Below are positions 1 to 64,000 of a DNA stretch of 64,000 nucleotides, piece after piece; positions within the stretch are counted from its first letter, which is position 1; every line of letters begins with the position of its first letter. The notes beneath the pieces were generated by a model, which saw only the letters and a list, made by a program, of their open reading frames with translations, did no database searches and was not told the origin of the DNA. This DNA comes from a virus. Lineage: Duplodnaviria > Caudoviricetes. Position numbers and translations under genes: made by a program. The stretch covers positions 1,483-65,482 of IMG/VR virus record IMGVR_UViG_3300037808_001421; one strand, 5' to 3'.

Positions 1-268
1 ACAAAGTGTTGTAGGTTGATGCCGCGTAGGTCGGGCCTGAACTGACGGTGGTGACCGTGAGCGCGCTTCCGCTTGCCGAAGGAAGCGCGGAGATTAGCGC
101 CCACTTCTTCGCCCACCCGTCAGCGCTGTCTTCCAACAATAGACGGTCACCTGCAACGACAGCGGCTTTCTGCGCCGCTTCGGCGTACTCCGCGTCTGTG
201 TCGGTACGGATGGACGGGCCTGCGGGGGAGGAATCGTCTACGTTTACACCGTCTTCAAAGATGGGCAT
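1..268 (-). CDS. Partial hypothetical protein (runs off the left end), possibly a virion fibre/structural protein
   Basis: ATG at 268 with GAGG upstream; open frame MPIFEDGVNVDDSSPAGPSIRTDTDAEY... to the window edge; not in the ORF track. Confidence 0.5.
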   Translation of the reverse strand, partial: MPIFEDGVNVDDSSPAGPSIRTDTDAEYAEAAQKAAVVAGDRLLLEDSADGWAKKWALISALPSASGSALTVTTVSSGPTYAASTYNTL

Positions 269-278
269 CTTGTAAACC

Positions 279-422
279 TCAGGTTGTTATTACAGGGGAT
301 ATGCAGGGCTCTGTGGTCTTGCCCATGAAGCCCTTCTCGCCGTCAGGCTTGAGCCCCACTCTCCCACCCGCCACTTTCGTGACGCTCTGCATCGTGAGGA
401 AAAATGAGCGGCCGCGGAGCAT
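279..422 (-). CDS. Small 47-aa ORF sharing its N-terminal leader with the upstream gene
   Basis: Manual translation MLRGRSFFLTMQSVTKVAGGRVGLKPDG...; matches GRSFFLDMLSITKVAG of 426-794. Confidence 0.5.
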   Translation of the reverse strand: MLRGRSFFLTMQSVTKVAGGRVGLKPDGEKGFMGKTTEPCISPVITT

Positions 423-425
423 GGT

Positions 426-794
426 CTAACGTCCCTGGTCGAAGATTAGCCGAGCTCGAGCTTCAACGGTAGTCCCCGCCGTGATGATCTCGATGCGGTC
501 GTCTGGCGTCAGCGCAGTGAAGATGGGCGCGTCGGTGAGCCGTACCGTGACTGCGGTGGTTGTGGCAGTGGACAACGTCATGAAGGTGCCGTCAGGCCAT
601 CTCTTGCGCACTGTCCAGGTCTTAGACCCTACGCCGAGGATGAGCTCGACCTCTACCAGCCATACATGACGCTGGCAATCCCTGATGATGGAGTTGTGCT
701 GCGCCGTGAACTCGGAGCCGTCGAACAAAGCACCGGCCACCTTGGTGATGCTCAGCATGTCGAGGAAGAATGATCTACCCGGTCCTATCGCCAT
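426..794 (-). CDS. Hypothetical protein, 122 aa, beta-rich, possible virion protein
   Basis: ORF track; tight gene packing; TKVAG motif near the N-terminus. Confidence 0.6.
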   Translation of the reverse strand: MAIGPGRSFFLDMLSITKVAGALFDGSEFTAQHNSIIRDCQRHVWLVEVELILGVGSKTWTVRKRWPDGTFMTLSTATTTAVTVRLTDAPIFTALTPDDRIEIITAGTTVEARARLIFDQGR

Positions 795-834
795 GGGTCA
801 CATTCTCCCACGGGGTGCTGCAGCATGGAACTGC

Positions 835-1332
835 TCACCACCAGGACCAGCGGTCGCTCCGGCCATGCATCCAACGGTCTCGAGGGATCTCTACAAGCTG
901 TCCTGCGGCCCTGCGGGCGTCCCTTTCGAACCAGTTGTCGTGGTACGCGTGCTTGTCCTTCTGGAAAAGGAAGATGAAGACTGAGTGGCTCACATACGCG
1001 ATGGGCTGCAGCAGTCCAAGGATGAAGATCTGAAGAGAGTGCCTGCCCTCGTGAACCATAGTCACTGTGTACCGAGGCTTCTCTTCGATGGTGTCCCTGA
1101 GAATAGAGGCGCCCATGACCGCGGCGCCGGCCCAGTCCTGCCACAGCTTCATGTACCAATGTGCCCAGCCGAACTCCTCCTCGCGGAGCTCGAAGAACAC
1201 CACGCCGTGCTGGAATTTGTAGAACCGAATCCATCCAGGGATCCAGGCGAAGAGGATGTACGCCCACGAGAAGAAGAGGGGCGTCAGCCAGTTGATGCAC
1301 ACGGCGATGAGAACCCATGTCAGCCAGTCCAT
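835..1332 (-). CDS. Membrane-anchored zincin-like metallopeptidase (HExxH)
   Basis: Hydrophobic N-terminus, HEGRH motif, downstream NWFERDA (third-ligand-like Glu); GGAG RBS. Confidence 0.65.
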   Translation of the reverse strand: MDWLTWVLIAVCINWLTPLFFSWAYILFAWIPGWIRFYKFQHGVVFFELREEEFGWAHWYMKLWQDWAGAAVMGASILRDTIEEKPRYTVTMVHEGRHSLQIFILGLLQPIAYVSHSVFIFLFQKDKHAYHDNWFERDARRAAGQLVEIPRDRWMHGRSDRWSWW

Positions 1333-1381
1333 GCTTACTCCAGTGGGGGCTAAGAAAAGGCGCCCCCGCGCCTGTGCAGCG

Positions 1382-1516
1382 CTACGCCTTTTGTGCCCGT
1401 CTGGACTTTACCACGTGGATCAGCTGATGAGCGAGACCCGAGAAGAAGGGCAGATGGTCCGCGATAGCGAACAGAAAGAAGAAGATGTCGTGCTGTGGGT
1501 TTCCGCAAAAATGCAT
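1382..1516 (-). CDS. Small hydrophobic 44-aa ORF
   Basis: Manual translation MHFCGNPQHDIFFLLFAIADHLPFFSGLAHQLIHVVKSRRAQKA; fills the intergenic gap. Confidence 0.35.
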   Translation of the reverse strand: MHFCGNPQHDIFFFLFAIADHLPFFSGLAHQLIHVVKSRRAQKA

Positions 1517-1522
1517 GGTGGT

Positions 1523-1547
1523 AAAGGGCCCCGGTTTCCCGGGGCCC
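1523..1547 (-). terminator. Intrinsic terminator closing the replication operon
   Basis: Minus strand GGGCCCCGG-GAAA-CCGGGGCCC-TTT: 9-bp GC stem, GNRA loop, short U tract. Confidence 0.75.
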
Positions 1548-1554
1548 CCTCCGT

Positions 1555-1707
1555 TTAGTGGGACTCGAACTGCAACTTCGCGATCAACTGTTCCCGAGAC
1601 AGGTCATGGTACCCAACACCTGCGGCATCGGCCAGCGCTTGCAGCTGGTCATCGTCCATGAGCTCGAGTTCGTCGGCGCCGCAAACCAGGTCCGGGCCCC
1701 AGATTAC
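1555..1707 (-). CDS. 50-codon -1 frame extension of 1704-2735, Rho-N/HeH-like helical domain
   Basis: Open -1 frame right after G GGA AAG: VIWGPDLVCGADELELMDDDQLQALADAAGVGYHDLSREQLIAKLQFESH. Confidence 0.55.
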   Translation of the reverse strand, partial: VIWGPDLVCGADELELMDDDQLQALADAAGVGYHDLSREQLIAKLQFESH

Positions 1708-2735
1708 TTTCCCTCGTCGTCACCATCTGCGTTGATGTAGTCCAGGATGTTCAGACCCTGCACGACGAGAGCTTCGCGGTCGTACTCGGTCTTGCCGTCT
1801 TCGTCCTCTTCCTCGGTGTCCGTGGTCTTGTTGATGAAGATGTCGTGCAGCAGCGTGACTGCCGTGACGGTCGTCTCCCTGTTCTCCGCAACCGCGGCCT
1901 TCAGGTCCTTGTTCTCCTTGCGGATGGCCTTCAGGTCCTTGATCACAGGCGCGAGCGCCCCTTCGACCGCGGCGGCCACGATGGCCTCGAGATCGACATG
2001 CCCTTGCCCATTGCTGGACTCAGGTTCGGGCTCGCTGGTCTTTGCCTTGGCGGGGGTACGTTTGGTACCCACGGATGGCTTGCCGACCTTGCCCGGTTTC
2101 GCGCCCGCCTTGCCAGGTGCCTTGGATGTTTTGCCGCCTTTGTTGATTGTAAGTTTTCCCACTGGTTTCGTTTCCTCTTTTGGTGCCCGTTTCGCAGGCA
2201 GTATCAGGTCTAGTTTGCGTTCCCGCCGGAGGATTTCACGCACACACTGGTTCGTCGACCAGAATATGACAGTGTCCACCGGAAGCTCGAACAGCCCCTC
2301 AGGATCGCATAAGTACTTCCGTAGAACGAGGGCTCGACGGGGCAATCGCTCACCACCGTCTTCGTCATCAGGCTCTTCCCAGCGGAGTTGGTACTCCCTC
2401 TGGTCTGCCGTCATCCCCTCGGTAATCATGCCGTGGAAGTCGGGTATCTCGACGTCCATCAGGTCCATGTCTTCATCCTTTCCTTTGAATCGATGCGCAA
2501 GCGCAATAGCTCGGATTACGCCCTGGCCGCAGGTCTCGTAGGCCCTGGCTCTTGAGAGCAGGTCTCGATGGGCAAGCTGTACGTAGTCTTCGCATTCGCG
2601 TGTTGTCGTAGCCGTGATCAGTTTGTCTGCATGGAATGTGCTGCCATCGACCACGTGAGCACAGCCGGTGAGCATTGCGCAGGTCTCACAGATGCGTTCG
2701 CTCAAAGCATCTGGTCCTTGTTGCGTGAGTAGCAA
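1704..2735 (-). CDS. Hypothetical protein, 343 aa (Cys-rich N-terminus, Lys/Pro linker, coiled coil, acidic end)
   Basis: ORF track; composition. Confidence 0.75.
   Translation of the reverse strand: MLLTQQGPDALSERICETCAMLTGCAHVVDGSTFHADKLITATTTRECEDYVQLAHRDLLSRARAYETCGQGVIRAIALAHRFKGKDEDMDLMDVEIPDFHGMITEGMTADQREYQLRWEEPDDEDGGERLPRRALVLRKYLCDPEGLFELPVDTVIFWSTNQCVREILRRERKLDLILPAKRAPKEETKPVGKLTINKGGKTSKAPGKAGAKPGKVGKPSVGTKRTPAKAKTSEPEPESSNGQGHVDLEAIVAAAVEGALAPVIKDLKAIRKENKDLKAAVAENRETTVTAVTLLHDIFINKTTDTEEEDEDGKTEYDREALVVQGLNILDYINADGDDEGK
1707..1713 (-). other. Putative -1 ribosomal frameshift slippery heptamer G GGA AAG
   Basis: In-frame X XXY YYZ heptamer directly before the TAA stop; same heptamer as lambda G-T. 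Confidence 0.6.
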
Positions 2736-3025
2736 AGCGCCGCTTGAACATCAGGGCAGCCTGGGCAGTTGGGGCAGCAATCTTTGGGTGCTTGCACCTG
2801 CAAACTCTTCCAGTATCTGCGAAGCCACTTCGATTGTTTGAGCTTGATGAGCTCCAGCGGGCTATGGACGCTTACTCCGCTAAGCGTCTGCAGTGCCTCG
2901 ATGAGTACTTCCCGGCTAATGGCCGCGGTGACTCCAGGCATCTCGAGCCGTTGCGCAATCGTCAACAGCTCAGTGTGGTTCATGAGCTCCCACTTGAGGC
3001 GGAAGCTCGGGTCGAACTTAGCCAC
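2702..3025 (-). CDS. Hypothetical protein with Rho-N-like helix pair and C-terminal Cys cluster
   Basis: ELMNHTELLTIAQRLEMPGVTAAISREVLIEAL; CCPNCPGCP; AAGGAG RBS. Confidence 0.65.
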   Translation of the reverse strand: MAKFDPSFRLKWELMNHTELLTIAQRLEMPGVTAAISREVLIEALQTLSGVSVHSPLELIKLKQSKWLRRYWKSLQVQAPKDCCPNCPGCPDVQAALCYSRNKDQML

Positions 3026-3494
3026 CTAAAAACTCCTTCGGGTCCAGTACGTACACCCTGACGGCTACAGACGCCACCTTGCCCAGCACCTTTCTCGCGA
3101 CGTTCTCAAATATCTGCGAGTCATTTGGAATGCCTAAGGCTGTAGTGAGCGCATCCTGTAGGAACTTGATTCTGTTATCCACATCAATGGTCTTGTACCG
3201 CCACTTCGACCCTGGTTTATTCAGGATGTTCGGGAAGCACAACGTGAGTTCCAGCCCGTAGATAACCTCGGGGCTGACAGGAAACTTGCTCGCACCGACG
3301 ATGTCCTGCGAGACGACGCGCTTCACGTGCTCCCTGTACTCAACCCCGGTCTTCTTCAAGAAGACGCGCTTACCTCGTTTGCCATACAGGTCATTGACGC
3401 TGGGCGGAAGCTCGAAGGTGTAGTTAACTTGGGAGCTTGATGCCTTTTCGCTTGGCTTTGGAGGGGACTTTGGTTTTCTTCGCAGGTTTAGCAC
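3018..3494 (-). CDS. rusA: RusA-like Holliday junction resolvase
   Basis: PPSVNDLY, DVDNRIKFLQDAL, NDSQI motifs. Confidence 0.85.
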   Translation of the reverse strand: MLNLRRKPKSPPKPSEKASSSQVNYTFELPPSVNDLYGKRGKRVFLKKTGVEYREHVKRVVSQDIVGASKFPVSPEVIYGLELTLCFPNILNKPGSKWRYKTIDVDNRIKFLQDALTTALGIPNDSQIFENVARKVLGKVASVAVRVYVLDPKEFLGG

Positions 3495-4158
3495 GCGTGG
3501 TACTCCGTTTGGTCGTGGTACTCCGTTGGATTCGCTGGGTCCTTGGCTTCTGGTTCTCTACACGACCACCAAACCCGCGACCTACAGAGTGTGCTTCAGC
3601 TTCTTGTCCGCGCATTGTGATCTCCCTGGAAATGGCCTCGAGGTCACGCTTGGCGATCTCTTGCATGGCCTTCATCAACTCCCAGGTAACCTTCAGCTCT
3701 TCGTAATGAGCGTTAGCTACGATGTACCGCATGTCCATGCGTGTACGGTCAGATGCCTTTTGGTCGTTCATCTTCTCAGTGTGCTTGTGGTGCTCACGAA
3801 CCATCGCCCAGAGCAGGCGCTCCTGCTGGCGAGCCTCGGTCTTTTCGACACCACTCTTCGCAGCTTCTTGTACGACGTAGGCGTGCCAGTTCGCTATCAG
3901 GAAGTAAAGGGCAGAGAGGTGATCGTACCCCAGCTTCTTCACTACAGTGGGCAGCCGCCCATCGAACTGGTCACCTGCGGACAGGTCTTCGAACAGACCC
4001 TCGTGCTCTTCTTGTAGCCGCGGCCTGGGCCGACGGATGAAGCCAGACTTCTGCCAGCGCTCTACTACTCGACCGGCGAACGAGTAAGCCTCTCGTCCGG
4101 ATTCTTCATCAGCGGCGAAGTTGTCTAATTCGCTTTGCAAATCGAGAGGGCTGGTCAT
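3424..4158 (-). CDS. Helical coiled-coil protein, possible UvsY-like recombination mediator
   Basis: Long helices ending in ISREIT; position in the recombination cluster; basic tail. Confidence 0.4.
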   Translation of the reverse strand: MTSPLDLQSELDNFAADEESGREAYSFAGRVVERWQKSGFIRRPRPRLQEEHEGLFEDLSAGDQFDGRLPTVVKKLGYDHLSALYFLIANWHAYVVQEAAKSGVEKTEARQQERLLWAMVREHHKHTEKMNDQKASDRTRMDMRYIVANAHYEELKVTWELMKAMQEIAKRDLEAISREITMRGQEAEAHSVGRGFGGRVENQKPRTQRIQRSTTTKRSTTRAKPAKKTKVPSKAKRKGIKLPS

Positions 4159-4942
4159 GCTTACTCCTTTGCCCCTGTGGGCAGCCGTGTTGGTACTGGC
4201 ACTGCTTGCAGTGCCAGCCGGGGGTAGCTACGGGTCGCTTCTTCTTTTCCGCAGCTTGTAGCACTGGTAGGATGGTCTTGTTCTGAAGGCTATCCCAAAT
4301 CTTCTGGTCGAACTCGACGACGTGCTCTTTGAGCTCGCTGGTGTTCTTACAGAAATACAGGATCAACCCAAAGGGTGAATCGTCCGTTGCCATGTAGCAG
4401 GTGAGCTGTCGGATGTTGTCGGGGAAGGGCTTGTTCTGAATCTTCTCCCAGCCGAAGCTGCCACCCTCCTTGATGCTTTTGATCTCCATGGTGAAGCGCA
4501 CTCGAGGGAAATCGAAGGCACCGTCCGCATGGCTTGAAATCTCAAGCTCACCGTTCTTGAGAGACTTCTCCGCCTCAAATTGTACGTCGTACATCGCCTC
4601 GAAGTGACCCTGCAACATGCCATGCATGGCGGTTCCGATGTCCCAGATGAGTATCGTCCGTCCATCGAAGTCTCGGTCAGGCTCAACCTCGCCAGTTAGC
4701 TCGAAGTACACCTTCAGTAAGCAGACGGTAGGCTTGGCAATCGTCGACGGGTGGATGCTTCCTTCTCGACTGGCGCCGTTGTACCCGACCTGGAACTGGA
4801 TGGTCACCTGCTCTCCTTTGGGAGAGTTCAACCATTGAAGGTAGTCGTAGAGGTCGTCTAGGACCGTGACCTGTTTCTTAGCCTCCTTTATCTCGGAGGG
4901 GCTGGCGTGCTGTAAATCGTAGATGGTACGAATCTCACCCAT
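4109..4942 (-). CDS. Cas4-like PD-(D/E)XK exonuclease
   Basis: IHPSTI..C, GTAMH, HADG, EIKS, QLTCY, C-terminal CKQCQYQHGC; start refined to ATG 4942. Confidence 0.85.
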   Translation of the reverse strand: MGEIRTIYDLQHASPSEIKEAKKQVTVLDDLYDYLQWLNSPKGEQVTIQFQVGYNGASREGSIHPSTIAKPTVCLLKVYFELTGEVEPDRDFDGRTILIWDIGTAMHGMLQGHFEAMYDVQFEAEKSLKNGELEISSHADGAFDFPRVRFTMEIKSIKEGGSFGWEKIQNKPFPDNIRQLTCYMATDDSPFGLILYFCKNTSELKEHVVEFDQKIWDSLQNKTILPVLQAAEKKKRPVATPGWHCKQCQYQHGCPQGQRSKHDQPSRFAKRIRQLRR

Positions 4943-5414
4943 TGAACAACGCCTCGAAGTGCCGGGAGTCCAGGACGACGAACCTCTTGTGCGGGAACAC
5001 ACCCTGGAACTCTACTTCCATGAAGGGAATCTCAGGGCCCTTCGCTTCGGATTCTATCTTCATCAACTCGTCCAGCTTGAGCTTGTACTCCTTGCTGCGC
5101 GTGAACTTGCACTCACCGCGGCGGTCTCCTTCTTTGTGTAGGTCACCTTTGGCGCGGGACTTGTTGCCTGAGCCAGGTTGTGTCCGCATGCCGTAGCGAG
5201 ATGCAGCCTTGCGCTCTTGCTCTTGGCTACGGCGCTGGTTGTCATTCTTCTTACGTAGCTTAGGTCTCTTGGGCTTCACAGCAGTGAATAGCTCACCGCA
5301 GTTTGGGCAAGTAACGACGTTGCTCTTACGTGCGAATAGCGCGTCCTGGTTGACGGTGATTGTCTTCGAGCAATCGGGACAATCCATCTCGAACGTGTTG
5401 TCAGACCCGCTCAC
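4935..5414 (-). CDS. Zn-ribbon fused to Hjc-like PD-(D/E)XK resolvase
   Basis: CPDC...CPNC, then QERKAA, PGSGN, KGD, ECK. Confidence 0.7.
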   Translation of the reverse strand: MSGSDNTFEMDCPDCSKTITVNQDALFARKSNVVTCPNCGELFTAVKPKRPKLRKKNDNQRRSQEQERKAASRYGMRTQPGSGNKSRAKGDLHKEGDRRGECKFTRSKEYKLKLDELMKIESEAKGPEIPFMEVEFQGVFPHKRFVVLDSRHFEALFNG

Positions 5415-6706
5415 GAATACCGTACCAATATCCCTGCTCGCTCAAGCGCTTGCTCACGAATGAGCTCCTGTGCCTCAGGGTGGTCAGCCACGAAGTTGCC
5501 GAAGTTCTCTTTGCCTTGGAACTGCTCACCTGCGAACTTGATCCAAGCACCGGACTGCTCAACGATGCCCATGTCGCAGGCAACCTGCACCATGTCGTCG
5601 TAGATGGATGCTCCGCCGAACCAAGTAGTCTCGTGGTCTCTCCAGAACACAGGCTCAACTTTGGGGAAGTGGTAGAAGTCGTACTTCCCATGCTTCCCAT
5701 CATGAGTACCTGCTTTGCCTTTGGTCAGATGGAACCGGACTAGCCGACCGATGGGGTCAGCCTTTGAGTCAGGACGTATCTGAGCACCACGAGTGAGCTC
5801 GAGGCTCGCCAAGCAGGCATGCTTCCAAGCGAACGCACCCAGCGCACCCTTGGTATTGGGGTCATACTTGGTGCCGCCGATGTTGGCCCTGGCCTGGTTG
5901 ATGCCGAGAAGCGTTGTCTCCAGCATCGTACCGTCAGGTCGGTCCATCATGAACAGCGGATAGGCCATGTTCTGATACGTGGTCACGACACCTGCAGGGC
6001 CGCCGTAGTGCCTGTCACTGACGTCACCTTCTTCGACCATCTTGGTCAGGAACGCGCCCAAGGACTCGATGATAATCAGCTGGAATAGCCCAGCCCTCAG
6101 TGCAGACAGCACGATCTCGAGCCCTGTGTCCGCGGTGTCCGCAGTAAGGATAACGACGTCACCGATCTGGTGCTTCAGGTCTGCTATGTCCTCGGGGCTG
6201 AACGGGTCCATGCCTCGCTTCTGTCGGACCTCATCCATCTCAGCAATCTCATGGTCGCTGTACGCAATGCAGAAGCTGCACATTCGGGCGAAGCTCTTGT
6301 CGGGGCGGATCTCTGTAGAGAACACGAGGATGCGCGAAGCATCTCCGTAGTGCTTTTGAACCTGCCCTGCGGTGAGATTGGCGAAGTAGGTCTTACCGAC
6401 CGACTCTTCACCTCGGACTTCTACAGTTCCGCCGGCATGCCAGCCTCCGCCCAGCGCGAGGTCTGCGCTTAGAATGCCTGTAGACCTGCGCAGTATGAAC
6501 GGAGTCTTGGCCTCCGATGCCAGCACCACCTGCGCTCTTCCAGAGTGCGCTTTGGCTTCTTGTGCAAGCCATTGGCTCGTTGTGAGGTTAGCTAGAGCTC
6601 CTGCTTTCTTGGTGGGAGCCTTCTTCTTGACGGCCGTCTTCTTTTTTCGGGAAGGGGCCTTCTTGGTTGTCGCTTTCTTAGTCGCTGCCTTCTTCTTCGC
6701 TGCCAT
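5411..6706 (-). CDS. recA: RecA/UvsX recombinase with Lys/Ala-rich N-terminal extension
   Basis: STGILSADLALGGG, Walker A GEESVGKT, INQAR, GIVEQSGAW, QGKEN. Confidence 0.92.
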   Translation of the reverse strand: MAAKKKAATKKATTKKAPSRKKKTAVKKKAPTKKAGALANLTTSQWLAQEAKAHSGRAQVVLASEAKTPFILRRSTGILSADLALGGGWHAGGTVEVRGEESVGKTYFANLTAGQVQKHYGDASRILVFSTEIRPDKSFARMCSFCIAYSDHEIAEMDEVRQKRGMDPFSPEDIADLKHQIGDVVILTADTADTGLEIVLSALRAGLFQLIIIESLGAFLTKMVEEGDVSDRHYGGPAGVVTTYQNMAYPLFMMDRPDGTMLETTLLGINQARANIGGTKYDPNTKGALGAFAWKHACLASLELTRGAQIRPDSKADPIGRLVRFHLTKGKAGTHDGKHGKYDFYHFPKVEPVFWRDHETTWFGGASIYDDMVQVACDMGIVEQSGAWIKFAGEQFQGKENFGNFVADHPEAQELIREQALERAGILVRYS

Positions 6707-6857
6707 GGGCCCTCTTCTCAAAAGGTTTCGTCCCATGGGTGGGGCAGGCCCGACCGCTGTCGAGCACCTCCTTGCACCACGGGCACCTGTCATCGCTAGT
6801 CTCGCTAGCTTGTTTCGTCATTTCGTCGTCCAAGGCGACGCCGTACTTCTCCATCAT
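6678..6857 (-). CDS. Small 59-aa zinc-finger protein (missed by ORF track)
   Basis: AAGGAG RBS; MMEKYGVALDDEMTKQASETSDDRCPWCKEVLDSGRACPTHGTKPFEK...; CxxC...CxxH. Confidence 0.7.
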   Translation of the reverse strand: MMEKYGVALDDEMTKQASETSDDRCPWCKEVLDSGRACPTHGTKPFEKRAHGSEEEGSD

Positions 6858-7122
6858 GGGGACTCCTTAGCTTGGTAGAGGGCCTGAACTTCAGGATCAG
6901 GCGCCGCTCCAGCATACGTGCTTTGCCTCCTCCTGGGGGCTTATTCATGCGCGGTGCCGCCACCTGCCATTTGAGAGTCCCAACCCCTCGAAGTTTGACG
7001 GTTTCCCCGTCCAGCAGTGCGCCCTGGACTTCATCCAGGAAAGTGACACAGACTGCCCTTGCTTCGTCCTCGTTGTACCCAAGCTGCGTTGCAACCCTGG
7101 CTGCGAGTTCTTTGACGTTCAT
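6805..7122 (-). CDS. HU/IHF-family DNA-binding protein
   Basis: MNVKELAARVA, GETVKLRGVGTL, LKFRPSTKL. Confidence 0.9.
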   Translation of the reverse strand: MNVKELAARVATQLGYNEDEARAVCVTFLDEVQGALLDGETVKLRGVGTLKWQVAAPRMNKPPGGGKARMLERRLILKFRPSTKLRSPHDGEVRRRLGRRNDETS

Positions 7123-9176
7123 TTGGCCTCCGAGTACCTATCGACTGCGCGCACATCCACGGGGACAGGGACCGCGAGCGGCCACTCTCCATCCGCAAAG
7201 GGATGCATCATGTAGTCGGTAACGAGCTCTATGGAGCGGTCAACATTCTCTTCGGGGCACTCGCCCACGAGTTCATCGTGGACCTGCAGAAGCATCTTGT
7301 ACTGCAGCATGTTGAGCTCCGCGCTGTTCTCGACGTTGAGCATAGCTGCTTTCGTCAAGTCTGATGCGCTGCCCTGAATGGGTGCGTTGATGCTTTCACG
7401 TTCTGCGTGGGAGCGGATGCCCCCCTCGTGGTGGTGAATATCGGGAAGCCTACGGCGCCGATTGATGATGGTCGTAACATGCCCGTCGCGCCTGCACCTT
7501 GCGTGCATCTCTCGCATGTAGAGCTTCACACCTGGGTAGATGCTGAGGTACTCGTCGATCTTTTGCTTAGCTTCTTTCTTCGGGATCTCGAGCTGCTTGG
7601 AGATGTTGGAAGGGCCGGCGCCGTACATGATGCCGAAACCTACGGACTTGAGCTGCTGCCTGTAGAGCAGGAGAAGCTGCTGTCTCTCGTCAGGATCGTC
7701 ACACTTCTTAGCGGCGTAGACCTCTTCGTAGTGGATGCCCATCATCAGGGCAACAGTCTGACAGTGGAGGTCTTTGCCATCTAGGATGGCCGCGATCATG
7801 CGCTTGTCTTTTGAGTAGTGCGCTAGGATGCGCATCTCCAACTGTGCGTAGTCCCCGACCAGCAGCTTCCAGCCAGGCCGAGTGATGAATGCGTATCGGA
7901 CACCCCACTCGTCGTTGTCGTTCCTGGGCATGTTCTGCCCGTTGGGTGCCTTGTATGAGAAGCGCCCTGTGCGAGCACCGTACTGTTTGACGCTGGAATG
8001 GATGCGTCCATCCCGGTGATGCCTCGCGTAGATGACCAGGGGCCATACGTAAGTGTTGAGCAGCTTGGCGACACGGCGCCGGCGGCTGATGAACTTACCG
8101 ATCTCGTGGCCTTCAGCTGCAAGAATCTCGAGCACACTTGCGTCAGTGGATGGCTGCGGGCCTTTAGCTCCGCCCTTCGTCCACTTGATGACGGGCAGCC
8201 CTTTACCACCCTCGCTCGGGTCTCCGAAGAGTAGGCGGTTCAGTTGCTGGTTGGAGTTCAGGTTGACAGGCCATCCGGCCTCCCTGTTGATCTCCAGGTC
8301 CATGCGGTCGATCTCTGCCTGCATTTGCGGGATGAGACCTTCGAGGAACTTCAAGTCAACATCAATGCCGCGGCGCTCCATTCGGAACAGTGTGCGTGTG
8401 ATGGGGACTTCGAAGTCGTGGAAGTACTTAAGCATCGAGTACCCGCCACCCATGTCGATGCATGCGAGGAGCTCAGAGATGTGCTCGTGCAGGAGCAGCG
8501 TGGCGTATGGATCGAGGGACGTGTAGTCGCAGACCAGATCGCGAGGCAGGTGCCTCAACGCAGTCTTGTACTCGGTAGCCGCCCTGCCGGTCTCAGGATC
8601 GATGCATCCCTTGAACAGGTCTTTGAACTTGGTCATGTTCAAAGCCTTCCAGGGAGTCACTCCTTCGAACTCACCGTCGTATGAACGGATGATGCCGTCC
8701 TTGGCGCGGTCCTTCAGACCCATACGGTCGTGAAGATTCTCATCCAGTAGGAATGCACCAATCTGGGAATCCACGGAGTTCGCATTGTAGATATCGATGC
8801 CGTGGTTCCAGCTGATGTGCGCGTCGTAGTTCATGTTCCAGCCGCAGAGGTTTGCGTCTGGGTTCTCCATGAGAGCTACGAAGTGGTGGTAGTCTTCACC
8901 ACGTAAGCAAAAGCGGCGATACCTGTCGCCGAACTTAGCGGACAGACCCCAGAAGGTAATCGTATCCTTCATCCAGTCGAGGTCGTCAGTTCCCTTGTTA
9001 TCCTTCTTGGGTAAACGAAGAGCGTTCGTCTCTGTGTCAAAGCCGATCCAGTCGCCGTTCCGGCCACCTTCTAATTCAACTTTGCGCAAGAAGAGACGTC
9101 TGACCTCGAGGGCCTCTCTTTCCGACCCGATGAACTCGGGGTCGGGTACATCAAGGTTGAAGCGTGCGTACGCCAT
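7119..9176 (-). CDS. polA: Family A DNA polymerase with 3'-5' exonuclease domain
   Basis: FDTET (ExoI), RTGRFS, DYAQLEMRILAH (motif A), KSVGFGIMYG (motif B), QVHDELV (motif C). Confidence 0.95.
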   Translation of the reverse strand: MAYARFNLDVPDPEFIGSEREALEVRRLFLRKVELEGGRNGDWIGFDTETNALRLPKKDNKGTDDLDWMKDTITFWGLSAKFGDRYRRFCLRGEDYHHFVALMENPDANLCGWNMNYDAHISWNHGIDIYNANSVDSQIGAFLLDENLHDRMGLKDRAKDGIIRSYDGEFEGVTPWKALNMTKFKDLFKGCIDPETGRAATEYKTALRHLPRDLVCDYTSLDPYATLLLHEHISELLACIDMGGGYSMLKYFHDFEVPITRTLFRMERRGIDVDLKFLEGLIPQMQAEIDRMDLEINREAGWPVNLNSNQQLNRLLFGDPSEGGKGLPVIKWTKGGAKGPQPSTDASVLEILAAEGHEIGKFISRRRRVAKLLNTYVWPLVIYARHHRDGRIHSSVKQYGARTGRFSYKAPNGQNMPRNDNDEWGVRYAFITRPGWKLLVGDYAQLEMRILAHYSKDKRMIAAILDGKDLHCQTVALMMGIHYEEVYAAKKCDDPDERQQLLLLYRQQLKSVGFGIMYGAGPSNISKQLEIPKKEAKQKIDEYLSIYPGVKLYMREMHARCRRDGHVTTIINRRRRLPDIHHHEGGIRSHAERESINAPIQGSASDLTKAAMLNVENSAELNMLQYKMLLQVHDELVGECPEENVDRSIELVTDYMMHPFADGEWPLAVPVPVDVRAVDRYSEAK

Positions 9177-9185
9177 GGAAATCTG

Positions 9186-9210
9186 AAAGGGAGGCCCCGA
9201 AGAGCCTCCC
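9186..9210 (-). terminator. UUCG-loop hairpin/terminator between the SSB-like gene and DNA polymerase
   Basis: Minus strand GGGAGGCTC-TTCG-GGGCCTCCC-TTTC. Confidence 0.65.
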
Positions 9211-9224
9211 TCCCAAACTCACCT

Positions 9225-10466
9225 CTAGCTCGCTTCGGACCGTTTCTGGTAGCGCTGGTGCGGCGTGCGGGAACTCCCGCCACCGCCACCTGGGGCGAAC
9301 AAGTTGTCCTTGTTCAACCGCTGTTCCTGAATCGTCGGAGGATCAGGCGCGTAGATCGCATCGAGGTCGAGGCACTCCTTGTGGCGGTCAGCAATCTTCT
9401 GCGCTGCCTCCAGAGCCTTGCCCTCGTCGTTGATGGTGGTATCGATCTGGTACTGCGGGTCGAACAGCCGGGGGTCGGGATCGCCAACCTCAAACTTGTC
9501 GCAGACCGTTTTGGTCTTGTCGCTGACCGTCTCTCGGCGCACCCAGATGGCCGCGTCGTAGAGCCCGTACGGATTGCCTTCGCATTCGTCCGTAGAGCAG
9601 ACAAGCTGCCCAATCGGGTTGCCGACGTAGTTGCACTCGGGGCACTGCGCCTTCTCGTCGTTCACCAGCGCGCTGAGCTCGGAGTCCTCGTTCTCGAGAA
9701 GCGACCAGGTGCTCTCGCACGTAGCGCAGGTGACCGTGTGGTCTGACGTCTCGATGCTGCAGTTCGACTCGTCGCCGGCCTCCGTGCATTTGCCGCACGT
9801 GACCAGGTCGACATGCGTGATGCCGCACTCTTCATTCCCGCAGACGTACTGAGGAACGTACATGAACTCGCCGCAGTCCTGACACAGGCGCTCGATGCGC
9901 TCCATGATGGGATCCATGGCGCCGTTCCAAGCCGCGGCACTGAGCGCGACGTGGAATCGATTGCCGTAGACCTTCGGCCAGTCCTCCTTGCAGTACTTAC
10001 ACGACTTGTTGCCGCAGATCTCACGGGACTTGTACGTACCGCTCTTGTCGTCCTTCTGGAACTCGACGACGTGGTGCCACGCCTCGATCCACCCACTGAA
10101 GGCGTACGCGGTCTGCGCGTAGCACTTCTTGAGCAGGTCATCCGGCTGGACATCGTCGAAGCCGAACCGACGCGGCTTGCCGTACGCGCAAACGAGACAC
10201 TGCTCGCCGGCGCACGTGAGGTAGAAGCCCTTCGACTTCTTGGTGGGGATGGGGATGTAGTGCCGCTTGAAGCGTTTCCAGGGCAGCTTGATGTTCAGAT
10301 CGGGGTCTGCGTAACCGTCCCCGTCGGGCATCTGTGCTCGGATGCGGAGAGAGTGCGTGGGGATGTTGAGCCGCAGGCCGTTTGCCCAGGCCCCGCCTTT
10401 CTTACCACTTCGTTCTGATCGGTCTGCGTTTCGTGAAGCCTTGCGGCTGTGTCGTAGTCCTGACAT
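9225..10466 (-). CDS. Putative gp32-like single-stranded DNA-binding protein with multiple Zn-ribbon insertions
   Basis: Between primase and polymerase; RHYIP...C...CLVC pattern; many CxxC pairs; start refined to ATG 10466. Confidence 0.5.
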   Translation of the reverse strand: MSGLRHSRKASRNADRSERSGKKGGAWANGLRLNIPTHSLRIRAQMPDGDGYADPDLNIKLPWKRFKRHYIPIPTKKSKGFYLTCAGEQCLVCAYGKPRRFGFDDVQPDDLLKKCYAQTAYAFSGWIEAWHHVVEFQKDDKSGTYKSREICGNKSCKYCKEDWPKVYGNRFHVALSAAAWNGAMDPIMERIERLCQDCGEFMYVPQYVCGNEECGITHVDLVTCGKCTEAGDESNCSIETSDHTVTCATCESTWSLLENEDSELSALVNDEKAQCPECNYVGNPIGQLVCSTDECEGNPYGLYDAAIWVRRETVSDKTKTVCDKFEVGDPDPRLFDPQYQIDTTINDEGKALEAAQKIADRHKECLDLDAIYAPDPPTIQEQRLNKDNLFAPGGGGGSSRTPHQRYQKRSEAS

Positions 10467-11484
10467 GTAATCGCTTTGCCTTTCCCGTCGCTCGGGTTGC
10501 GTTATCGAGGAGCCATTGAGCCCCTGGTAGATCAAAGTCGTCGGGTTGAGCCTCTAAAGGACAATCCGACGGGTAATGACAGGCATACACTGGAAACGAA
10601 GCGTTGCCAAGCCTGTCTGATATGTTCGCTGTGCCTTTTTGACCCGCCTCGTTGGCGTCCAAAAGTATCCATGTTTTCGTGCCCATCTTGCGGATGAGGC
10701 GCTCTTGAGTCGCGGACATGTGCGCGCCCATCAGGGCGACTACGTTGTGAAAACCTAACTGCACCAACCAGAGGCACGCCTTGTACCCTTCAACGATGAT
10801 CAAGCCGTCCTTGTTGCGACCGTGGTAGATATCGTCGAAGACGAGGTGTGCTCGCCAGAGGTGATCGCGGATGTCACTGCTCGAGTAGTCCGGAAACCAC
10901 TCGCCAAGTTCGCCGAGGTCTTCACGACCTTCGACTATTCTCTTCCCGGTGTAGACCTTGTACTTAGGATGCTTGCCTTTCTCAGTGGCCCTGCCGCTGA
11001 TGCCTATAAGCTGGCCTACGAAGTCTCTAATGGGGAAGGTGATGCGGTCGTTGCCGCGGTCGTACCCAATCTGGTGCGCATTCAGAATAGCTTCCTCGAA
11101 CCCATTATCGATGAGGTCCATAGGCAGGAAGTCGTACACGCCTAGTAGGGCTTCAGGGAGAGTGTGAACACCTTTGAGCTCACGCTGCGCCTTTACTTGC
11201 TGACGCTTCTTTTCAAACGATGCGTTCTTACGCCGGTTCTCTCTGGCGTTCTTCAGCTTCTGCTGTATGACACGTGTTGTACCGGCGCCGATTGCCTTGA
11301 GTAAGTACCCGAGGTCACTCCCGCTCTCCTGGCAGCTGAAACAGCCCCAGCGCCCAGATTCTCGGTGAACCCAGAATGAGGGGGTGTTGTCTGAATGGAA
11401 GGGGCAGCTAGCCTGCAGGTAATCACCTCGGGACTTCACCTTCTCCAGGTGATCCTCTGCGATTTCGTCTGCTAGGTAGGTCAC
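10402..11484 (-). CDS. dnaG: DNA primase (CHC2 zinc finger + TOPRIM)
   Basis: CPFHSDNTPSF...CFSC; FPIRD; IIVEGYKAC; LDANEAG. Confidence 0.92.
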   Translation of the reverse strand: MTYLADEIAEDHLEKVKSRGDYLQASCPFHSDNTPSFWVHRESGRWGCFSCQESGSDLGYLLKAIGAGTTRVIQQKLKNARENRRKNASFEKKRQQVKAQRELKGVHTLPEALLGVYDFLPMDLIDNGFEEAILNAHQIGYDRGNDRITFPIRDFVGQLIGISGRATEKGKHPKYKVYTGKRIVEGREDLGELGEWFPDYSSSDIRDHLWRAHLVFDDIYHGRNKDGLIIVEGYKACLWLVQLGFHNVVALMGAHMSATQERLIRKMGTKTWILLDANEAGQKGTANISDRLGNASFPVYACHYPSDCPLEAQPDDFDLPGAQWLLDNATRATGKAKRLHVRTTTQPQGFTKRRPIRTKW

Positions 11485-13130
11485 TGTGACCTAAAGCGCT
11501 TCATGTTCTTGAACGTGTCTGCATTCACTTCGGGACGTTCTTCCCCTCGGCCTTCACCAGCCTCTTCCCTGGCAGCTTCTGCAGCAGCTTCCTTCAGCCA
11601 CTTGCGAGCTTCTTTCGAGGTGAACTCTTCTTTGATGACCTTGAATTCGTACCCAGGAACTGCTCTAAGCAGAAAGCCATCCAAGGTACCATCGCGGTTG
11701 CCGCTCAGCATGACGGCGATTTCACCGTACTTTCTTTTGATAGGCATCTTTACCCCAGCTTCTTCTTCTGGGATGTCGTTGCTTATCTGCCTGGCGGTCT
11801 TCATACCCTTGTCCTTCTTGGACTGGTTGCCGAACTTGGTAGGTAGGTACAGGCCAGGTGCTCGCTCGGCTCTTCTAATTTGCCTGCCTTTGACGGCTGC
11901 TTCTTTCCGTTCAATCTCGGCTTTCCAGTAGCCCTCGTACTCTTCCTCGTATAGCTCCTGGCGCCCTTTCTTGAGAACGACGCGCAGGATGAGGTCAACC
12001 TCCATTCCGAAAGCGTCCGAGCCGTACACGTCCGTCAGGTCTTCACCAGCTTTGCCCTGCCCAGACCTGTTGGCCTGGAGGGTGGCGACGATGGGCACGT
12101 CCAAATCGACTGCCATCTCTTTGCCCTGCTGCGCGAGGTGCATGAGCTTCTCTGTTGTGGTTGCTCGATTGCTGACTCCCTCGGGGATGAGCTTATACAT
12201 ACTGTCGAGGTACACAACGGTCGGCTCCCACATGGAGATGAACGCTCTGAGCTCGCCGAGCGTCTTAGGCCGGTCAGGTCCGCACAAGCAGATGAGGTCT
12301 TCTCGGTCGAGAAGGATCTTGCCGTCGAGTATCTCGTCAGGCGACTGGGAGAGGTTCGCCGCGACAGCGTCTAGTACCCGCTGGGTGCGTTCCCACAAAG
12401 GCTTGGGAAGAATACCGTTCTTGAGTACCTGGTAGTCCACCTTCGCGAAGATGGATGCAAAGCGCAGGATGCTCTTCTCCCTGCCCATATCCCCGGTCCA
12501 GATGAGCACTCTTTGCTTGTTGACGAAGTAGTCTTCGGCAGCAGCCAGGTACATCAACCAGGTCTTCATCATCTTCATCCTGGAGTACAGGACGATGAAG
12601 TCGCCTTTGTGCTTGCCGAGGGTGTCCCTGTTCAGAGGATCCCAAGGCCACTTGATACCCCAGTTCTTACCAGTCTGTGCGAGGGCGTACTGCTGTCGCA
12701 CGTAGGTAGCCATATCGCTGGCGCCGAAGCCTGAGTTCCCCTTGTGGCTAAGGCGTATGCGCGGGAGCGCCATCTGCATGAGATTCAGCGCACCCTCGGG
12801 GTCGTCACCAGACTCAACGAGCTCTGTGAAGCTCTTGGCTAGGCTGGTCAGGTCCGATTGGATAGAGCCTAGCTTCAGCTCGTGTACGAGAGACGAGAGT
12901 CCTGTCCCGTCAGAGTCCATGAGTATGAAACCAGGGAACCTCTTCTTTATCTCCCGTAAGCTGGGAAGTTCTCCCGTCGTCTGGGGGTGCTTGTAGTGAG
13001 CACTCAAGTACTTGAACAGCGCCTGCGGTTCAGAGTCTTTGAAGTGCTCTGACTTCAGCCCCTTACTGGCTGCGACGTTCATCCCTTTCTTACGGATGAT
13101 CTCAGTAAGGACTCTGTCTTCAATGCTCAC
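11481..13130 (-). CDS. dnaB: DnaB-like replicative helicase with atypical Walker A
   Basis: GIKWPWDPLN, YSRMKMMKT, VYLDSMY, LQANR, YGSDAF; adjacent to primase. Confidence 0.8.
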   Translation of the reverse strand: MSIEDRVLTEIIRKKGMNVAASKGLKSEHFKDSEPQALFKYLSAHYKHPQTTGELPSLREIKKRFPGFILMDSDGTGLSSLVHELKLGSIQSDLTSLAKSFTELVESGDDPEGALNLMQMALPRIRLSHKGNSGFGASDMATYVRQQYALAQTGKNWGIKWPWDPLNRDTLGKHKGDFIVLYSRMKMMKTWLMYLAAAEDYFVNKQRVLIWTGDMGREKSILRFASIFAKVDYQVLKNGILPKPLWERTQRVLDAVAANLSQSPDEILDGKILLDREDLICLCGPDRPKTLGELRAFISMWEPTVVYLDSMYKLIPEGVSNRATTTEKLMHLAQQGKEMAVDLDVPIVATLQANRSGQGKAGEDLTDVYGSDAFGMEVDLILRVVLKKGRQELYEEEYEGYWKAEIERKEAAVKGRQIRRAERAPGLYLPTKFGNQSKKDKGMKTARQISNDIPEEEAGVKMPIKRKYGEIAVMLSGNRDGTLDGFLLRAVPGYEFKVIKEEFTSKEARKWLKEAAAEAAREEAGEGRGEERPEVNADTFKNMKRFRSQ

Positions 13131-13133
13131 GAG

Positions 13134-13484
13134 TTAGATTCCTCCGAGACCAAGGCCCCTTTTCGATTCCGCAGCGACTGCGTCGTCCGGAGGGCCTTCT
13201 GACTCAGCCACGTCCGCGCCCGCGGCACCGGAATCGAAGAAGTAGTTCGCGTAGTCTCTCTCGAGTCCAGCGATGAATGCAGCCAGCTTCTGCTGGGTGT
13301 CCGTGGAGAGAATTGTGTTCGTGACTTCCACATGACCCAGCATGCTACCTGACTCAGTGTCGAGGTAGATTACCTTTGCGTTGACCGCAGGAGAGCCTGC
13401 GGGATCAGAGACACTGACGAGAGCTTCACCACAGAAGATAGCGTTGGCCGCAACACCCGTTGAGCCTTTTGCGCGTTTGTGCAT
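13134..13484 (-). CDS. Hypothetical protein
   Basis: ORF track; operon packing. Confidence 0.6.
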   Translation of the reverse strand: MHKRAKGSTGVAANAIFCGEALVSVSDPAGSPAVNAKVIYLDTESGSMLGHVEVTNTILSTDTQQKLAAFIAGLERDYANYFFDSGAAGADVAESEGPPDDAVAAESKRGLGLGGI

Positions 13485-13487
13485 CGG

Positions 13488-13994
13488 CTACTTTCTCTGG
13501 TAAGAAGGACGCTTCTTGGCTTTCGGCTGCAGGGCCTTGGTCGGGACTTTGGACTTTGCTCCACCTACCTTCAAGCCGGGTCGCTGCTTCTTACCAGTAG
13601 CTGCCGCTGCTTGTTCGGCGGTCGGGGCGTCGGTCTTGCCCAGTGCTTGAGCTAGAAGCCCGCTCATTTCATTGAATCCCTTCAAGCAGAATTTCTTTGC
13701 GAGCTTCTGCGCCAAGGCATGCGCTGCGTGTATCTCTTCTTCGGTTTGTCCGCAGGTGAGCTTGACGTTGACGAAGCAGCCGGCGGCATTGCCGAAGTCG
13801 CTTACCTTCATCTCATCACCCACAGACATGGAGGCGTTGCCGTCTCCGATGATTGCTGCCAGTTCGTCCATGTATTCCTCAGGTATTGTGAAAGTTTCGT
13901 AGTAGTCTTCAAGTGCGTAGTCGCCTTGGTAAGCGCTCGCTATAACGAGCACCCTATCTAAGAGCGAGACGTCTACAACTTCAAGGTGTTCCAT
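13488..13994 (-). CDS. Hypothetical protein
   Basis: ORF track; operon packing; basic tail. Confidence 0.65.
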   Translation of the reverse strand: MEHLEVVDVSLLDRVLVIASAYQGDYALEDYYETFTIPEEYMDELAAIIGDGNASMSVGDEMKVSDFGNAAGCFVNVKLTCGQTEEEIHAAHALAQKLAKKFCLKGFNEMSGLLAQALGKTDAPTAEQAAAATGKKQRPGLKVGGAKSKVPTKALQPKAKKRPSYQRK

Positions 13995-13998
13995 CTAC

Positions 13999-14649
13999 TC
14001 AGATGGAGGGAACCGAAACAGACGTGGTTTGCTCCCTGCGCTCAACGAATGCTTCCTGTAGGAAGACGCCTAGCTCAGGGTTCTGTGTGATGATGATGCG
14101 CGCGACGTCCGCATCCAGCTTGATGCCTTTGAACCCGCCGCGAGTGAACATTGTGACTAGCCAGTTGACCATGGCTTCTGTCTGCTCAGGGTCTGTCGAG
14201 TTGCGAATGCCGTCAGCGAAAAGCGAGTGGACATCCTTGTCGTCGTAGTGCGCCTGGCGAAAGCTGCGCTTGGCCGTGAATGAGCCTACGGACTGCTTGT
14301 GCACTGCGACCAGGGGCTTGGCGCTGATGATGAGCTCTTCCGCGGCTGTGCGGATGACGTCGATAGCTTCCAGAGCTTCACAGGCTTCGGGGAAGTTCTC
14401 TTCGAAGGCAGCGTTGGCTGCGTGCACTGCTTTGATGGCTTCTTCAGCCTCTTCGACTGCGGCTTCCGCGGCTTCCTTTGCGGCCAGTGCTGCGGCTGCT
14501 TTCGCCGCGTCCTTCTCGGCCTGGGCCTTGCCCACTTTGCTGGGCGTCTTATCGGACGATTTTGAGCCGACCTTTCCGGGTTTCTTTTTGACGTTTAGCT
14601 TGAGTACCACGGGATGCTCCTTTTGCACGAACCTGGTCGTACACTTCAC
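13999..14649 (-). CDS. Hypothetical protein, coiled coil (start uncertain)
   Basis: ORF track; Ala/Glu-rich helix. Confidence 0.6.
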   Translation of the reverse strand: MKCTTRFVQKEHPVVLKLNVKKKPGKVGSKSSDKTPSKVGKAQAEKDAAKAAAALAAKEAAEAAVEEAEEAIKAVHAANAAFEENFPEACEALEAIDVIRTAAEELIISAKPLVAVHKQSVGSFTAKRSFRQAHYDDKDVHSLFADGIRNSTDPEQTEAMVNWLVTMFTRGGFKGIKLDADVARIIITQNPELGVFLQEAFVERREQTTSVSVPSI

Positions 14650-15298
14650 GTAGTTGGGTTGCGATGTCTGTAATGAGTTCGAGGTCGTCCAGCGTCTTCT
14701 CCGCAGGCCCTTGCGGGCGCCACTTGTTTGTGGCCGGATCGACAGTGTCTTTCTTCAAGATGTGTGCTGGACACAAGATGGGTATGGCCGAGTACGGAAC
14801 AGCTTTCTCATACTGACCGGGGATAATAATCTCCCCGCGCTGACCATGCTTGACCGTAATGCCTGACCACTCTTTGCCCATCAAGGCTTCCATGGCCACG
14901 GCACCTACGGGAACTATGATGAGGGGGTCTACTAAGTAGATCTGGCGGTACACGCGCTCGGCACACGCCTTGCGCTCGGCGCCGGCGGTCTTCCTGTCCA
15001 AAGGTGGGTGGCACATGACGATGTTCGTGGTGAACACGTCTGCCCTGGTGAGGTTGACGGCACTCAAGAGGGCATCGAAGATCTCGCCGCTGGCACCTAC
15101 GAACGGCTCACCCTCTTTGTCTTCATCATCGCCAGGGGCGCCACCTATGAACATCAGGTCCGCGTTAGCGTTCCCGTTCCCGAACACGATTTGTCGTCGG
15201 GTTTCGTGGAGGCCGCAAGCGCCGCAGTCGCGCCACTTCTCGTACAGTTCGTACATCTGCGACGAGCGCCACTCGCGGGACCAAGGCTCTAGGTTCAA
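14549..15298 (-). CDS. Family 4 uracil-DNA glycosylase-like protein with altered motifs
   Basis: [42 protein letters not shown]. Confidence 0.85.
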
Positions 15299-15720
15299 CT
15301 GCCAGGCCCCGGCTTTCTTGCAAACGGGCTGGTACCAGGCACCATTTCAATGCCAGTAGCCGCCAACTCGATGGACGCTTCGACGGCCTTCACCATCGCC
15401 GTCATGAGGTCTTCGAGGCCATTGTCTTTCACGTCGAACACTGTAGTAGCAGAGGTCGTGATCTGCTTCAGCGGACCCTTCAAACCAAACAGCGGAATCA
15501 ACGTGACCGTGGTGTTGACGCCCAGGAAGTCTCCGTTGCGCTCCCTAATCGGTTGCTGGAGTTCGAGCATCTGCCACACCTCGGTCAGGTACAGGGACCT
15601 GGAGGTGTCTTCTTTCCAGGCTTCGTAGTCGGCGTACGCTCCCGCTTCTTTGTCATCACCGTCACCCTCGAGGATGCCGTAGTAGTACTTTCCGCCGGGG
15701 GTAAGAACAACCAGTTTCAT
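15295..15720 (-). CDS. Hypothetical protein
   Basis: ORF track; start refined to ATG 15720. Confidence 0.6.
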
Positions 15721-17213
15721 ACACAGTCCACCTTGCTGAGTTTGTAAGGCCAGTCGAACGCACGCAGAAACCTGCGCAACGACCGACCACACTTGACGCA
15801 CGCGTTGATCTCGGTGTCCTCGAACACCCGAACCAGCGGAGCCAGCTTGCCTTCGAAGACTCGTTGGATGCGACCCCAGCCCTGCTGTAGGTCATTGGAG
15901 TTTGAGAACATCGTACAGACGTAGAGAGTATCGAGCGGAGGCTTGTCTAGCCCTTCTCTCGATAGCTGAAAGGTTCCGAAGACTGGGTTGAAGGTGTCCA
16001 GGATGCCCATGCGAACTGACTGGTCCGTAGCGCCTACGATGAGGCCCGCCTTGGTACCCGTCCGTTCTTCCCACATCTCTGCGAGCATCTTCAGCTGGTC
16101 AACGCTATGGCTAAGAACTAAGACGTTCCTCCCAGCGTTGAGGTCGTCCGCCAGCGTGTCCAGGATGTAGTTGTTCCTCCAAACCAGGCACCCTACGTGA
16201 GAGCGAATCCTGGAGAGGTTCATATCTCCGTTCGTATCCCTGATTCCTAGCTCGTCTTCCGGAGTCAGTTCCCATTGCAGCTGGTGGAACAGTGTCTCGG
16301 GGATGAGCTCTTGCTGGATGTCCGAGTAGAAGACCGGCCCGAGGTGGGACTGGTAGATGTTCTCCATCCTGTCTGTTCGGGTAGGTGTTGCTGTCAGTGC
16401 TAGGCGCTGGCCCCAGAACAGGTCTGCTGAACCTACGAAGAAGGGCGCGCTCATGTGGTGGCCCTCATCGAAGATGACCAGTCCAAAGTGCTTACGGAAC
16501 TTGGCGGACCATTCCGCTCTTCTCCCGGCCAGCGTATGAACTACGGCGAGGACGAGAGGCTTTCCCTCCCAGTCTGCTACCTGACCTTGGATGGTTCCGA
16601 TGTCGTCCGGCGCCAGGTGTAGATGCTCTACCGCTCGAGCTACCCATTGCTCAAAGAGCGTGACGTTGTTGACTACGACGATGGTTGGGACCTGTAGATA
16701 CGCAGCGTACTTGAGGCCCAGGACCGTCTTGCCTTTGCCGCACCCCAAGTTGAGGGTGCCCTTGCCGGCAGCCAGTAACGCTTCCCAAGCGGTCTGCTGG
16801 TTCGCATCACGAAGGTCTACATGGTCGGCGAACTCCACCTGGGGGAAGGGTGGGCGGATTACCTGAGTGCGCGCGCCTAGCGTTTCAATGTCGTCGTGGC
16901 TAATGAAGTCGCGCGGGACAATGATGTGGTCCGCGGTCTCATCCCACAGCCGAAGCTCTTTGCCCTTCAGACCGATGAGCATCTGGGTTTCCTCGTCGAT
17001 GTCTTCGACGGCGCCCTGTTGTGCAAAGGTCAATGTCGCGCGGATCATGTCCACGTTCACGATGCCTTTGGGGATGATCAGGTTGTTGGTGCTGTACGCA
17101 AGCTGGGGGTCAAGTCGGTGGAACCTGATGCTCACTTGAAGAGTTCCCGGAGCCCATCGCGGATGCGACGGGAGAGGACCTTCCGTTCTTTGGGGGGTAA
17201 GGTCAATTCGCAA
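15717..17213 (-). CDS. Superfamily 2 helicase (UvsW/ResIII-like)
   Basis: GCGKGKT, DEGHH, LTATPTRTD, EGLDKP, QGWGRIQR. Confidence 0.9.
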   Translation of the reverse strand: MRIDLTPQRTEGPLPSHPRWAPGTLQVSIRFHRLDPQLAYSTNNLIIPKGIVNVDMIRATLTFAQQGAVEDIDEETQMLIGLKGKELRLWDETADHIIVPRDFISHDDIETLGARTQVIRPPFPQVEFADHVDLRDANQQTAWEALLAAGKGTLNLGCGKGKTVLGLKYAAYLQVPTIVVVNNVTLFEQWVARAVEHLHLAPDDIGTIQGQVADWEGKPLVLAVVHTLAGRRAEWSAKFRKHFGLVIFDEGHHMSAPFFVGSADLFWGQRLALTATPTRTDRMENIYQSHLGPVFYSDIQQELIPETLFHQLQWELTPEDELGIRDTNGDMNLSRIRSHVGCLVWRNNYILDTLADDLNAGRNVLVLSHSVDQLKMLAEMWEERTGTKAGLIVGATDQSVRMGILDTFNPVFGTFQLSREGLDKPPLDTLYVCTMFSNSNDLQQGWGRIQRVFEGKLAPLVRVFEDTEINACVKCGRSLRRFLRAFDWPYKLSKVDCV

Positions 17214-17545
17214 TCCTCCAAAAATTGGGCAACCACCTCGACGACCACACTGGTCGTTCCTGAGATGAAGCCGTTGGTCACTGCGGTGGGTATGTGAACG
17301 CCCAGGCGCTCGGCATGGGCGAGCTCGCGTAGAGTGCGTAGCTCGTCCTGCTCGTGTTCCTGGATGTCGTAAAGTTCGATTAGTTGCTGGAGCTTAGGTC
17401 GTGTAGGCGTTTGTTCGTCCAGCTCGTAAGCTTCGATGACACCGTTGGCCATGCTGAGCGTTTGCTCAACAGGCCAGCGTTTCTTTCTGCAGGCCGCCCG
17501 AGCGGTCGCGAGCCTGGTTCCTAGCTCGCGACCGTGGGCGCCCAT
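17132..17545 (-). CDS. XRE-family HTH regulator
   Basis: LGTRLATARA...IEAYELDEQTP...LQQLIELY. Confidence 0.7.
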   Translation of the reverse strand: MGAHGRELGTRLATARAACRKKRWPVEQTLSMANGVIEAYELDEQTPTRPKLQQLIELYDIQEHEQDELRTLRELAHAERLGVHIPTAVTNGFISGTTSVVVEVVAQFLEDCELTLPPKERKVLSRRIRDGLRELFK

Positions 17546-17578
17546 AGTAGTGTGGGGGTGGCGTGCATGACGTATGTA

Positions 17579-18277
17579 CTACCGACCGTCACCCCAATAA
17601 TGCTGTCGGAAGAACTCCGATCCGAACTCGAAGAATCCTTGGAACGCGCCCCAAGAGGCTTCCTTGTAGAACATCTGGAAGAGGGTGTCTCCCTGGTCCT
17701 CTTGTTCTACCTCGGCCTTTGACGCGGGTCTCTTCTTTCCCTCGTCGCGTACGGCGTCGGCTGCTGCCTTCTTGCTGCGAGCCTTATCTCTAAGGCTGTT
17801 CATGGATACTCGTTGGCGATCCTTGCCTAGTAAGGATGGACGTCGGCTGACTTGGCCTGTTTTCTCTTTAGCCCACTCCGGCTTGGTCTTGTTTATCACG
17901 GTGTTTCTACGTTGCCCCAGGCTGGGCGCACGCGTCTGAAAGCCATATCTCGGCGTTGACGCGGGCGGCGATAGCTTCGTATGGACCTCGGTTTCGCAGT
18001 CGTTGAAGTAAGTGCATGACCTGCACTCCTTGTCGTATGCGAACTTGTCGGGGTCTGCGAAGCAGCATGGGCCTCCGTACTCGTGGTTGGCCGGGCAGTT
18101 CTCACAATCTTTTTCTGTGCGACCGTTGAAGCAGTCCGAGGTTACCTCCTCGAGCTCCTTCTCTTCGCGGTTTCTGTGGCTGTATCTCTTTGTGTTTCTA
18201 AGGGTCAGCAGTTTGGCTAACCTCCTGTTGCCTACAGTATTGATTGGCTTATCACCTGGATTCTTCAACTTTTGCAT
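17579..18277 (-). CDS. Cys-rich hypothetical protein (start uncertain)
   Basis: CF...CENC...CCF...CRSC...DC cluster; basic linker. Confidence 0.6.
   Translation of the reverse strand: MQKLKNPGDKPINTVGNRRLAKLLTLRNTKRYSHRNREEKELEEVTSDCFNGRTEKDCENCPANHEYGGPCCFADPDKFAYDKECRSCTYFNDCETEVHTKLSPPASTPRYGFQTRAPSLGQRRNTVINKTKPEWAKEKTGQVSRRPSLLGKDRQRVSMNSLRDKARSKKAAADAVRDEGKKRPASKAEVEQEDQGDTLFQMFYKEASWGAFQGFFEFGSEFFRQHYWGDGR
18248..18273 (-). promoter_or_regulatory. Candidate class-1 phage promoter (AAA-N15-GTGATAAG) near the head of the replication operon
   Basis: Imperfect match to motifs at 24407, 36225 and 38607. Confidence 0.35.
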
Positions 18278-18290
18278 CGGGTTGCGCGCC

Positions 18291-18307
18291 GGTACAATGG
18301 GTCCGTG
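18291..18307 (+). promoter_or_regulatory. Class-2 promoter GTACAAT-N6-GTG (probable leaderless start)
   Basis: TACAAT 18293-18298, in-frame GTG at 18305; same geometry at three other sites. Confidence 0.55.
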
Positions 18308-19867
18308 TCCTACTCAGGTGTGACCCTAGACTTCTATGACGACGGCGGAGCCACGCTGAAGCGGTTCTTCGCCAGTGCGGAAGATCTCCCTGAGGTAATC
18401 AAGACCGCTTCAGTTCAGAAGCCACTTCAGGTCTCGGACGACGCGTTCGCGCTGACGATGCTCGACGACGGGCAGGTGCTCAAGAAGTTCGCGTGCACGG
18501 ATGCGGGCACGACGGCGATGTCAGTGTTGTACTTCCTGACTCATGGCGACAAGCTTCCAGACCTCGCGCAGAAGACCGCGGCTATGGCTCTTCAAAGGGC
18601 CTGCCACAAGTACGAAGTGGGCACCGAGGGCCTGCTGAAGACCGCAGGGTGGTGGTCCCGCTTTCTGCAGGGCGCGGGTAGGGATGTCGCCGCGGGCGCA
18701 GGCCCGCGGGTAGCGAAAGCAACGGAAGAGGCTGCCGGCCAGGCGGCCCAGCACTTTAGGGGTGCAGGTGAAGAGGTTGCAGAGCGTGCGGCCCAGCATT
18801 TCCGAGGCGCAGGAGATGACCTGCTGAAGAAGGCTCCAGAGGCTGCAGAGGAAGCTGTTCGTAGGGCTGCTGGCGCTGCTGGTGAGATCGGTGCTTCGGC
18901 AGGCAGGCGCGTTCTCACCACAAGTGGTATTGGCGCCGGCGCCGGTGCGCTGACTGCAGCCCCTGGTAAACGGTGGGAGGGTGCCCAAGAAGGTGCCGCG
19001 GCTGGCGTACTGGGTGGCCTCGCTGGTGCGTCCGTAGGTACCCCACACATGGGCGCTGCGCTGGCCGGTGGTGCTATGGGATTGAAGCCCTGGGAGAAGG
19101 CCGCTGGACTGGCCGATTCGGGTGCGGTAGATGTGACAGGCATGGAACCTGCGCCCAAGTTCGTTTCTGACCGTCCTTCGGATGAGAACCTGTTCGCTGT
19201 GACACTGTCAGACGGTACGCAGAGATACCCGATCGGCACGTGGACGCAGGTGAAGCAAGCCTCGGCGTACTTCGTTGATGAGAGCGTCCGCATGGACCCC
19301 GCGACACGTCACCAGTTCGCGACCAACCTGGCTGCTCGAGCTCAAGCCATCGGGTTCGACATGCCCGAGATGGTGAAAACGGCGGGTCTGGTTGAACGCG
19401 TGTCTGACAGTAGCCTCAACGCGGGACTGCAGATGCGAATCAACGCTTTTCCGTGCGGTGAGGCGCCGGCGGAAGCGAAAGAGGCGCTACGCCACATCTT
19501 TGAGAAGCGTGCCTCTCTCACTAGCGACGCGATGGCCGAGGCCATTCACACGTTCGACCAGCACTTCGGTCTACACACTCAGTACCGCAGGTACCTACCG
19601 GACCCATGGGAGACTGTCTTTGAGAAGGTCAAGGTCTCCAAGTTCCTTTGGGAAGACGGTGCGTCCAGAGTGACTGAAGACGAACTCGACAACCTGGCGC
19701 TGAACAACGCAGGTGATCTAGGTGAGATCTTCGCCGCGGAGGGCATGATCAAGGGTTTTGAGAAGGACCCCATCGGTGTCTTCAAGTCGCTGCCCGACAC
19801 CCATAAACGGGTCGTCGCGCGGCTGGCACACAGCATCGCCAACAGCGGACGGTCGAGCGGCGCCTAA
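18305..19867 (+). CDS. Putative virion/head protein with many K-x-A motifs and an internal glycine-zipper cassette
   Basis: IKTAS, QKTAA, LKTAG, EKAAG, VKQAS, VKTAG; AAQHFRGAG twice. Confidence 0.75.
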   Translation: MSYSGVTLDFYDDGGATLKRFFASAEDLPEVIKTASVQKPLQVSDDAFALTMLDDGQVLKKFACTDAGTTAMSVLYFLTHGDKLPDLAQKTAAMALQRACHKYEVGTEGLLKTAGWWSRFLQGAGRDVAAGAGPRVAKATEEAAGQAAQHFRGAGEEVAERAAQHFRGAGDDLLKKAPEAAEEAVRRAAGAAGEIGASAGRRVLTTSGIGAGAGALTAAPGKRWEGAQEGAAAGVLGGLAGASVGTPHMGAALAGGAMGLKPWEKAAGLADSGAVDVTGMEPAPKFVSDRPSDENLFAVTLSDGTQRYPIGTWTQVKQASAYFVDESVRMDPATRHQFATNLAARAQAIGFDMPEMVKTAGLVERVSDSSLNAGLQMRINAFPCGEAPAEAKEALRHIFEKRASLTSDAMAEAIHTFDQHFGLHTQYRRYLPDPWETVFEKVKVSKFLWEDGASRVTEDELDNLALNNAGDLGEIFAAEGMIKGFEKDPIGVFKSLPDTHKRVVARLAHSIANSGRSSGA

Positions 19868-19875
19868 TAGGGACC

Positions 19876-20748
19876 ATGCTAGTTACTCCTAAGAACTTTG
19901 GCCTCGACAGGGCCCATGCGCCGTCTCCGGTTCGTGGGTCTGCTGAGCCAATCATACGGTTCTTCTCGTACCACGACGCGCACCCCGTTGCGTTGTCGAT
20001 GGTGCTTGTTAAGGAGTTCGGGCATCAGTGGACCCTTTGGGACAGGGAGACCCTTCGAACAGAGATCATCAAGACCTTCAGGGCGACCAGCGTCTCCGAC
20101 CACAACTGGAGTAAAATCCAAGCCATCCGTACGCTGGTCACGTCAATTGGCGCCTGGAAAGAGTGGCATGTCTTCGAGAAGGTAGTCATCTCGCTCAACA
20201 ACGTGGTGCCCGACTTCGGCATGGCGCAGCGGTGTTCGCTATGCCAGCTAACAGCGGGTGTCGACATCATCAGCCAGGTCCGGAAAGAGGAGTACAACCT
20301 CGAGGTCTGCGGCTACGTGGCATCCAGCGCGCTAGCCGAGGGCGTCACCTACCTACCCGACCCCCTGGACTTTGCTCAGGCGTGCCTGGAGGAACCTCAG
20401 TATGAGTGCCTCGATTGTGGGAACATGGACGACGACGACCTGGACGATGAGCGATGTGACGCTTGTGTTGACAGGTACGGTGACGATCATCCCTTCAACG
20501 GTAAGCCTGCCGAGAATGTCCCTGACGAGGTAGGGCGCAACCTGCGCAAGTTCAAGAAACGTGACCCCGCCGCGGTCAAAAAGGCATACTCCAAGTTCCG
20601 TGGTAAAGAAGAGGCAGACGTAGACCCCGACAACCCTGAAGAGGTGCAGGCTGCAAAGCTGGCAGTCGCGGAGAATTACCGCCGACTTCGGAGAGGCCAA
20701 TTGGTCGATCAGTTAAAGGCGCTGAAGACTTGGGTAGCCTCGCCATGA
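19876..20748 (+). CDS. Hypothetical protein with CxxC pairs, upstream of portal
   Basis: ORF track; CLDC...CDAC. Confidence 0.75.
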   Translation: MLVTPKNFGLDRAHAPSPVRGSAEPIIRFFSYHDAHPVALSMVLVKEFGHQWTLWDRETLRTEIIKTFRATSVSDHNWSKIQAIRTLVTSIGAWKEWHVFEKVVISLNNVVPDFGMAQRCSLCQLTAGVDIISQVRKEEYNLEVCGYVASSALAEGVTYLPDPLDFAQACLEEPQYECLDCGNMDDDDLDDERCDACVDRYGDDHPFNGKPAENVPDEVGRNLRKFKKRDPAAVKKAYSKFRGKEEADVDPDNPEEVQAAKLAVAENYRRLRRGQLVDQLKALKTWVASP

Positions 20749-21476
20749 AGAAAGCTCAGTTGCAAGCCCTGGAGTCCGAGCTCATCGCAATCAAGGAGGC
20801 ATCCTTCGCCAAGAACATAGCCACCTTCGCCGGCCGGCTCAAGCCCGGGAACATCATGAAGGGGATGGGCGAGGGCTGGGATATGTCATCGCCCACAGGT
20901 CTCTTGAAGGGCACCACCGAGATGGGTAAGGACTTCAAGAAGGTGCTCGACACTCGGAAGAGTCAGATTGCAGCCGGTGCTGCCGATGGCGCTACGCTAG
21001 GGGACAAAGCCAAGGGATTCCTGGCGAAGAACCTGGGCGCAGGCCAGTGGCTTCAGCCCGGCGCCAAGACCAGCCAGGGTGCTCAAGGCGTTGCCGAGCG
21101 TCTGTCTCGAGGCGGTTGGACAGGCGAAGGACGTCTCACCAAGTACATGCCTTTGGGGCAGAAGGGCGGGCACGCTCTGTACGCAGGGATGGCTGTTCCT
21201 GGTCTGGTGAAGTCCATGAAGCATGGGGATACCGGACAGGGTGGAGTCGCTGAACAGGCTGGCGGCTTGGCAGGATTCACAATTCCAGGTATTGCAGGTG
21301 CAGGCTTGGGCATGACTCCCTTGGTGATGGCGCTGGGTGCCTCCGAGGCTGGCAAGTACCTGGGGCGTAAAATTGACCAGCGGAACGACCCACAACCCTT
21401 CGAACGTCTTGAGCGAGACCATCGTTCAGTCAAGTCAAACCTCATGAGACAAACACTAGAGACGGTACCGCGGTAA
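20745..21476 (+). CDS. Gly-rich putative cargo/membrane protein with ELIAIKEA leader
   Basis: MKKAQLQALESELIAIKEASF; C-terminal GxxxG hydrophobic segments. Confidence 0.7.
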   Translation: MKKAQLQALESELIAIKEASFAKNIATFAGRLKPGNIMKGMGEGWDMSSPTGLLKGTTEMGKDFKKVLDTRKSQIAAGAADGATLGDKAKGFLAKNLGAGQWLQPGAKTSQGAQGVAERLSRGGWTGEGRLTKYMPLGQKGGHALYAGMAVPGLVKSMKHGDTGQGGVAEQAGGLAGFTIPGIAGAGLGMTPLVMALGASEAGKYLGRKIDQRNDPQPFERLERDHRSVKSNLMRQTLETVPR

Positions 21477-23491
21477 TGTCCTCAGATCTTCTACTCACGG
21501 GGTCCAGTGCGTCGAGGTTTACCTCTCGAGCTGGCCGGTCTCTTTCAGGTGAAGGCGTCACGTCCATCAGGTACCCCTCTCCCTTCTTCGACATCGCACA
21601 CACGTACCTGCCGAACTCCACGAAGGATCTCCTCAAGTGGTGCAGGTTCTACTTCCTCACGAATCCGCTCATCAACGCGGTCTGCTACAAGATGGCCGAG
21701 TACCCGGTCACGGACCTGCTGTTCGACACCGAGGATACTGAGCTCAAACGCAGGTGGACTCACCTGTTTCGACACATCCTCAAGTTCAAGAAGTTCCAGG
21801 TCGAAGCAGGGCTGGACTACAACACCTACGGCAACTGCTTCATCTCGATCTTCTACCCGTTCATCAAGTTCCTCATCTGCACGTCGTGCAGGAAGCGCGT
21901 TCGGGTTGATCGCCAGAAGTACACGTTCCGTGAGCATAGGTTCCATGGGACGTGCCGCTCCTGCCAGCACACGGGAGTGTTCAAAGTCTATGACCACTAC
22001 ATCCGGGCGGTGCAGGACCTTCGACTCATCCGATGGAATCCTGAGTACATCACCATTCGCCACAATGAGGCGACGGGCGAGAGCCAGTACTACTACCGTA
22101 TCCCGCCAGGTCTTGCGAACGACGTCCGCATGGCGAAGCGGCACACCATCGAACGAACGCCTCAGATCTTTGTGGATGCTCTGAGGAAGAACAAGCAGCT
22201 GCTGTTCAGCAGGGACAACATCTTCCACCTGAAGCGTCCGACCATCGCACAGAAGGACAAGGGCTGGGGTCTGCCAATGATCCTGCCCGTGCTGAAGGAC
22301 ACCTTCTATCTGCAGATTCTCAGGAAGGCGCAGGAAGCTATCGCTACAGAGCACATTGTACCGCTGCGCATTCTGTTCCCGCAGTCGGCATCGAACAGTG
22401 CTGACGTTTACTCAACGCTCAACCTGAGTAACTGGCGTAAGAAAATCGAGCAGGAGATCCTGCGCTGGCGTCTCGACAACAACTACATCCCCACGATGCC
22501 CATCCCGGTGGGTCAGCAGACCCTTGGCGGTGACGGACGAGCTCTCATGCTCGCGCAAGAGTACCGTGTCTGGGCGGAACACATCGTCGCAGGCATGGGC
22601 GTACCCATCGAGTTCGTCTTCGGCGGAATGCAGTACTCGGGTTCGAACGTCTCGATGAGAATCCTGGAGAATCACTTCCTGGATTACCGTGCAGACCATC
22701 AGGCGCTCATCCGCGACTTCCTCATGCCCAACATCGCAGCCTTCATGGGCTGGGAGAGGGTGCCGTTCCACTTCCGCAACTTCAAGATGGCGGATGACCT
22801 ACAGCGCAACGCGTTCCTCCTGAACTTGAACCAGGCTGGCAAGGTTTCGGACAAGTCGTTGCTCGAGGAGAGCGACTTCGATTCCTTGGTCGAGAACAAG
22901 CTCATTGCTGAGGAGCAAAAGTACGAGCTCGAGAACCAGAGACAGTCCGCAGTCGCCCAGGCACGTATTCAGGGTGAGTCTCAACTGGCGCTGGTCAAGT
23001 ACCAGAACCGGGCGATGATGATGCAGCAGCAGGCGCAGGGCGCCATGCAGCCTGTGGGCCCGAACCAGGCGCCAGGTATGCAGGGCATGGTCAGCCCAGA
23101 AGCCATGGGACAAGGCATGGTCGCGCAGCAGGGCATGGCTAACATGACCGGCGAAGCGACTGCCGGCCAGCCTATGGAGCCGCCTGAGCAGGACCCTGCG
23201 TCCGCGGCCAATGGCGCCATGCCAGGAGGCATGGCGTCTCCGCTCAACGAAGAGAGCGAATTCGGCGCCGACCTGGTTAGCATTGCCAAGAAGATCGCGG
23301 CACGTCTCGACCAGATGCCTGATGACCAGAAGCAATCTCACCTGATTGACCTCCAGCAACAGCAGCCTCAGTTGTACAGCTTTGTCCTCCAGTTGCTGCA
23401 GCAATCCGCTGGCGCGCATGTACCTTCTCAAGCACAGCCGTTGCCCGAGCAGAGACCGCCTCGCCGCGGGCCTGAAGCCGCAGCAGTCTAA
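21476..23491 (+). CDS. Portal protein with Zn-ribbon insertion
   Basis: NPLINAVCYKMAEYPV, LDYNTYGNCF, IFHLKRP..GWGLP, IVAGMGVP; CTSC...CRSC insert; Q/M/P-rich tail. Confidence 0.8.
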   Translation: MSSDLLLTGSSASRFTSRAGRSLSGEGVTSIRYPSPFFDIAHTYLPNSTKDLLKWCRFYFLTNPLINAVCYKMAEYPVTDLLFDTEDTELKRRWTHLFRHILKFKKFQVEAGLDYNTYGNCFISIFYPFIKFLICTSCRKRVRVDRQKYTFREHRFHGTCRSCQHTGVFKVYDHYIRAVQDLRLIRWNPEYITIRHNEATGESQYYYRIPPGLANDVRMAKRHTIERTPQIFVDALRKNKQLLFSRDNIFHLKRPTIAQKDKGWGLPMILPVLKDTFYLQILRKAQEAIATEHIVPLRILFPQSASNSADVYSTLNLSNWRKKIEQEILRWRLDNNYIPTMPIPVGQQTLGGDGRALMLAQEYRVWAEHIVAGMGVPIEFVFGGMQYSGSNVSMRILENHFLDYRADHQALIRDFLMPNIAAFMGWERVPFHFRNFKMADDLQRNAFLLNLNQAGKVSDKSLLEESDFDSLVENKLIAEEQKYELENQRQSAVAQARIQGESQLALVKYQNRAMMMQQQAQGAMQPVGPNQAPGMQGMVSPEAMGQGMVAQQGMANMTGEATAGQPMEPPEQDPASAANGAMPGGMASPLNEESEFGADLVSIAKKIAARLDQMPDDQKQSHLIDLQQQQPQLYSFVLQLLQQSAGAHVPSQAQPLPEQRPPRRGPEAAAV

Positions 23492-23514
23492 GGGCTAAGA
23501 AAACCTCCGCGACG

Positions 23515-23778
23515 CTACTCGAGCGTGCGGAGGCGTTTGATGCATGCAGGACATACGTGCTTGTGCAGGAATGACATCTCCTTTCGGATGCGGTCATCCA
23601 CCTTGTCGAGGAAGAGCTCGTTTTCGAACACCTCCATCAGGCATTCGATGGAGCACAGCTTCTTACGTGCCGTGACTCCATCGACTAGGCCCTTTCGGTT
23701 GATCTCAAAGATTTCCTCTTCGCAGGGGAGCTTGCACCTTTCGCACAGGACCCTACGCGCTTTTCTGGGAACGCCCAT
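23515..23778 (-). CDS. Small TRASH/MYM-like zinc-finger protein
   Basis: CERC...LCSIEC...VCPAC. Confidence 0.6.
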   Translation of the reverse strand: MGVPRKARRVLCERCKLPCEEEIFEINRKGLVDGVTARKKLCSIECLMEVFENELFLDKVDDRIRKEMSFLHKHVCPACIKRLRTLE

Positions 23779-24376
23779 TCCATAGCCAGCGGAAGAACTC
23801 CGCGTCCCAAGTTTCGCGGGCACACACCCAGTGGACGGCACCGAGTTTCTCGGGCCGGAACATCATGACGGACTTGCCGCCACTCACTGCGCCATACTCA
23901 ACAACGAGGGCCGTACCTGGCACGTCCTGTGAGAACTGGCTGTTACATAGGACACACCAATCCATGCGCTCGAACATGCGGATACCACCGTCGTAAGCGC
24001 ACGCTGCGTGTAGGAACCGAATACGCGCGTTGTCGCCAAACGCGTCTGGAATCAGGCGAGCAGGATGGCCCGTTGGATACCTGATCGTTCCTGTCCTGAG
24101 GCGGACGACAGCGTCGGTGTTCGGATCTACTTCTTCGAGGCAGCCTGTGCAGCGGATCTGTGGACCCGCCGGATTATCTCTTCTTCGATCAGGAGCTTGC
24201 TGAAGAATCCTGCGGCTCCGAAGAGCCCGGCGAGAAAGCCTGTTGCTGCTAGGCGGAGCATCAGCCCTCGCCTTCTTCGGGAGTCTCATCGTCCTCAGTG
24301 TCGTCGTTGGGTGCCCCTCCGACAGCCTCGTCCATTTCGTCTGAAAATTCGTCGAGGGATGAGCGGTCTCCCTCAT
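23753..24376 (-). CDS. Cys/His-rich protein with two treble-clef-like repeats
   Basis: CTGC...HAAC and CVLC...HWVC. Confidence 0.55.
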   Translation of the reverse strand: MRETAHPSTNFQTKWTRLSEGHPTTTLRTMRLPKKARADAPPSSNRLSRRALRSRRILQQAPDRRRDNPAGPQIRCTGCLEEVDPNTDAVVRLRTGTIRYPTGHPARLIPDAFGDNARIRFLHAACAYDGGIRMFERMDWCVLCNSQFSQDVPGTALVVEYGAVSGGKSVMMFRPEKLGAVHWVCARETWDAEFFRWLWNGRSQKSA

Positions 24377-24406
24377 TGCCTGGTTGATTTGAAGTGCTAT
24401 TTGCCA

Positions 24407-24441
24407 CTACGTCCCTTATGCCCATGCAACGCCTGGGTTTT
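24407..24441 (-). promoter_or_regulatory. Class-1 phage promoter AAA-N16-GGCATAAGGGACGTAG
   Basis: 15/16 identical to 36225-36240; intergenic, upstream of a minus-strand gene. Confidence 0.65.
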
Positions 24442-24521
24442 TATGCGCAGCACAGCCGTGTAATATGGCCCTTAGACGGCTCGAGCTGGCCCCGCGCCGG
24501 TGAAGAAGAGGCGCAGACAGC

Positions 24522-27500
24522 ATGACAGAGTTCAATCCTCAAAAAGAGTTCGACAACCTCAAGAGCTCGCTCACCGACACCATCAAGGATTACTTTCCCC
24601 TCGAGGGCGCCCGCCGCACACTGCGCGCAAAGCGTGTCTGGGTCGATGATAACAAGGACATCGACGACGTCACTGAGCAGAAGGCCGCGAAGATAAAGGG
24701 TCGTAGCTGGACGGTGCCTCTCAAAGCAGAGGTAGAGCTCGTAGACAACAAGACAGGCAAGGTCGTAGACAACAAGACGGTCTCCCTCGCTCAGCTGCCC
24801 AAGATCACCCGAAGGTACGGGTACATCGTCAAAGGCAACGAGTGGTCCCCCATCAACCAGTTTCGGCTGAAGTCAGGTGTCTACACTCGAGAGAAAGACA
24901 ACGGCGAGCTCGAGTCGCAATGGAACCTGGCCAAGGGCTATGGGTTCAAGATGCAGTTCGATCCGGACCCTAAGTCTCGGAAGATGAACATCACCCACGG
25001 GACGACGAACACGCCTCTGTACCCGGTGCTCAAAGCCATTGGTGTGGACGACGACGCCATTGAGAAGGCGTGGGGCAAAGAGCTCCTTACCGCCAACAAG
25101 AAGTACGAGGGCAGCCCCAGGCAGATGCGTCAGCTGTTCAAGACTCTGACGGGCAATGCCCCTCCTGAGAAGATGGAGGAAGTCACTGCCGGCATCCGTG
25201 AAGCCTTCGGCAAGACCGAGTTGCGTCCGGATTCTACCAAGCTGACGCTGGGCAAAGGGTTCGATACAGTCAACGGCTCCGCGCTGCTGACGGGTAGTAG
25301 GAAGATCCTCGACATCTCCAAGGGGAAGGCAGATCCTGATGACCGTGACAGCCTGCAGTTCAAGGACCTGTTCGGAGTGGAAGACTTGCTCACCGAGCGC
25401 ATAGGTAAGGACCGTCGCTTCAAGATTCTCAATCGCATGAAGAAGAAGGTTGATAGCGTGAAGAAGGTTCACGACGTCATCTCTCCCGACACATTCGGCA
25501 AGCACGTCACGTCCTTCTTCACGAGCTCGACGCTCGCTGACATGCCGAAGCAGCAGAACCCTGTCAGCTTCCTCGGTGAAGCTCGCAAGACCACCATTGG
25601 TGGGCAACACGGGCTGGAGAGCTCGAGGGCTATCTCGCTCGAGGCCCAGTCCATCAACGCTAGCCATGTTGGGTTCTTAGACCCAGTCAAGACTCCTGAG
25701 AATGACCGCATCGGTACAGTGCTGCAGATGTCCGCGGCGTCAACCAAGAAGGGGAAGACTATTCGTACGCGCGCCTTCAACATGAAGACGGGCAAGCTCG
25801 AGTACATCGAGCCGCACACGGCATTGAAGTCGCGGCTAGCTTTTCCTGACCAGTACACCTGGAAGAACGGAAAGCCCACAGCCATACATGACCGCGTGAA
25901 GATCACGGATGACGAGGGTGAGATCCGTAGCAGTGCCCCTAAGGACGTAGACTACGTTCTTCGTTCGACCAAGGGCCTCTTCGACCTGTCCACGAACATG
26001 ATCCCTTTCCTGTCGTCAGACCAGGGCAACCGTACGATGGTCGCCGCGCGTCAGCTCGAGCAGGCTGTTTCCCTGAAGCACCGCGAGCGCCCGCTGGTAC
26101 AGACCAAGTCAGAGGGGTCAACGACTTTCGAAGCCGTGATGGGGAAGCTCAACTCTCACGTTGCTCCCGTGGGTGGGAAAGTCACGAAGGTCACGAAGGA
26201 CAACATCATCATCAAGGACGCCAGTGGCAAGTCTAAGAAGGTTCCGATCTACAACGACTTCCCTCTGAACGACAACCACACCTTCATGACTGCCACTCCT
26301 GTCGTGAAGGTCGGTGACACTGTCGAGAAGGGCAAGCTGCTCGCGGATACCAACTACACCAAAGGTGGAGACCTGGCGCTAGGCACCAATCTCAACGTGG
26401 CGTACACGCCCTTCAAAGGATACAACTTTGAGGACGGTATCGTCATCTCAGAGAACGCGTCTAAGAAGCTGACCTCTGAGCACATGCACCGTGAAGGCAT
26501 CAAGAAAGAGCGGGGCACAGTTCTCAGTAAGAAGAGGTTCCTGGCTGAGACTGCGGGCCGGGTTACTAAAGAGCAGGCGGCGAAGCTCGATGATGAAGGT
26601 GTCGTCAGAGAGGGTACTCGACTCGTTCACGGCGACATCATGATAGGTGCGCTGAAGGAAGAGGCTGCCAGCCGGGAGAGGCAGGCGCTCGCGCAGTTCT
26701 CAAAGGGTAAGATCAAGCCCGTCGTTGCGCGGCCCCGCACCTGGGACAAGGAGTACGAAGGCACTGTCTCCCAGGTTGTCAGGCACGGTAAGGACACTAC
26801 GATCTACGTGAAGACTGAGACCCCCGCGGGCATTGGTGACAAGATCGTCGGCAGGCACGGCAACAAAGGCATCATCTCTATGGTCCTGCCTGACCACGAG
26901 ATGCCCCACACCAAAGACGGTGAGTCGATGGACGTACTGCTGAATCAGTCAGGCGTTCCGACCCGCATCAACTTGGGGCAGGCTCTCGAGACCGCGGCAA
27001 GTAAGATTGCCAAGAAGACAGGCAAGACTTACGTCGTCAACAACTTCGACCCCAAGAACCCCGACTACACAAGGGGGATGCTCAAGGAGCTCAAGGATCA
27101 CGGCCTATCCGACCAGGAGGAGTTGATCGATCCCCAAACTCGTAAGAGCTACGGCTCTGTTCTCGCCGGCAAGCAGTACATCATGAAGCTCGAGCACCAG
27201 GCCGAGAAGAAGATGAAGAACAGGTTCCGCGGACCGTACAGCGTGAACCGCTCACCCAAGGGTGGTGGTGACTCCGGCGGGCAGCAGATGGACATGTTCG
27301 GGCTGACGGCCCTGCTGGCGCACGGTGCCAAGGAGAATATCAGGGAGTCTCAGACCTCGCGTTCGGACATGAACGATGACTTCTGGATGTCCATCCAGGC
27401 GGGCGACCCGATCCCTGCTCCCAAGATTCCGTTCGCGTACAAGAAGTTCGAGGGCCTGCTACGCGCCGCCGGCGTCGACGTTGAGAAGAACGGTAACGAG

Positions 27501-30500
27501 CTTCAGCTTGCCCCCTTGACCGACTCTCAGGTCTTGAAGATGAGCAATGGTGAACTCAAGCGACCCGAGCGTAGGCTCGAGGGCAACGCCAAGCCCGCCG
27601 AGGGTGGCTTGTTCGACCCGGAGGTGACAGGTACTCGCTGGCCGAATGGTGAGATGGGCGACAAGTGGAGCCACATCAAGCTGGCGAAGCGTGTACCCAA
27701 CCCCGTCTTTGAGCAGCCAGTAAGAACACTGCTGGGCATGACGGGCAAGCAGTTCAACAGCGTCATGGCGGGTACAACCGCGCACGAAGGTGGTACTGGA
27801 CCTGACGCTATCGTGGCGTCACTCAACAAGATCAACACCAAGAAAGAGCTCGACCGTCTTCAGACTTCGGCCAAGGCTCTGCGTGGCGCCAAGCTGGACA
27901 CCGCGAACAAGAAGATTCGACTGCTGCGTGCGTTGAACGAAAAGAAGTTGAACCCCAAGGCCGCATACACGCTGGGGAACGTTCCCGTGCTGCCCCCGAC
28001 GATGCGACCCATCTCTCTGCTGGACAGTGGGGACTTGAATGAAGACGACACAACAGGGCTGTACGCCAACGTTGGGCAGGTCAACTACCAGCTGAAGAAC
28101 CTGGACCCGCGGCAGCCCATAGAGGACAAGCACGAGCTCCACTCTTCGCTCTACGATGGTGTGAAGGCTCTGATGATGACGGGCATGTCGCAGCATGGTC
28201 GGCACCGCAGCGGCATCATCGATACGATTTCAGGTGCTCAGAAGGGCAGCCCCAAGCACGGTTACTTCCAGAAGAAGATCATGGGCCGGCGCCAAGACCT
28301 GTCGTCCCGTGGTGTCATCATCCCGGAACCGAGTCTGAGCCTTGACGAGGTTGGGCTGCCTGCGAAGGCGGCTCGAGAAATCTTCAAGCCTTTCGTCGTA
28401 CGTCGCCTCGTCCACCAAGGTACGCCTTACTTGCGCGCGCAAGAGGCCGTTCGAGAGAACAAGCCTGAGGCGGAGAAGGCTCTCGAACTCGAGATGAACG
28501 AGCGCCCAGTACTCCTCAAGAGAGACCCCGTCCTGCACAAGTACGGTGTTCAGGCGTTCCGAGCTCGGAAGGTGAAGGGTCGAGCGATCAAGATCCACCC
28601 GCTGGTGACCGCAGGCTACAACGCAGACTTCGATGGCGATACGATGAGTGCGTTCGTGCCCATCTCTCAAAAGGCTGTTCGTGAAGCCAAGAGGATGATG
28701 CCCTCCAAGAACTTGTTCAGCCCGTCTGATGGCGGCATCACGAATGTCCCGACGCAGGAAGCGGTCCTCGGTCTGCATCACCTAACCAAGAAGGGTAAGA
28801 GGACAACGCGCAGGTTCAAGACTCCTGCGGAAGCAGCATCAGCAGCGTCGAGGGGTGAAATCGGAGTCACGGATGTGGTGACTGTCGACAACACTAAAGC
28901 GCTGACTATGCCTATGGTGAAGACAGCCGCGGCCAAGGGCGGAACGAGGACTACGGTAGGCCGTCTGATGGTTCAAGCAGCTCTGCCCAAGAGCGCACGG
29001 AGCGACGCCTTTCTGACCAGGGACGACGCTACACTGAACAAGAGGAAGGTCAAGGAGCTGCTCACCCGCGTGGCTGACAGTGACCCAGACAGCTTCGCCA
29101 AATCTGCAGATAAGCTGAAGGACCTAGGTAACTACCAATCGACAGGTACATCCTTTGGTCTGAAGGACCTGGTGTCAGATAACGTTCCTCGAGACAAGAT
29201 TCTCAACAGCATCAAGCCTGCGGAAAAGAGGATCCTCGACAACAAGAAGCTGACCAAGAAGCAGCGGGATGAACAACTGGTGTCTCTGTACCAAGGTGCA
29301 GACAAGGAGATTCAGAAGGTCACTCGAGCTCGCGCTGAGAAGAGTGACAACCGCATGTACGACCTGGTTCGTTCGGGTGCTCGAGGTAACTGGAACCAGT
29401 ATCGCCAGATGACAGTGGCACCGATGCTGGCAGTGGACTCTCGAAGCAAGGTCATCCCCACGTTGATCCCCAAGGCATATTCAGAGGGTCTTGACGTCGG
29501 CTCGTACTGGGCCGCTATGCACGGCGCGCGCATGGGTACGATCAGCCGGGTGCTCGGAACAGCACTGCCGGGCAAAGAGGCCAAGGCCATCACGCAGTCG
29601 ACCATCAACCAGGTGATTACCTCGGAAGATTGCGGAACAACACGCGGCCTGCGTATGGGTACCAAGGACGGAAACGTCGTGGACCGTGTTCTCGTGGCAC
29701 CCGTGACCTTGGGCAGCCGCGGAGGTAAAGAGAAAGGTTCGATCGCAGCAGGTACGATCGTCACCCCCGATGTCGTGGATCGCTTGCGCAACAACAAGGT
29801 CAAAGAGGTGTCTGTACGCACGCCGTACAAGTGCGAGGCAGGCCACGGCATGTGCAGCAAGTGCTTCGGTTTGAACGAGCGCGGTGATTTCCACGAGAAG
29901 GGCGTGAACGTAGGTGTGCTCGCCGCTCAAGCTATCGGTGAGCCTCTTGCCCAGATGTCGATGAACGCTTTCCATGAAGGTGGTGTCGCCGGCGCCAAGG
30001 GCTCGAGCGCTGTGAACAGGTTCAAGCGGATGGAGAACCTGACGCACTTCCCCAAGAAGCTGGCAGGCTCCGCGACTCTTGCGCTCGCCGGTGGCAAGGT
30101 CACTAAACTCGTCAAGGACCAGGCTACGGGTGGTCACCGTGTCAGTGTCGGTGACCAGGAGCATTACCTCCCTCCACGTAGCGCGGTGCGAGTGAAGAAG
30201 GGCCAGACCATCAAGAAGGGTGACGCCCTGACCATGGGCCCAAAGAACCCTCACGAGATGCTGCCGCTCACGGGCCTCGAGTCTGTGCAGAGGTACCTCA
30301 CGGAGGAGCTCTCGGACGCGTACGACAACCGTGAAGGCATCCACCGGAGGAACACCGAAGTCTTCGTCCGGTCGCTAACGAACTTGGGCAGGGTCAAGGA
30401 CCCAGGGCACCGAGACGACCTGCTTCACGGGGATCCGGTGCCCATCTCAGAGATTCGTGCATTCAACCGCGGCCTCGGGTCAGGCAAGAAGCCTGTGCAG

Positions 30501-30713
30501 GTGGAGCCTTACTTGCGCGGCACCAACTTGCTGCCCAAAGAGATGCAGACGGACTGGATGGCCCGTATGCAGCACTCCGGGTTGAAAGATACGATCCTCA
30601 CCGGCGCTGCCCGTGGCTGGAAGTCGAACCTTCATGGTACACATCCTGTACCGGGCATGGCGTACGGCAAGGAGTTTGGCAAGGGCACCGACGACGAGCC
30701 CTGGTCCTACTGA
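24522..30713 (+). CDS. rpoBC: Single-polypeptide fused beta + beta-prime DNA-directed RNA polymerase
   Basis: Beta: GYNFEDGIVIS, GDKIVGRHGNKG, SGVPTRINLGQ, YIMKLEH; beta-prime: PVLPPTMRP, LLKRDPVLH, YNADFDGD, SGARG, AAQAIGEPLAQMSMNAFH. Confidence 0.95.
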   Translation: MTEFNPQKEFDNLKSSLTDTIKDYFPLEGARRTLRAKRVWVDDNKDIDDVTEQKAAKIKGRSWTVPLKAEVELVDNKTGKVVDNKTVSLAQLPKITRRYGYIVKGNEWSPINQFRLKSGVYTREKDNGELESQWNLAKGYGFKMQFDPDPKSRKMNITHGTTNTPLYPVLKAIGVDDDAIEKAWGKELLTANKKYEGSPRQMRQLFKTLTGNAPPEKMEEVTAGIREAFGKTELRPDSTKLTLGKGFDTVNGSALLTGSRKILDISKGKADPDDRDSLQFKDLFGVEDLLTERIGKDRRFKILNRMKKKVDSVKKVHDVISPDTFGKHVTSFFTSSTLADMPKQQNPVSFLGEARKTTIGGQHGLESSRAISLEAQSINASHVGFLDPVKTPENDRIGTVLQMSAASTKKGKTIRTRAFNMKTGKLEYIEPHTALKSRLAFPDQYTWKNGKPTAIHDRVKITDDEGEIRSSAPKDVDYVLRSTKGLFDLSTNMIPFLSSDQGNRTMVAARQLEQAVSLKHRERPLVQTKSEGSTTFEAVMGKLNSHVAPVGGKVTKVTKDNIIIKDASGKSKKVPIYNDFPLNDNHTFMTATPVVKVGDTVEKGKLLADTNYTKGGDLALGTNLNVAYTPFKGYNFEDGIVISENASKKLTSEHMHREGIKKERGTVLSKKRFLAETAGRVTKEQAAKLDDEGVVREGTRLVHGDIMIGALKEEAASRERQALAQFSKGKIKPVVARPRTWDKEYEGTVSQVVRHGKDTTIYVKTETPAGIGDKIVGRHGNKGIISMVLPDHEMPHTKDGESMDVLLNQSGVPTRINLGQALETAASKIAKKTGKTYVVNNFDPKNPDYTRGMLKELKDHGLSDQEELIDPQTRKSYGSVLAGKQYIMKLEHQAEKKMKNRFRGPYSVNRSPKGGGDSGGQQMDMFGLTALLAHGAKENIRESQTSRSDMNDDFWMSIQAGDPIPAPKIPFAYKKFEGLLRAAGVDVEKNGNELQLAPLTDSQVLKMSNGELKRPERRLEGNAKPAEGGLFDPEVTGTRWPNGEMGDKWSHIKLAKRVPNPVFEQPVRTLLGMTGKQFNSVMAGTTAHEGGTGPDAIVASLNKINTKKELDRLQTSAKALRGAKLDTANKKIRLLRALNEKKLNPKAAYTLGNVPVLPPTMRPISLLDSGDLNEDDTTGLYANVGQVNYQLKNLDPRQPIEDKHELHSSLYDGVKALMMTGMSQHGRHRSGIIDTISGAQKGSPKHGYFQKKIMGRRQDLSSRGVIIPEPSLSLDEVGLPAKAAREIFKPFVVRRLVHQGTPYLRAQEAVRENKPEAEKALELEMNERPVLLKRDPVLHKYGVQAFRARKVKGRAIKIHPLVTAGYNADFDGDTMSAFVPISQKAVREAKRMMPSKNLFSPSDGGITNVPTQEAVLGLHHLTKKGKRTTRRFKTPAEAASAASRGEIGVTDVVTVDNTKALTMPMVKTAAAKGGTRTTVGRLMVQAALPKSARSDAFLTRDDATLNKRKVKELLTRVADSDPDSFAKSADKLKDLGNYQSTGTSFGLKDLVSDNVPRDKILNSIKPAEKRILDNKKLTKKQRDEQLVSLYQGADKEIQKVTRARAEKSDNRMYDLVRSGARGNWNQYRQMTVAPMLAVDSRSKVIPTLIPKAYSEGLDVGSYWAAMHGARMGTISRVLGTALPGKEAKAITQSTINQVITSEDCGTTRGLRMGTKDGNVVDRVLVAPVTLGSRGGKEKGSIAAGTIVTPDVVDRLRNNKVKEVSVRTPYKCEAGHGMCSKCFGLNERGDFHEKGVNVGVLAAQAIGEPLAQMSMNAFHEGGVAGAKGSSAVNRFKRMENLTHFPKKLAGSATLALAGGKVTKLVKDQATGGHRVSVGDQEHYLPPRSAVRVKKGQTIKKGDALTMGPKNPHEMLPLTGLESVQRYLTEELSDAYDNREGIHRRNTEVFVRSLTNLGRVKDPGHRDDLLHGDPVPISEIRAFNRGLGSGKKPVQVEPYLRGTNLLPKEMQTDWMARMQHSGLKDTILTGAARGWKSNLHGTHPVPGMAYGKEFGKGTDDEPWSY

Positions 30714-30717
30714 GTAG

Positions 30718-31893
30718 ATGGGCACTGAAACCGAATTCGTACCCGCCAACATCGAGACGGGTCGGATCATCAACGTCAACACACGGGACTGGACCGTCGA
30801 CGTGGTGACCATCTACGGGGACAAGCGTCACCTCGACATCCCAGTATCTTCTCCGTACTTGCACTTCATCAATGGTGAAGGCATCTACTCCATGCCTGAG
30901 GCAGGCGCTATCTGTTGGGTGTGTCAGCCGAGCGACGGACTGTGGGCACGCCCGTTCGTCATGGGCTTTCAGCCCCCAGTAGACGAACGGACGAGCTCGG
31001 TCACAGGAAACCAACTGGGTGAGTTCGCTGCTGGGCGCCCCAACCTGAACCCCGGCGACATCATGATGCGCACTCGGGATGAGAACTTCCTCATCCTGCG
31101 TAGAGGAGGCGTTGTTCAAATAGGTGCAACGCCTCTCGCGCAGCGCCTCTACCTACCAATAGACAACATCATCCGGGATATGTGTGGGCAGTACAACATG
31201 TTCAACCTCGCCGGCGAGATGACGTGGACGGTGGACCGGACAGAGAACTCCATCGACGGGCACACCACCACGCACTGCGCCATTCGAGTGAAGGGTCACG
31301 CTGACGAGCCTCTCCACGTAGCCGACCTGACCATTGGCTCTCACGTTGATGAGGACCTAGGGTTGCAGTTGACGATTTACGACACTGGCGCCGAGGACCG
31401 CATCGCACAAGTGGATTGCCAGATCACCAAGACGGGTGACGTCAAGTGGACTATCCAAAAGGACTTCACGGTAGACGCGCAGGGCATCATCGACCTGAAG
31501 GCGCAGGGTAACGTATCCTTAGAGTCCGCTGCGGCCGCGGCCGCGCTCAAGGGCCAGACAGACGTGACCATCGAGGCAGTGACCGGCATCCTTGCTGCTA
31601 TCGCAGGTACCAAAATCTCCCTGACGGCTCCTGCCCTCGAGATTCTTGCTCAAGCTATAAGCATCGGTGCTGAGAAGAACGGGGTCAAACCTGCCGTTTT
31701 GATTGGTGGATCTTCAGCCATCGAACCACTTGTTCTTGGAACCAAACTCCGCGTCGCCTTGGAAGCCTTGTGTGATGCCCTCATGTCAACGGTACCTGCG
31801 CCCGGTCAATCGCTTGGGATAGTTCAACCAGGATTTGCTGCGGTAAAAGCGCAGCTAGCCTTTATACTCAGTGCCAAGCACCGGACCTCTTAG
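30718..31893 (+). CDS. Baseplate spike/hub-like protein (gp5/GpV-type OB-fold + beta-helix)
   Basis: GRIINVNTRDWTVDV...MPEAGAICWV; beta-repeat C-half; EPLVLGTKL end. Confidence 0.6.
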   Translation: MGTETEFVPANIETGRIINVNTRDWTVDVVTIYGDKRHLDIPVSSPYLHFINGEGIYSMPEAGAICWVCQPSDGLWARPFVMGFQPPVDERTSSVTGNQLGEFAAGRPNLNPGDIMMRTRDENFLILRRGGVVQIGATPLAQRLYLPIDNIIRDMCGQYNMFNLAGEMTWTVDRTENSIDGHTTTHCAIRVKGHADEPLHVADLTIGSHVDEDLGLQLTIYDTGAEDRIAQVDCQITKTGDVKWTIQKDFTVDAQGIIDLKAQGNVSLESAAAAAALKGQTDVTIEAVTGILAAIAGTKISLTAPALEILAQAISIGAEKNGVKPAVLIGGSSAIEPLVLGTKLRVALEALCDALMSTVPAPGQSLGIVQPGFAAVKAQLAFILSAKHRTS

Positions 31894-31902
31894 GAGCTCA
31901 TA

Positions 31903-34020
31903 ATGACGCAGCCTCTCTTTCTCGACCAAGCCCTCGACTTCGGAACCAAGACCGCCGGCACGCTCACTGCGATGAGCGACGACGGTGAGCGATGGGGCGA
32001 AGAAGTCCTCAGCGAAGCCTACCGCCAGATCTCGTTCCTGTCGGACTTCGACGTCAACGTGGCTATCGATAAAGAGGACCAGGAGCGTGGCTACGCTTGG
32101 GGTTCCATCGAAGTGCGGCCGCGCTCGGACATGAGTCCTGAGGAAGAAGGCGGCCGTCCGCTGGCGACGGTGCACATCCCGGTCATCATCAAGGACCAGA
32201 TGTTGTCGCCGCTGGACCTCTTCCTCGACATCGACGAGAAGCGCTACCAGCCCCTGACCGAGAGCCGCATGCGCAAAGCGCTCTTCCGTCCTGAGACCTT
32301 CGACGCCATTCGCACGGCGCCGCCGCAGCCCAGTCTCTACAACGAGCTCCAGCCTCCGCTGGGCTCGAGCGTTGGCGGCAGCATCAAGACAGGTGCGTTG
32401 GTCGACAAGGGCGTCGGCGCCGTCATGGGTGGCGTGGTCAAAGGGTCTGGGAAGCTCGCCATGGGTGTGAACATGGGTTCGAACGTGCTGCGCCAAGGTG
32501 CAAAGCTGGCGCATGTTCTGATGACTCCGCTGTTGCCGCAGCTTCAGGGCCGGGTGCGCTCAGACCACATCGCTCGCATCAAGACAGCTGTGATGGACGA
32601 CGCGCTACATGCGCAGATTCTCAACGCTGATGAGGGCGTCCGCGCGGCGTTCAGCTCTGCACTGAGCCTCGAGCCCCCTGACTTGGTCAAGACCGCGGCC
32701 GCGCTGTTCCCCAAGCCGAACGTCGTGCAGGTGAGCAAGGCCGGCAGGGGCAAGTACCGGGTGAAGTACGCCAACACTGGCATGTACGCGCCGGCGCAAG
32801 AGCAGGTGGGTCCCGAGCAGGCGCAGGCCGTACTTGGATCCCCCGATCTGGTGCAGCGGATGGAGGAAGATGGCTCGGTTACCATGAGTCCTGACGCCGC
32901 CATCAAGGAGACGTTGGACACCGGCGACATCAAGAACGTCGATCAGTTCGGTACCTGGCGGGTGCAGGACAAGATGGGGAACCAGCTCGTCGGCTGGGCG
33001 TTCCCGCAGGTCATGAGCATGGATCTGCAGCCCCTGCCTATGGTGCTGTTCACCAACGGCTCGCAGTACGCCATCGCCGAGACGATCGCTGGTCGCCTGG
33101 TAGGTAAGAGCACTGACCTGCCGAAGAGCCCACAGCCCGCGGGTTACGGCTTCCTCTATCACGTGGATGATGGGGGAGCTCGAGCCTTCGTCCCGATGAC
33201 CATTCGGGCGACCTTCACCAACCCGGCAGGCACTTTGTCCTACCAGGCCGTGAACGACATGGGCGAGATCGTGACCTTCAACATGGTCGAGGGGTTGAAA
33301 ACCATCGCCAAGGTGGGCGAAGGTACTTATGCCGTTCCGCTGAGTTTCCGCTGGCTTCCTCTCAAGGGCCAGACCGAGCTCATCGAGACGGCGGACATGT
33401 TCACCAAAACCGCTAACGCAGACTTCGTCCACAAGGTGTTCCTCCGTGGCGAGAAGGGAGCACACAGCTACAGCTTCGATGGGCCTCCCCTCACGAAGCT
33501 CGCCAGTGAAGAGAAGACGTTCCTGAACCGCGCAGATGCGGAGTTCCTCGGTGTTTCTCTCGGCATTTCGCCGGGACACATCAAGGTAGCTCTCGACAAG
33601 GCGGCCCTCGGTAAGCGCCTCGAGTTCAACGCGTGTCGCATGCTCACCACCGTCAAGGAGAAGATGGCGGCGGCGCGTGAGGCAGTCAAAGAAGACCTGC
33701 TCGACCTCGAGTACCCCATTCGCAACTTCAACCTCATCAAAGAGGCGTCAGTTCTTACGGATGCTCTGACCGCGGACAAGATCCTCGGCCTGGGCTTCCT
33801 CAACGCGGAGAACGTGGCGACCTTCGTGGACATGCTGCCTGGGCTCGAGCTGGCTTCCAGCCGTATCGCAGAGCTCTTGGTGTCCTCCCGTCTTGGGTTG
33901 GAGGAGGTACCGGAGATCGCACTCGAGCGGATGCTCGCAGCGATGAACGACGTCATCCTCGGGCTGAACAAGCTCAAACAACGGGAGATCACGTTCGCAG
34001 CAGACCAAGAGAGGGTCTAG
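31903..34020 (+). CDS. Large putative head/virion protein with about ten K-x-[AG] motifs
   Basis: TKTAG, IKTGA, AKLAH, IKTAV, VKTAA, TKTAN, TKLAS, IKEAS; AGGAG RBS. Confidence 0.75.
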   Translation: MTQPLFLDQALDFGTKTAGTLTAMSDDGERWGEEVLSEAYRQISFLSDFDVNVAIDKEDQERGYAWGSIEVRPRSDMSPEEEGGRPLATVHIPVIIKDQMLSPLDLFLDIDEKRYQPLTESRMRKALFRPETFDAIRTAPPQPSLYNELQPPLGSSVGGSIKTGALVDKGVGAVMGGVVKGSGKLAMGVNMGSNVLRQGAKLAHVLMTPLLPQLQGRVRSDHIARIKTAVMDDALHAQILNADEGVRAAFSSALSLEPPDLVKTAAALFPKPNVVQVSKAGRGKYRVKYANTGMYAPAQEQVGPEQAQAVLGSPDLVQRMEEDGSVTMSPDAAIKETLDTGDIKNVDQFGTWRVQDKMGNQLVGWAFPQVMSMDLQPLPMVLFTNGSQYAIAETIAGRLVGKSTDLPKSPQPAGYGFLYHVDDGGARAFVPMTIRATFTNPAGTLSYQAVNDMGEIVTFNMVEGLKTIAKVGEGTYAVPLSFRWLPLKGQTELIETADMFTKTANADFVHKVFLRGEKGAHSYSFDGPPLTKLASEEKTFLNRADAEFLGVSLGISPGHIKVALDKAALGKRLEFNACRMLTTVKEKMAAAREAVKEDLLDLEYPIRNFNLIKEASVLTDALTADKILGLGFLNAENVATFVDMLPGLELASSRIAELLVSSRLGLEEVPEIALERMLAAMNDVILGLNKLKQREITFAADQERV

Positions 34021-34850
34021 TGCACCCATCCACCTACTACATCAAGTTCTTACTCGCCCGTAGCCATGGCACGGACGAGCCTGAGGACTGGGACAGTGTC
34101 AAAGACCATCTCTCGCAGCTAGGGCTCCCTCGTCTATGGGAGCCTGCCTTCGACCTGGCAAACGGGGTGTTTGCGCCTCCTATCCCGTTTCGCTTCAATG
34201 CCAAGACCCACAAGAGCACCGTCGCGTTCATGCGCGATGAGAAGATCTACACCATGTGGAAGAAGGACAAGGAGACCAAAGCTGCACTTCGGATCCTCGA
34301 GCGTCCTGCCATGCGGGAGGTCATCCAAGTACTCATCATGGGTGGCATCGAAGCGGATATCGTTCGGAACCGCATCATAGAGAGGTTCCAAGAGACCCTG
34401 TCGGCCAAGTCGATCGACGTGTACCGACACTACTTCTGGAACACGGACCTCACCACTATGCAGGAGTGGACAGCCATCCTGCGCGGCGACCCGATGTCCG
34501 ACCACTACATCGCCGCCCGGGGCGGCAGCCAGCAGCAGGCGTTGTTCAGGGCAGGCTTCAACCCGCTCATCGAACCGAAGGCTGCGCTCAGGGAAGCGTT
34601 CAGGTCTTTGGCTATGCGAGTCGAGGCCACTCGCAACCTGCCAGACACCAAAGAGACCAACAACATGCTGTGCGCTCTCACCAAAGAGATGACGGCGTTG
34701 TACCAGGTGCTCAAGGCCGACGGCGAAGGCGTCGGCGATGTGGCGAAGGGCCTCAAGAAGTTCAAGATAGCTTTGGACGAAACTCCGGCAGCGTCCATCT
34801 TGCAATTGGCAGGCAAGGGCAACTACAGTCGCTCTGGTGCCAACGAATAA
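34020..34850 (+). CDS. Hypothetical helical protein
   Basis: ORF track; start overlaps the previous stop. Confidence 0.7.
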   Translation: MHPSTYYIKFLLARSHGTDEPEDWDSVKDHLSQLGLPRLWEPAFDLANGVFAPPIPFRFNAKTHKSTVAFMRDEKIYTMWKKDKETKAALRILERPAMREVIQVLIMGGIEADIVRNRIIERFQETLSAKSIDVYRHYFWNTDLTTMQEWTAILRGDPMSDHYIAARGGSQQQALFRAGFNPLIEPKAALREAFRSLAMRVEATRNLPDTKETNNMLCALTKEMTALYQVLKADGEGVGDVAKGLKKFKIALDETPAASILQLAGKGNYSRSGANE

Positions 34851-35355
34851 CCCAGAGGCCATCAGCAAAGACGAGTGGGCGATGCTCAAAGAGGCCGCCA
34901 GCCTGGAGGTCCCCGATGTCGAGGGGGCCGTAGAGCCTAACGTCATCACCTACTACACGACCTTGTTTGCCAACTACGTGCACAAGGAAGACACTACGCT
35001 CGTACAGCTGTTCCCGCGTATGGGCGTGGACGACAAGTACTTCACGGGAGTGTTCAAGCCTGTGTGCGCAGGTTGTGGGTACCAGTTCCCGCAGCCGCAG
35101 TCCAAGTGTCCGCGGTGCAGCAATCCCAACAAGGTCTACCAGCCGGGGCGGCTCGAGCAGAAACCTGACTTCGAGTTCCCGCACAACTTGCGGCTGATGG
35201 TCAGGGACGCCCTCGAGCTCATCGAGTACCCAGGTGACTACGCGGTGGACGAGGTCCGTGAGCTCAATGCATTCGTTGTGCAGTTGCCTGTCGCCTGGAA
35301 AAGAGACCAGGTCGTGCAGTTCGTCGAGGCGTTGGACCAGTCTCTCGACGGGTAG
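34837..35355 (+). CDS. Hypothetical protein with Zn ribbon
   Basis: CAGC...CPRC; LKEAA near the N-terminus. Confidence 0.7.
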   Translation: MPTNNPEAISKDEWAMLKEAASLEVPDVEGAVEPNVITYYTTLFANYVHKEDTTLVQLFPRMGVDDKYFTGVFKPVCAGCGYQFPQPQSKCPRCSNPNKVYQPGRLEQKPDFEFPHNLRLMVRDALELIEYPGDYAVDEVRELNAFVVQLPVAWKRDQVVQFVEALDQSLDG

Positions 35356-35534
35356 CGCGTGGTAATCTCGAAGTGTGCACCAATCACAATAGCTGCTGTC
35401 CGCCCCCGTAGCCGTAACTACTTCTCGTGTGCGGCCGCTTCCTTGGAAACGGAGAAGGCCATGTTCTTCTCATCCTATTCTTACACTGGAGATCCTTTCT
35501 CTTTTTCACGTTCAGAGCTAAACAAACCGCCCCG

Positions 35535-35560
35535 GGCCTGGGCCCTCTCGAGCCCAGGCC
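35535..35560. terminator. GC hairpin between convergent genes
   Basis: GGCCTGGGC-N8-GCCCAGGCC; no clear U tract. Confidence 0.4.
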
Positions 35561-35572
35561 ATTCGACCTCAA

Positions 35573-36187
35573 TCAGCCGATGATGTGGAACGCATCTTCC
35601 ACTTCGATCGTCGCCCTGCATGCCTTCTTGACGTGCTCGAGCATGTCTCCGATGTCCCATTGCTCTGGCTGATTTCCGATGTCCCACTGGGTGTTGCCGC
35701 CCGCGATGTTTCGCACCAACCGACCCGACCCCGGCGCCATCTGCACGCCCAGAGACGTGCTCAGGAACGTGATCGCCAGGAAGGAGTTCACGCCACGTTG
35801 CCCCTCGTACAGAGCCTTCGTGCTGTCGTCGATCTGCGAGTCCGCGAGTACCGCGGGCCCATCGTACAGAACGACTTTGAGGTCACTGACGGGGAGGGCG
35901 TCGACCTTGTCCCGATTCAGGACCATCGTAGGCGCGCCGCGGTGGAGCACCACCTTGTAGTCGTCCGGGTTCTCGGACGTGCGTCCGAACGCCCCAACCA
36001 CGAGGTCGTGGTGCTCCTCCGGGATGGCGATGAGCGCGTGACCTTTGTCGTCGAAGCCCAGGCCCTGCTTGAGCTGCTCCGCGATGCAGCCTGCGATGGT
36101 GCCCCAGGTGCTCGGATGGCGCAGCACCGTACCAATGGCGTTGCCATCGATCTGGTTCTGCGCGATTTCGTGAATGCCTATTCTCAT
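35573..36187 (-). CDS. Hypothetical protein
   Basis: AAGGAG RBS before ATG 36187 (MRIGIHEIAQ). Confidence 0.7.
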   Translation of the reverse strand: MRIGIHEIAQNQIDGNAIGTVLRHPSTWGTIAGCIAEQLKQGLGFDDKGHALIAIPEEHHDLVVGAFGRTSENPDDYKVVLHRGAPTMVLNRDKVDALPVSDLKVVLYDGPAVLADSQIDDSTKALYEGQRGVNSFLAITFLSTSLGVQMAPGSGRLVRNIAGGNTQWDIGNQPEQWDIGDMLEHVKKACRATIEVEDAFHIIG

Positions 36188-36224
36188 TGGAACTCCTTGG
36201 TAAATGGAAGCCGTGACTTCCTTG

Positions 36225-36259
36225 CTACGTTCCTTATGCCTAGAGACGGGCCGGCGTTT
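36225..36259 (-). promoter_or_regulatory. Class-1 phage promoter AAA-N16-GGCATAAGGAACGTAG
   Basis: Near-identical to 24407-24422. Confidence 0.65.
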
Positions 36260-36281
36260 CGTTTCTGACAAGAAGTCCTGA

Positions 36282-36298
36282 GGTATACTCGGCTCGTG
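36282..36298 (+). promoter_or_regulatory. Class-2 promoter GTATACT-N6-GTG
   Basis: TATACT 36284-36289; GTG 36296. Confidence 0.55.
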
Positions 36299-37756
36299 AC
36301 CAGGGAGAAGTTCGCAGACTTCGGCGACATGAAGAATTGGGTGAAGGAAAACCCACTCACGTCTGCGGCTATCGGCGGGGGTATCGCAGCCGCGGGGGTG
36401 GTGGGCAAGCACCTGACGGCCAAGGCGGCTCCGATAGCTTCTCGCTCAGGCAAGCGCATGCAGGATCTCGCTTCGAAGGAAGGGATCGGGTTTGGCTTTG
36501 CCACTCAAGCCAAGAAGTCGACCGACGCACCTACCTTCAAGGAAAGGGTTCGTAGCCGCTTGTTCGCAGGCGGAGCGGAGCCTGTGTACACCACACCGGA
36601 GGGGTACGTCCTCAAGAATCATGGGCGCAGTCCTAAGAAGGGTGTTGTGACAGGCTTGGACGCGGACGTGGGGGCTCAGGCAGACGTGAACGTTGGCGGC
36701 CTTTCTCCGTCAGGCTCCAAGGCAAAGAAGACCTTGGCCAACCTAGAAAAGCTGGAAGTTGCTGGCAAGCCAGGAGAGACCACCAGGTCTGTTGGCCTGT
36801 CCAAGCACTTTGCGCAGAGTGGCCGCGTTAGCAACACGGCTAAGAAGCTAGGGCTGAGGACGCCGGGCCCTAAAGCATCCCAGGCAGAGCAGGGCCGGTA
36901 CCTCAACGCGCTGCAGAAGGGCCTCATCAAAGAGCACGGCGAGTCTGGGTTTTTGATGAAGCCATCGGACCTGGTTGCGAGCTCGGGCGCCTTCCCTTCC
37001 AACAAAGGTAATTGGGGTGCTTCGTGGAAGGACTACACCACTCGCTTGAAGCCTGAGATGGACGCGATGCGTGCGGACATCGCAGCCAACCCTGCCAACT
37101 ACCCTCCAGGCAAATCGGCGTCGAACCTCGTCGCTGAAAAGTTCCGGAAGGACCCTGCGTACATAGGCACTGGGCTCGAGGCTGCGCTGAAGGATCCGAG
37201 GAGGACTCTTGGGCAGTCGAAGCTCGACATCATCCCTGGAGCTCGAGGCAAGCCTGCTGAGTACCGTGTACACATGATTGGGGGCGAGGTTCCTGAGCAA
37301 CTGTCGTACGAACGATATGACCTACCGCGCCAGATTATGGGCCGGGTACCAGGTCTGAAGCACCTGCGCAGCAACAAGCGAGGTACCCCGGAGGAGGCGG
37401 CTCAATGGGTGCGGGACAACATCTCGCCCAACATCAACAAGAAGCTGAAGGACGGTACCTTTGGTTTGGACGTGGTGCGGGTGCGCAACCCAGATGGCAG
37501 CCTTGGTTACAAGATGATTGAGCTGAACCCGTCCACGCAGGCAGGGCGCTCAGGCTTCTTGGCCGCGGAAGACAACCCGCTACTCGCTGGCGACATGTCC
37601 CGATGGCTAACAGGAAAAGCTACGCCCCTAGGCGCCGCCACCAAGACACTAGCCGCAGCCGGTGCAGGTGGCGGCGCCGTATACACCGGAGCCAGGAATC
37701 TGCCTACTGAGCGACTACCCGTGCGAGCTTCTTCATCGTCCGAGGAGACAGCTTAG
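36296..37756 (+). CDS. ATP-grasp-fold protein flanked by Gly-rich hydrophobic segments
   Basis: FLMKP, EYRVHMIGG, FGLDV, MIELNP; REKFA at the N-terminus. Confidence 0.7.
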   Translation: MTREKFADFGDMKNWVKENPLTSAAIGGGIAAAGVVGKHLTAKAAPIASRSGKRMQDLASKEGIGFGFATQAKKSTDAPTFKERVRSRLFAGGAEPVYTTPEGYVLKNHGRSPKKGVVTGLDADVGAQADVNVGGLSPSGSKAKKTLANLEKLEVAGKPGETTRSVGLSKHFAQSGRVSNTAKKLGLRTPGPKASQAEQGRYLNALQKGLIKEHGESGFLMKPSDLVASSGAFPSNKGNWGASWKDYTTRLKPEMDAMRADIAANPANYPPGKSASNLVAEKFRKDPAYIGTGLEAALKDPRRTLGQSKLDIIPGARGKPAEYRVHMIGGEVPEQLSYERYDLPRQIMGRVPGLKHLRSNKRGTPEEAAQWVRDNISPNINKKLKDGTFGLDVVRVRNPDGSLGYKMIELNPSTQAGRSGFLAAEDNPLLAGDMSRWLTGKATPLGAATKTLAAAGAGGGAVYTGARNLPTERLPVRASSSSEETA

Positions 37757-38150
37757 CGACACGTTCTGCGAAGTGTTCCTCGGGGTGGATGTCCTCGTAC
37801 TTCATCAACTGTATGCCGACCTGCAACCGAAGCCACGCCAGCCTTACCGGCGACGGGTACTCCGGAAGCTTGAAGGCGTCCGCAACATCCTCATGCTCGT
37901 TGACCACATGGTGAGCCAACTCGTGGCGGAGCAGGTACTCCGCCCCTTCGTCGTCGTTCTCCTCGTAGCAGAGCAGCGCCCACCAGCCTGCGGCGTGGAT
38001 GACCCCATCTTTGATGAATGCTCTGCACGTGGCCTGACTCCACCGAATGTCCAGGTCAGCGTCGGTGAGCTCCATAGGCACACCGTGTTCTTCCAGGGTG
38101 GCTCTAGCCGCTTGTAACCTTTCGTCTAACCAGGCAAGTGTTTCACACAT
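37704..38150 (-). CDS. Small zincin-like metallopeptidase, paralog 1
   Basis: LLRHELAH...PEEHFAE. Confidence 0.7.
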   Translation of the reverse strand: MCETLAWLDERLQAARATLEEHGVPMELTDADLDIRWSQATCRAFIKDGVIHAAGWWALLCYEENDDEGAEYLLRHELAHHVVNEHEDVADAFKLPEYPSPVRLAWLRLQVGIQLMKYEDIHPEEHFAERVAKLSPRTMKKLARVVAQ

Positions 38151-38162
38151 CAATTCACCTAT

Positions 38163-38600
38163 TCATGCGCAGACTCGCGCAAGTTTCTTCATTGTTCTTG
38201 GAGAGAGGCGCCCCACGCGATCCGCGAATTGTTCTTCGGGAATCTCGCAAAGTGCCCCAGAGATACCCAACCAGACTCCCTCCACGAAGCCTGGGTACTT
38301 AGGTATTCGGAAAGCTCGAGCAACGTCGGGACGCCGCTTGAGTATAAGATGCGCCAATTCATGGCGGAAGATATCGAGGACGTCCTCGTCTTCATCATTT
38401 AGGTAGGCGCTCCTGGCCCACCACCCATTTACATACACTGTGAAGTCGCCGGGACTTTCGTTGACGTATGCATAGCAGGTACACGAAACCCAACTGAGCT
38501 TGACCTTGGCGCGCACCAGCTTGGCCGGTATGCCCCAAGATTTCAGGTCAGTTCGGGCCTCCTTCAGCCTGTCTTGTAACCATCTCTTCAGATTTCTCAC
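38163..38600 (-). CDS. Small zincin-like metallopeptidase, paralog 2
   Basis: IFRHELAH...PEEQFAD; start refined to GTG 38600 by alignment with paralog 1. Confidence 0.7.
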   Translation of the reverse strand: MRNLKRWLQDRLKEARTDLKSWGIPAKLVRAKVKLSWVSCTCYAYVNESPGDFTVYVNGWWARSAYLNDEDEDVLDIFRHELAHLILKRRPDVARAFRIPKYPGFVEGVWLGISGALCEIPEEQFADRVGRLSPRTMKKLARVCA

Positions 38601-38606
38601 ACTTAT

Positions 38607-38633
38607 CTTATCCCTCCCCTGGCCCTGGCATTT
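38607..38633 (-). promoter_or_regulatory. Class-1 phage promoter AAA-N16-GGGATAAG
   Basis: Same spacing as the 24407 and 36225 motifs. Confidence 0.55.
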
Positions 38634-38636
38634 CCT

Positions 38637-38652
38637 GTACACTAGCCCCGTG
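38637..38652 (+). promoter_or_regulatory. Class-2 promoter GTACACT-N6-GTG
   Basis: TACACT 38638-38643; in-frame GTG 38650. Confidence 0.55.
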
Positions 38653-39486
38653 GACGCAGCGACTGACGCCATGTGGGCGGAGCTCGAGAAGATTGCTGCA
38701 GAGCTCGACCCGGAGGCGCTGAAACGCTTCACCGCGAACCTTCGCGCCGGCGATCTGATCAACTTTGACCGAGCGGCCGCGGACGCTGCCACTGAGCAGG
38801 CAGGGCTACGCAAGGCGATGCTCACAGGGGGCATCAAGCGCCTGTCCAAGTCTCCGCAGCACCACACTGCGATGTACATGGGCCTGGATCCAGAGACGGG
38901 CAAGCACATGCTTGGTCACAACTTCGAGCAGGGTGGCCGCACGGGCGTATCGCTGGCGCCTCTCGATGAGTTCGCGAACAATTCCAGCTATCACGCGTAC
39001 CGACCTGCGGGCGTGACACCTGAGCAGGGTCAGGCAGCTGCAGATGAGATTCGCCGGCTCTCGCAGGTACCCACGGAGTACTCGAAGCGCAACCTGGTTG
39101 CCGCTGGTGTTGCTGAAGCTGCTGGCGAAGGTGACACTGTCATGAGCCGTGCCGGCCGCGGTCTGGCAAAGCGACTGAGTAAAGTCTGCGACCCAGGGAC
39201 AGGTATCTGCTCACACCTGCCGGTAGACGCGTACTCCCCCGGTATGGGTCGGGAGGAGGCGGTGAAGGTATTCGGTGGCGGTAACGTGCCTGTTGATGAG
39301 GCGCACTTCCGGGTCACCCCCAAGACCATTTCACAGTCGCCGCACATGAAGGGCTTGGGTACCTACCAGCCAATGGCCCAGGAATCCTCCACTGTCAAAG
39401 CAGTGGGCAAGGGCCTGTTCAAGTCCCTCAAGACCAAGATGGCGCCTTCACTCGGCACGGCTGTTCGTGCGCTAACCCCAGGGTGA
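38650..39486 (+). CDS. Permuted papain-like (YiiX/YebB, NlpC/P60) enzyme with ELEKIA leader
   Basis: WAELEKIAA; LRAGDLI, HHTAMY (His before Cys), ICSHLP..AY, VTPKTI. Confidence 0.7.
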   Translation: MDAATDAMWAELEKIAAELDPEALKRFTANLRAGDLINFDRAAADAATEQAGLRKAMLTGGIKRLSKSPQHHTAMYMGLDPETGKHMLGHNFEQGGRTGVSLAPLDEFANNSSYHAYRPAGVTPEQGQAAADEIRRLSQVPTEYSKRNLVAAGVAEAAGEGDTVMSRAGRGLAKRLSKVCDPGTGICSHLPVDAYSPGMGREEAVKVFGGGNVPVDEAHFRVTPKTISQSPHMKGLGTYQPMAQESSTVKAVGKGLFKSLKTKMAPSLGTAVRALTPG

Positions 39487-39489
39487 CCT

Positions 39490-40803
39490 ATGCCTCCTGT
39501 TCTACCTAAAGCTCCTGTAAGTACCTTCAACAAGGCGCGTAACTACGCCAAGGGCGCGATTGGTACCGTGACGGGCCGTAATTGGCGCGACGTCGCGGAT
39601 AAGTACTACACAGAGGTGATGGCGATGCCGCACCTCAAATCGACCGGAAAGCTCTACGGCGATGAGAGCATGAAGGGTACGAACCAGTTTGTGCGAGAGG
39701 CGCTGACGGGGGAGACGCCCACTCCCGGCTTTCGTGGTTCTCTCGTAGACCCAGAAACTGGCGACGTCGTCTCTACGTCACGCAGGCAGATCCAGGCGCT
39801 GGCTAAGCTCGAGGAGGGTCGCCGGAAGGTCATGCTTCAGCAGAAGAAGACACGTACCGCCAGGCGACGCTTGATAGCAGGTGGGCTTACCGCAGTGGGC
39901 GCAGGCACCCTTCACAACCAAGGTATGCCTGAGATTTCCGTGAAGACTGCGGACCTGTCGGACACTCAAAAGAACGTGGCAGCGGGTGGTCTTGCTGCTG
40001 CCGCCGGCGCCGCGCCCATCGCACAAGGTCTAAGCTCGGGAGCTCTGCGACTTCGGGCTGACACGGGCACGAACGTCACGGACGTCAAAGATCTGCGGAA
40101 GATGATGCAGTCGGGCGACGTACTCATGTATGGGCTGCCTGGTACTGAGGATTACGGGAAGGGGTCCATCTCTTTGGTGGGCGGCGACCCTCATGTCCCT
40201 CATGTGCAGCAGGTCCAAAAAGCACACAAAGGTCGTACCGCGTACACAGGCATCGACGCAGCAGGTGGCCGCGGAGGTGGCGCAGCTACAACCGAAGTAG
40301 CTGAAGAACTACACCCGAAATGGAACTACACCATCCGCAGGTTCAAGGATCCTGAGCATCGAAAGGCGTTCCTCAAGAACCTTGGTGCCGCAGAAACTGC
40401 GGATGAGGCTTTAGAGGATGCTTTTGGTAGCTGGGCGCGCTCTACCAGGTACGACGACCGTAGGTCCACGCCGGCGGCCAAGAGGTCCATGCTTCCTGGG
40501 CCCCTGAAGAAGCTCGTCAAGGCTGACCCAAGTGAGGGTCGGGCCTTTTGTTCTGCGCTTACGGGCAAGTGCTCGCCTGTTCCGCTCACCAAAGGTGTCG
40601 AGGGCGCGGACGTGCTTCCTCACCACGTGCGCTCATCAAAGGTGCTGGAGACCGTTGGCTCCTACAGAGCTCCGACCTCCTTGAAGAACAAGATCTACGA
40701 CAAAGCTCTGGGAGCGTCGCACTGGGGTGTTCGAGGCTTGGCCGGCGCCGGGCTTGCGGCAGGTACGTACGTCGGCGCGAAGAAGTTGATGGGGAATGAG
40801 TAA
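39490..40803 (+). CDS. Two-module protein: basic N-module, VKTA, then a permuted papain-like domain flanked by Gly-rich segments
   Basis: SVKTADL; MQSGDVL, HVPHV, FCSAL, VLPHHV. Confidence 0.55.
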   Translation: MPPVLPKAPVSTFNKARNYAKGAIGTVTGRNWRDVADKYYTEVMAMPHLKSTGKLYGDESMKGTNQFVREALTGETPTPGFRGSLVDPETGDVVSTSRRQIQALAKLEEGRRKVMLQQKKTRTARRRLIAGGLTAVGAGTLHNQGMPEISVKTADLSDTQKNVAAGGLAAAAGAAPIAQGLSSGALRLRADTGTNVTDVKDLRKMMQSGDVLMYGLPGTEDYGKGSISLVGGDPHVPHVQQVQKAHKGRTAYTGIDAAGGRGGGAATTEVAEELHPKWNYTIRRFKDPEHRKAFLKNLGAAETADEALEDAFGSWARSTRYDDRRSTPAAKRSMLPGPLKKLVKADPSEGRAFCSALTGKCSPVPLTKGVEGADVLPHHVRSSKVLETVGSYRAPTSLKNKIYDKALGASHWGVRGLAGAGLAAGTYVGAKKLMGNE

Positions 40804-41137
40804 GGTCAGCGACCAACTCCTTGCTCAACGCTGGGCTGACGAACTCGACCATCTGGAGAAGACGGCGCGCTCCTACGCTAGGAAATCCTAGCGGGAGTGG
40901 GCCCGATTGGAACCAAGACGTTCGAGTACGGCGTTGCGGACTCAGGGCGTAAGGAACCATCTACGTCTCGAGCTCTGACAGGTGTTGCAGGCGGCCTAGT
41001 TGGTGGTGCTGTCTGGCGGCGCGACTCTCGGGATGTCAGGTTTGATTGGGGGAGGCGCCGCGGCCCTTCAGTACAAGAAGGGGCGGAAGTTCGGCAAGCC
41101 CCTCTCCAAGTCACAGATCGCAGAGGTTACGGCGTAA
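40796..41137 (+). pseudogene. Doubly frameshifted glycine-zipper cargo-like gene (or assembly indels)
   Basis: MSKVSDQLLAQRWADELDHLEKTARSYA / shift / EILAGVGPIGTKTFEYG...GVAGGLVGGAV / shift / GGATLGMSGLIGGGAAALQYKK...stop. Confidence 0.55.
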
Positions 41138-41729
41138 TTCCACGCATAGCCCTGTGCTTGTCGTGGATCTTCTTTCGTCGCCACTTTCTTAGGAACAACT
41201 CGCGATGTAGAGGACATGGACCATGGGTGTTCAGGCCCTCGTAGTGCTTCTTGGTGCCGTAGCCTTTGTTGTTCTTCCAGTCGTACTGCGGGAAGTGCTT
41301 TCCTAGGGACTGCATTTCTGCATCCCGTGTCACCTTGGCTACAATGCTCGCGGCGCCTACCTGCCAGTACTTAGCGTCTGCTTTGGGCTGCACTTTGGTC
41401 TTGCCTTTATACCCTCTGACGTCACGGTCGCCATCGATGATGAGAAGCTCAGCATCTGGTACGTGACGCAGCGCCATATCGCAGGCCGTCAGCCAAGCTT
41501 CAGCCATGCCGAAATCGTCTACCCGCTTGGATGTGGCGAAGCCGAAATCGATGAAGTCGGCCTCCTGAACGATGACACGGGCAAGCATTTCACGCGCTGC
41601 CTCGGGTACCTTTTTGCTGTCGTCTACAGCTTGTAGCGAGTCGGGACGGGTGTGTTTGAACCCCGCCACGACTACGACAACTGGTCCAGCTAGAGCCCCT
41701 AGCCCGACCTCATCTAGCCCTAGGATCAT
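41127..41729 (-). CDS. rnhB: Ribonuclease HII
   Basis: GLDEVGLGALAGPV, DDSKK, IIDG, AASIVAKVTRD, NKGYGTKKH. Confidence 0.95.
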   Translation of the reverse strand: MILGLDEVGLGALAGPVVVVVAGFKHTRPDSLQAVDDSKKVPEAAREMLARVIVQEADFIDFGFATSKRVDDFGMAEAWLTACDMALRHVPDAELLIIDGDRDVRGYKGKTKVQPKADAKYWQVGAASIVAKVTRDAEMQSLGKHFPQYDWKNNKGYGTKKHYEGLNTHGPCPLHRELFLRKWRRKKIHDKHRAMRGITP

Positions 41730-42045
41730 GGGACCTCCTGTAGTTCTTTTCGTGTCGTTGTTTGATGAAAGCCTCGAAGTGAACAGCGCGCTTGTCGATG
41801 TTGATTCGAGGCAGCTCGCAGTCGGACATTGCGGCGTAGCACCTTAGGATGTTACGAAGGGGTTCCCGGCCGTCTTTAGGGACGGCAGAACCAAGTGGTA
41901 TGGTGATAAGCATCTTGAGTGGGTCAACGGTCTTGGTTACGCGGACGCTAGCAGGAAACAGCTCCGTGCCGGCCGCCCACCGTAACAATTTGAAGGCATC
42001 CTCGAGCCAAGCCAGGCGTTCGAGGATAATGCGATCTTGGTGCAC
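41710..42045 (-). CDS. Hypothetical protein
   Basis: ORF track. Confidence 0.55.
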   Translation of the reverse strand: MHQDRIILERLAWLEDAFKLLRWAAGTELFPASVRVTKTVDPLKMLITIPLGSAVPKDGREPLRNILRCYAAMSDCELPRINIDKRAVHFEAFIKQRHEKNYRRSHDPRAR

Positions 42046-42068
42046 GAGATGCGTATACCCCGATATCC

Positions 42069-43871
42069 ATGCTGCTTGACGTCGCGAAGAAAGTCCAGGC
42101 GAGGCTATCGGAGAGCCGCTTCGGTGACCTCACTCTCGAGTCTTTTGATAACCCGTATGACTACGTTGAAGAGAACGACGAAGAGAAGGTAGACGTCCTT
42201 CCTTCCGAGTTCACTGAGTACGCCGTCCGAGTACCCGTGGCGGGTGGTCTCGAGGACTTCAGGTTTGCTGATCGCAGGTACCTCAGGCCCATTTACGACA
42301 CGCCATCCAAGCGCAGGGTCGTCATTGCAGGCCGTCAGGTTGAGAAGTCAACTCTCCTAGGCAACCAGTCGCTGGCATACATGGCGTTGATCCCTCACTT
42401 CAGGGTTCTATACGTCTCCACGTCGCATACCCAGACCAAAGTTTTTAGCCGTGACAGAATCAAGGAGCCGATGGAGGTCTCCCCCATCCTGGCGCAGTTC
42501 ACCAGCACGCAGCTTCTTTCTAACGTCCTGGAGAAGAAGCTCGTCAACGGTTCTCAAATCACGCTCCGGTTCGCGTTCCTCAACGCCGACCGTTGTCGTG
42601 GTATCCCGGCGGACTACGTCAACATCGACGAGTTCCAGGACATCATGATTGAGAACGTACCGGTCATCGAGGAGTGTGCGTCTCACTCGAAGTTTCGGAT
42701 GTTCACGTATTCGGGCACGCCCAAGTCTCTTGGCGGCTCGTTGGAGCATTACTGGTCTAAGTATTCAACACAGAACGAGTGGGTTGTACCTTGCCGCTCG
42801 CACACACCGATGCACTGGAACATTCTCAGTGAGGACAACATCGGTAAGAACGGTCTCATCTGCGACAAATGCAGCAGACCTATTCATGCAATGGACCCGG
42901 ACGCTCAATGGGCGTCCATGAACCCAGAACCTGACGTAGAGCTCCCCTTTGAGGGCTTCAGGCTACCGCAGCTAATGGTCCCGTGGATCGAGTGGCGGGA
43001 CATCCTGGACAAGCAGCGCAAGTACAGCCGCGCCAAGTTCTACAACGAGGTGCTTGGCCGCAGCTACGACTCAGGTACCCGCCCTCTTACGCAACAAGAC
43101 CTGAGAGGGAACTGCAACAACGAGCTCTCCATGGATGCTCTTCCAGAAGTGAAGAAGATCATCGGTCAGATCCAGGTCTGCATGGGCATCGACTGGGGTA
43201 CTGGAGAGAGCTCTTACACCGTCATCACGCTGGGTGCGTACCTGCCTTTCGCACCGGACAGGTTCACCATCTTCTATTGGAAACGCTGTGAGGGCCGAGA
43301 GGCGGAGCCGAAGGAACAGCTCAGCATCATCCGTAAGCTGGTCAACGACTACAATATCAGGCACATCGGAGCTGACTATGGCGGCGGGCACTGGCCGAAT
43401 GATGAATTGCTGCGGGACTACGGTTCCAACCGTGTCCACAAGTACCAGTGGGTAGGTAACGTAAAGAAGAAGATCAGCTACGAGCCGAGCCTGGGTATCC
43501 CGAGGTTCTTATGTCACCGCACGGAGATCATGAGTGACTACTTCAACGCGCTCAAGCGTGGTGATGTGTTCATGTTCCCTCGCTGGCCTGAGTTCAAGGA
43601 CCCCTTCGCTGCGGACCACATGAACATCTTCAGCGAGTTCAACGACAGGCTGCGGATGAACGTCTACAAGCATGCTCCTGGTATGCCGGATGACTCCGCG
43701 CACTCGGCCATCTTCTGCTTCCTGTGCTCTTTCTTCTTCAGGAAGAGGCCAGACGTGGTCCTGCCTCGCAAAGAACTGCAACGGCAGAACGAGATCTACG
43801 ACGGAAGCGTTGGGGACGTCGAGTCGATGGACATCGATCCCGAATACACCTACGACAATAATCAGAGCTAG
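42069..43871 (+). CDS. terL: Terminase large subunit (lambda GpA-like)
   Basis: Walker A GRQVEKST, Walker B NIDEFQD, SGTP, FYNEVLG, nuclease GIDWG, PDDSAH. Confidence 0.9.
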   Translation: MLLDVAKKVQARLSESRFGDLTLESFDNPYDYVEENDEEKVDVLPSEFTEYAVRVPVAGGLEDFRFADRRYLRPIYDTPSKRRVVIAGRQVEKSTLLGNQSLAYMALIPHFRVLYVSTSHTQTKVFSRDRIKEPMEVSPILAQFTSTQLLSNVLEKKLVNGSQITLRFAFLNADRCRGIPADYVNIDEFQDIMIENVPVIEECASHSKFRMFTYSGTPKSLGGSLEHYWSKYSTQNEWVVPCRSHTPMHWNILSEDNIGKNGLICDKCSRPIHAMDPDAQWASMNPEPDVELPFEGFRLPQLMVPWIEWRDILDKQRKYSRAKFYNEVLGRSYDSGTRPLTQQDLRGNCNNELSMDALPEVKKIIGQIQVCMGIDWGTGESSYTVITLGAYLPFAPDRFTIFYWKRCEGREAEPKEQLSIIRKLVNDYNIRHIGADYGGGHWPNDELLRDYGSNRVHKYQWVGNVKKKISYEPSLGIPRFLCHRTEIMSDYFNALKRGDVFMFPRWPEFKDPFAADHMNIFSEFNDRLRMNVYKHAPGMPDDSAHSAIFCFLCSFFFRKRPDVVLPRKELQRQNEIYDGSVGDVESMDIDPEYTYDNNQS

Positions 43872-44191
43872 AGGTCAGAGTGGACTGCGGACAGCGCGCG
43901 GCGTGCCGACTCAGCAGCGTTGTAGTTCCCCATTGTGGTTCGAGCAGCAGCCTCGAGCCGCTTGACCCGGTGTTCGAGCTCACAAAGCCTCATGGCCATC
44001 TCGTTCACGTCCATGGTGCGCGTGCTGAGGTAGGCTTCGACACTTTCTCTGGGAATCCAGATGCGGCGGTCGCCCTGATGTTTGATTTTAGGGAGCCTTT
44101 TTCGAGAGAGAAGTCTTCGTACCGTACGCTCGGAAACGCCCACAAGAGCCGCGGTTTCCACGACTGTTAGAAGATCGGGTTCCGTTCCCAC
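43868..44191 (-). CDS. Excisionase/MerR-like HTH DNA-binding protein (start uncertain)
   Basis: LLTVVETAALVGVSERTVRRLLS...IWIPRESVEAYL. Confidence 0.8.
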   Translation of the reverse strand: MGTEPDLLTVVETAALVGVSERTVRRLLSRKRLPKIKHQGDRRIWIPRESVEAYLSTRTMDVNEMAMRLCELEHRVKRLEAAARTTMGNYNAAESARRALSAVHSDL

Positions 44192-44205
44192 ATTCAAGGG
44201 TGCGT

Positions 44206-44222
44206 GGTACGGTTTTCTTGTG
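44206..44222 (+). promoter_or_regulatory. Class-2 promoter GTACGGT-N6-GTG
   Basis: TACGGT 44208-44213; in-frame GTG 44220. Confidence 0.45.
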
Positions 44223-45428
44223 TTCGACGACATCGATCTGGACATCCGTACTTCAGCAGCGAACGTTAGCCGATCCGACCTGCTCAGTCACGGCCGTCGG
44301 GCTGCTGATATGTTCATACGTGAATCCGTCCCCCTGACGGAAGCGATTATCAAGGTCGCGCAGGAGACGTCATCGCTGACGCCAGCACACCTCGAGCGCA
44401 TCACGGAGTTCGCCAACACGGCAGCTTTTGAGCGCCTCTTCGAGAAACAAGCCTCAGACAAGAACATCTCGTTCGACATCGCAGACCCCGCCGACGTCGT
44501 CAGGGGCATCAACAGCGCAGCCTGCCCTCAGACCGTGAAGACCTCCTCCGCGGACTACGCGCTGCCCCCGCCTGCGCCCCGTCCGAACGTCGCTGCGATG
44601 GATGAGTCGCTCGAGGCTGCTTTCGCCGTCGAGGGTGGCGGTATGGAGAAAACCGCGTCGGCCGAAACCAAGTGGGACGATCTCGGTCGGAACTGGCAGC
44701 GGGCCTGTCGCCTCGAGGAGCTCGCCGTCGAGACCTACTGGAACGCCAGCGGTATGCAGAAACAAGCTGCCGCTGAGGCCATCGAGAAGGGCTACAGGGA
44801 AATCCTGGGCGGCACCAACATGGGTGAGCTCATCCACGCGATGGCCGGTATCGAGAACGGTCCAATGCTCAAGGAAGCAGCTTCCGCAATCTCGGACAGG
44901 TTGGTACACACACTTCCTGCGTACCGGGTCCGTCAGATCCAGGCGGACGCCATCAACTACGAGATGCAGAAGGTGGCTTCTGTCCGTATCGCCAACCACG
45001 AGCACCCTGTGGTGGAGGCGTTCGGCGCCTACGTGGCACTGACCCAGAAGCTCGCCGCCATCGAGCACGCCACCAACAAAATCCACGACAAACGGATGCA
45101 GTTGGAAGAGCTCGTCAAAGAGGCAGGGCTCATGAGCGCGGCATCGGGGGCCCTGAAGGGGTTCCAGCGCGGTCGGAAAACGGGCCTCAACCTCATCGAC
45201 TCTGCGCGCCGCGGCTTCGAGGGTGCCCAGAAGCGGTACGCTCACACCGCAGGCAAGACCGTCACCAAAGGTGTCGACAAGGCCGCCAAGGGTGGCAAGA
45301 AGGCGAAGGACAAGGGCATGGGCTGGGGCAAGAAGGCCCTGCTCGCCGGCGGTATCACCGGGGGTACCGGTCTTTACGTCGCCAACGAGGCTGCGAACAC
45401 CCCCTACGTTCCTCCGCACAGGACTTGA
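44220..45428 (+). CDS. Putative head protein with nine K-x-[AS] motifs and a C-terminal basic/Gly cassette
   Basis: IKVAQ, EKQAS, VKTSS, EKTAS, QKQAA, LKEAA, QKVAS, QKLAA, VKEAG. Confidence 0.75.
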   Translation: MFDDIDLDIRTSAANVSRSDLLSHGRRAADMFIRESVPLTEAIIKVAQETSSLTPAHLERITEFANTAAFERLFEKQASDKNISFDIADPADVVRGINSAACPQTVKTSSADYALPPPAPRPNVAAMDESLEAAFAVEGGGMEKTASAETKWDDLGRNWQRACRLEELAVETYWNASGMQKQAAAEAIEKGYREILGGTNMGELIHAMAGIENGPMLKEAASAISDRLVHTLPAYRVRQIQADAINYEMQKVASVRIANHEHPVVEAFGAYVALTQKLAAIEHATNKIHDKRMQLEELVKEAGLMSAASGALKGFQRGRKTGLNLIDSARRGFEGAQKRYAHTAGKTVTKGVDKAAKGGKKAKDKGMGWGKKALLAGGITGGTGLYVANEAANTPYVPPHRT

Positions 45429-46063
45429 TCATGAAGACATCAAACGAACTGGATATCTTCGAAGCGCAGCTCGAGGAGTTGTCCTTCGACCTCGAGGACG
45501 GCCCGACCAAGCTGGCGGCGCTGGAGAAGGCGGCGTTCAGCCCGCGCGCTTCCCAGGCGATGACCTCCATCGGTATTGGTGCGGCCACCACGCTCGGCAG
45601 CGCGCTGGGCGGGACCGTCATCAACTCCATCCGCAGCGCGATGACCAAGGGCAAGAACTACAAGGGCATGCTCGATGTGAACCCGGACCTAGGGAAGAAA
45701 GACTCCAAGCAGGTTCAGCTGGCGTTCAACACGCTATCCAGGTTCAACCCGCACTATGCGTCGGACCCTTCTGTCGCCGGCGCCTACGTGCGGCAGCAGC
45801 TGGACATGGAGCGGGTAGACCTCAACAGCATCAACTCGCTGGTTGCTGCGAACAAGAGCATCAGTGGAGGTCAGCGCCCCACCTTCGACCCGGCAGGGTG
45901 GCACCAGACTGGTTCGAACCTTCTGGGGAACGTGCAGTCCGAGGGTGACCGGCTGCGCTCTCACATGGCGGACGCGAAGTCTCGAGCGGAGTACGAAGCG
46001 TACCGCAGGGGTTCAACGAAGGGCCCTGATGCAAGTGAGCTCAAGCGAGCCTTCGGCGGCTGA
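45425..46063 (+). CDS. Putative virion protein with acidic leader ending KLAALEKAA and a Gly-rich helix
   Basis: ORF track; motif content. Confidence 0.7.
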   Translation: MIMKTSNELDIFEAQLEELSFDLEDGPTKLAALEKAAFSPRASQAMTSIGIGAATTLGSALGGTVINSIRSAMTKGKNYKGMLDVNPDLGKKDSKQVQLAFNTLSRFNPHYASDPSVAGAYVRQQLDMERVDLNSINSLVAANKSISGGQRPTFDPAGWHQTGSNLLGNVQSEGDRLRSHMADAKSRAEYEAYRRGSTKGPDASELKRAFGG

Positions 46064-48621
46064 TGCTCACGAAGCTCGCCACGTTCTCAGGCGTCTCTCC
46101 CCAAACGGGGGAGCCGCTCGTCCAAATGTTCCGGCAAGGTGCATCGGTGGAGAAGACCGCCGGCCAAATGTCTCCGGACATCAAGGACTGGCTGAGCACG
46201 TACAAGTCTGACAAGGAGAACGTCCCCCTTCTCGTCAACGCGATGGGCGACTCGCGTATCTGGGGTCAGAACCGAAACGGTGACAACTTCTTCTGGCCGG
46301 CACTGTCCCACGACTGTCGCTGTCACGATCCTTCCAAGCATTCGATCGACAAGTTCACTGGAAAGCGCATCCCGGCGCACGGGTACTGGACCTTCCTCAT
46401 GGCGCACCCGTTCGTGCACCATAAGAACAAAGACCCGGGGCGTGCGTTCGGCAAGGTGGCGGTATCTACGCTCAACCCGTTGATGAAGCGCGTTGAGCTC
46501 GTAGTTCTCATCAACAGGCAACGTGCGGAGCAGTACGAGGCCGGTGAGTTCGTCGCGCGCATCGACCAGGGCGAGTTCCCGGATGTGTCGATGGGGACCA
46601 AGATCCCTTACGACACATGCTTGATTTGCGGCAACAAGTCGCGAACCAAGAAGGACTACTGCGAGTGCCTCAAGAAGTGGCGCATGGGGGCCATTCTCCC
46701 CGACGGCCGCATCGTAGGCGTAGACAACCCGCACCCGAGGTTCTTCGACATCAGCTTCGTGTTCATCGGCGCTGACAAGACCGCCAAGGTGATGACGAAG
46801 CTTGCTTCAGACTCGGGCCTTTGGGTGCCTGAATCCGTTGTTGATGCCGAACGGCTGTACGGTCCAGAGGAGAGTCTTGTGAAAACTGCAGGCGTCGGCA
46901 TGACCAATGAAGACTTTCTTCGTTTCTTCATGGGCAGTAAGGCTGCGAAGAAGGGCGTAGGCCGCTCTCTCGGTACGCACGGACGTACGGATGAGGCCAT
47001 AGACAAAGACGAGCCCTCACGGAACGAAGGCGTTCTACCTACCAACTACACGGAACATGACACTGTCGTGAGCAACGAAGCTCGAGAGAAAGAAGCAGCC
47101 GCGAAGCTCCAAGCCCCTCCGCACAGGGATAGGTATCCGTACGCAGGTCGTATGAAGTTCCGGGGTATGACTATCAACATCGAGAACGCGAAGGGTACTT
47201 GGCGCACGGGTGAAGGTTGGAAGACCTTTATGAAGTTCCCGTACGGTGAGATCGATGGCTCGATGGGCAGCGACGGTGATCCTGTTGATGCGTACATAGG
47301 TCCTGATGCCTCTGTTGAGAACGTGTACATCGTTCACCAGAACCACGTCGCAGGCCCCAACAAAGGTACCTACGACGAAGACAAGTGCATGCTGGGCTTC
47401 AAGACCGCGAAGCAGGCAGAGAAGGCATACAAGGGTCAGTACACTGGCGTTGATCCCTTCCGTTCTATCACCACCATGAAGGTCGACGCTTTCAAGAAGC
47501 TGGTCTTCAGTAAAGAGGGAGTAGGTGAGAAGTTGGCTGGCTGTGCAGAGGACCCCTGTAGCGGCGCTCCCGACACAGCGGGTGACGTCCTCGATGAGTA
47601 CTTCAACTACGGTAACCGTCGGCGTCACCGTAGGTTTACAGACAAGGTCACCAACGAGAGTACTACCCACGTAGGTTCGGGCTTAGGTGACACGTTTGAA
47701 GACGATGGCGCCGTACGCATGAAGACCAAGACTGCGGGCGTGAAGGACGCTGCGTGGAAGTTGGCGGAAATCAAGAAGGTCATCCCTGCGGATAAGGTCA
47801 TGCCTAAGGTCGTTGAGAAGCTGGACGCCCGCGAAAAGGACATCCCCAAGGACATCCTGGATATCCTAGGTAAGCTTCCACTTCCCGTGAGCCTATCCAC
47901 GCCCTCCGCAATGGGCATCGTCCTGCGCCCCAAGGAGTTCCAACGAGTCGTACTCGTGCGGATGGGCAAGGGTGACGTAGCAGACAAGCTCGACTCTGAC
48001 TGCAGCTGCTTCAAAGAGGGGGACGGGAAGCTGCCTCTCACTGGTGGCTTGGGTTATCCGGCTTTCAGCGCGGCGTTGATGCGGATGCTTCTACCATTCC
48101 TGGAGAACCGTTCGTTCATAGAGCCTGTTCTGAAGCGCCGCATCATTCGAATCTCGGTAACGGCCCCTGAGAAAAAGGAAGAGAAGGATGCAGATTCACC
48201 TCTTCTAACCAAGATAAGTAGTGCCTACAATTGGTACAGAAGCGAATGTCTCTCCGCGGCCAAACACGCACCGTATGCCATCAAGGAACACCCCGAACTG
48301 CAGTTGGCAGTACTGGGTCCTATGGCCGACGACTTCACCAAAAACGCCAGCGCGCAGGAAGCCGCGATGGGCGCGGCTATCGCTTCCATCCCCATTGCTC
48401 TGATGTATGCTTCCAGTCTGAAGCGGGCCAAGAATCAAGGACAAGCGATGGGAGCTATCAAAAGCTTCATCGCGGATCACCCAAAGCTTACAGCAATGGG
48501 AACCTCGGTAATGGCTCGAGAGCTAATGGAACACCCAGCCGTCAACAAAGCGGTCTCCGACGTGGCTTCGCGGTCACTCAAATCGGTGGCACGCTTCGTT
48601 GCACAAGCAGCCGGGGCATGA
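46063..48621 (+). CDS. Prohead-protease-like polyprotein with inserted InPase-like domain
   Basis: NRNGDNF, FVHH, DVSMG (candidate catalytic Ser), CLICG..C, FFDISFV; InPase-like IENAKG...YGEI..S.G.DGDPVD..DEDKCMLGF; position upstream of scaffold-like and capsid genes. Confidence 0.7.
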   Translation: MLTKLATFSGVSPQTGEPLVQMFRQGASVEKTAGQMSPDIKDWLSTYKSDKENVPLLVNAMGDSRIWGQNRNGDNFFWPALSHDCRCHDPSKHSIDKFTGKRIPAHGYWTFLMAHPFVHHKNKDPGRAFGKVAVSTLNPLMKRVELVVLINRQRAEQYEAGEFVARIDQGEFPDVSMGTKIPYDTCLICGNKSRTKKDYCECLKKWRMGAILPDGRIVGVDNPHPRFFDISFVFIGADKTAKVMTKLASDSGLWVPESVVDAERLYGPEESLVKTAGVGMTNEDFLRFFMGSKAAKKGVGRSLGTHGRTDEAIDKDEPSRNEGVLPTNYTEHDTVVSNEAREKEAAAKLQAPPHRDRYPYAGRMKFRGMTINIENAKGTWRTGEGWKTFMKFPYGEIDGSMGSDGDPVDAYIGPDASVENVYIVHQNHVAGPNKGTYDEDKCMLGFKTAKQAEKAYKGQYTGVDPFRSITTMKVDAFKKLVFSKEGVGEKLAGCAEDPCSGAPDTAGDVLDEYFNYGNRRRHRRFTDKVTNESTTHVGSGLGDTFEDDGAVRMKTKTAGVKDAAWKLAEIKKVIPADKVMPKVVEKLDAREKDIPKDILDILGKLPLPVSLSTPSAMGIVLRPKEFQRVVLVRMGKGDVADKLDSDCSCFKEGDGKLPLTGGLGYPAFSAALMRMLLPFLENRSFIEPVLKRRIIRISVTAPEKKEEKDADSPLLTKISSAYNWYRSECLSAAKHAPYAIKEHPELQLAVLGPMADDFTKNASAQEAAMGAAIASIPIALMYASSLKRAKNQGQAMGAIKSFIADHPKLTAMGTSVMARELMEHPAVNKAVSDVASRSLKSVARFVAQAAGA

Positions 48622-48687
48622 GAGGTCCGCAACCTTGATGAAATGCCACGCCGAACAACTCAAATCACGCCCTCGTAGGAGTCAATC

Positions 48688-49275
48688 ATGGACGAGTTCC
48701 TAGCGGACCTCTTTGACACGTCAAACAACATCTCGTCGCTCTCAGGCGGTCAGCCCGCTGAAGACCTCGAGAAGCTCGCCCAAGCACACCTCATGAGTGA
48801 GATGCTTGCGGCCGACGGTTTCGACGTCAACAAACTCACCGATGACACAGTCGCCAAAGTCGCGTCTGTGTTGGGCTTCCAAGCGGCGCCGGCGCCCACG
48901 GCGCCCGCACCTGCGGCAGCGCCGACGGAGAAGGTCGCATCGACCGAAGAGCTCCTTACTGCCGCAGGTAAAGAGAAGGTTGCGGAAGCGCAGGCTCTCG
49001 GCAAGGTCATCGCGCATTCGTACGTCAGAGAGCTCGCTGAGCTGAACCAGAAGACGGCTGCCGCAGAAGCTGCCTCGGCTCCGGCAGCTCCCGCCGCCAA
49101 TGGTGCGCTCGAGAAGCTGGCCGAGGCCCGCCTCGCTGCGTGGATTCAGGAGCAGCAGGCTGCGCAACCCGCCGCCGCGCCTGCCGATGAGACCACCAAG
49201 CTAGCCGAGGCTATCGATCAGCGCGCCTACCAGATCGCGGTCGAGCGCGGAATCATCGTGGAGGAAGGGCAGTAG
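48688..49275 (+). CDS. Scaffold-like Ala-rich protein with seven K-x-A motifs
   Basis: EKLAQ, AKVAS, EKVAS, EKVAE, QKTAA, EKLAE, TKLAE; AGGAG RBS. Confidence 0.7.
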   Translation: MDEFLADLFDTSNNISSLSGGQPAEDLEKLAQAHLMSEMLAADGFDVNKLTDDTVAKVASVLGFQAAPAPTAPAPAAAPTEKVASTEELLTAAGKEKVAEAQALGKVIAHSYVRELAELNQKTAAAEAASAPAAPAANGALEKLAEARLAAWIQEQQAAQPAAAPADETTKLAEAIDQRAYQIAVERGIIVEEGQ

Positions 49276-49300
49276 AACTCCCTTCTAGGGTCCTCAAGGA

Positions 49301-49540
49301 ATGAACTCTGTGATGCTGGCTTCGTTTGAACAAGAGCTCGAGAAGATCGGGGCGAATATCGCGCTCGGTAATCCCGCAGCCTTGGCGAAGCCAGTGCCGC
49401 TTGTTTCTTCTAAGGGGCCCTCGCCTACGGCAACCTCGAAAGCGACCAACTACACGACTGTCCATACAGATGCGCGGCCTGCGGCGGCCAATGTAGCTGC
49501 AGGGACTAAGGCCACGCCGCCCCCGGCAGTCAGAACCTAG
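49301..49540 (+). CDS. Small protein with SFEQELEKIG leader
   Basis: MNSVMLASFEQELEKIGA, then a P/T/A-rich tail. Confidence 0.7.
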   Translation: MNSVMLASFEQELEKIGANIALGNPAALAKPVPLVSSKGPSPTATSKATNYTTVHTDARPAAANVAAGTKATPPPAVRT

Positions 49541-49547
49541 GAGATCC

Positions 49548-50861
49548 ATGAGCACCCTAATGGACATGTTGAACGACTGCATCTCAGAGTCGATGTCTCA
49601 GCTGAGTGACCCCTCAGGCATGAGCAAGACTGCGGGTAAAGAGTGCGCCAAGTGCGAGCACGACAACTGCCCCGAAGGCTGCCCCAAGGGCTGCTCCTGC
49701 AAGCCTTTCGCTGACACAGGAAAGACCTCGAGCGTAGATCTTAGTGATCCGCTCAGCGTTGCGGATATGTGCGATTTCGTTGCGGATAATCTCGAGAAGG
49801 TCGCTGGCGACCCGCCGATGAACCCGCCGATGGACGCAGGTATCGCACCGGGTGGTCCCGGCAGCGCGATGGCGACCAACGAAGTTCCCGACAAGCCCCC
49901 GCTTCCGGACGCTGGTGGTATGGGTCAGGCCAGCGGCGCCAACCAGCCTCCGAAGCGGACAGATGCTACGGAGAAGGCCAACGTCAACGACGCAGCCAAC
50001 GCTTTCCCGACCAACCTGGACTCTGCTCCAGGCGGCACGACCAAAATGTCCTCGGTCCTCGACCTGTTCGCAGCCGGCCATCTCGAGAAGACTTCGGTCC
50101 TCGAGCTCTTCGCCAAAGAAGCTGCCAACGCCGAGCACCCTGCCAGCATCAGCGCGGGCACGGAGCCAGAGCTTCAGTCCGCCGCCGCCGCCAACTCGGC
50201 AGTGAGCCAGGGCACCGAAGCTGGTGAGCAGGTTCCTTCCGAGATGGGTAGCGACTCAGGTCGGGAGCTCATCGGTTCAAACGACTCGGCTATCAACGCC
50301 AGTAAGCAGCAGGCCAAGACCAGAACGGTCAAAGCGGATATGGCTGCTTGCCTCTCGGAGACGCCGATGTCGGCGTCGCACGATTCCGCTCTCAATAAGT
50401 CGCTCGAGAACACCTCCGAAGCGGGTGTGAAGATTGCTGCGGCTCGACAACAACTGCAGGAGTTCGCCAACGCGTCTCCAGAGAACCGTGCCAAATTGGC
50501 TGAGGCGGTGAAAATCGCCTTGGACGAGGAAGAGGAAGAAGTACCTCCGGGAAAGAAACTTCCCGGTGGCGAAGCTCCCCCTCCCGAAGCTATGGCGCCA
50601 CCCCCACCCGGAATGCCCATGGGAGAAGCGCCGCCGCGCCTGCCGATGATGGTTCCGGGCCAGGAGCCTGAGATGGTTCCGGGGATGGCTGGTCCCTCTG
50701 AAGAAGCGCTGGCAGCAGCCCAGTCCGGGGTTACGCCAGAAGAACTGGCCGAAGCCATGGTACTGATGGCATCCGCGGCACCGCCCCCGGCCCCCGAGCC
50801 GATGGCACCGCCGATGATGCCTGGTGGAGCTCCTCCGGTACCGGCAGCACCGGCAGCCTAA
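49548..50861 (+). CDS. Low-complexity scaffold/core-like protein with Pro/Met-rich C-terminus
   Basis: SKTAG, EKVAG, AKEAA, VKIAA, AKLAE; internal repeat SVL(D/E)LFA. Confidence 0.7.
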   Translation: MSTLMDMLNDCISESMSQLSDPSGMSKTAGKECAKCEHDNCPEGCPKGCSCKPFADTGKTSSVDLSDPLSVADMCDFVADNLEKVAGDPPMNPPMDAGIAPGGPGSAMATNEVPDKPPLPDAGGMGQASGANQPPKRTDATEKANVNDAANAFPTNLDSAPGGTTKMSSVLDLFAAGHLEKTSVLELFAKEAANAEHPASISAGTEPELQSAAAANSAVSQGTEAGEQVPSEMGSDSGRELIGSNDSAINASKQQAKTRTVKADMAACLSETPMSASHDSALNKSLENTSEAGVKIAAARQQLQEFANASPENRAKLAEAVKIALDEEEEEVPPGKKLPGGEAPPPEAMAPPPPGMPMGEAPPRLPMMVPGQEPEMVPGMAGPSEEALAAAQSGVTPEELAEAMVLMASAAPPPAPEPMAPPMMPGGAPPVPAAPAA

Positions 50862-50879
50862 AGAGGAAAAGAGAACATC

Positions 50880-51260
50880 ATGGAAAAGCTCAGCCAGACC
50901 AAGACGGCCTCCTTTCTGAAGCAGGCCGCGGCTACGATTCGTAGTCAGAAGGAAGACAACGACACGTTGTCCGCCGAGAACTCCGATCTTCGTGAGAAGA
51001 TTGCGGGTTTCGAACGCGAGCAGCGTGTCGAGGCTATCGCTCGGGACATGGAGGACAAGGGGTTGAACGACGCCTTGGACTTCAATGAGAAGGTCGCTTC
51101 TCTCCGAGAGCAGGACAACCTCGATGTCATGGAGGAAGCGGTCAAGGTCGCATCTCCCCAGACGCCGGGCCTGCACTTCCAGACCGACGACGACGCACCC
51201 GCTGGTTCCGGTGCAAGCGCTTTCGAAACCTTCATCGTGACCGGAGAGGTCCCGCAGTAG
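50880..51260 (+). CDS. Coiled-coil scaffold-like protein
   Basis: TKTAS, LKQAA, EKIAG, EKVAS, VKVAS; just upstream of the decoration/capsid genes. Confidence 0.7.
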   Translation: MEKLSQTKTASFLKQAAATIRSQKEDNDTLSAENSDLREKIAGFEREQRVEAIARDMEDKGLNDALDFNEKVASLREQDNLDVMEEAVKVASPQTPGLHFQTDDDAPAGSGASAFETFIVTGEVPQ

Positions 51261-51302
51261 AGCTCGGAAGTTCGAGTACTCAACCCAAGCTAGGAGATAC
51301 CT

Positions 51303-51833
51303 ATGTCCCTCGGAGCACACTTCGACCTGATCACGCCCTTCCAGATGTTGGACCGGCGTTCCATGACCGTTGCTGGTGGCGCGGATGGCAACATCCTCGA
51401 CCCCGACAACGCCCGCCCGCTCATCGACGGTGAGTGGCTTCAGCCGGATGGCCTCGGCGCCATGGTCCGCGGTGGCACTGGCCACGCGACCAACGACGAG
51501 CCCGCCACCGTGCCTCAGTACGTCTACGTCGCCGAACGTGGTCGCTACGAGACGCAGGGTCTCGGCAAGGGTCCTTTCCTGTGGATCGGTGACTTCGAAG
51601 CCGACACGCTGGTCTGGGCAGGCGCCCCCGGCACGACTTCAGAGAACCCGCCGACTACGGTCGGTCAGCCTCTCGAGGTCCGCAACGTGGTGTTCACCGG
51701 CGGTATCATCCGTCGCGGCTTCGCGCTGTGTCAGTCCGGCAGCTTCGTGGTCGGTTTCGTGACCCGCCTCCCGGCGAACAACGCCAACCGGCTGCGCTTC
51801 AGCACCAAGGGCGCGGGTGGCATCCTGGCGTAA
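51303..51833 (+). CDS. Putative capsid decoration/cement protein
   Basis: Beta-rich, immediately upstream of the capsid gene; AGGAG RBS. Confidence 0.55.
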   Translation: MSLGAHFDLITPFQMLDRRSMTVAGGADGNILDPDNARPLIDGEWLQPDGLGAMVRGGTGHATNDEPATVPQYVYVAERGRYETQGLGKGPFLWIGDFEADTLVWAGAPGTTSENPPTTVGQPLEVRNVVFTGGIIRRGFALCQSGSFVVGFVTRLPANNANRLRFSTKGAGGILA

Positions 51834-51882
51834 GCCTCGGCTTACCTAAGGAAGCACCAAAAGGACCAAAGGAGAATTAGAG

Positions 51883-53007
51883 ATGAGTGCAATTGCAGCC
51901 ACCGTCGAAATGTTCTGTCAGCGACTCGACGAGCCCGACGGAAAGACCAAAACAGCAGCCCTGGCGGGCCCCTGGATTCGCGACCGACTTCGCGAAGTGG
52001 CGTTCAGCCGCAACATCATTCCGCCGGACCCGGTGACCAAGGCCGACTGCCAGCGTTCCGTGAATCACGACACCCTCGTGAAGATCGTGGACGTCGAGCC
52101 CCGCTCGCGCGCCATGGCCATCGACTTCCGTTCCCAGCCCACGGCTCGCTTCATCAGCGCACCGCGTGCTGAGATTCCGTTCTTCACGGTTTCGTCCGAG
52201 AAGTACGAGAAGACGGAGCAGGAGCTTCTCGCCTACGAGATGCCCATCACGAAGATCATCGAAGAGAACAACGTGAAGGACATCCAGGAGGTCGAGGACC
52301 GCGAGTTCCTGCGGCATGGCGAGGCCAGCGTCCAGGGTCTGCAGACGGACACGAATGCCACGGTGGGCGTGAACTTCAACGCCACGAACATCCGCGCCGG
52401 CAATGTGAACGCGCAGCAGATTTCGATCGTCAAGGGTGAGCTCGCGCTCGCCGCCGACGGCATCGACTTCACTGTTCGTCCGCTCCAGCGTCCGGACCTC
52501 GTGTCGCTGTTCAAGCTGCTCGACGGCAACCGCCTGCGCGCTGACCGGATGCTGATGACGGAAGTCGACCACGACGACGTCCTCAACTGGACCGTCGAAG
52601 ACTTCGGCGACAAGATCCAGTCGGAGACGGTGGTCGACGGCTACAAGTACAACACCCTTCTGGGTCGTCGGGTGGTTCGTACCATCAAGACCGACATCCT
52701 GCGGGCGGGCAACTTGTACATCTTCGCGGCGCCGCAGTTCCTCGGGAAGTTCTACATCCTGAACAACACCAAGTTCTACATCGACAAGATCGCGAACTTG
52801 ATCACGTGGCAGTCCTGGGAAGACATCGCCATGGGCTTCGTGAACATCGCGGCCATCAGGAAGCTCGAGCTCTACCGAGGGTCCGTCCGTCCCACGGCGA
52901 CCGACGCCGGTTTCGCAGCCTTGCTGCCGGTCGAGGAAGAGGACCTGGGCGCGGAGAACAACCGCGTCACGGCCAACCTGCACTTCCCGCAGGTCGCTCA
53001 GTTCTAA
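51883..53007 (+). CDS. Major capsid protein (HK97-fold)
   Basis: 374 aa; strongly C-ending codons; IRDRLRE..F.R.IIPP; DIQEVEDREFL; strong RBS; followed by a hairpin. Confidence 0.8.
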   Translation: MSAIAATVEMFCQRLDEPDGKTKTAALAGPWIRDRLREVAFSRNIIPPDPVTKADCQRSVNHDTLVKIVDVEPRSRAMAIDFRSQPTARFISAPRAEIPFFTVSSEKYEKTEQELLAYEMPITKIIEENNVKDIQEVEDREFLRHGEASVQGLQTDTNATVGVNFNATNIRAGNVNAQQISIVKGELALAADGIDFTVRPLQRPDLVSLFKLLDGNRLRADRMLMTEVDHDDVLNWTVEDFGDKIQSETVVDGYKYNTLLGRRVVRTIKTDILRAGNLYIFAAPQFLGKFYILNNTKFYIDKIANLITWQSWEDIAMGFVNIAAIRKLELYRGSVRPTATDAGFAALLPVEEEDLGAENNRVTANLHFPQVAQF

Positions 53008-53022
53008 GCAACCCACTGGGGT

Positions 53023-53061
53023 CTAGCACCTGGCTTTTCAATACGCATAGCCAGGTGCTAG
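53023..53061 (+). terminator. 13-bp stem-loop after the major capsid gene
   Basis: CTAGCACCTGGCT...AGCCAGGTGCTAG. Confidence 0.65.
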
Positions 53062-53082
53062 TCTCTCGGTATCGAGAAGCAC

Positions 53083-53886
53083 ATGGATACGCTGTTCATC
53101 AAACACCTGCAGCGCAGAGCTGCAACAAGAACACAGCGTGCTGCTCGACGAGGTGGCCATCGTCTAGGAATCATCTTGGACGACGGGTCTCGTATCCGCC
53201 GGAAGGGTCGTAACCGCACGACCCCTATCGACTTCGCACTCGCAGTACAAAACAGCTACACGCTTCTCAAAGGTATAGACGATGGTCTGCTGGCCATCCA
53301 AAACGCCGCTGGTGAAGTCTTCTCTCGTGACAACCTCGTTGCCCTGTTCGCAGGGACGGCAGAGGCGCCCGCGGTAGAGACTGAGCCTGAAGTAGAGCCT
53401 GTCCCCGAACCCTCCCCGGACCCCGAGCCTGAAGCGGAGACTCCTGAAGAGGAGACTCCTGCCGAAGAGCCCGAGCCTGAGCCTGAAGCAGAAACTACGG
53501 ATGACGTAGAGCCTGTTGCGGACCCAGAGCCCGTCGAGGAGCCCGAGCCCGAAGCAGAGACGCCTGAAGAGGTTGAACCTGCTGAAGAGCCCGAGCCCGA
53601 AGCGGAAGCCGAGGAGCCCCCTTCTGAGGAAGAGCCCGAAGAGCCCGAAGCAGAGGAAGAGGCACCGGAAGAGCCGGCGCTGTACGGGGACGTGGACATC
53701 ACCAATTCCGTTCTGGTGCCCGAAGAAGAGGATGGTGTCAGCGAACCTGAAGAGTCGACCCGCGCGGACGAGCTCACGGTCATGAGTCGAACAGCACTCA
53801 ACAAGCTGGCGAAGAAAGCGGACATCAAGTTTCGCGGCGTCAAGAAGGACGACCTGGTTGTTCTTCTCGTCGAGGCGGGTGCCTGA
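53083..53886 (+). CDS. Protein with long acidic Glu/Pro linker and C-terminal Rho-N-like domain
   Basis: EPEPEAE repeats; ELTVMSRTALNKLAKKADIK...KKDDLV. Confidence 0.75.
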   Translation: MDTLFIKHLQRRAATRTQRAARRGGHRLGIILDDGSRIRRKGRNRTTPIDFALAVQNSYTLLKGIDDGLLAIQNAAGEVFSRDNLVALFAGTAEAPAVETEPEVEPVPEPSPDPEPEAETPEEETPAEEPEPEPEAETTDDVEPVADPEPVEEPEPEAETPEEVEPAEEPEPEAEAEEPPSEEEPEEPEAEEEAPEEPALYGDVDITNSVLVPEEEDGVSEPEESTRADELTVMSRTALNKLAKKADIKFRGVKKDDLVVLLVEAGA

Positions 53887-54272
53887 TGCCAAGAGCTTGG
53901 AATATCTCAGATCATCCGGGAGGCCCATTTGCGCCCGCAGCCATCATGGTTGTGGGGTACACGGTCCTTCCAGGACGTTTCATAGACATCCCGCAGGTTT
54001 TGTACGACGCAGCTGAGTCTAAGCTTCTCGACGACGTGGGCCGTGGGCTCATAGCGTTCGGGCAGCAGGCGCCTCTTTCTTACCGGCAGGCCAAAGGGCA
54101 GACGCACGCCCCGAAGCCCGCAGGGTACGTGCCTAGCCATGCTAGGCCGAAAAAGAAGAAGGTGGCGAAGGTGAAGCCAGACAAGCCGCTTTCTCCACCG
54201 GGCACTGCCCCACAGGCTGAAGTTCAGAAGTCGTCAAGGTCAACAAGGGTACGTCGAGCAAGTGAGGGGTAA
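53886..54272 (+). CDS. Hypothetical basic protein
   Basis: ORF track; start coupled to the previous stop. Confidence 0.65.
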   Translation: MPRAWNISDHPGGPFAPAAIMVVGYTVLPGRFIDIPQVLYDAAESKLLDDVGRGLIAFGQQAPLSYRQAKGQTHAPKPAGYVPSHARPKKKKVAKVKPDKPLSPPGTAPQAEVQKSSRSTRVRRASEG

Positions 54273-54764
54273 ATGGCACTAGTCGCTGACATCAATGACC
54301 CGCTCATTGTCCAGGTCATCGGCTACACCCGTTTTGCCCTTCGTGACTTCGAAGAGCTCAACAGGTTGACCGTAGGCGTCGACCACTCTGACCGGCACAT
54401 CTACTGGGCCATCCTCATGACACTGTCAGACTGGGCGTCCACGCCGCCGTTTGTCGGGGCAAACTTCCAGTACATCATGAACCACGGCTGGATTGCGCTG
54501 TTCGTCCGTGGCGTGATGTGCGAGCTCATCCAGTCGCTGATGTTCTTACACATGCGGAACTACCTGTCCTACTCGGACGGTGGCGTTCCCGTGCAGACTG
54601 AGCATCCGCAGCTTCTCCAGTCCTCTCTCACCATGATGCGTTCTATCTATGAGCAGCAGAAGCTACGTGCTTTGGTTGCGGCCAACATCGAAGACGCGTT
54701 CAACGCTGGCATTGGTATACATAGTGAATATGTACACGTGAACAGCTTCTACGGAGCCATCTGA
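54273..54764 (+). CDS. Putative head-tail adaptor/neck protein
   Basis: Helical; RNYLSYSDGG; position after the capsid gene. Confidence 0.55.
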   Translation: MALVADINDPLIVQVIGYTRFALRDFEELNRLTVGVDHSDRHIYWAILMTLSDWASTPPFVGANFQYIMNHGWIALFVRGVMCELIQSLMFLHMRNYLSYSDGGVPVQTEHPQLLQSSLTMMRSIYEQQKLRALVAANIEDAFNAGIGIHSEYVHVNSFYGAI

Positions 54765-55933
54765 TGACACCTCACGACGCAGAAATCCTTTCGTTCATCG
54801 AGGAACTCGACACCGTCAAAATCAAAGAGGGTTGGGTCCCTCCCCTGGCAGGCGGTGCTTTGGCAGGCGGTGCTACAGGCGCTGCGCTTGCGGCGAGTCG
54901 TGCTGAAGAGGGTGAAAAGCTTAGGGCAGGCGCCTTAGGCGGCGCGGCGGGTGCAGGTCTTGGCGCCGCGGGCGGCCTAGCAGGTGCTGTCACAGGTGGC
55001 ATAGGTGGCTCCTTAGCTGGCATCGCAAGACATGGCAGTGGCATAGGCCAGCGCATGACAAACAGCCAAGTGTTGAAGACGCTGCCCTACACGGTTGGCG
55101 GGATGGGTGTAGGTACTTTGGCGGGGGGTGCGCTTGGCGGTGTCGCTGGTGCCCACCTAGCTCGACGTCCTCCTCGAGAAGAAGAGTTGGAGAAGGCTGC
55201 TGCATTGGGCCTCATGATGGGTGGTGGTGCCATGGCCGGTGGTACCACCGGCGCAATCATAGCTGCCAAGCGAGCTGAAGAGGGTGAGCGGCTTAGGGCA
55301 GCCGCCATGGGCGGTGTTGCGGGGGCAGGTCTTGGCGCCTTGGGCGCTGGCATAGGTGGCATAGCGGGAGGCGTGGGAGGCATCGGCTTGGGATCTGCGG
55401 TTACGAATCCTCCTAGGGGGAACTTCTCAAAGCTGAAGGCCATAGTTCCGTATGCCAGGGGCGGTGTAGCTTTAGGCAGCGCCGCGGGCGCTGGCATAGG
55501 TGGGCTGATGGGCGGTGCGGGTGCTTCGGAGGTCAACGAGGCTATTCGACGCAGACAGGCCGCGCCTGAAGGAGAGAAGGTCGCTTTTTCTCCTGAAGCT
55601 GCAGAAGAATACATGCAGGAGAAGGGCGCGTCCGCGATGGCAGCTATAGGCTCTGGCATACGCGCCGGGTACAAAGGCGTCAAAAGCGTCGCTTCAAATC
55701 TGATGGACGGTAAGAAGGTCAACGGTCTCAAAGGCGCCCTCGACACTGTCACCGACCCGATGTCCAAGGCGTACAAGGCAAGCAAGAAGCAGAGCGTGAA
55801 CATCGCCAAGAGGCCGCTCAAGGAAGGCGGCAAGGCAGCCAAGAGCCGCAGCATGGATACCGCAGTTGGTGTAGGTACTACTGCAGCGGGCGCGGCAGGC
55901 GCGGCAGGTATCGGAGGGTACGCGGTTAGCTGA
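54764..55933 (+). CDS. Glycine-zipper polyprotein with duplicated modules separated by K-x-[AG] sites
   Basis: SFIEELDTVKIKEG; two RAEEGE(K/R)LRA modules; LEKAA, EKVA, EKGA. Confidence 0.75.
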   Translation: MTPHDAEILSFIEELDTVKIKEGWVPPLAGGALAGGATGAALAASRAEEGEKLRAGALGGAAGAGLGAAGGLAGAVTGGIGGSLAGIARHGSGIGQRMTNSQVLKTLPYTVGGMGVGTLAGGALGGVAGAHLARRPPREEELEKAAALGLMMGGGAMAGGTTGAIIAAKRAEEGERLRAAAMGGVAGAGLGALGAGIGGIAGGVGGIGLGSAVTNPPRGNFSKLKAIVPYARGGVALGSAAGAGIGGLMGGAGASEVNEAIRRRQAAPEGEKVAFSPEAAEEYMQEKGASAMAAIGSGIRAGYKGVKSVASNLMDGKKVNGLKGALDTVTDPMSKAYKASKKQSVNIAKRPLKEGGKAAKSRSMDTAVGVGTTAAGAAGAAGIGGYAVS

Positions 55934-56006
55934 GACGTTTAGCTTCGGGAAGCACCGAGCTACCCGTAGAATTGGGTCAGAGGGGCGCCTAACGCCCATC
56001 CAGTGA

Positions 56007-56888
56007 ATGCTTGAAGTCACGAAGCTAGTTGTCCGAAGCTTTGACCTCGATCATCTCGATGTGTACTGGGAGATCAGCACATCAACAGATGCACCGGAGA
56101 GGTACCACTTCGACGTCCTTAGGAGTGTGGACGGCCCGGCCGGACCTTTTGAGGTTCTAGCAGCCGACCTATTGAACACGTTTACCTTCAGGGACGGTAG
56201 CGTGCAGGCGCTGCACAAGTGGCGACAGTACTTCTACAAGATTCGCGTACGTGACCTCGACAGTGGCGAGGACCGAGAGTACGGCCCCAAGATGTTGGCC
56301 GCGGAGCCTGACCGCATCGCTCTTGAGATTCAGCGACGGCATCAGCTGGTGAAGCAAGAGTTCACGGGTAGGAAGTGCTTGCTGTTCCCTGCACTGACGA
56401 CAGGCTTTCGATGCCGTAGCTGCTACGTGACCAATGATCGAGGGAACTCGCTGGGTCGGCAAAGTACCCAGAATTGCCCGACGTGTTTCGACACGACCTT
56501 TGTGGGCGGGTACGCGACTCCGATCCTTGTTTACCTGCAGCTCGAGCCCTCTCCCAAGCACGTGCAGAGGTCAGACATCAACGAGAGGGCGCCATCTGAC
56601 ACAACGGGGCGTCTTGCTGCATTTCCTCCAGTCAAGCCAAAGGACGTTGTCGTTGAGGCCGAGAACCGAAGGTGGCGCATAGAAAATGTGTCTTCTACTC
56701 AGAAGCTGCGCGCCACTCTTCACCAGGAGCTAAGGCTGCACGAGCTCCCGCGGGACGACATCAACTTCAAGCTTCCCGTCAACCTCAGTTTGTTCGACAC
56801 TGAGTTCTCTCCTGAGAGAGAGTTCACACGCCCAATGTCGTTAGGCAATGACACTGTCAGAGCCATCCCGGATTTGGTACCTCTGTAA
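56007..56888 (+). CDS. Putative head-closure/neck protein with FN3-like N-terminus and Zn finger
   Basis: LDVYW...YFYKIRV; CRSC...CPTCFDTTFVGGY. Confidence 0.55.
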   Translation: MLEVTKLVVRSFDLDHLDVYWEISTSTDAPERYHFDVLRSVDGPAGPFEVLAADLLNTFTFRDGSVQALHKWRQYFYKIRVRDLDSGEDREYGPKMLAAEPDRIALEIQRRHQLVKQEFTGRKCLLFPALTTGFRCRSCYVTNDRGNSLGRQSTQNCPTCFDTTFVGGYATPILVYLQLEPSPKHVQRSDINERAPSDTTGRLAAFPPVKPKDVVVEAENRRWRIENVSSTQKLRATLHQELRLHELPRDDINFKLPVNLSLFDTEFSPEREFTRPMSLGNDTVRAIPDLVPL

Positions 56889-57229
56889 TGAACGCAGTCA
56901 CCACAGAAGCCTTTACTAGCGAGCTTGAGAAGATTGCTCAAAGGTACCCAGCCACCAAAGAGCGGCTGAAGACTACGGCCAAAGCAATGGGCATCTTTGC
57001 TTTGGGCTATGGGCTAGGTTCTGGTCTAGGTAGAGTAGCGGGCCATCAGATAACAAAAAGCGCACTTCCAGGTCTGACCAACGCTGACCTGAAGAAAGTA
57101 TCCGTAGGTGTCGGGCTTCTTAGCGGCGCCGGCGCGCTAGGTATGGCTGCGTCCAAATCTCAGCTACGCAACCTGTGGAAAGAGGCTGACAAGGTCACGG
57201 ACTCCAGGTTCTCAAAGGCAGGCAAATGA
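56888..57229 (+). CDS. Small two-helix membrane-like protein with AFTSELEKIA leader
   Basis: MNAVTTEAFTSELEKIAQ; GYGLGSGLG and GVGLLSGAGALG segments. Confidence 0.7.
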   Translation: MNAVTTEAFTSELEKIAQRYPATKERLKTTAKAMGIFALGYGLGSGLGRVAGHQITKSALPGLTNADLKKVSVGVGLLSGAGALGMAASKSQLRNLWKEADKVTDSRFSKAGK

Positions 57230-57966
57230 GCGCGCCTGCAACCATTCGCGAGTTTGAAGCTGGGGACGGAAGTCTTGCCAATGACCCAATGGTCTACTTG
57301 GCGAAGCTGTGGACCTTCTTTCTGCAGAACATGTTCAACACCTTCCCTGAGGGTTGCGGCTTCCACTGGCGCCCCAGCGAAGAAGACACTGAAGTTACCA
57401 TCTCGAACGAGAAGCCTACGCTCGAGGCCATCGAAAAGACTCCGCACATCACTGTGGTCATTGGTCCTGGGCAGATGCACGGCCTATCGATGGACCAACA
57501 CGTTTTTACCGATTCACACACGGGAACGCGCGAGCACACTGACCTTGCATCTGCTTCTGTTGCGTTCCATTGCCAGGCTCGAAATGGCCTGATGGCTCGT
57601 CGCATGGCCTGGAACGCAGGCTTTTACACGAACGCCCTCCGACGCATGGTGATGCGCCAGGATGGTATTCATCATGTCAACCCGGGCTGGAATATGTCCG
57701 GCGAGACACCCCCAACGGCCTATACAGGCCCCCTTTCAAAAGAAGAGCTGGTTGCCGTTGTGGTGACCGTTTCCTTCTATTGGCAACCTCACTGGACTAT
57801 AAAAGAGTGTGTGAGCACCTTGCTCGATTCATTCGCAGTGACCTTGTCCGTTCGGGACAGGGACTTGAGCGTAATTCGGGTCAACGGCGTTCCGTTGAAG
57901 AACATCACTCTGGTGGACATTGATGCGGCGGTGCCCGAGCTCGTCCAGCAAGTTGAAGTGGAGTAG
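57226..57966 (+). CDS. Putative tail terminator/completion protein
   Basis: Immediately upstream of the sheath gene; beta-rich. Confidence 0.5.
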   Translation: MSAPATIREFEAGDGSLANDPMVYLAKLWTFFLQNMFNTFPEGCGFHWRPSEEDTEVTISNEKPTLEAIEKTPHITVVIGPGQMHGLSMDQHVFTDSHTGTREHTDLASASVAFHCQARNGLMARRMAWNAGFYTNALRRMVMRQDGIHHVNPGWNMSGETPPTAYTGPLSKEELVAVVVTVSFYWQPHWTIKECVSTLLDSFAVTLSVRDRDLSVIRVNGVPLKNITLVDIDAAVPELVQQVEVE

Positions 57967-57975
57967 GAGAACCTG

Positions 57976-60900
57976 ATGGTTGCAGCAGCGCTTCCCCGTC
58001 CGGGTGTTGAGATCGTTCAGACCTTTGCCTCGACGTCGCCGACAATTCTCATTCCGACGCTGGTTCCGGTCAACGTCGGTCCTTTCTTCGAGGTCATCGA
58101 TGCTCTCCAGAGCGATGGCACGGTCAACAGTGCTGCGGCCTTGGCGTCTCCGTACGCACAGCTCGGTCTGACCATCCCGCAGAGTTCCTTCCCGGCGCCT
58201 CGAGGAAACATCGCCGAGCTCAACGTAGATGAAGACTCTGTTCGGTGCTTCTTCAACGTGGGTGGGGCACTTCAGGAACTGTCCAGGACCTCGGGCTTCC
58301 TCATTACGCTCACAGGTGCTCACACAGGAGGTACTTCTGCTTCTACGGCGGCAGTTCTCGAAGCGTCAGGTGCTACGTACCCCGTAAGCGTCGATGGTGT
58401 TGTCTTGCGCATTGCGCACAACACGCACAACGCAGTGGGCGTCTCTCTTCCGGACCTGGCCAACTTCCCGGCGGCTCTGGATACGGACATCACGTTGGAA
58501 GGTGCGGCCGCGACCATCGTCAACGTCATCGACCAAATCAACGCTGTCTTCCCCGGAATGGCGACGAACAACTCTGGGCAACTTCGCCTGACGTCGTCCA
58601 AGTTCGGTGCGCAAAGTTCTGTCTGCGTGAAAGCAGTCGGAGCCAACGTCACGCTGGGCTTCACTGCTGTTGACCAGGTTGCGGTTGGTGCAGGTCTCTA
58701 CGCCATCGACGACGGGGATAGTGACCCGACCTCAGCGCGCATTGAGTTCTTCATGGGCGCTGAGACCCGTGACGCTGGGGACGTAAATGTGGACGTCACG
58801 GGTGTCACCGCGCCCAACTTCGTCACGAATCAGGTGCAGGTAGGCGATGCGGTTACCGCGGACGGCGTGGCTATCGGCCTTGTCCAGACAGTTACCGCCT
58901 CGCGGCTGGTCATGTCGATTGAGCAGAACATCATGTCCGCTGCGGCGGGTGGTTTTGCGCCGAGATACGCGTGGGTCCAGGCCAATGGGCTAGTGTTCCC
59001 TGCTCCCGCGGCCAGCACTGCCGCTGTAATCCTCGGTACCGAGCAAGCGGCAGTTGCGTCAGTCGCAGCCATCACCAGCGCTGCGGGTACGTACCCCTAC
59101 GAAGTCGGTCAGACCATCACCTACGAGGTGTGGCAGGGCGGTGTGTCCTTGGGTGAGGAGATTCTCACTTCGGACAGCGCCTACGCCAACGCTGCGACCG
59201 CAGCAACAGCGCTGGATGCTTTGGCGACCAATGTTGTCATCACAGACAGTGGCACGTCTCTGGTCTTCACGGCCTTGGCCGCCAACACGGGTTCGGGCTC
59301 TCGAGTCACGTTCTCGAGTGAGTCTGTAGGCGATGGTGCCACTGGCTTTACGCCAGGCGACACTGACATCGGTGAGAACATCAGGTTCCCCGCCAACTTG
59401 AACGGTGAAGTGTTCGAGTGGTCCTTGGACAACAATGCCCAAGAGTACTCCGTCATGTTCTCCAGCGATGAGGACGACGGCGGTGTCTCGCTGCAACAGG
59501 TGCTCGACCTCATCAACGGGGAGACACCGCTAGTAGCTACTGAGTCGCTGACAAGTGCGCGAGCGGTGCTACTCACCTCGGGCATGGTGGGCGCAGGTTC
59601 TGCCATCACTATCCGTGACGGCTCTGCGAATGACGTCGGTGGTGCGGGGCTCGGGTTCACAGATGACAGCACGACCGTCGGACTGGGCAGACCTGCTCCT
59701 GACTTCGCGATGGACATTTCAGGCAACGCGATCATCCAGGACCAGATCCTACGAGACGCTTTGCAAGGTGTTCCGTTCGTGGGTGTTGGTGGGCAGGCGG
59801 TTACTTACTTGCAGCACAAGGCGCTGCGATTGGACCTCTCTGCTCAAGCCGCCGCACCAGGGCTGCTGACAGTCAACGATACTGCAGCCCTAGCGTCTGC
59901 AGCCAACCCGGTGACTACAGAGAATCCCGGCGCACTGATGACGCACCTTTGCCTGCTGAACTCTCCGGGGTCGCTGGTGAAGGCGCTTGGTGTGTCCGCG
60001 ACTTCTTCAGATGCGCCCAACGGCACACCTGCGGCCTACGCGGAGGCAGCGAGTTTCCTCGAGGCCCAGGAGGTCTACTCCATTGCCGCGGCCACGGATG
60101 ACCCGGTCGTCCACCAGGCGTTCCTGACACACGTCACCACGATGAGCGCGCCCAAGAACAAGGGCGAGCGCATCTACTTCTTCAGCTCGCCGGAGCCTGT
60201 GCGTGCGTTGAACACGATCTACGGGTCGGGTAACGACGCGAACACTACGCCAACGCCCAAGGAAGTCACCATCGAGGTGAACATCGCAACGGCGCTCATC
60301 AACGCAGGTATCGATCCCGCGAACGTCAACCCGTCTTCGGGTGCCATCGTCAACGAGGTCTACCTGGACATCGCAGGTGACGCAAACAACTACCTCATCG
60401 AGAGTGTGACGGGTGGTGTGACTATCCTCGTGCGGACAACGTTCGCTTCCACCGAGAACACCGATGCGTTCTTCACCACAGTCACACCAGCTGCGGTGGT
60501 CAGCGATGACTGGTCGGTGGCCCTGCGCGGAGCACTTTTGCTCAACCCGGGAACGACAGATCCGAACAAGCAGTTGATCGCGGAGACGGTCTCTGGTTAC
60601 GGCGCCGCGATTCAGAATCGTCGAGGCTTCAACGTCTTTCCGAACTCGGTTGGTATCAACATCACTGGGCTCGAGCAGATCGTTGCGGGGCACTTCGCCA
60701 CGGCGTGTATCTCGGGGATGGTGGCCAACCAGCCGCCGGCACAGCCGTTCACAAACCTACCCATCACGGGTTTGACCAAGGTTCAGGGGTCTCACGACCG
60801 CTTCACCGAAAATCAAATGGACGTGATGGCGGGCGGTGGTACTTACATCCTCGTCCAAGACACGGAAACGGGTCCGGTGGTTTGTCGCCACCAGCTTTCG

Positions 60901-61206
60901 ACCGATACGACCACGATTGAGAAGCGCGAGCTCTCGATCACCAAGGCCATCGACTTCACGGCTAAGTTCTTGCGGACGGGTCTGAAGAACTTCATCGGTC
61001 GAAACAACATCACCACCTCGTTCCTGGACCAGATCTCGACGGTCGTTCAGGGACTCATCGACTTCTTGGTCGACGGCGGTGTTCTCGCAGGTGCGTCCAT
61101 CAACAACATCATCCAGGATTCGGCACAGCCGGACCGCATTCTCATCGATGTGGTCTTGGATGTTCAGTATCCTTCGAACTACATCCGCCTGACCTTGGTG
61201 GTGTAA
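57976..61206 (+). CDS. Contractile tail sheath protein (long, 1076 aa)
   Basis: N-terminal RPGVEIVQ; C-terminal HQLST...RELSITKAIDF...GRNNIT...YPSNYIRLTL. Confidence 0.88.
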   Translation: MVAAALPRPGVEIVQTFASTSPTILIPTLVPVNVGPFFEVIDALQSDGTVNSAAALASPYAQLGLTIPQSSFPAPRGNIAELNVDEDSVRCFFNVGGALQELSRTSGFLITLTGAHTGGTSASTAAVLEASGATYPVSVDGVVLRIAHNTHNAVGVSLPDLANFPAALDTDITLEGAAATIVNVIDQINAVFPGMATNNSGQLRLTSSKFGAQSSVCVKAVGANVTLGFTAVDQVAVGAGLYAIDDGDSDPTSARIEFFMGAETRDAGDVNVDVTGVTAPNFVTNQVQVGDAVTADGVAIGLVQTVTASRLVMSIEQNIMSAAAGGFAPRYAWVQANGLVFPAPAASTAAVILGTEQAAVASVAAITSAAGTYPYEVGQTITYEVWQGGVSLGEEILTSDSAYANAATAATALDALATNVVITDSGTSLVFTALAANTGSGSRVTFSSESVGDGATGFTPGDTDIGENIRFPANLNGEVFEWSLDNNAQEYSVMFSSDEDDGGVSLQQVLDLINGETPLVATESLTSARAVLLTSGMVGAGSAITIRDGSANDVGGAGLGFTDDSTTVGLGRPAPDFAMDISGNAIIQDQILRDALQGVPFVGVGGQAVTYLQHKALRLDLSAQAAAPGLLTVNDTAALASAANPVTTENPGALMTHLCLLNSPGSLVKALGVSATSSDAPNGTPAAYAEAASFLEAQEVYSIAAATDDPVVHQAFLTHVTTMSAPKNKGERIYFFSSPEPVRALNTIYGSGNDANTTPTPKEVTIEVNIATALINAGIDPANVNPSSGAIVNEVYLDIAGDANNYLIESVTGGVTILVRTTFASTENTDAFFTTVTPAAVVSDDWSVALRGALLLNPGTTDPNKQLIAETVSGYGAAIQNRRGFNVFPNSVGINITGLEQIVAGHFATACISGMVANQPPAQPFTNLPITGLTKVQGSHDRFTENQMDVMAGGGTYILVQDTETGPVVCRHQLSTDTTTIEKRELSITKAIDFTAKFLRTGLKNFIGRNNITTSFLDQISTVVQGLIDFLVDGGVLAGASINNIIQDSAQPDRILIDVVLDVQYPSNYIRLTLVV

Positions 61207-61228
61207 GCTCAACAGGCAGGAGAAAGAT

Positions 61229-62032
61229 ATGACATCCAGAGCATTCAGCGGACAAATCGCCGCACGACCCCACCTGGTCGCCCCCGGTAAGCGAGGGCTG
61301 CCCGGTGAGATTGCTGACCTGCGTTCCGACGTCGAAGCAGCCATCGATGCGGTCGAGGACCAGATCGAACAGCAGGACGTCGCGTGCGCCGTTCTTCGGC
61401 TGGACGTTCAGCCGACTGAGGACGATGAGCTCGTCATCGGCGCCGATACCTACCAGTATCGTGACACCGCCGGCGGCGAAGACGCGGGGAACATCAACAT
61501 CCAAACGGGCGTCAGTGCGGCCGCGGCGCTGTTGAACACCATCGCGGCCATCAATGCTAGCGGGACTGAGCGAGTCTTCGCGTCGCTCTACAACACGGAC
61601 TTCCTGCTCGTCCAGCAGGCCAACGAGCCTGGTGGTCTTCCGGCAGGGACGCTGCTTCCGGGCGCCCCAGTCTCCGTCGCGCTGACGGAGACGTTGACCG
61701 ACGTCGAAACGTGGTCGCACGCCAACATGAACGAGACGGGTCACGGTGGTACTGGTCTGCGTACGGTCATTCGTGTCGCGTGCACCACGGCCAACATCGC
61801 GGCGACCTACGATCACATTCTGCGGTTCAAGCCGATGACGATCCGCTGCCTCGCGGTGACGGACGTCGCGGGTGTCATCTCGGCGGCCAAGACCGATTCG
61901 ATGAACACGGCCATCGCCACGACGGCCATTATGGTCCCGGCCAGGAATGCGATCACGTTCGTACTCGCCGCCGGCGCCACTGACCCCATCGACACCGACA
62001 TCGCGTGGTTCGAGGTCGTCGGTCAGCTGTAG
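61229..62032 (+). CDS. Putative virion structural protein between sheath and tube
   Basis: QPTEDDELVIGADTYQY...LNTIAAIN pattern seen in sheath-insertion/fibre domains. Confidence 0.6.
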   Translation: MTSRAFSGQIAARPHLVAPGKRGLPGEIADLRSDVEAAIDAVEDQIEQQDVACAVLRLDVQPTEDDELVIGADTYQYRDTAGGEDAGNINIQTGVSAAAALLNTIAAINASGTERVFASLYNTDFLLVQQANEPGGLPAGTLLPGAPVSVALTETLTDVETWSHANMNETGHGGTGLRTVIRVACTTANIAATYDHILRFKPMTIRCLAVTDVAGVISAAKTDSMNTAIATTAIMVPARNAITFVLAAGATDPIDTDIAWFEVVGQL

Positions 62033-62075
62033 TAGCCCCGTGCTACTCTGAAGGCGAGCAAAGGAGAGGTAGTCA

Positions 62076-62804
62076 ATGGCCAGGTTGTCACAATGGAAGC
62101 CGTACCAGCAGTCCGTGCAAGCGGGCATGGTGGATGGGCAGTTCCTCAACGCGTCGTTCACTCTGTTGGCCGCGGGTCCGCCCCGCATTTCCAACGTGGG
62201 CTCGGCGGTGTTCACGGGTGACATCCTGGCCTCGGCTAACGCCGACCAGATTGTCTTCCCCATCGGCATCGTTCAGAACTTCAACATCTCCCACAACCGG
62301 CAGTTCACGCGGGTGTGGGAGGTGGGTTCCGAGCGTTCGTTCTGGATCTCCGGCCGTACGGTCGGTCAGATTGGGCTGTCACGGATTCTTTACATGGGGC
62401 CCTCGCTCCTGAAGACCATGTACGCCTACTACCAGGACCTCGTTCCGCCCACGCTGGTGAACAGCCTGCTGGGTGCCACGAACCTCGGGTTCATCACGGC
62501 GCCGAACCCCCACGACGTCAAGATTCCGCCGGGCTATGAGAACATGGTTCTCAACCTCGCCTCGGACATGTTCGCTCAGCCCATCGGGCTCATGGCGTAC
62601 TTCCGGGACTCCAACGAGGATACCTACGGTGCTGCGTACCTCGAGAGCTGCGTCATCCCGTCTCACGGGCTGGCGACGGACGCGCAGGGAACCATCATCC
62701 AGGAGAACGCAGCCGCGCAGTTCGAGCGTCTGGTGCCGGTGGCAGTCACAGCGACCAAGCTTATTGACATCTCCGCATCTGATCCGCTCGGCCTTGCTGC
62801 GTGA
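62076..62804 (+). CDS. Tail tube protein
   Basis: PIGIVQNFNISHNRQFTRVWEVGS; YLESCVIPSH; after the sheath gene. Confidence 0.75.
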   Translation: MARLSQWKPYQQSVQAGMVDGQFLNASFTLLAAGPPRISNVGSAVFTGDILASANADQIVFPIGIVQNFNISHNRQFTRVWEVGSERSFWISGRTVGQIGLSRILYMGPSLLKTMYAYYQDLVPPTLVNSLLGATNLGFITAPNPHDVKIPPGYENMVLNLASDMFAQPIGLMAYFRDSNEDTYGAAYLESCVIPSHGLATDAQGTIIQENAAAQFERLVPVAVTATKLIDISASDPLGLAA

Positions 62805-62980
62805 TCCTCAACCGCGCCAAGTTAGCCGCGGCGCTGACCCAGCTGACCGCGGAACTCCAGTCTGACGCCAAGCACGGCCTCAAGGGCCGACTTGCGCGTC
62901 CAGCGGTTGTAGGGAACAAGCTCAAGACGGTGCAGGGCCCGAAGTGCCTTCCGCCACGCTTGAACAAGGTTTCGATCTAA
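62801..62980 (+). CDS. Small 59-aa basic ORF (missed by ORF track)
   Basis: GTGA overlap with the tube stop; MILNRAKLAAALTQL... Confidence 0.5.
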   Translation: MILNRAKLAAALTQLTAELQSDAKHGLKGRLARPAVVGNKLKTVQGPKCLPPRLNKVSI

Positions 62981-63202
62981 CTACATACACTCTATGTACT
63001 CAACAGCGTAGGCATCCTCACCTGCTTCATAGGCGGGGATGTCGTCGAGTTCTGCCTGGTTCAGCAAGATGACGTCGGGCTTCAGCCGGTGGCTCATGAG
63101 TTGTTCAAGCAGGGCGGCGTTGGTGGCAGCGGCGCGCGCGAGAATACGGAAACCCACATAAGACTGCACAACAGTCTTGCACGGTGTCGGAGAGTCTGTC
63201 AT
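62981..63202 (-). CDS. Hypothetical protein
   Basis: ORF track. Confidence 0.45.
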   Translation of the reverse strand: MTDSPTPCKTVVQSYVGFRILARAAATNAALLEQLMSHRLKPDVILLNQAELDDIPAYEAGEDAYAVEYIECM

Positions 63203-63211
63203 AGTCTCTGC

Positions 63212-63568
63212 ATGACGACGCTACATCACGGAGCACACACCAAGTTTTCTCTGCACATCGGCCAGTGCTTCACCGATGACCGATCGGCCGCTGACAGCTA
63301 CGCATGCCAGGGCCGTGCAGGTGAGATCGCGACGATCTCGGCTGATTTTGACGGGCTGCGGGTGGTGGAGCTCGACGCCGGCTACGACCGGGATGCTAAT
63401 TCGGCCCCCGGCGATGACGACGCGGCCGAGCTGGCGGCCGAGCACGGCGCCGACGTGATCATTTACGACGACGAGGATATTCGGGGCCAGTCGCATCGGT
63501 GCTGGCGGCTGCTGACCGAGGCGGCGCTCGGCGCCATCGGTGACGTTTCGACCACCGCGGCCGAGTAG
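63212..63568 (+). CDS. Hypothetical protein, weak ADP-ribosyltransferase-like pattern
   Basis: TLHHG...CFTDDRSAADSYA. Confidence 0.45.
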   Translation: MTTLHHGAHTKFSLHIGQCFTDDRSAADSYACQGRAGEIATISADFDGLRVVELDAGYDRDANSAPGDDDAAELAAEHGADVIIYDDEDIRGQSHRCWRLLTEAALGAIGDVSTTAAE

Positions 63569-63603
63569 CGGACACACACAAACAAACAGGGAGAAACGGA
63601 CAA

Positions 63604-63867
63604 ATGACGACGACGACGACGACACGACCGGAACGGGGCGCAGCGATGAGCTATGCCATCTTCGACGCATGGGACAACGGGGCGTGCATCGAGGAGGTGC
63701 AACCGTGGGAGCTCGGCTGTTTCGAGTCGACGCTTGCGGCGATGGATTTTGATGAGGTGTTCGCGTGGGCCATCGAGGGCGCCACCGAGACCAATTACAT
63801 CGTCGTGCGGCAATACGACGCCGATGGCCACTGTGTCCGGGAGGAGTCCGAGGAGGTGTCGAAATGA
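63604..63867 (+). CDS. Small acidic hypothetical protein
   Basis: ORF track; GGGAG RBS. Confidence 0.55.
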   Translation: MTTTTTTRPERGAAMSYAIFDAWDNGACIEEVQPWELGCFESTLAAMDFDEVFAWAIEGATETNYIVVRQYDADGHCVREESEEVSK

Positions 63868-64000
63868 GCGAGACAAAACAGATCACAATTCGGCTGCCGG
63901 CCGACGTCTACGTGGCGGCGATGGCCGCGGCGGAGCTCGACCGGCGCAAGCTCGCGACGTGGATCGCGCTCGCCATCGAGGCGGTGCTCGAGGCGGCGGC
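63864..64000 (+). CDS. Partial ribbon-helix-helix (Arc/CopG-like) protein
   Basis: GGAGG RBS; MSETKQITIRLPADVYVAAMAAAELDRRKLATWIALAIE. Confidence 0.65.
   Translation, partial: MSETKQITIRLPADVYVAAMAAAELDRRKLATWIALAIEAVLEAA

What the first reader, a model, noticed from the sequence alone, without database searches (positions are those of the whole stretch)
47085..47540. InPase-like domain inserted into the prohead protease between two K-x-A sites
Seen: within 46063-48621, the segment FRGMTINIENAKGTWRTG..WKTFMKFPYGEIDGSMGSDGDPVDAYIG...YDEDKCMLGF is bracketed by REKEAA and GEKLAG. Known: this pattern matches the inorganic-pyrophosphatase-like domain described in phage and plasmid polyvalent proteins. 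Inference: the protease is a polyprotein that could release a free InPase, which might remove PPi for a co-packaged RNAP or act against host nucleotide signalling.
Basis: partly seen in the sequence, partly recalled or inferred. Interest (0 to 1): 0.7.

Follow-up and report, generated by a model that had tools for sequence, protein, structure and literature searches.

The report
Pyrophosphatase cargo in phage prohead protease
A large uncultured phage encodes its capsid-maturation protease as one long protein with a pyrophosphatase-like enzyme slotted between likely self-cleavage sites, apparently a way to load an enzyme into the virus head.

Summary
ORF 46063-48621 (+, 852 aa) carries a Pfam InPase domain (PF18823, E 2e-30, aa 361-480), flanked by REKEAA (aa 341-346) and GEKLAG (aa 488-493). 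A model of this part matches family I inorganic pyrophosphatases almost exclusively, at moderate scores (Z 5.5-6.7), and the acidic active-site residues are invariant.

The N-terminal 260 aa fold like T4 gp21 (Z 9.6) and herpesvirus assemblin, and match predicted structures of proteins named HK97-type prohead proteases.

Among 74 related ORFs from viral contigs that have the protease and the conserved C-terminal domain, 15 carry InPase between them and 59 do not. So it is an insert in a cargo slot. In other homologs that slot also holds NUDIX, GNAT, SET, cupin or DUF5661 domains.

The linkers vary except for K-x-A-(S/G/A): 148 observed against 28.8 expected. The motif sits in low-confidence inter-domain segments. 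It recurs in neighbouring head proteins, near the capsid protein N-terminus, and in phages Arash and G.

Cleavage, packaging, ejection and substrate are inferred, not shown. The domain and its link to virion proteins are known (Iyer 2017). An N-terminal prohead protease as carrier and the K-x-A code appear undescribed. I rate it a new variant of a known kind.

The parts
46063..48621 (+). Whole gene: an 852-aa polyprotein made of prohead protease, InPase cargo and a C-terminal domain. Its ATG overlaps the upstream stop codon (TGATG).
   Evidence: the N-terminus MLTKLATF is conserved in homologs
46063..46161 (+). N-terminal leader, aa 1-33, ending in the conserved site VEK-T-A|G (K31, A33). Putative propeptide.
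   Evidence: K31 and A33 are at least 90% conserved in 73 sequences; an equivalent K-x-A precedes the protease domain in Arash gp222 and phage G gp19
46162..46806 (+). Prohead serine protease domain, aa 34-248, with the assemblin / T4 gp21 / HK97-type fold. H120 and S176 are invariant. It ends in the site K246-L-A248|S.
   Evidence: AF2 model core pLDDT above 90; VIA wide gives 5jbl_A Z 9.6, rmsd 2.8, 132 aa, and 1vzv_A Z 8.2; BFVD gives 127 hits at E<=0.001, including proteins named prohead protease; phrog_18299 E 3.7e-5; invariants
46618..46668 (+). Cys-rich insert in the protease domain (C186-x2-C189 ... C200-x-C202). Probably a zinc ribbon.
   Evidence: C186, C189 and C200 are at least 90% conserved in 73 sequences; C202 is at least 90% conserved in the 16-sequence set. 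Zinc binding is inferred.
46807..47097 (+). Variable linker, aa 249-345, with sites K274-T-A276|G and K343-E-A345|A.
   Evidence: pLDDT 40-64 for aa 251-300; not alignable between homologs except at the K-x-A motifs
47098..47538 (+). Predicted released InPase fragment, aa 346-492, 16.3 kDa. The Pfam InPase match is aa 361-480 (47143-47502).
47530..47541 (+). Downstream site G-E-K490-L-A492|G493, the best conserved bracket of the insert.
   Evidence: E489, K490 and A492 are invariant in 16 of 16; the site lies where the model drops from pLDDT 74 (aa 480-489) to 55 (aa 490-499), just before the under-50 stretch aa 494-516
47539..47736 (+). Small conserved module, aa 493-558 (LExxF...RRxRxW...GSG), predicted as a beta hairpin. 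It ends in the site K556-T-A558|G. Function unknown.
   Evidence: (K556 and A558 invariant)
47737..48348 (+). Conserved helical C-terminal domain (about aa 564-762), present in 74 of the 81 related locus ORFs with or without InPase. Putative scaffold or capsid-targeting part. It ends at K760-N-A762|S.
   Evidence: own HMM Cdom1; pLDDT above 90; no clear fold match
48349..48618 (+). C-terminal helical tail, aa 763-852, containing a hydrophobic stretch.
51883..53007 (+). Major capsid protein with K-T-A at aa 23-25 (GKTKTAALAG). Putative substrate of the protease.
   Evidence: phrog_2522 E 2.1e-8; a K-x-A motif at the same N-terminal position in most of 72 capsid homologs and in Arash gp226

Best explanation
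The gene encodes a self-processing prohead-protease polyprotein that carries an enzyme as cargo. Shown: an N-terminal serine-protease domain of the assemblin / T4 gp21 / HK97 fold; a C-terminal helical domain shared by nearly the whole family; and between them a slot which here holds one InPase domain, a type I pyrophosphatase-like OB fold with its metal-binding acidic residues intact. Also shown: the domains are joined by poorly conserved, low-confidence linkers whose only conserved element is (E)-K-x-A-(S/G/A), and the same motif is enriched in neighbouring head proteins and sits near the N-terminus of the capsid protein. Inferred: the protein enters the prohead through its protease and C-terminal parts. 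The protease then cuts after the Ala of K-x-A (P3 Lys, P1 Ala), by analogy with herpesvirus x-x-A|S sites and the P3-x-P1 codes of T4 and SPN3US. This would free a folded 16-kDa InPase (aa 346-492) that contains no internal site and is too large to leave through capsid pores. It would therefore stay in the head and leave with the DNA at infection. There it would hydrolyse a pyrophosphate bond: PPi itself, which would favour early transcription, or a nucleotide-type substrate.
For: Domain identity: PF18823 at E 2e-30. A profile of 21 InPase segments finds Pa193 portal gp19 (E 1.5e-35); the other 28 PDB sequences at E<=1 are all inorganic pyrophosphatases or close homologs, best 0.0033. In the Foldseek list every row shown is a family I PPase. 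VIA re-alignment gives PPases in 50 of 50 rows, Z 5.5-6.7, rmsd 3.3-4.2 A, 104-121 aa. In an unbiased VIA search the top 7 of 48,161 chains are PPases, Z 4.9-6.0. E374, R381, Y394, D404, D409, D438, E439, K441 and Y456 are invariant in 21 of 21.
Protease: T4 gp21 Z 9.6 and VZV protease Z 8.2; BFVD hits to phage G gp19 (1.3e-14) and to proteins named prohead protease or HK97 family (1e-5 to 1e-6). H120 and S176 are invariant in 73 sequences. The gene lies between the large terminase and the capsid protein.
Insert: 15 of 74 related ORFs carry InPase between the protease and the C-domain, and 59 do not. Other cargo occupies the same slot in homologs: DUF5661, NUDIX, SET, GNAT, cupin.
Sites: K.A[SGA] occurs 148 times against 28.8 +/- 5.0 in 126 linkers of 70 unique members, and six control motifs built from the same residues show no comparable excess (five at or below expectation; KA.[SGA] 48 against 28.4). 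Motif density is 1.34 per 100 aa outside domains and 0.45 inside. All 8 sites of this protein lie in inter-domain or lower-confidence segments. The motif is enriched in window ORFs 44082-45428 (7 against 1.3), 50880-51260 (5 against 0.23), 18272-19867 (7 against 1.4) and 31903-34020 (5 against 0.9). It is also enriched in Arash gp220, gp223 and gp225 and in phage G gp19.
Precedents read: SPN3US gp245 cuts at A-x-E and cleaves itself (PMC10052503); herpesvirus pUL26 is protease-linker-scaffold, cut at YLQA-T and VQA-S (PMC4498786); InPase is thought to be virion-packaged and occurs fused to portals (PMC5512222); Arash gp222 is in the virion proteome.
Against: No proteomic or biochemical data exist for this phage, so cleavage, the scissile bond, packaging and ejection are all inferred. 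The structural matches are moderate. Foldseek found nothing at E<=0.001 in the PDB for either model, and the PPase Z of 5.5-6.7 lies in the range the tool warns can arise from a common arrangement. The upstream bracket is poorly conserved (57 of 120 with a strict motif). P1' at the downstream site is S or G in only 11 of 16 close homologs. Homolog L061 has InPase without clear strict motifs on either side. The homologs are related to each other, so motif counts are not independent events. The protease domain matches no Pfam peptidase model, and the catalytic geometry was not checked. The record is only about 34% complete, so a second protease elsewhere cannot be excluded. A few dozen extra PPase molecules would add little to a cell that already has abundant host PPase (general knowledge), which weakens the simple PPi-removal reading.
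Confidence: 0.6

Rival explanations
1. The InPase is a real domain but is never released. The K-x-A motifs would be something other than cleavage sites, for example contact motifs for scaffold, capsid or portal. The enzyme would then act while tethered to the protease or C-domain inside the prohead or the producing cell.
For: No cleavage data exist. P1' is variable and the upstream site is weakly conserved. In Pa193 the same domain is a permanent C-terminal part of the portal chain as deposited (PMC11456595). Arash gp222 has 85% peptide coverage in virions, so most of that protein persists.
Against: The motifs sit at domain boundaries in low-confidence linkers and are absent from the folded domains. 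The motif has the P3-x-P1 form typical of this protease superfamily. The same motif marks the capsid protein N-terminus and several neighbouring head proteins.
Confidence: 0.15
2. The polyprotein is processed, but the InPase has an assembly-time role or is simply discarded. It would be degraded or lost from the head like scaffold and propeptides, and would not be delivered to the next host.
For: [quoted passage not shown] Nothing here shows retention.
Against: The domain is folded (pLDDT above 90) and has no internal K-x-A-[SGA], so it should resist fragmentation and be too large to leave. The same domain recurs on portals and other virion proteins. The cargo slot collects enzyme domains typical of injected polyvalent proteins: NUDIX, GNAT, SET.
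Confidence: 0.15
3. The architecture is as in the best explanation, but the substrate is not PPi. This clade would hydrolyse a nucleotide-derived molecule, such as a defence signal, an alarmone or an NTP, as a counter-defence enzyme.
For: Iyer et al. argue this from NUDIX, GNAT and TmrB associations and from the clade's lack of the beta hairpin seen in classical PPases (PMC5512222). In this family a NUDIX domain directly follows InPase in P0016, and GNAT domains occur in P0053 and P0081. Host PPase already removes PPi (general knowledge).
Against: Residues at the active-site positions of classical PPi-specific enzymes are conserved. No substrate data exist. NUDIX followed by PPase also fits simple removal of the PPi product.
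Confidence: 0.3

Closest known systems
Portal-InPase fusions: Pseudomonas phage Pa193 gp19 (PDB 9b41_L) and Burkholderia phage BcepF1.124
   Same: The same InPase clade: E 9e-18 with the single sequence and 1.5e-35 with the profile, matching aa 634-755 of a 765-aa portal. [quoted passage not shown]
   Different: There the carrier is the portal and the domain is C-terminal. No flanking protease sites were examined here. In the Pa193 structure only residues 94-528 are modelled, so the InPase part is unseen. Here the carrier is the prohead protease and the domain is internal, between putative cut sites.
Phage polyvalent proteins (Iyer et al. 2017, PMC5512222)
   Same: Several enzyme domains in one virion-associated polypeptide, with a peptidase to separate them. 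InPase, NUDIX and GNAT belong to that repertoire.
   Different: [quoted passage not shown] Here it is N-terminal, appears to be the phage's own head-maturation protease, and carries only one cargo domain in this phage.
Herpesvirus pUL26 (assemblin-linker-scaffold)
   Same: An N-terminal protease of the same fold (VZV Z 8.2, HCMV Z 6.2, KSHV Z 5.5), a linker, and a C-terminal part that stays with the capsid interior. Self-cleavage after Ala at x-x-A|S/T release and maturation sites. A site near the C-terminus (K760-N-A|S) resembles the maturation site in position.
   Different: No cargo enzyme sits between protease and scaffold. P3 is hydrophobic or Tyr rather than Lys. The C-domain here has no demonstrated scaffold role or fold match.
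T4 gp21 and SPN3US gp245 with their head-internal substrates
   Same: The protease fold (5jbl_A Z 9.6). A short P3-x-P1 code repeated in many head proteins, self-cleavage, and proteins freed by the protease that stay in the head and are ejected. T4 internal proteins with a cleaved targeting peptide are cited from recall.
   Different: Those codes end in Glu (A-x-E; L/I-x-E from recall), not Ala. Cargo proteins there are separate genes with their own targeting propeptides, not domains of the protease polypeptide.
InPase-less members of the same protease family (Bacillus phage G gp19, Salmonella phage Arash gp222, Vibrio phage D181)
   Same: A homologous protease domain (31-37% identity over aa 20-284) in the head gene cluster, with K-x-A motifs before and after the domain.
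   Different: No InPase. In 50,697 phage records no place covers 80% or more of the query, so the fusion was found only in uncultured phages.

Membership tests
Pfam PF18823 InPase | Profile match above the curated cut-off | tested here: met
   105.8 bits against 26.8, E 2e-30, aa 361-480, profile positions 11-133 of 135; confirmed on the DNA
Pfam PF18823 InPase | Type I pyrophosphatase OB-fold catalytic domain | tested here: met
   Model pLDDT above 90. All Foldseek rows shown are PPases, though none at E<=0.001. VIA Z 5.5-6.7 over 104-121 aa in 50 of 50 rows. Top 7 of 48,161 chains in the unbiased search are PPases. Scores are moderate.
Pfam PF18823 InPase | Conserved acidic residues that bind the metal ions | tested here: met
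   E374, D404, D409 and D438 (also E439) are invariant in 21 of 21. D406 is D or E throughout. YG...DGDxxD aligns to H. pylori and N. gonorrhoeae PPases.
Pfam PF18823 InPase | Absence of the beta hairpin between strands 1 and 2 that classical PPases have (Iyer 2017) | not tested
   Model coordinates were not inspected strand by strand. The feature is known only from the paper.
Pfam PF18823 InPase | Pyrophosphate hydrolysis | not testable with these tools
   Needs an enzyme assay
Classical family I soluble PPase | Significant sequence-profile match to the classical family | tested here: not met
   The Pfam scan at E<=1 lists only PF18823. PDB PPases are reached only weakly (best E 0.0033 with a profile). 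This is a separate clade.
Assemblin / T4 gp21 / HK97-type prohead serine proteases | The characteristic protease fold | tested here: met
   5jbl_A Z 9.6, rmsd 2.8, 132 of 165 aa; 1vzv_A Z 8.2; 8j3s_A Z 6.2; 1fl1_A Z 5.5. BFVD: 127 hits at E<=0.001, including proteins named prohead protease. Foldseek against the PDB was weak, best E 0.038.
Assemblin / T4 gp21 / HK97-type prohead serine proteases | Catalytic His and Ser | tested here: inconclusive
   H120 and S176 are invariant in 73 sequences, 56 residues apart. Their superposition on known catalytic residues was not checked.
Assemblin / T4 gp21 / HK97-type prohead serine proteases | Match to a curated peptidase profile (Peptidase_S78 and relatives) | tested here: not met
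   No Pfam peptidase at E<=1. PF04586 finds nothing in the record at E<=1. Only phrog_18299 at 3.7e-5 and phrog_2774 at 4.6e-6.
Assemblin / T4 gp21 / HK97-type prohead serine proteases | Gene in the head module next to the capsid protein and scaffold-like genes | tested here: met
   Large terminase at 42069-43871, capsid protein at 51883-53007, Ala-rich ORFs between them. Same position in Arash and phage G.
Assemblin / T4 gp21 / HK97-type prohead serine proteases | Cleavage of head proteins and of itself | not testable with these tools
   Only motif statistics are available
Polyvalent proteins (Iyer 2017) | Two or more conflict-type domains on one virion-delivered polypeptide with a processing peptidase | tested here: inconclusive
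   Here there is one cargo domain plus a protease. Homologs carry two cargo domains. Delivery is not shown.
Polyvalent proteins (Iyer 2017) | Assemblin-like peptidase, when present, at the C-terminus | tested here: not met
   The protease is N-terminal in 120 of 121 proteins (the query and 119 of its 120 listed hits) and in all 81 locus ORFs that have it.

The most novel reading that the evidence does not exclude
A large family of prohead proteases in uncultured jumbo-type phages works as a general cargo carrier. Any domain placed in the slot between the protease and its C-terminal domain, framed by (E)-K-x-A|(S/G) sites, would be co-assembled into the prohead, cut free, retained and delivered with the DNA. 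This would be a second, protease-anchored route for injected effectors alongside MuF- and portal-anchored polyvalent proteins. It would also give a readable cleavage code that predicts the processed head proteome of these phages from sequence alone.
Probability: 0.4. Interest if true: 0.7.

Novelty: new variant of a known kind. Interest (0 to 1): 0.55.

Why it matters
If the reading is right, it gives a simple, testable rule for how these large uncultured phages load enzymes into their heads. The rule has three parts: a carrier (the maturation protease), a slot, and a short cleavage code. The code could be used to predict mature head proteins and injected enzymes across more than a thousand metagenomic relatives (1238 hits at E<=0.001). 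It links two lines of work that have been separate: capsid maturation proteolysis and polyvalent conflict proteins. It also points to cultured systems where it can be tested now, namely Arash, for which virion mass spectra exist, and Bacillus phage G. The function of the InPase clade itself is untested in any system read here.

Tried and rejected
1. Foldseek against the PDB gave no match at E<=0.001 for either model. The fold assignments therefore rest on VIA-align, BFVD and sequence profiles.

2. C-terminal domain (aa 560-852): the VIA wide search gave only generic helical matches at Z<=4.6, and the ESM Atlas gave no usable hit, with TM<=0.35. Its fold and role remain unassigned.

3. I considered a nested in-frame start for a C-domain-only product, as in herpes UL26.5. 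No Shine-Dalgarno-like sequence precedes the ATG at 47720, so I dropped the idea.

4. I considered the K-T-A at aa 1467 of the RNA polymerase as a cut between its beta and beta' halves. It lies inside the Rpb1_3 match (aa 1397-1549), and the protein shows no motif enrichment (3 against 3.3 expected). Rejected.

5. Counting bare K-x-A next to the domain was confounded by a K-x-A-[LI] inside the last InPase helix. I do not use those figures except for the shuffle expectations.

6. PHROGs and Pfam found nothing for 44082-45428, 45425-46063, 48688-49275, 49548-50861, 51303-51833 or 53083-53886. No portal was identified in the window.

7. The first related-locus scan, with the single protein, gave only 5 loci. 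The alignment query was needed to get more.

8. The literature searches found no description of a prohead protease-InPase fusion and no K-x-A cleavage motif among their results. This covers only the held library. Supplementary files, including Iyer's architecture lists and the Arash peptide tables, could not be seen and may hold relevant cases.
Full report
**Context.** The window is bases 1483-65482 of a 65,482-base IMG/VR virus record that CheckV estimates to be 34% complete. It encodes:
- a gpA-type large terminase at 42069-43871 (phrog_675, E 1e-55);
- a major head protein at 51883-53007 (phrog_2522, E 2e-8);
- a protein with a tail-sheath C-terminus at 57976-61206;
- a 2063-aa RNA polymerase at 24522-30713 in which Rpb2-type and Rpb1-type domains are fused.

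It is therefore a fragment of a large contractile-tailed phage. Many related contigs are 180-220 kb long.

**The observation.** ORF 46063-48621 (+) encodes 852 aa. REKEAA is aa 341-346 and GEKLAG is aa 488-493. The given coordinates are one base out of frame; in frame the segment is 47086-47541. Pfam finds a single family in the protein: InPase PF18823, E 2e-30, 105.8 bits against a cut-off of 26.8, at aa 361-480. It is the only InPase in the record.

**Is the segment a pyrophosphatase fold?**
- A phmmer search of aa 330-505 against PDB sequences finds the 765-aa portal gp19 of Pseudomonas phage Pa193 (9b41_L, E 9e-18, residues 634-752). It also weakly finds the H. pylori PPase at the YG...GSDGDPVDA stretch (E 0.18).
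- A profile of 21 InPase segments (A4) raises the portal match to 1.5e-35. All 28 other PDB sequences at E<=1 are inorganic pyrophosphatases or close homologs; the best is 5tea_A at 0.0033.
- An AlphaFold model of aa 340-852 built from 83 sequences has pLDDT above 90 over aa 350-489.
- Foldseek against the PDB gives no hit at E<=0.001, but every row shown is a family I PPase (best E 0.034; 4z73_D probability 0.98).
- VIA-align on those candidates gives PPases in 50 of 50 rows (Z 5.5-6.7, rmsd 3.3-4.2 A, 104-121 residues).
- The Foldseek-independent VIA search ranks PPases as the top 7 of 48,161 chains (Z 4.9-6.0).

The Z values are moderate and alone would not prove homology. The exclusivity of the matches, the profile hits and the conserved active-site positions together do. 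E374, R381, Y394, D404, D409, D438, E439, K441 and Y456 are invariant in 21 of 21 sequences. This agrees with Iyer et al. 2017, who define the clade as type I PPase OB folds that lack one hairpin (PMC5512222, passages read). The Pa193 paper models only portal residues 94-528, so no experimental structure of this clade exists in that entry (PMC11456595, passages read).

**Is the host protein a prohead protease?** Sequence evidence is weak: phrog_18299 'head maturation protease' at 3.7e-5 and phrog_2774 at 4.6e-6, no Pfam peptidase at E<=1, and no PF04586 match in the record. A model of aa 1-300 from 73 sequences has mean pLDDT 82.6, with the core above 90.
- Foldseek against the PDB is weak. 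The top hit is HSV-2 protease at E 0.038, and other herpesvirus proteases and T4 gp21 recur in the list.
- The VIA wide search puts T4 gp21 first (5jbl_A, Z 9.6, rmsd 2.8 A, 132 of 165 residues) and VZV protease second (Z 8.2), with HCMV at 6.2 and KSHV at 5.5. MCE-domain proteins at Z 5.2-6.5 are interleaved.
- Against predicted viral structures there are 127 hits at E<=0.001. They include phage G gp19 (1.3e-14) and many proteins named prohead, HK97-family or head-maturation protease (1e-5 to 1e-6).

H120 and S176 (in DVSMG) are invariant in 73 sequences. A conserved CxxC...CxC insert lies at aa 186-202. The gene sits between the terminase and the capsid protein. Its homologs do the same in phage G (gp19, between portal gp14 and capsid gp27) and in Arash (gp222, four genes before capsid gp226). 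I accept the protease assignment at about 0.9. The catalytic geometry was not checked.

**Is InPase an insert?** A database search returned 1238 proteins at E<=0.001, and the best 120 all carry PF18823. That search favours candidates that share words with the query, so it is biased towards the fusion. With my own HMMs for four segments, 119 of those 120 hits, plus the query itself, have protease, InPase and C-domain in that order.

A scan of viral contigs with the family alignment kept 80 loci out of 449 confirmed. Of the ORFs there, 74 have both the protease and the C-domain. Fifteen of these have InPase between the two and 59 have none; most of the latter are 525-620 aa long. The core protein is therefore protease plus C-terminal helical domain, and InPase occupies a slot between them. 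In eight homologs scanned with Pfam, the slot also held:
- DUF5661 (P0004);
- NUDIX directly after InPase (P0016);
- SET (P0052);
- GNAT (P0053, P0081);
- cupin (P0111).

Intein-type domains are listed for others, and two loci have a gap of about 390 aa inside the protease domain. In 50,697 phage records no place covers 80% or more of the query. Among the 40 rows listed, only three Vibrio phages, Arash and phage G (two records) match the protease part.

**The K-x-A motifs.**
- The protein has K-x-A-[GSA] at K31, K246, K274, K343, K490, K556, K561 and K760. That is 8 against 1.6 expected, and 1 of 300 shuffles reached 8. None lies inside the protease domain, the InPase domain or the C-domain.
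- Each falls in an inter-domain or lower-confidence segment. The ten-residue blocks holding K274, K490, K556/K561 and K760 have mean pLDDT 35-58. K343 lies in a block of 66, the K31 site spans blocks of 59 and 75, and K246 lies in a block of 79.
- In 16 full-length homologs at 43-49% identity the linkers do not align except at these motifs. K246, E489, K490, A492, K556 and A558 are invariant. K274 and A276 are at least 90% conserved in that set, and K31 and A33 are at least 90% conserved among the 73 aligned N-terminal segments.
- In 126 linker segments from 70 unique family members, K.A[SGA] occurs 148 times against 28.8 +/- 5.0 (maximum 46 in 200 shuffles), and KTA[SGA] 45 times against 1.3. 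Five control motifs (R.A[SGA], E.A[SGA], A.K[SGA], K.[SG]A and [SGA]A.K) are at or below expectation, and a sixth, KA.[SGA], is modestly above (48 against 28.4). The consensus is E-K-(T/V/A)-A-(S/A/G).
- The sequences are related, so these are not independent events. The test shows conservation against otherwise free drift rather than a probability.
- The bracket around InPase is uneven. A strict motif is present downstream in 78 of 120, upstream in 57 of 120 and on both sides in 41 of 120. Shuffle expectations are 0.03-0.06 per window of 18-34 aa.
- In a more distant InPase-bearing clade the upstream site reads K-(T/V/E/K)-A-N-D-P-I-K and the downstream site (E)-K-(T/K/E)-A-(S/G). One homolog, L061, lacks clear strict sites.

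**The motif outside this protein.**
- In the window it is enriched in 44082-45428 (7 against 1.3), 50880-51260 (5 against 0.23), 18272-19867 (7 against 1.4), 31903-34020 (5 against 0.9), 48688-49275 (3 against 0.8) and 49548-50861 (4 against 1.3). In the 11 tail-side ORFs downstream of 50880-51260 (51303-62804) it is rare: 4 occurrences, none of them above expectation.
- The capsid protein has K-T-A at aa 23-25. Most of its 72 homologs in the related loci have K-(I/V/L/M)-A-(E/A) at the same place, just before the conserved IRDRLREV segment.
- In Arash, gp220 (7 against 0.9), gp223 (6 against 0.95) and gp225 (5 against 0.5) are enriched, with 0 of 300 shuffles reaching each count. The capsid protein has K-E-A-G at the same N-terminal position, and gp222 has K-Q-A-A before its protease domain.
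- Phage G gp19 has four motifs against 0.5 expected, placed before and after the protease domain.

The motif therefore travels with this protease family from Bacillus phage G to the metagenomic relatives.

**Mechanism.** Shown: the domain identities, the insertion, and the conserved motifs in flexible linkers and in head proteins. Inferred: that the motifs are cut by the N-terminal protease. The inference rests on precedent.
- SPN3US gp245 cuts after A-x-E (P3-P2-P1) with Ser favoured at P1'. It cuts several motifs within propeptides and removes its own C-terminal propeptide (PMC10052503, passages read).
- Herpesvirus pUL26 is protease-linker-scaffold and cuts itself at YLQA-T and VQA-S (PMC4498786, passages read).

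By that pattern Lys is P3 and Ala is P1, and the bond cut is Ala|Ser/Gly/Ala. The predicted products are aa 1-33, 34-248 (protease, 24.5 kDa), 249-276, 277-345, 346-492 (InPase, 16.3 kDa, pI 9.1), 493-558 (a small conserved RRxRxW...GSG module), 559-563, 564-762 (22 kDa) and 763-852.

A folded 16-kDa domain with no internal site should stay in the head and leave only through the tail. This is inference. It matches the view of Iyer et al. that InPase domains are packaged and injected, and the finding that the Arash homolog gp222 and RNA polymerase beta and beta' subunits are in the virion proteome (PMC10585845, passages and table read).

The substrate is open. The active site looks like that of PPi-specific enzymes. 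However, the neighbouring NUDIX and GNAT cargo and the abundance of host PPase (general knowledge) keep a nucleotide-type substrate a serious alternative.

**Comparison and novelty.** The InPase clade, its presence in phage virion-associated multidomain proteins, its fusion to portals and both proposed functions are already in print. What I did not find in print (searches; held library only, supplements closed) is an N-terminal prohead protease as the carrier, the cargo slot, or a K-x-A code. Iyer et al. state that assemblin-like peptidases in polyvalent proteins are always C-terminal; here the order is reversed. I rate this a new variant of a known kind, widespread in uncultured large phages and directly testable.

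**Limits.** There are no experimental data for this phage. The structural scores are moderate. The record is incomplete. No portal was identified in the window. The C-domain is unassigned. Motif statistics come from related sequences. The locus set was selected by two peptide patterns, one of which lies in InPase.

Noticed in passing
window 24522-30713 (+): A single 2063-aa ORF fuses RNA polymerase beta-type domains (Rpb2_3 and Rpb2_6, aa 343-914) and beta'-type domains (Rpb1_1 to Rpb1_5, aa 1109-1962). Arash encodes beta and beta' as separate genes (gp206 and gp216). The K-x-A motif is not enriched in it (3 against 3.3 expected).
   Followed up: partly
window 18272-19867, 31903-34020, 44082-45428, 50880-51260 (+): ORFs with no Pfam or PHROG match but strong K-x-A-[GSA] enrichment (7, 5, 7 and 5 sites against 0.2-1.4 expected). 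They are candidate substrates of the protease, such as internal head or scaffold proteins.
   Followed up: partly
window 46618-46668 (aa 186-202 of the protease): A conserved CxxC...CxC insert, probably a zinc ribbon, inside the protease domain. It is shared by the family.
   Followed up: no
window 47539-47736 (aa 493-558): A small conserved module (LExxF...RRxRxW...GSG) between two K-x-A sites. It accompanies InPase in the close clade and is predicted as a beta hairpin with pLDDT about 72. Function unknown.
   Followed up: no
L018 5411-11506 and L021 10001-12965: In these homologs the protease domain is split by a gap of about 390 aa. Other homologs carry Pfam intein and homing-endonuclease families. 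These look like inteins inside the prohead protease gene.
   Followed up: no
window 51883-53007 and capsid homologs in L009-L088: The capsid protein is highly conserved across the loci (E down to 1e-196). It carries a K-x-A motif about 22-26 aa from the N-terminus, suggesting removal of a short propeptide.
   Followed up: partly
window 46061-46065: The stop codon of the upstream ORF (45425-46063) overlaps the protease start codon (TGATG), suggesting translational coupling.
   Followed up: no
L027 1-1794: One related contig has a second InPase domain in another ORF (aa 367-497 of a 597-aa open-ended ORF) about 9 kb upstream of its protease-InPase gene.
   Followed up: no
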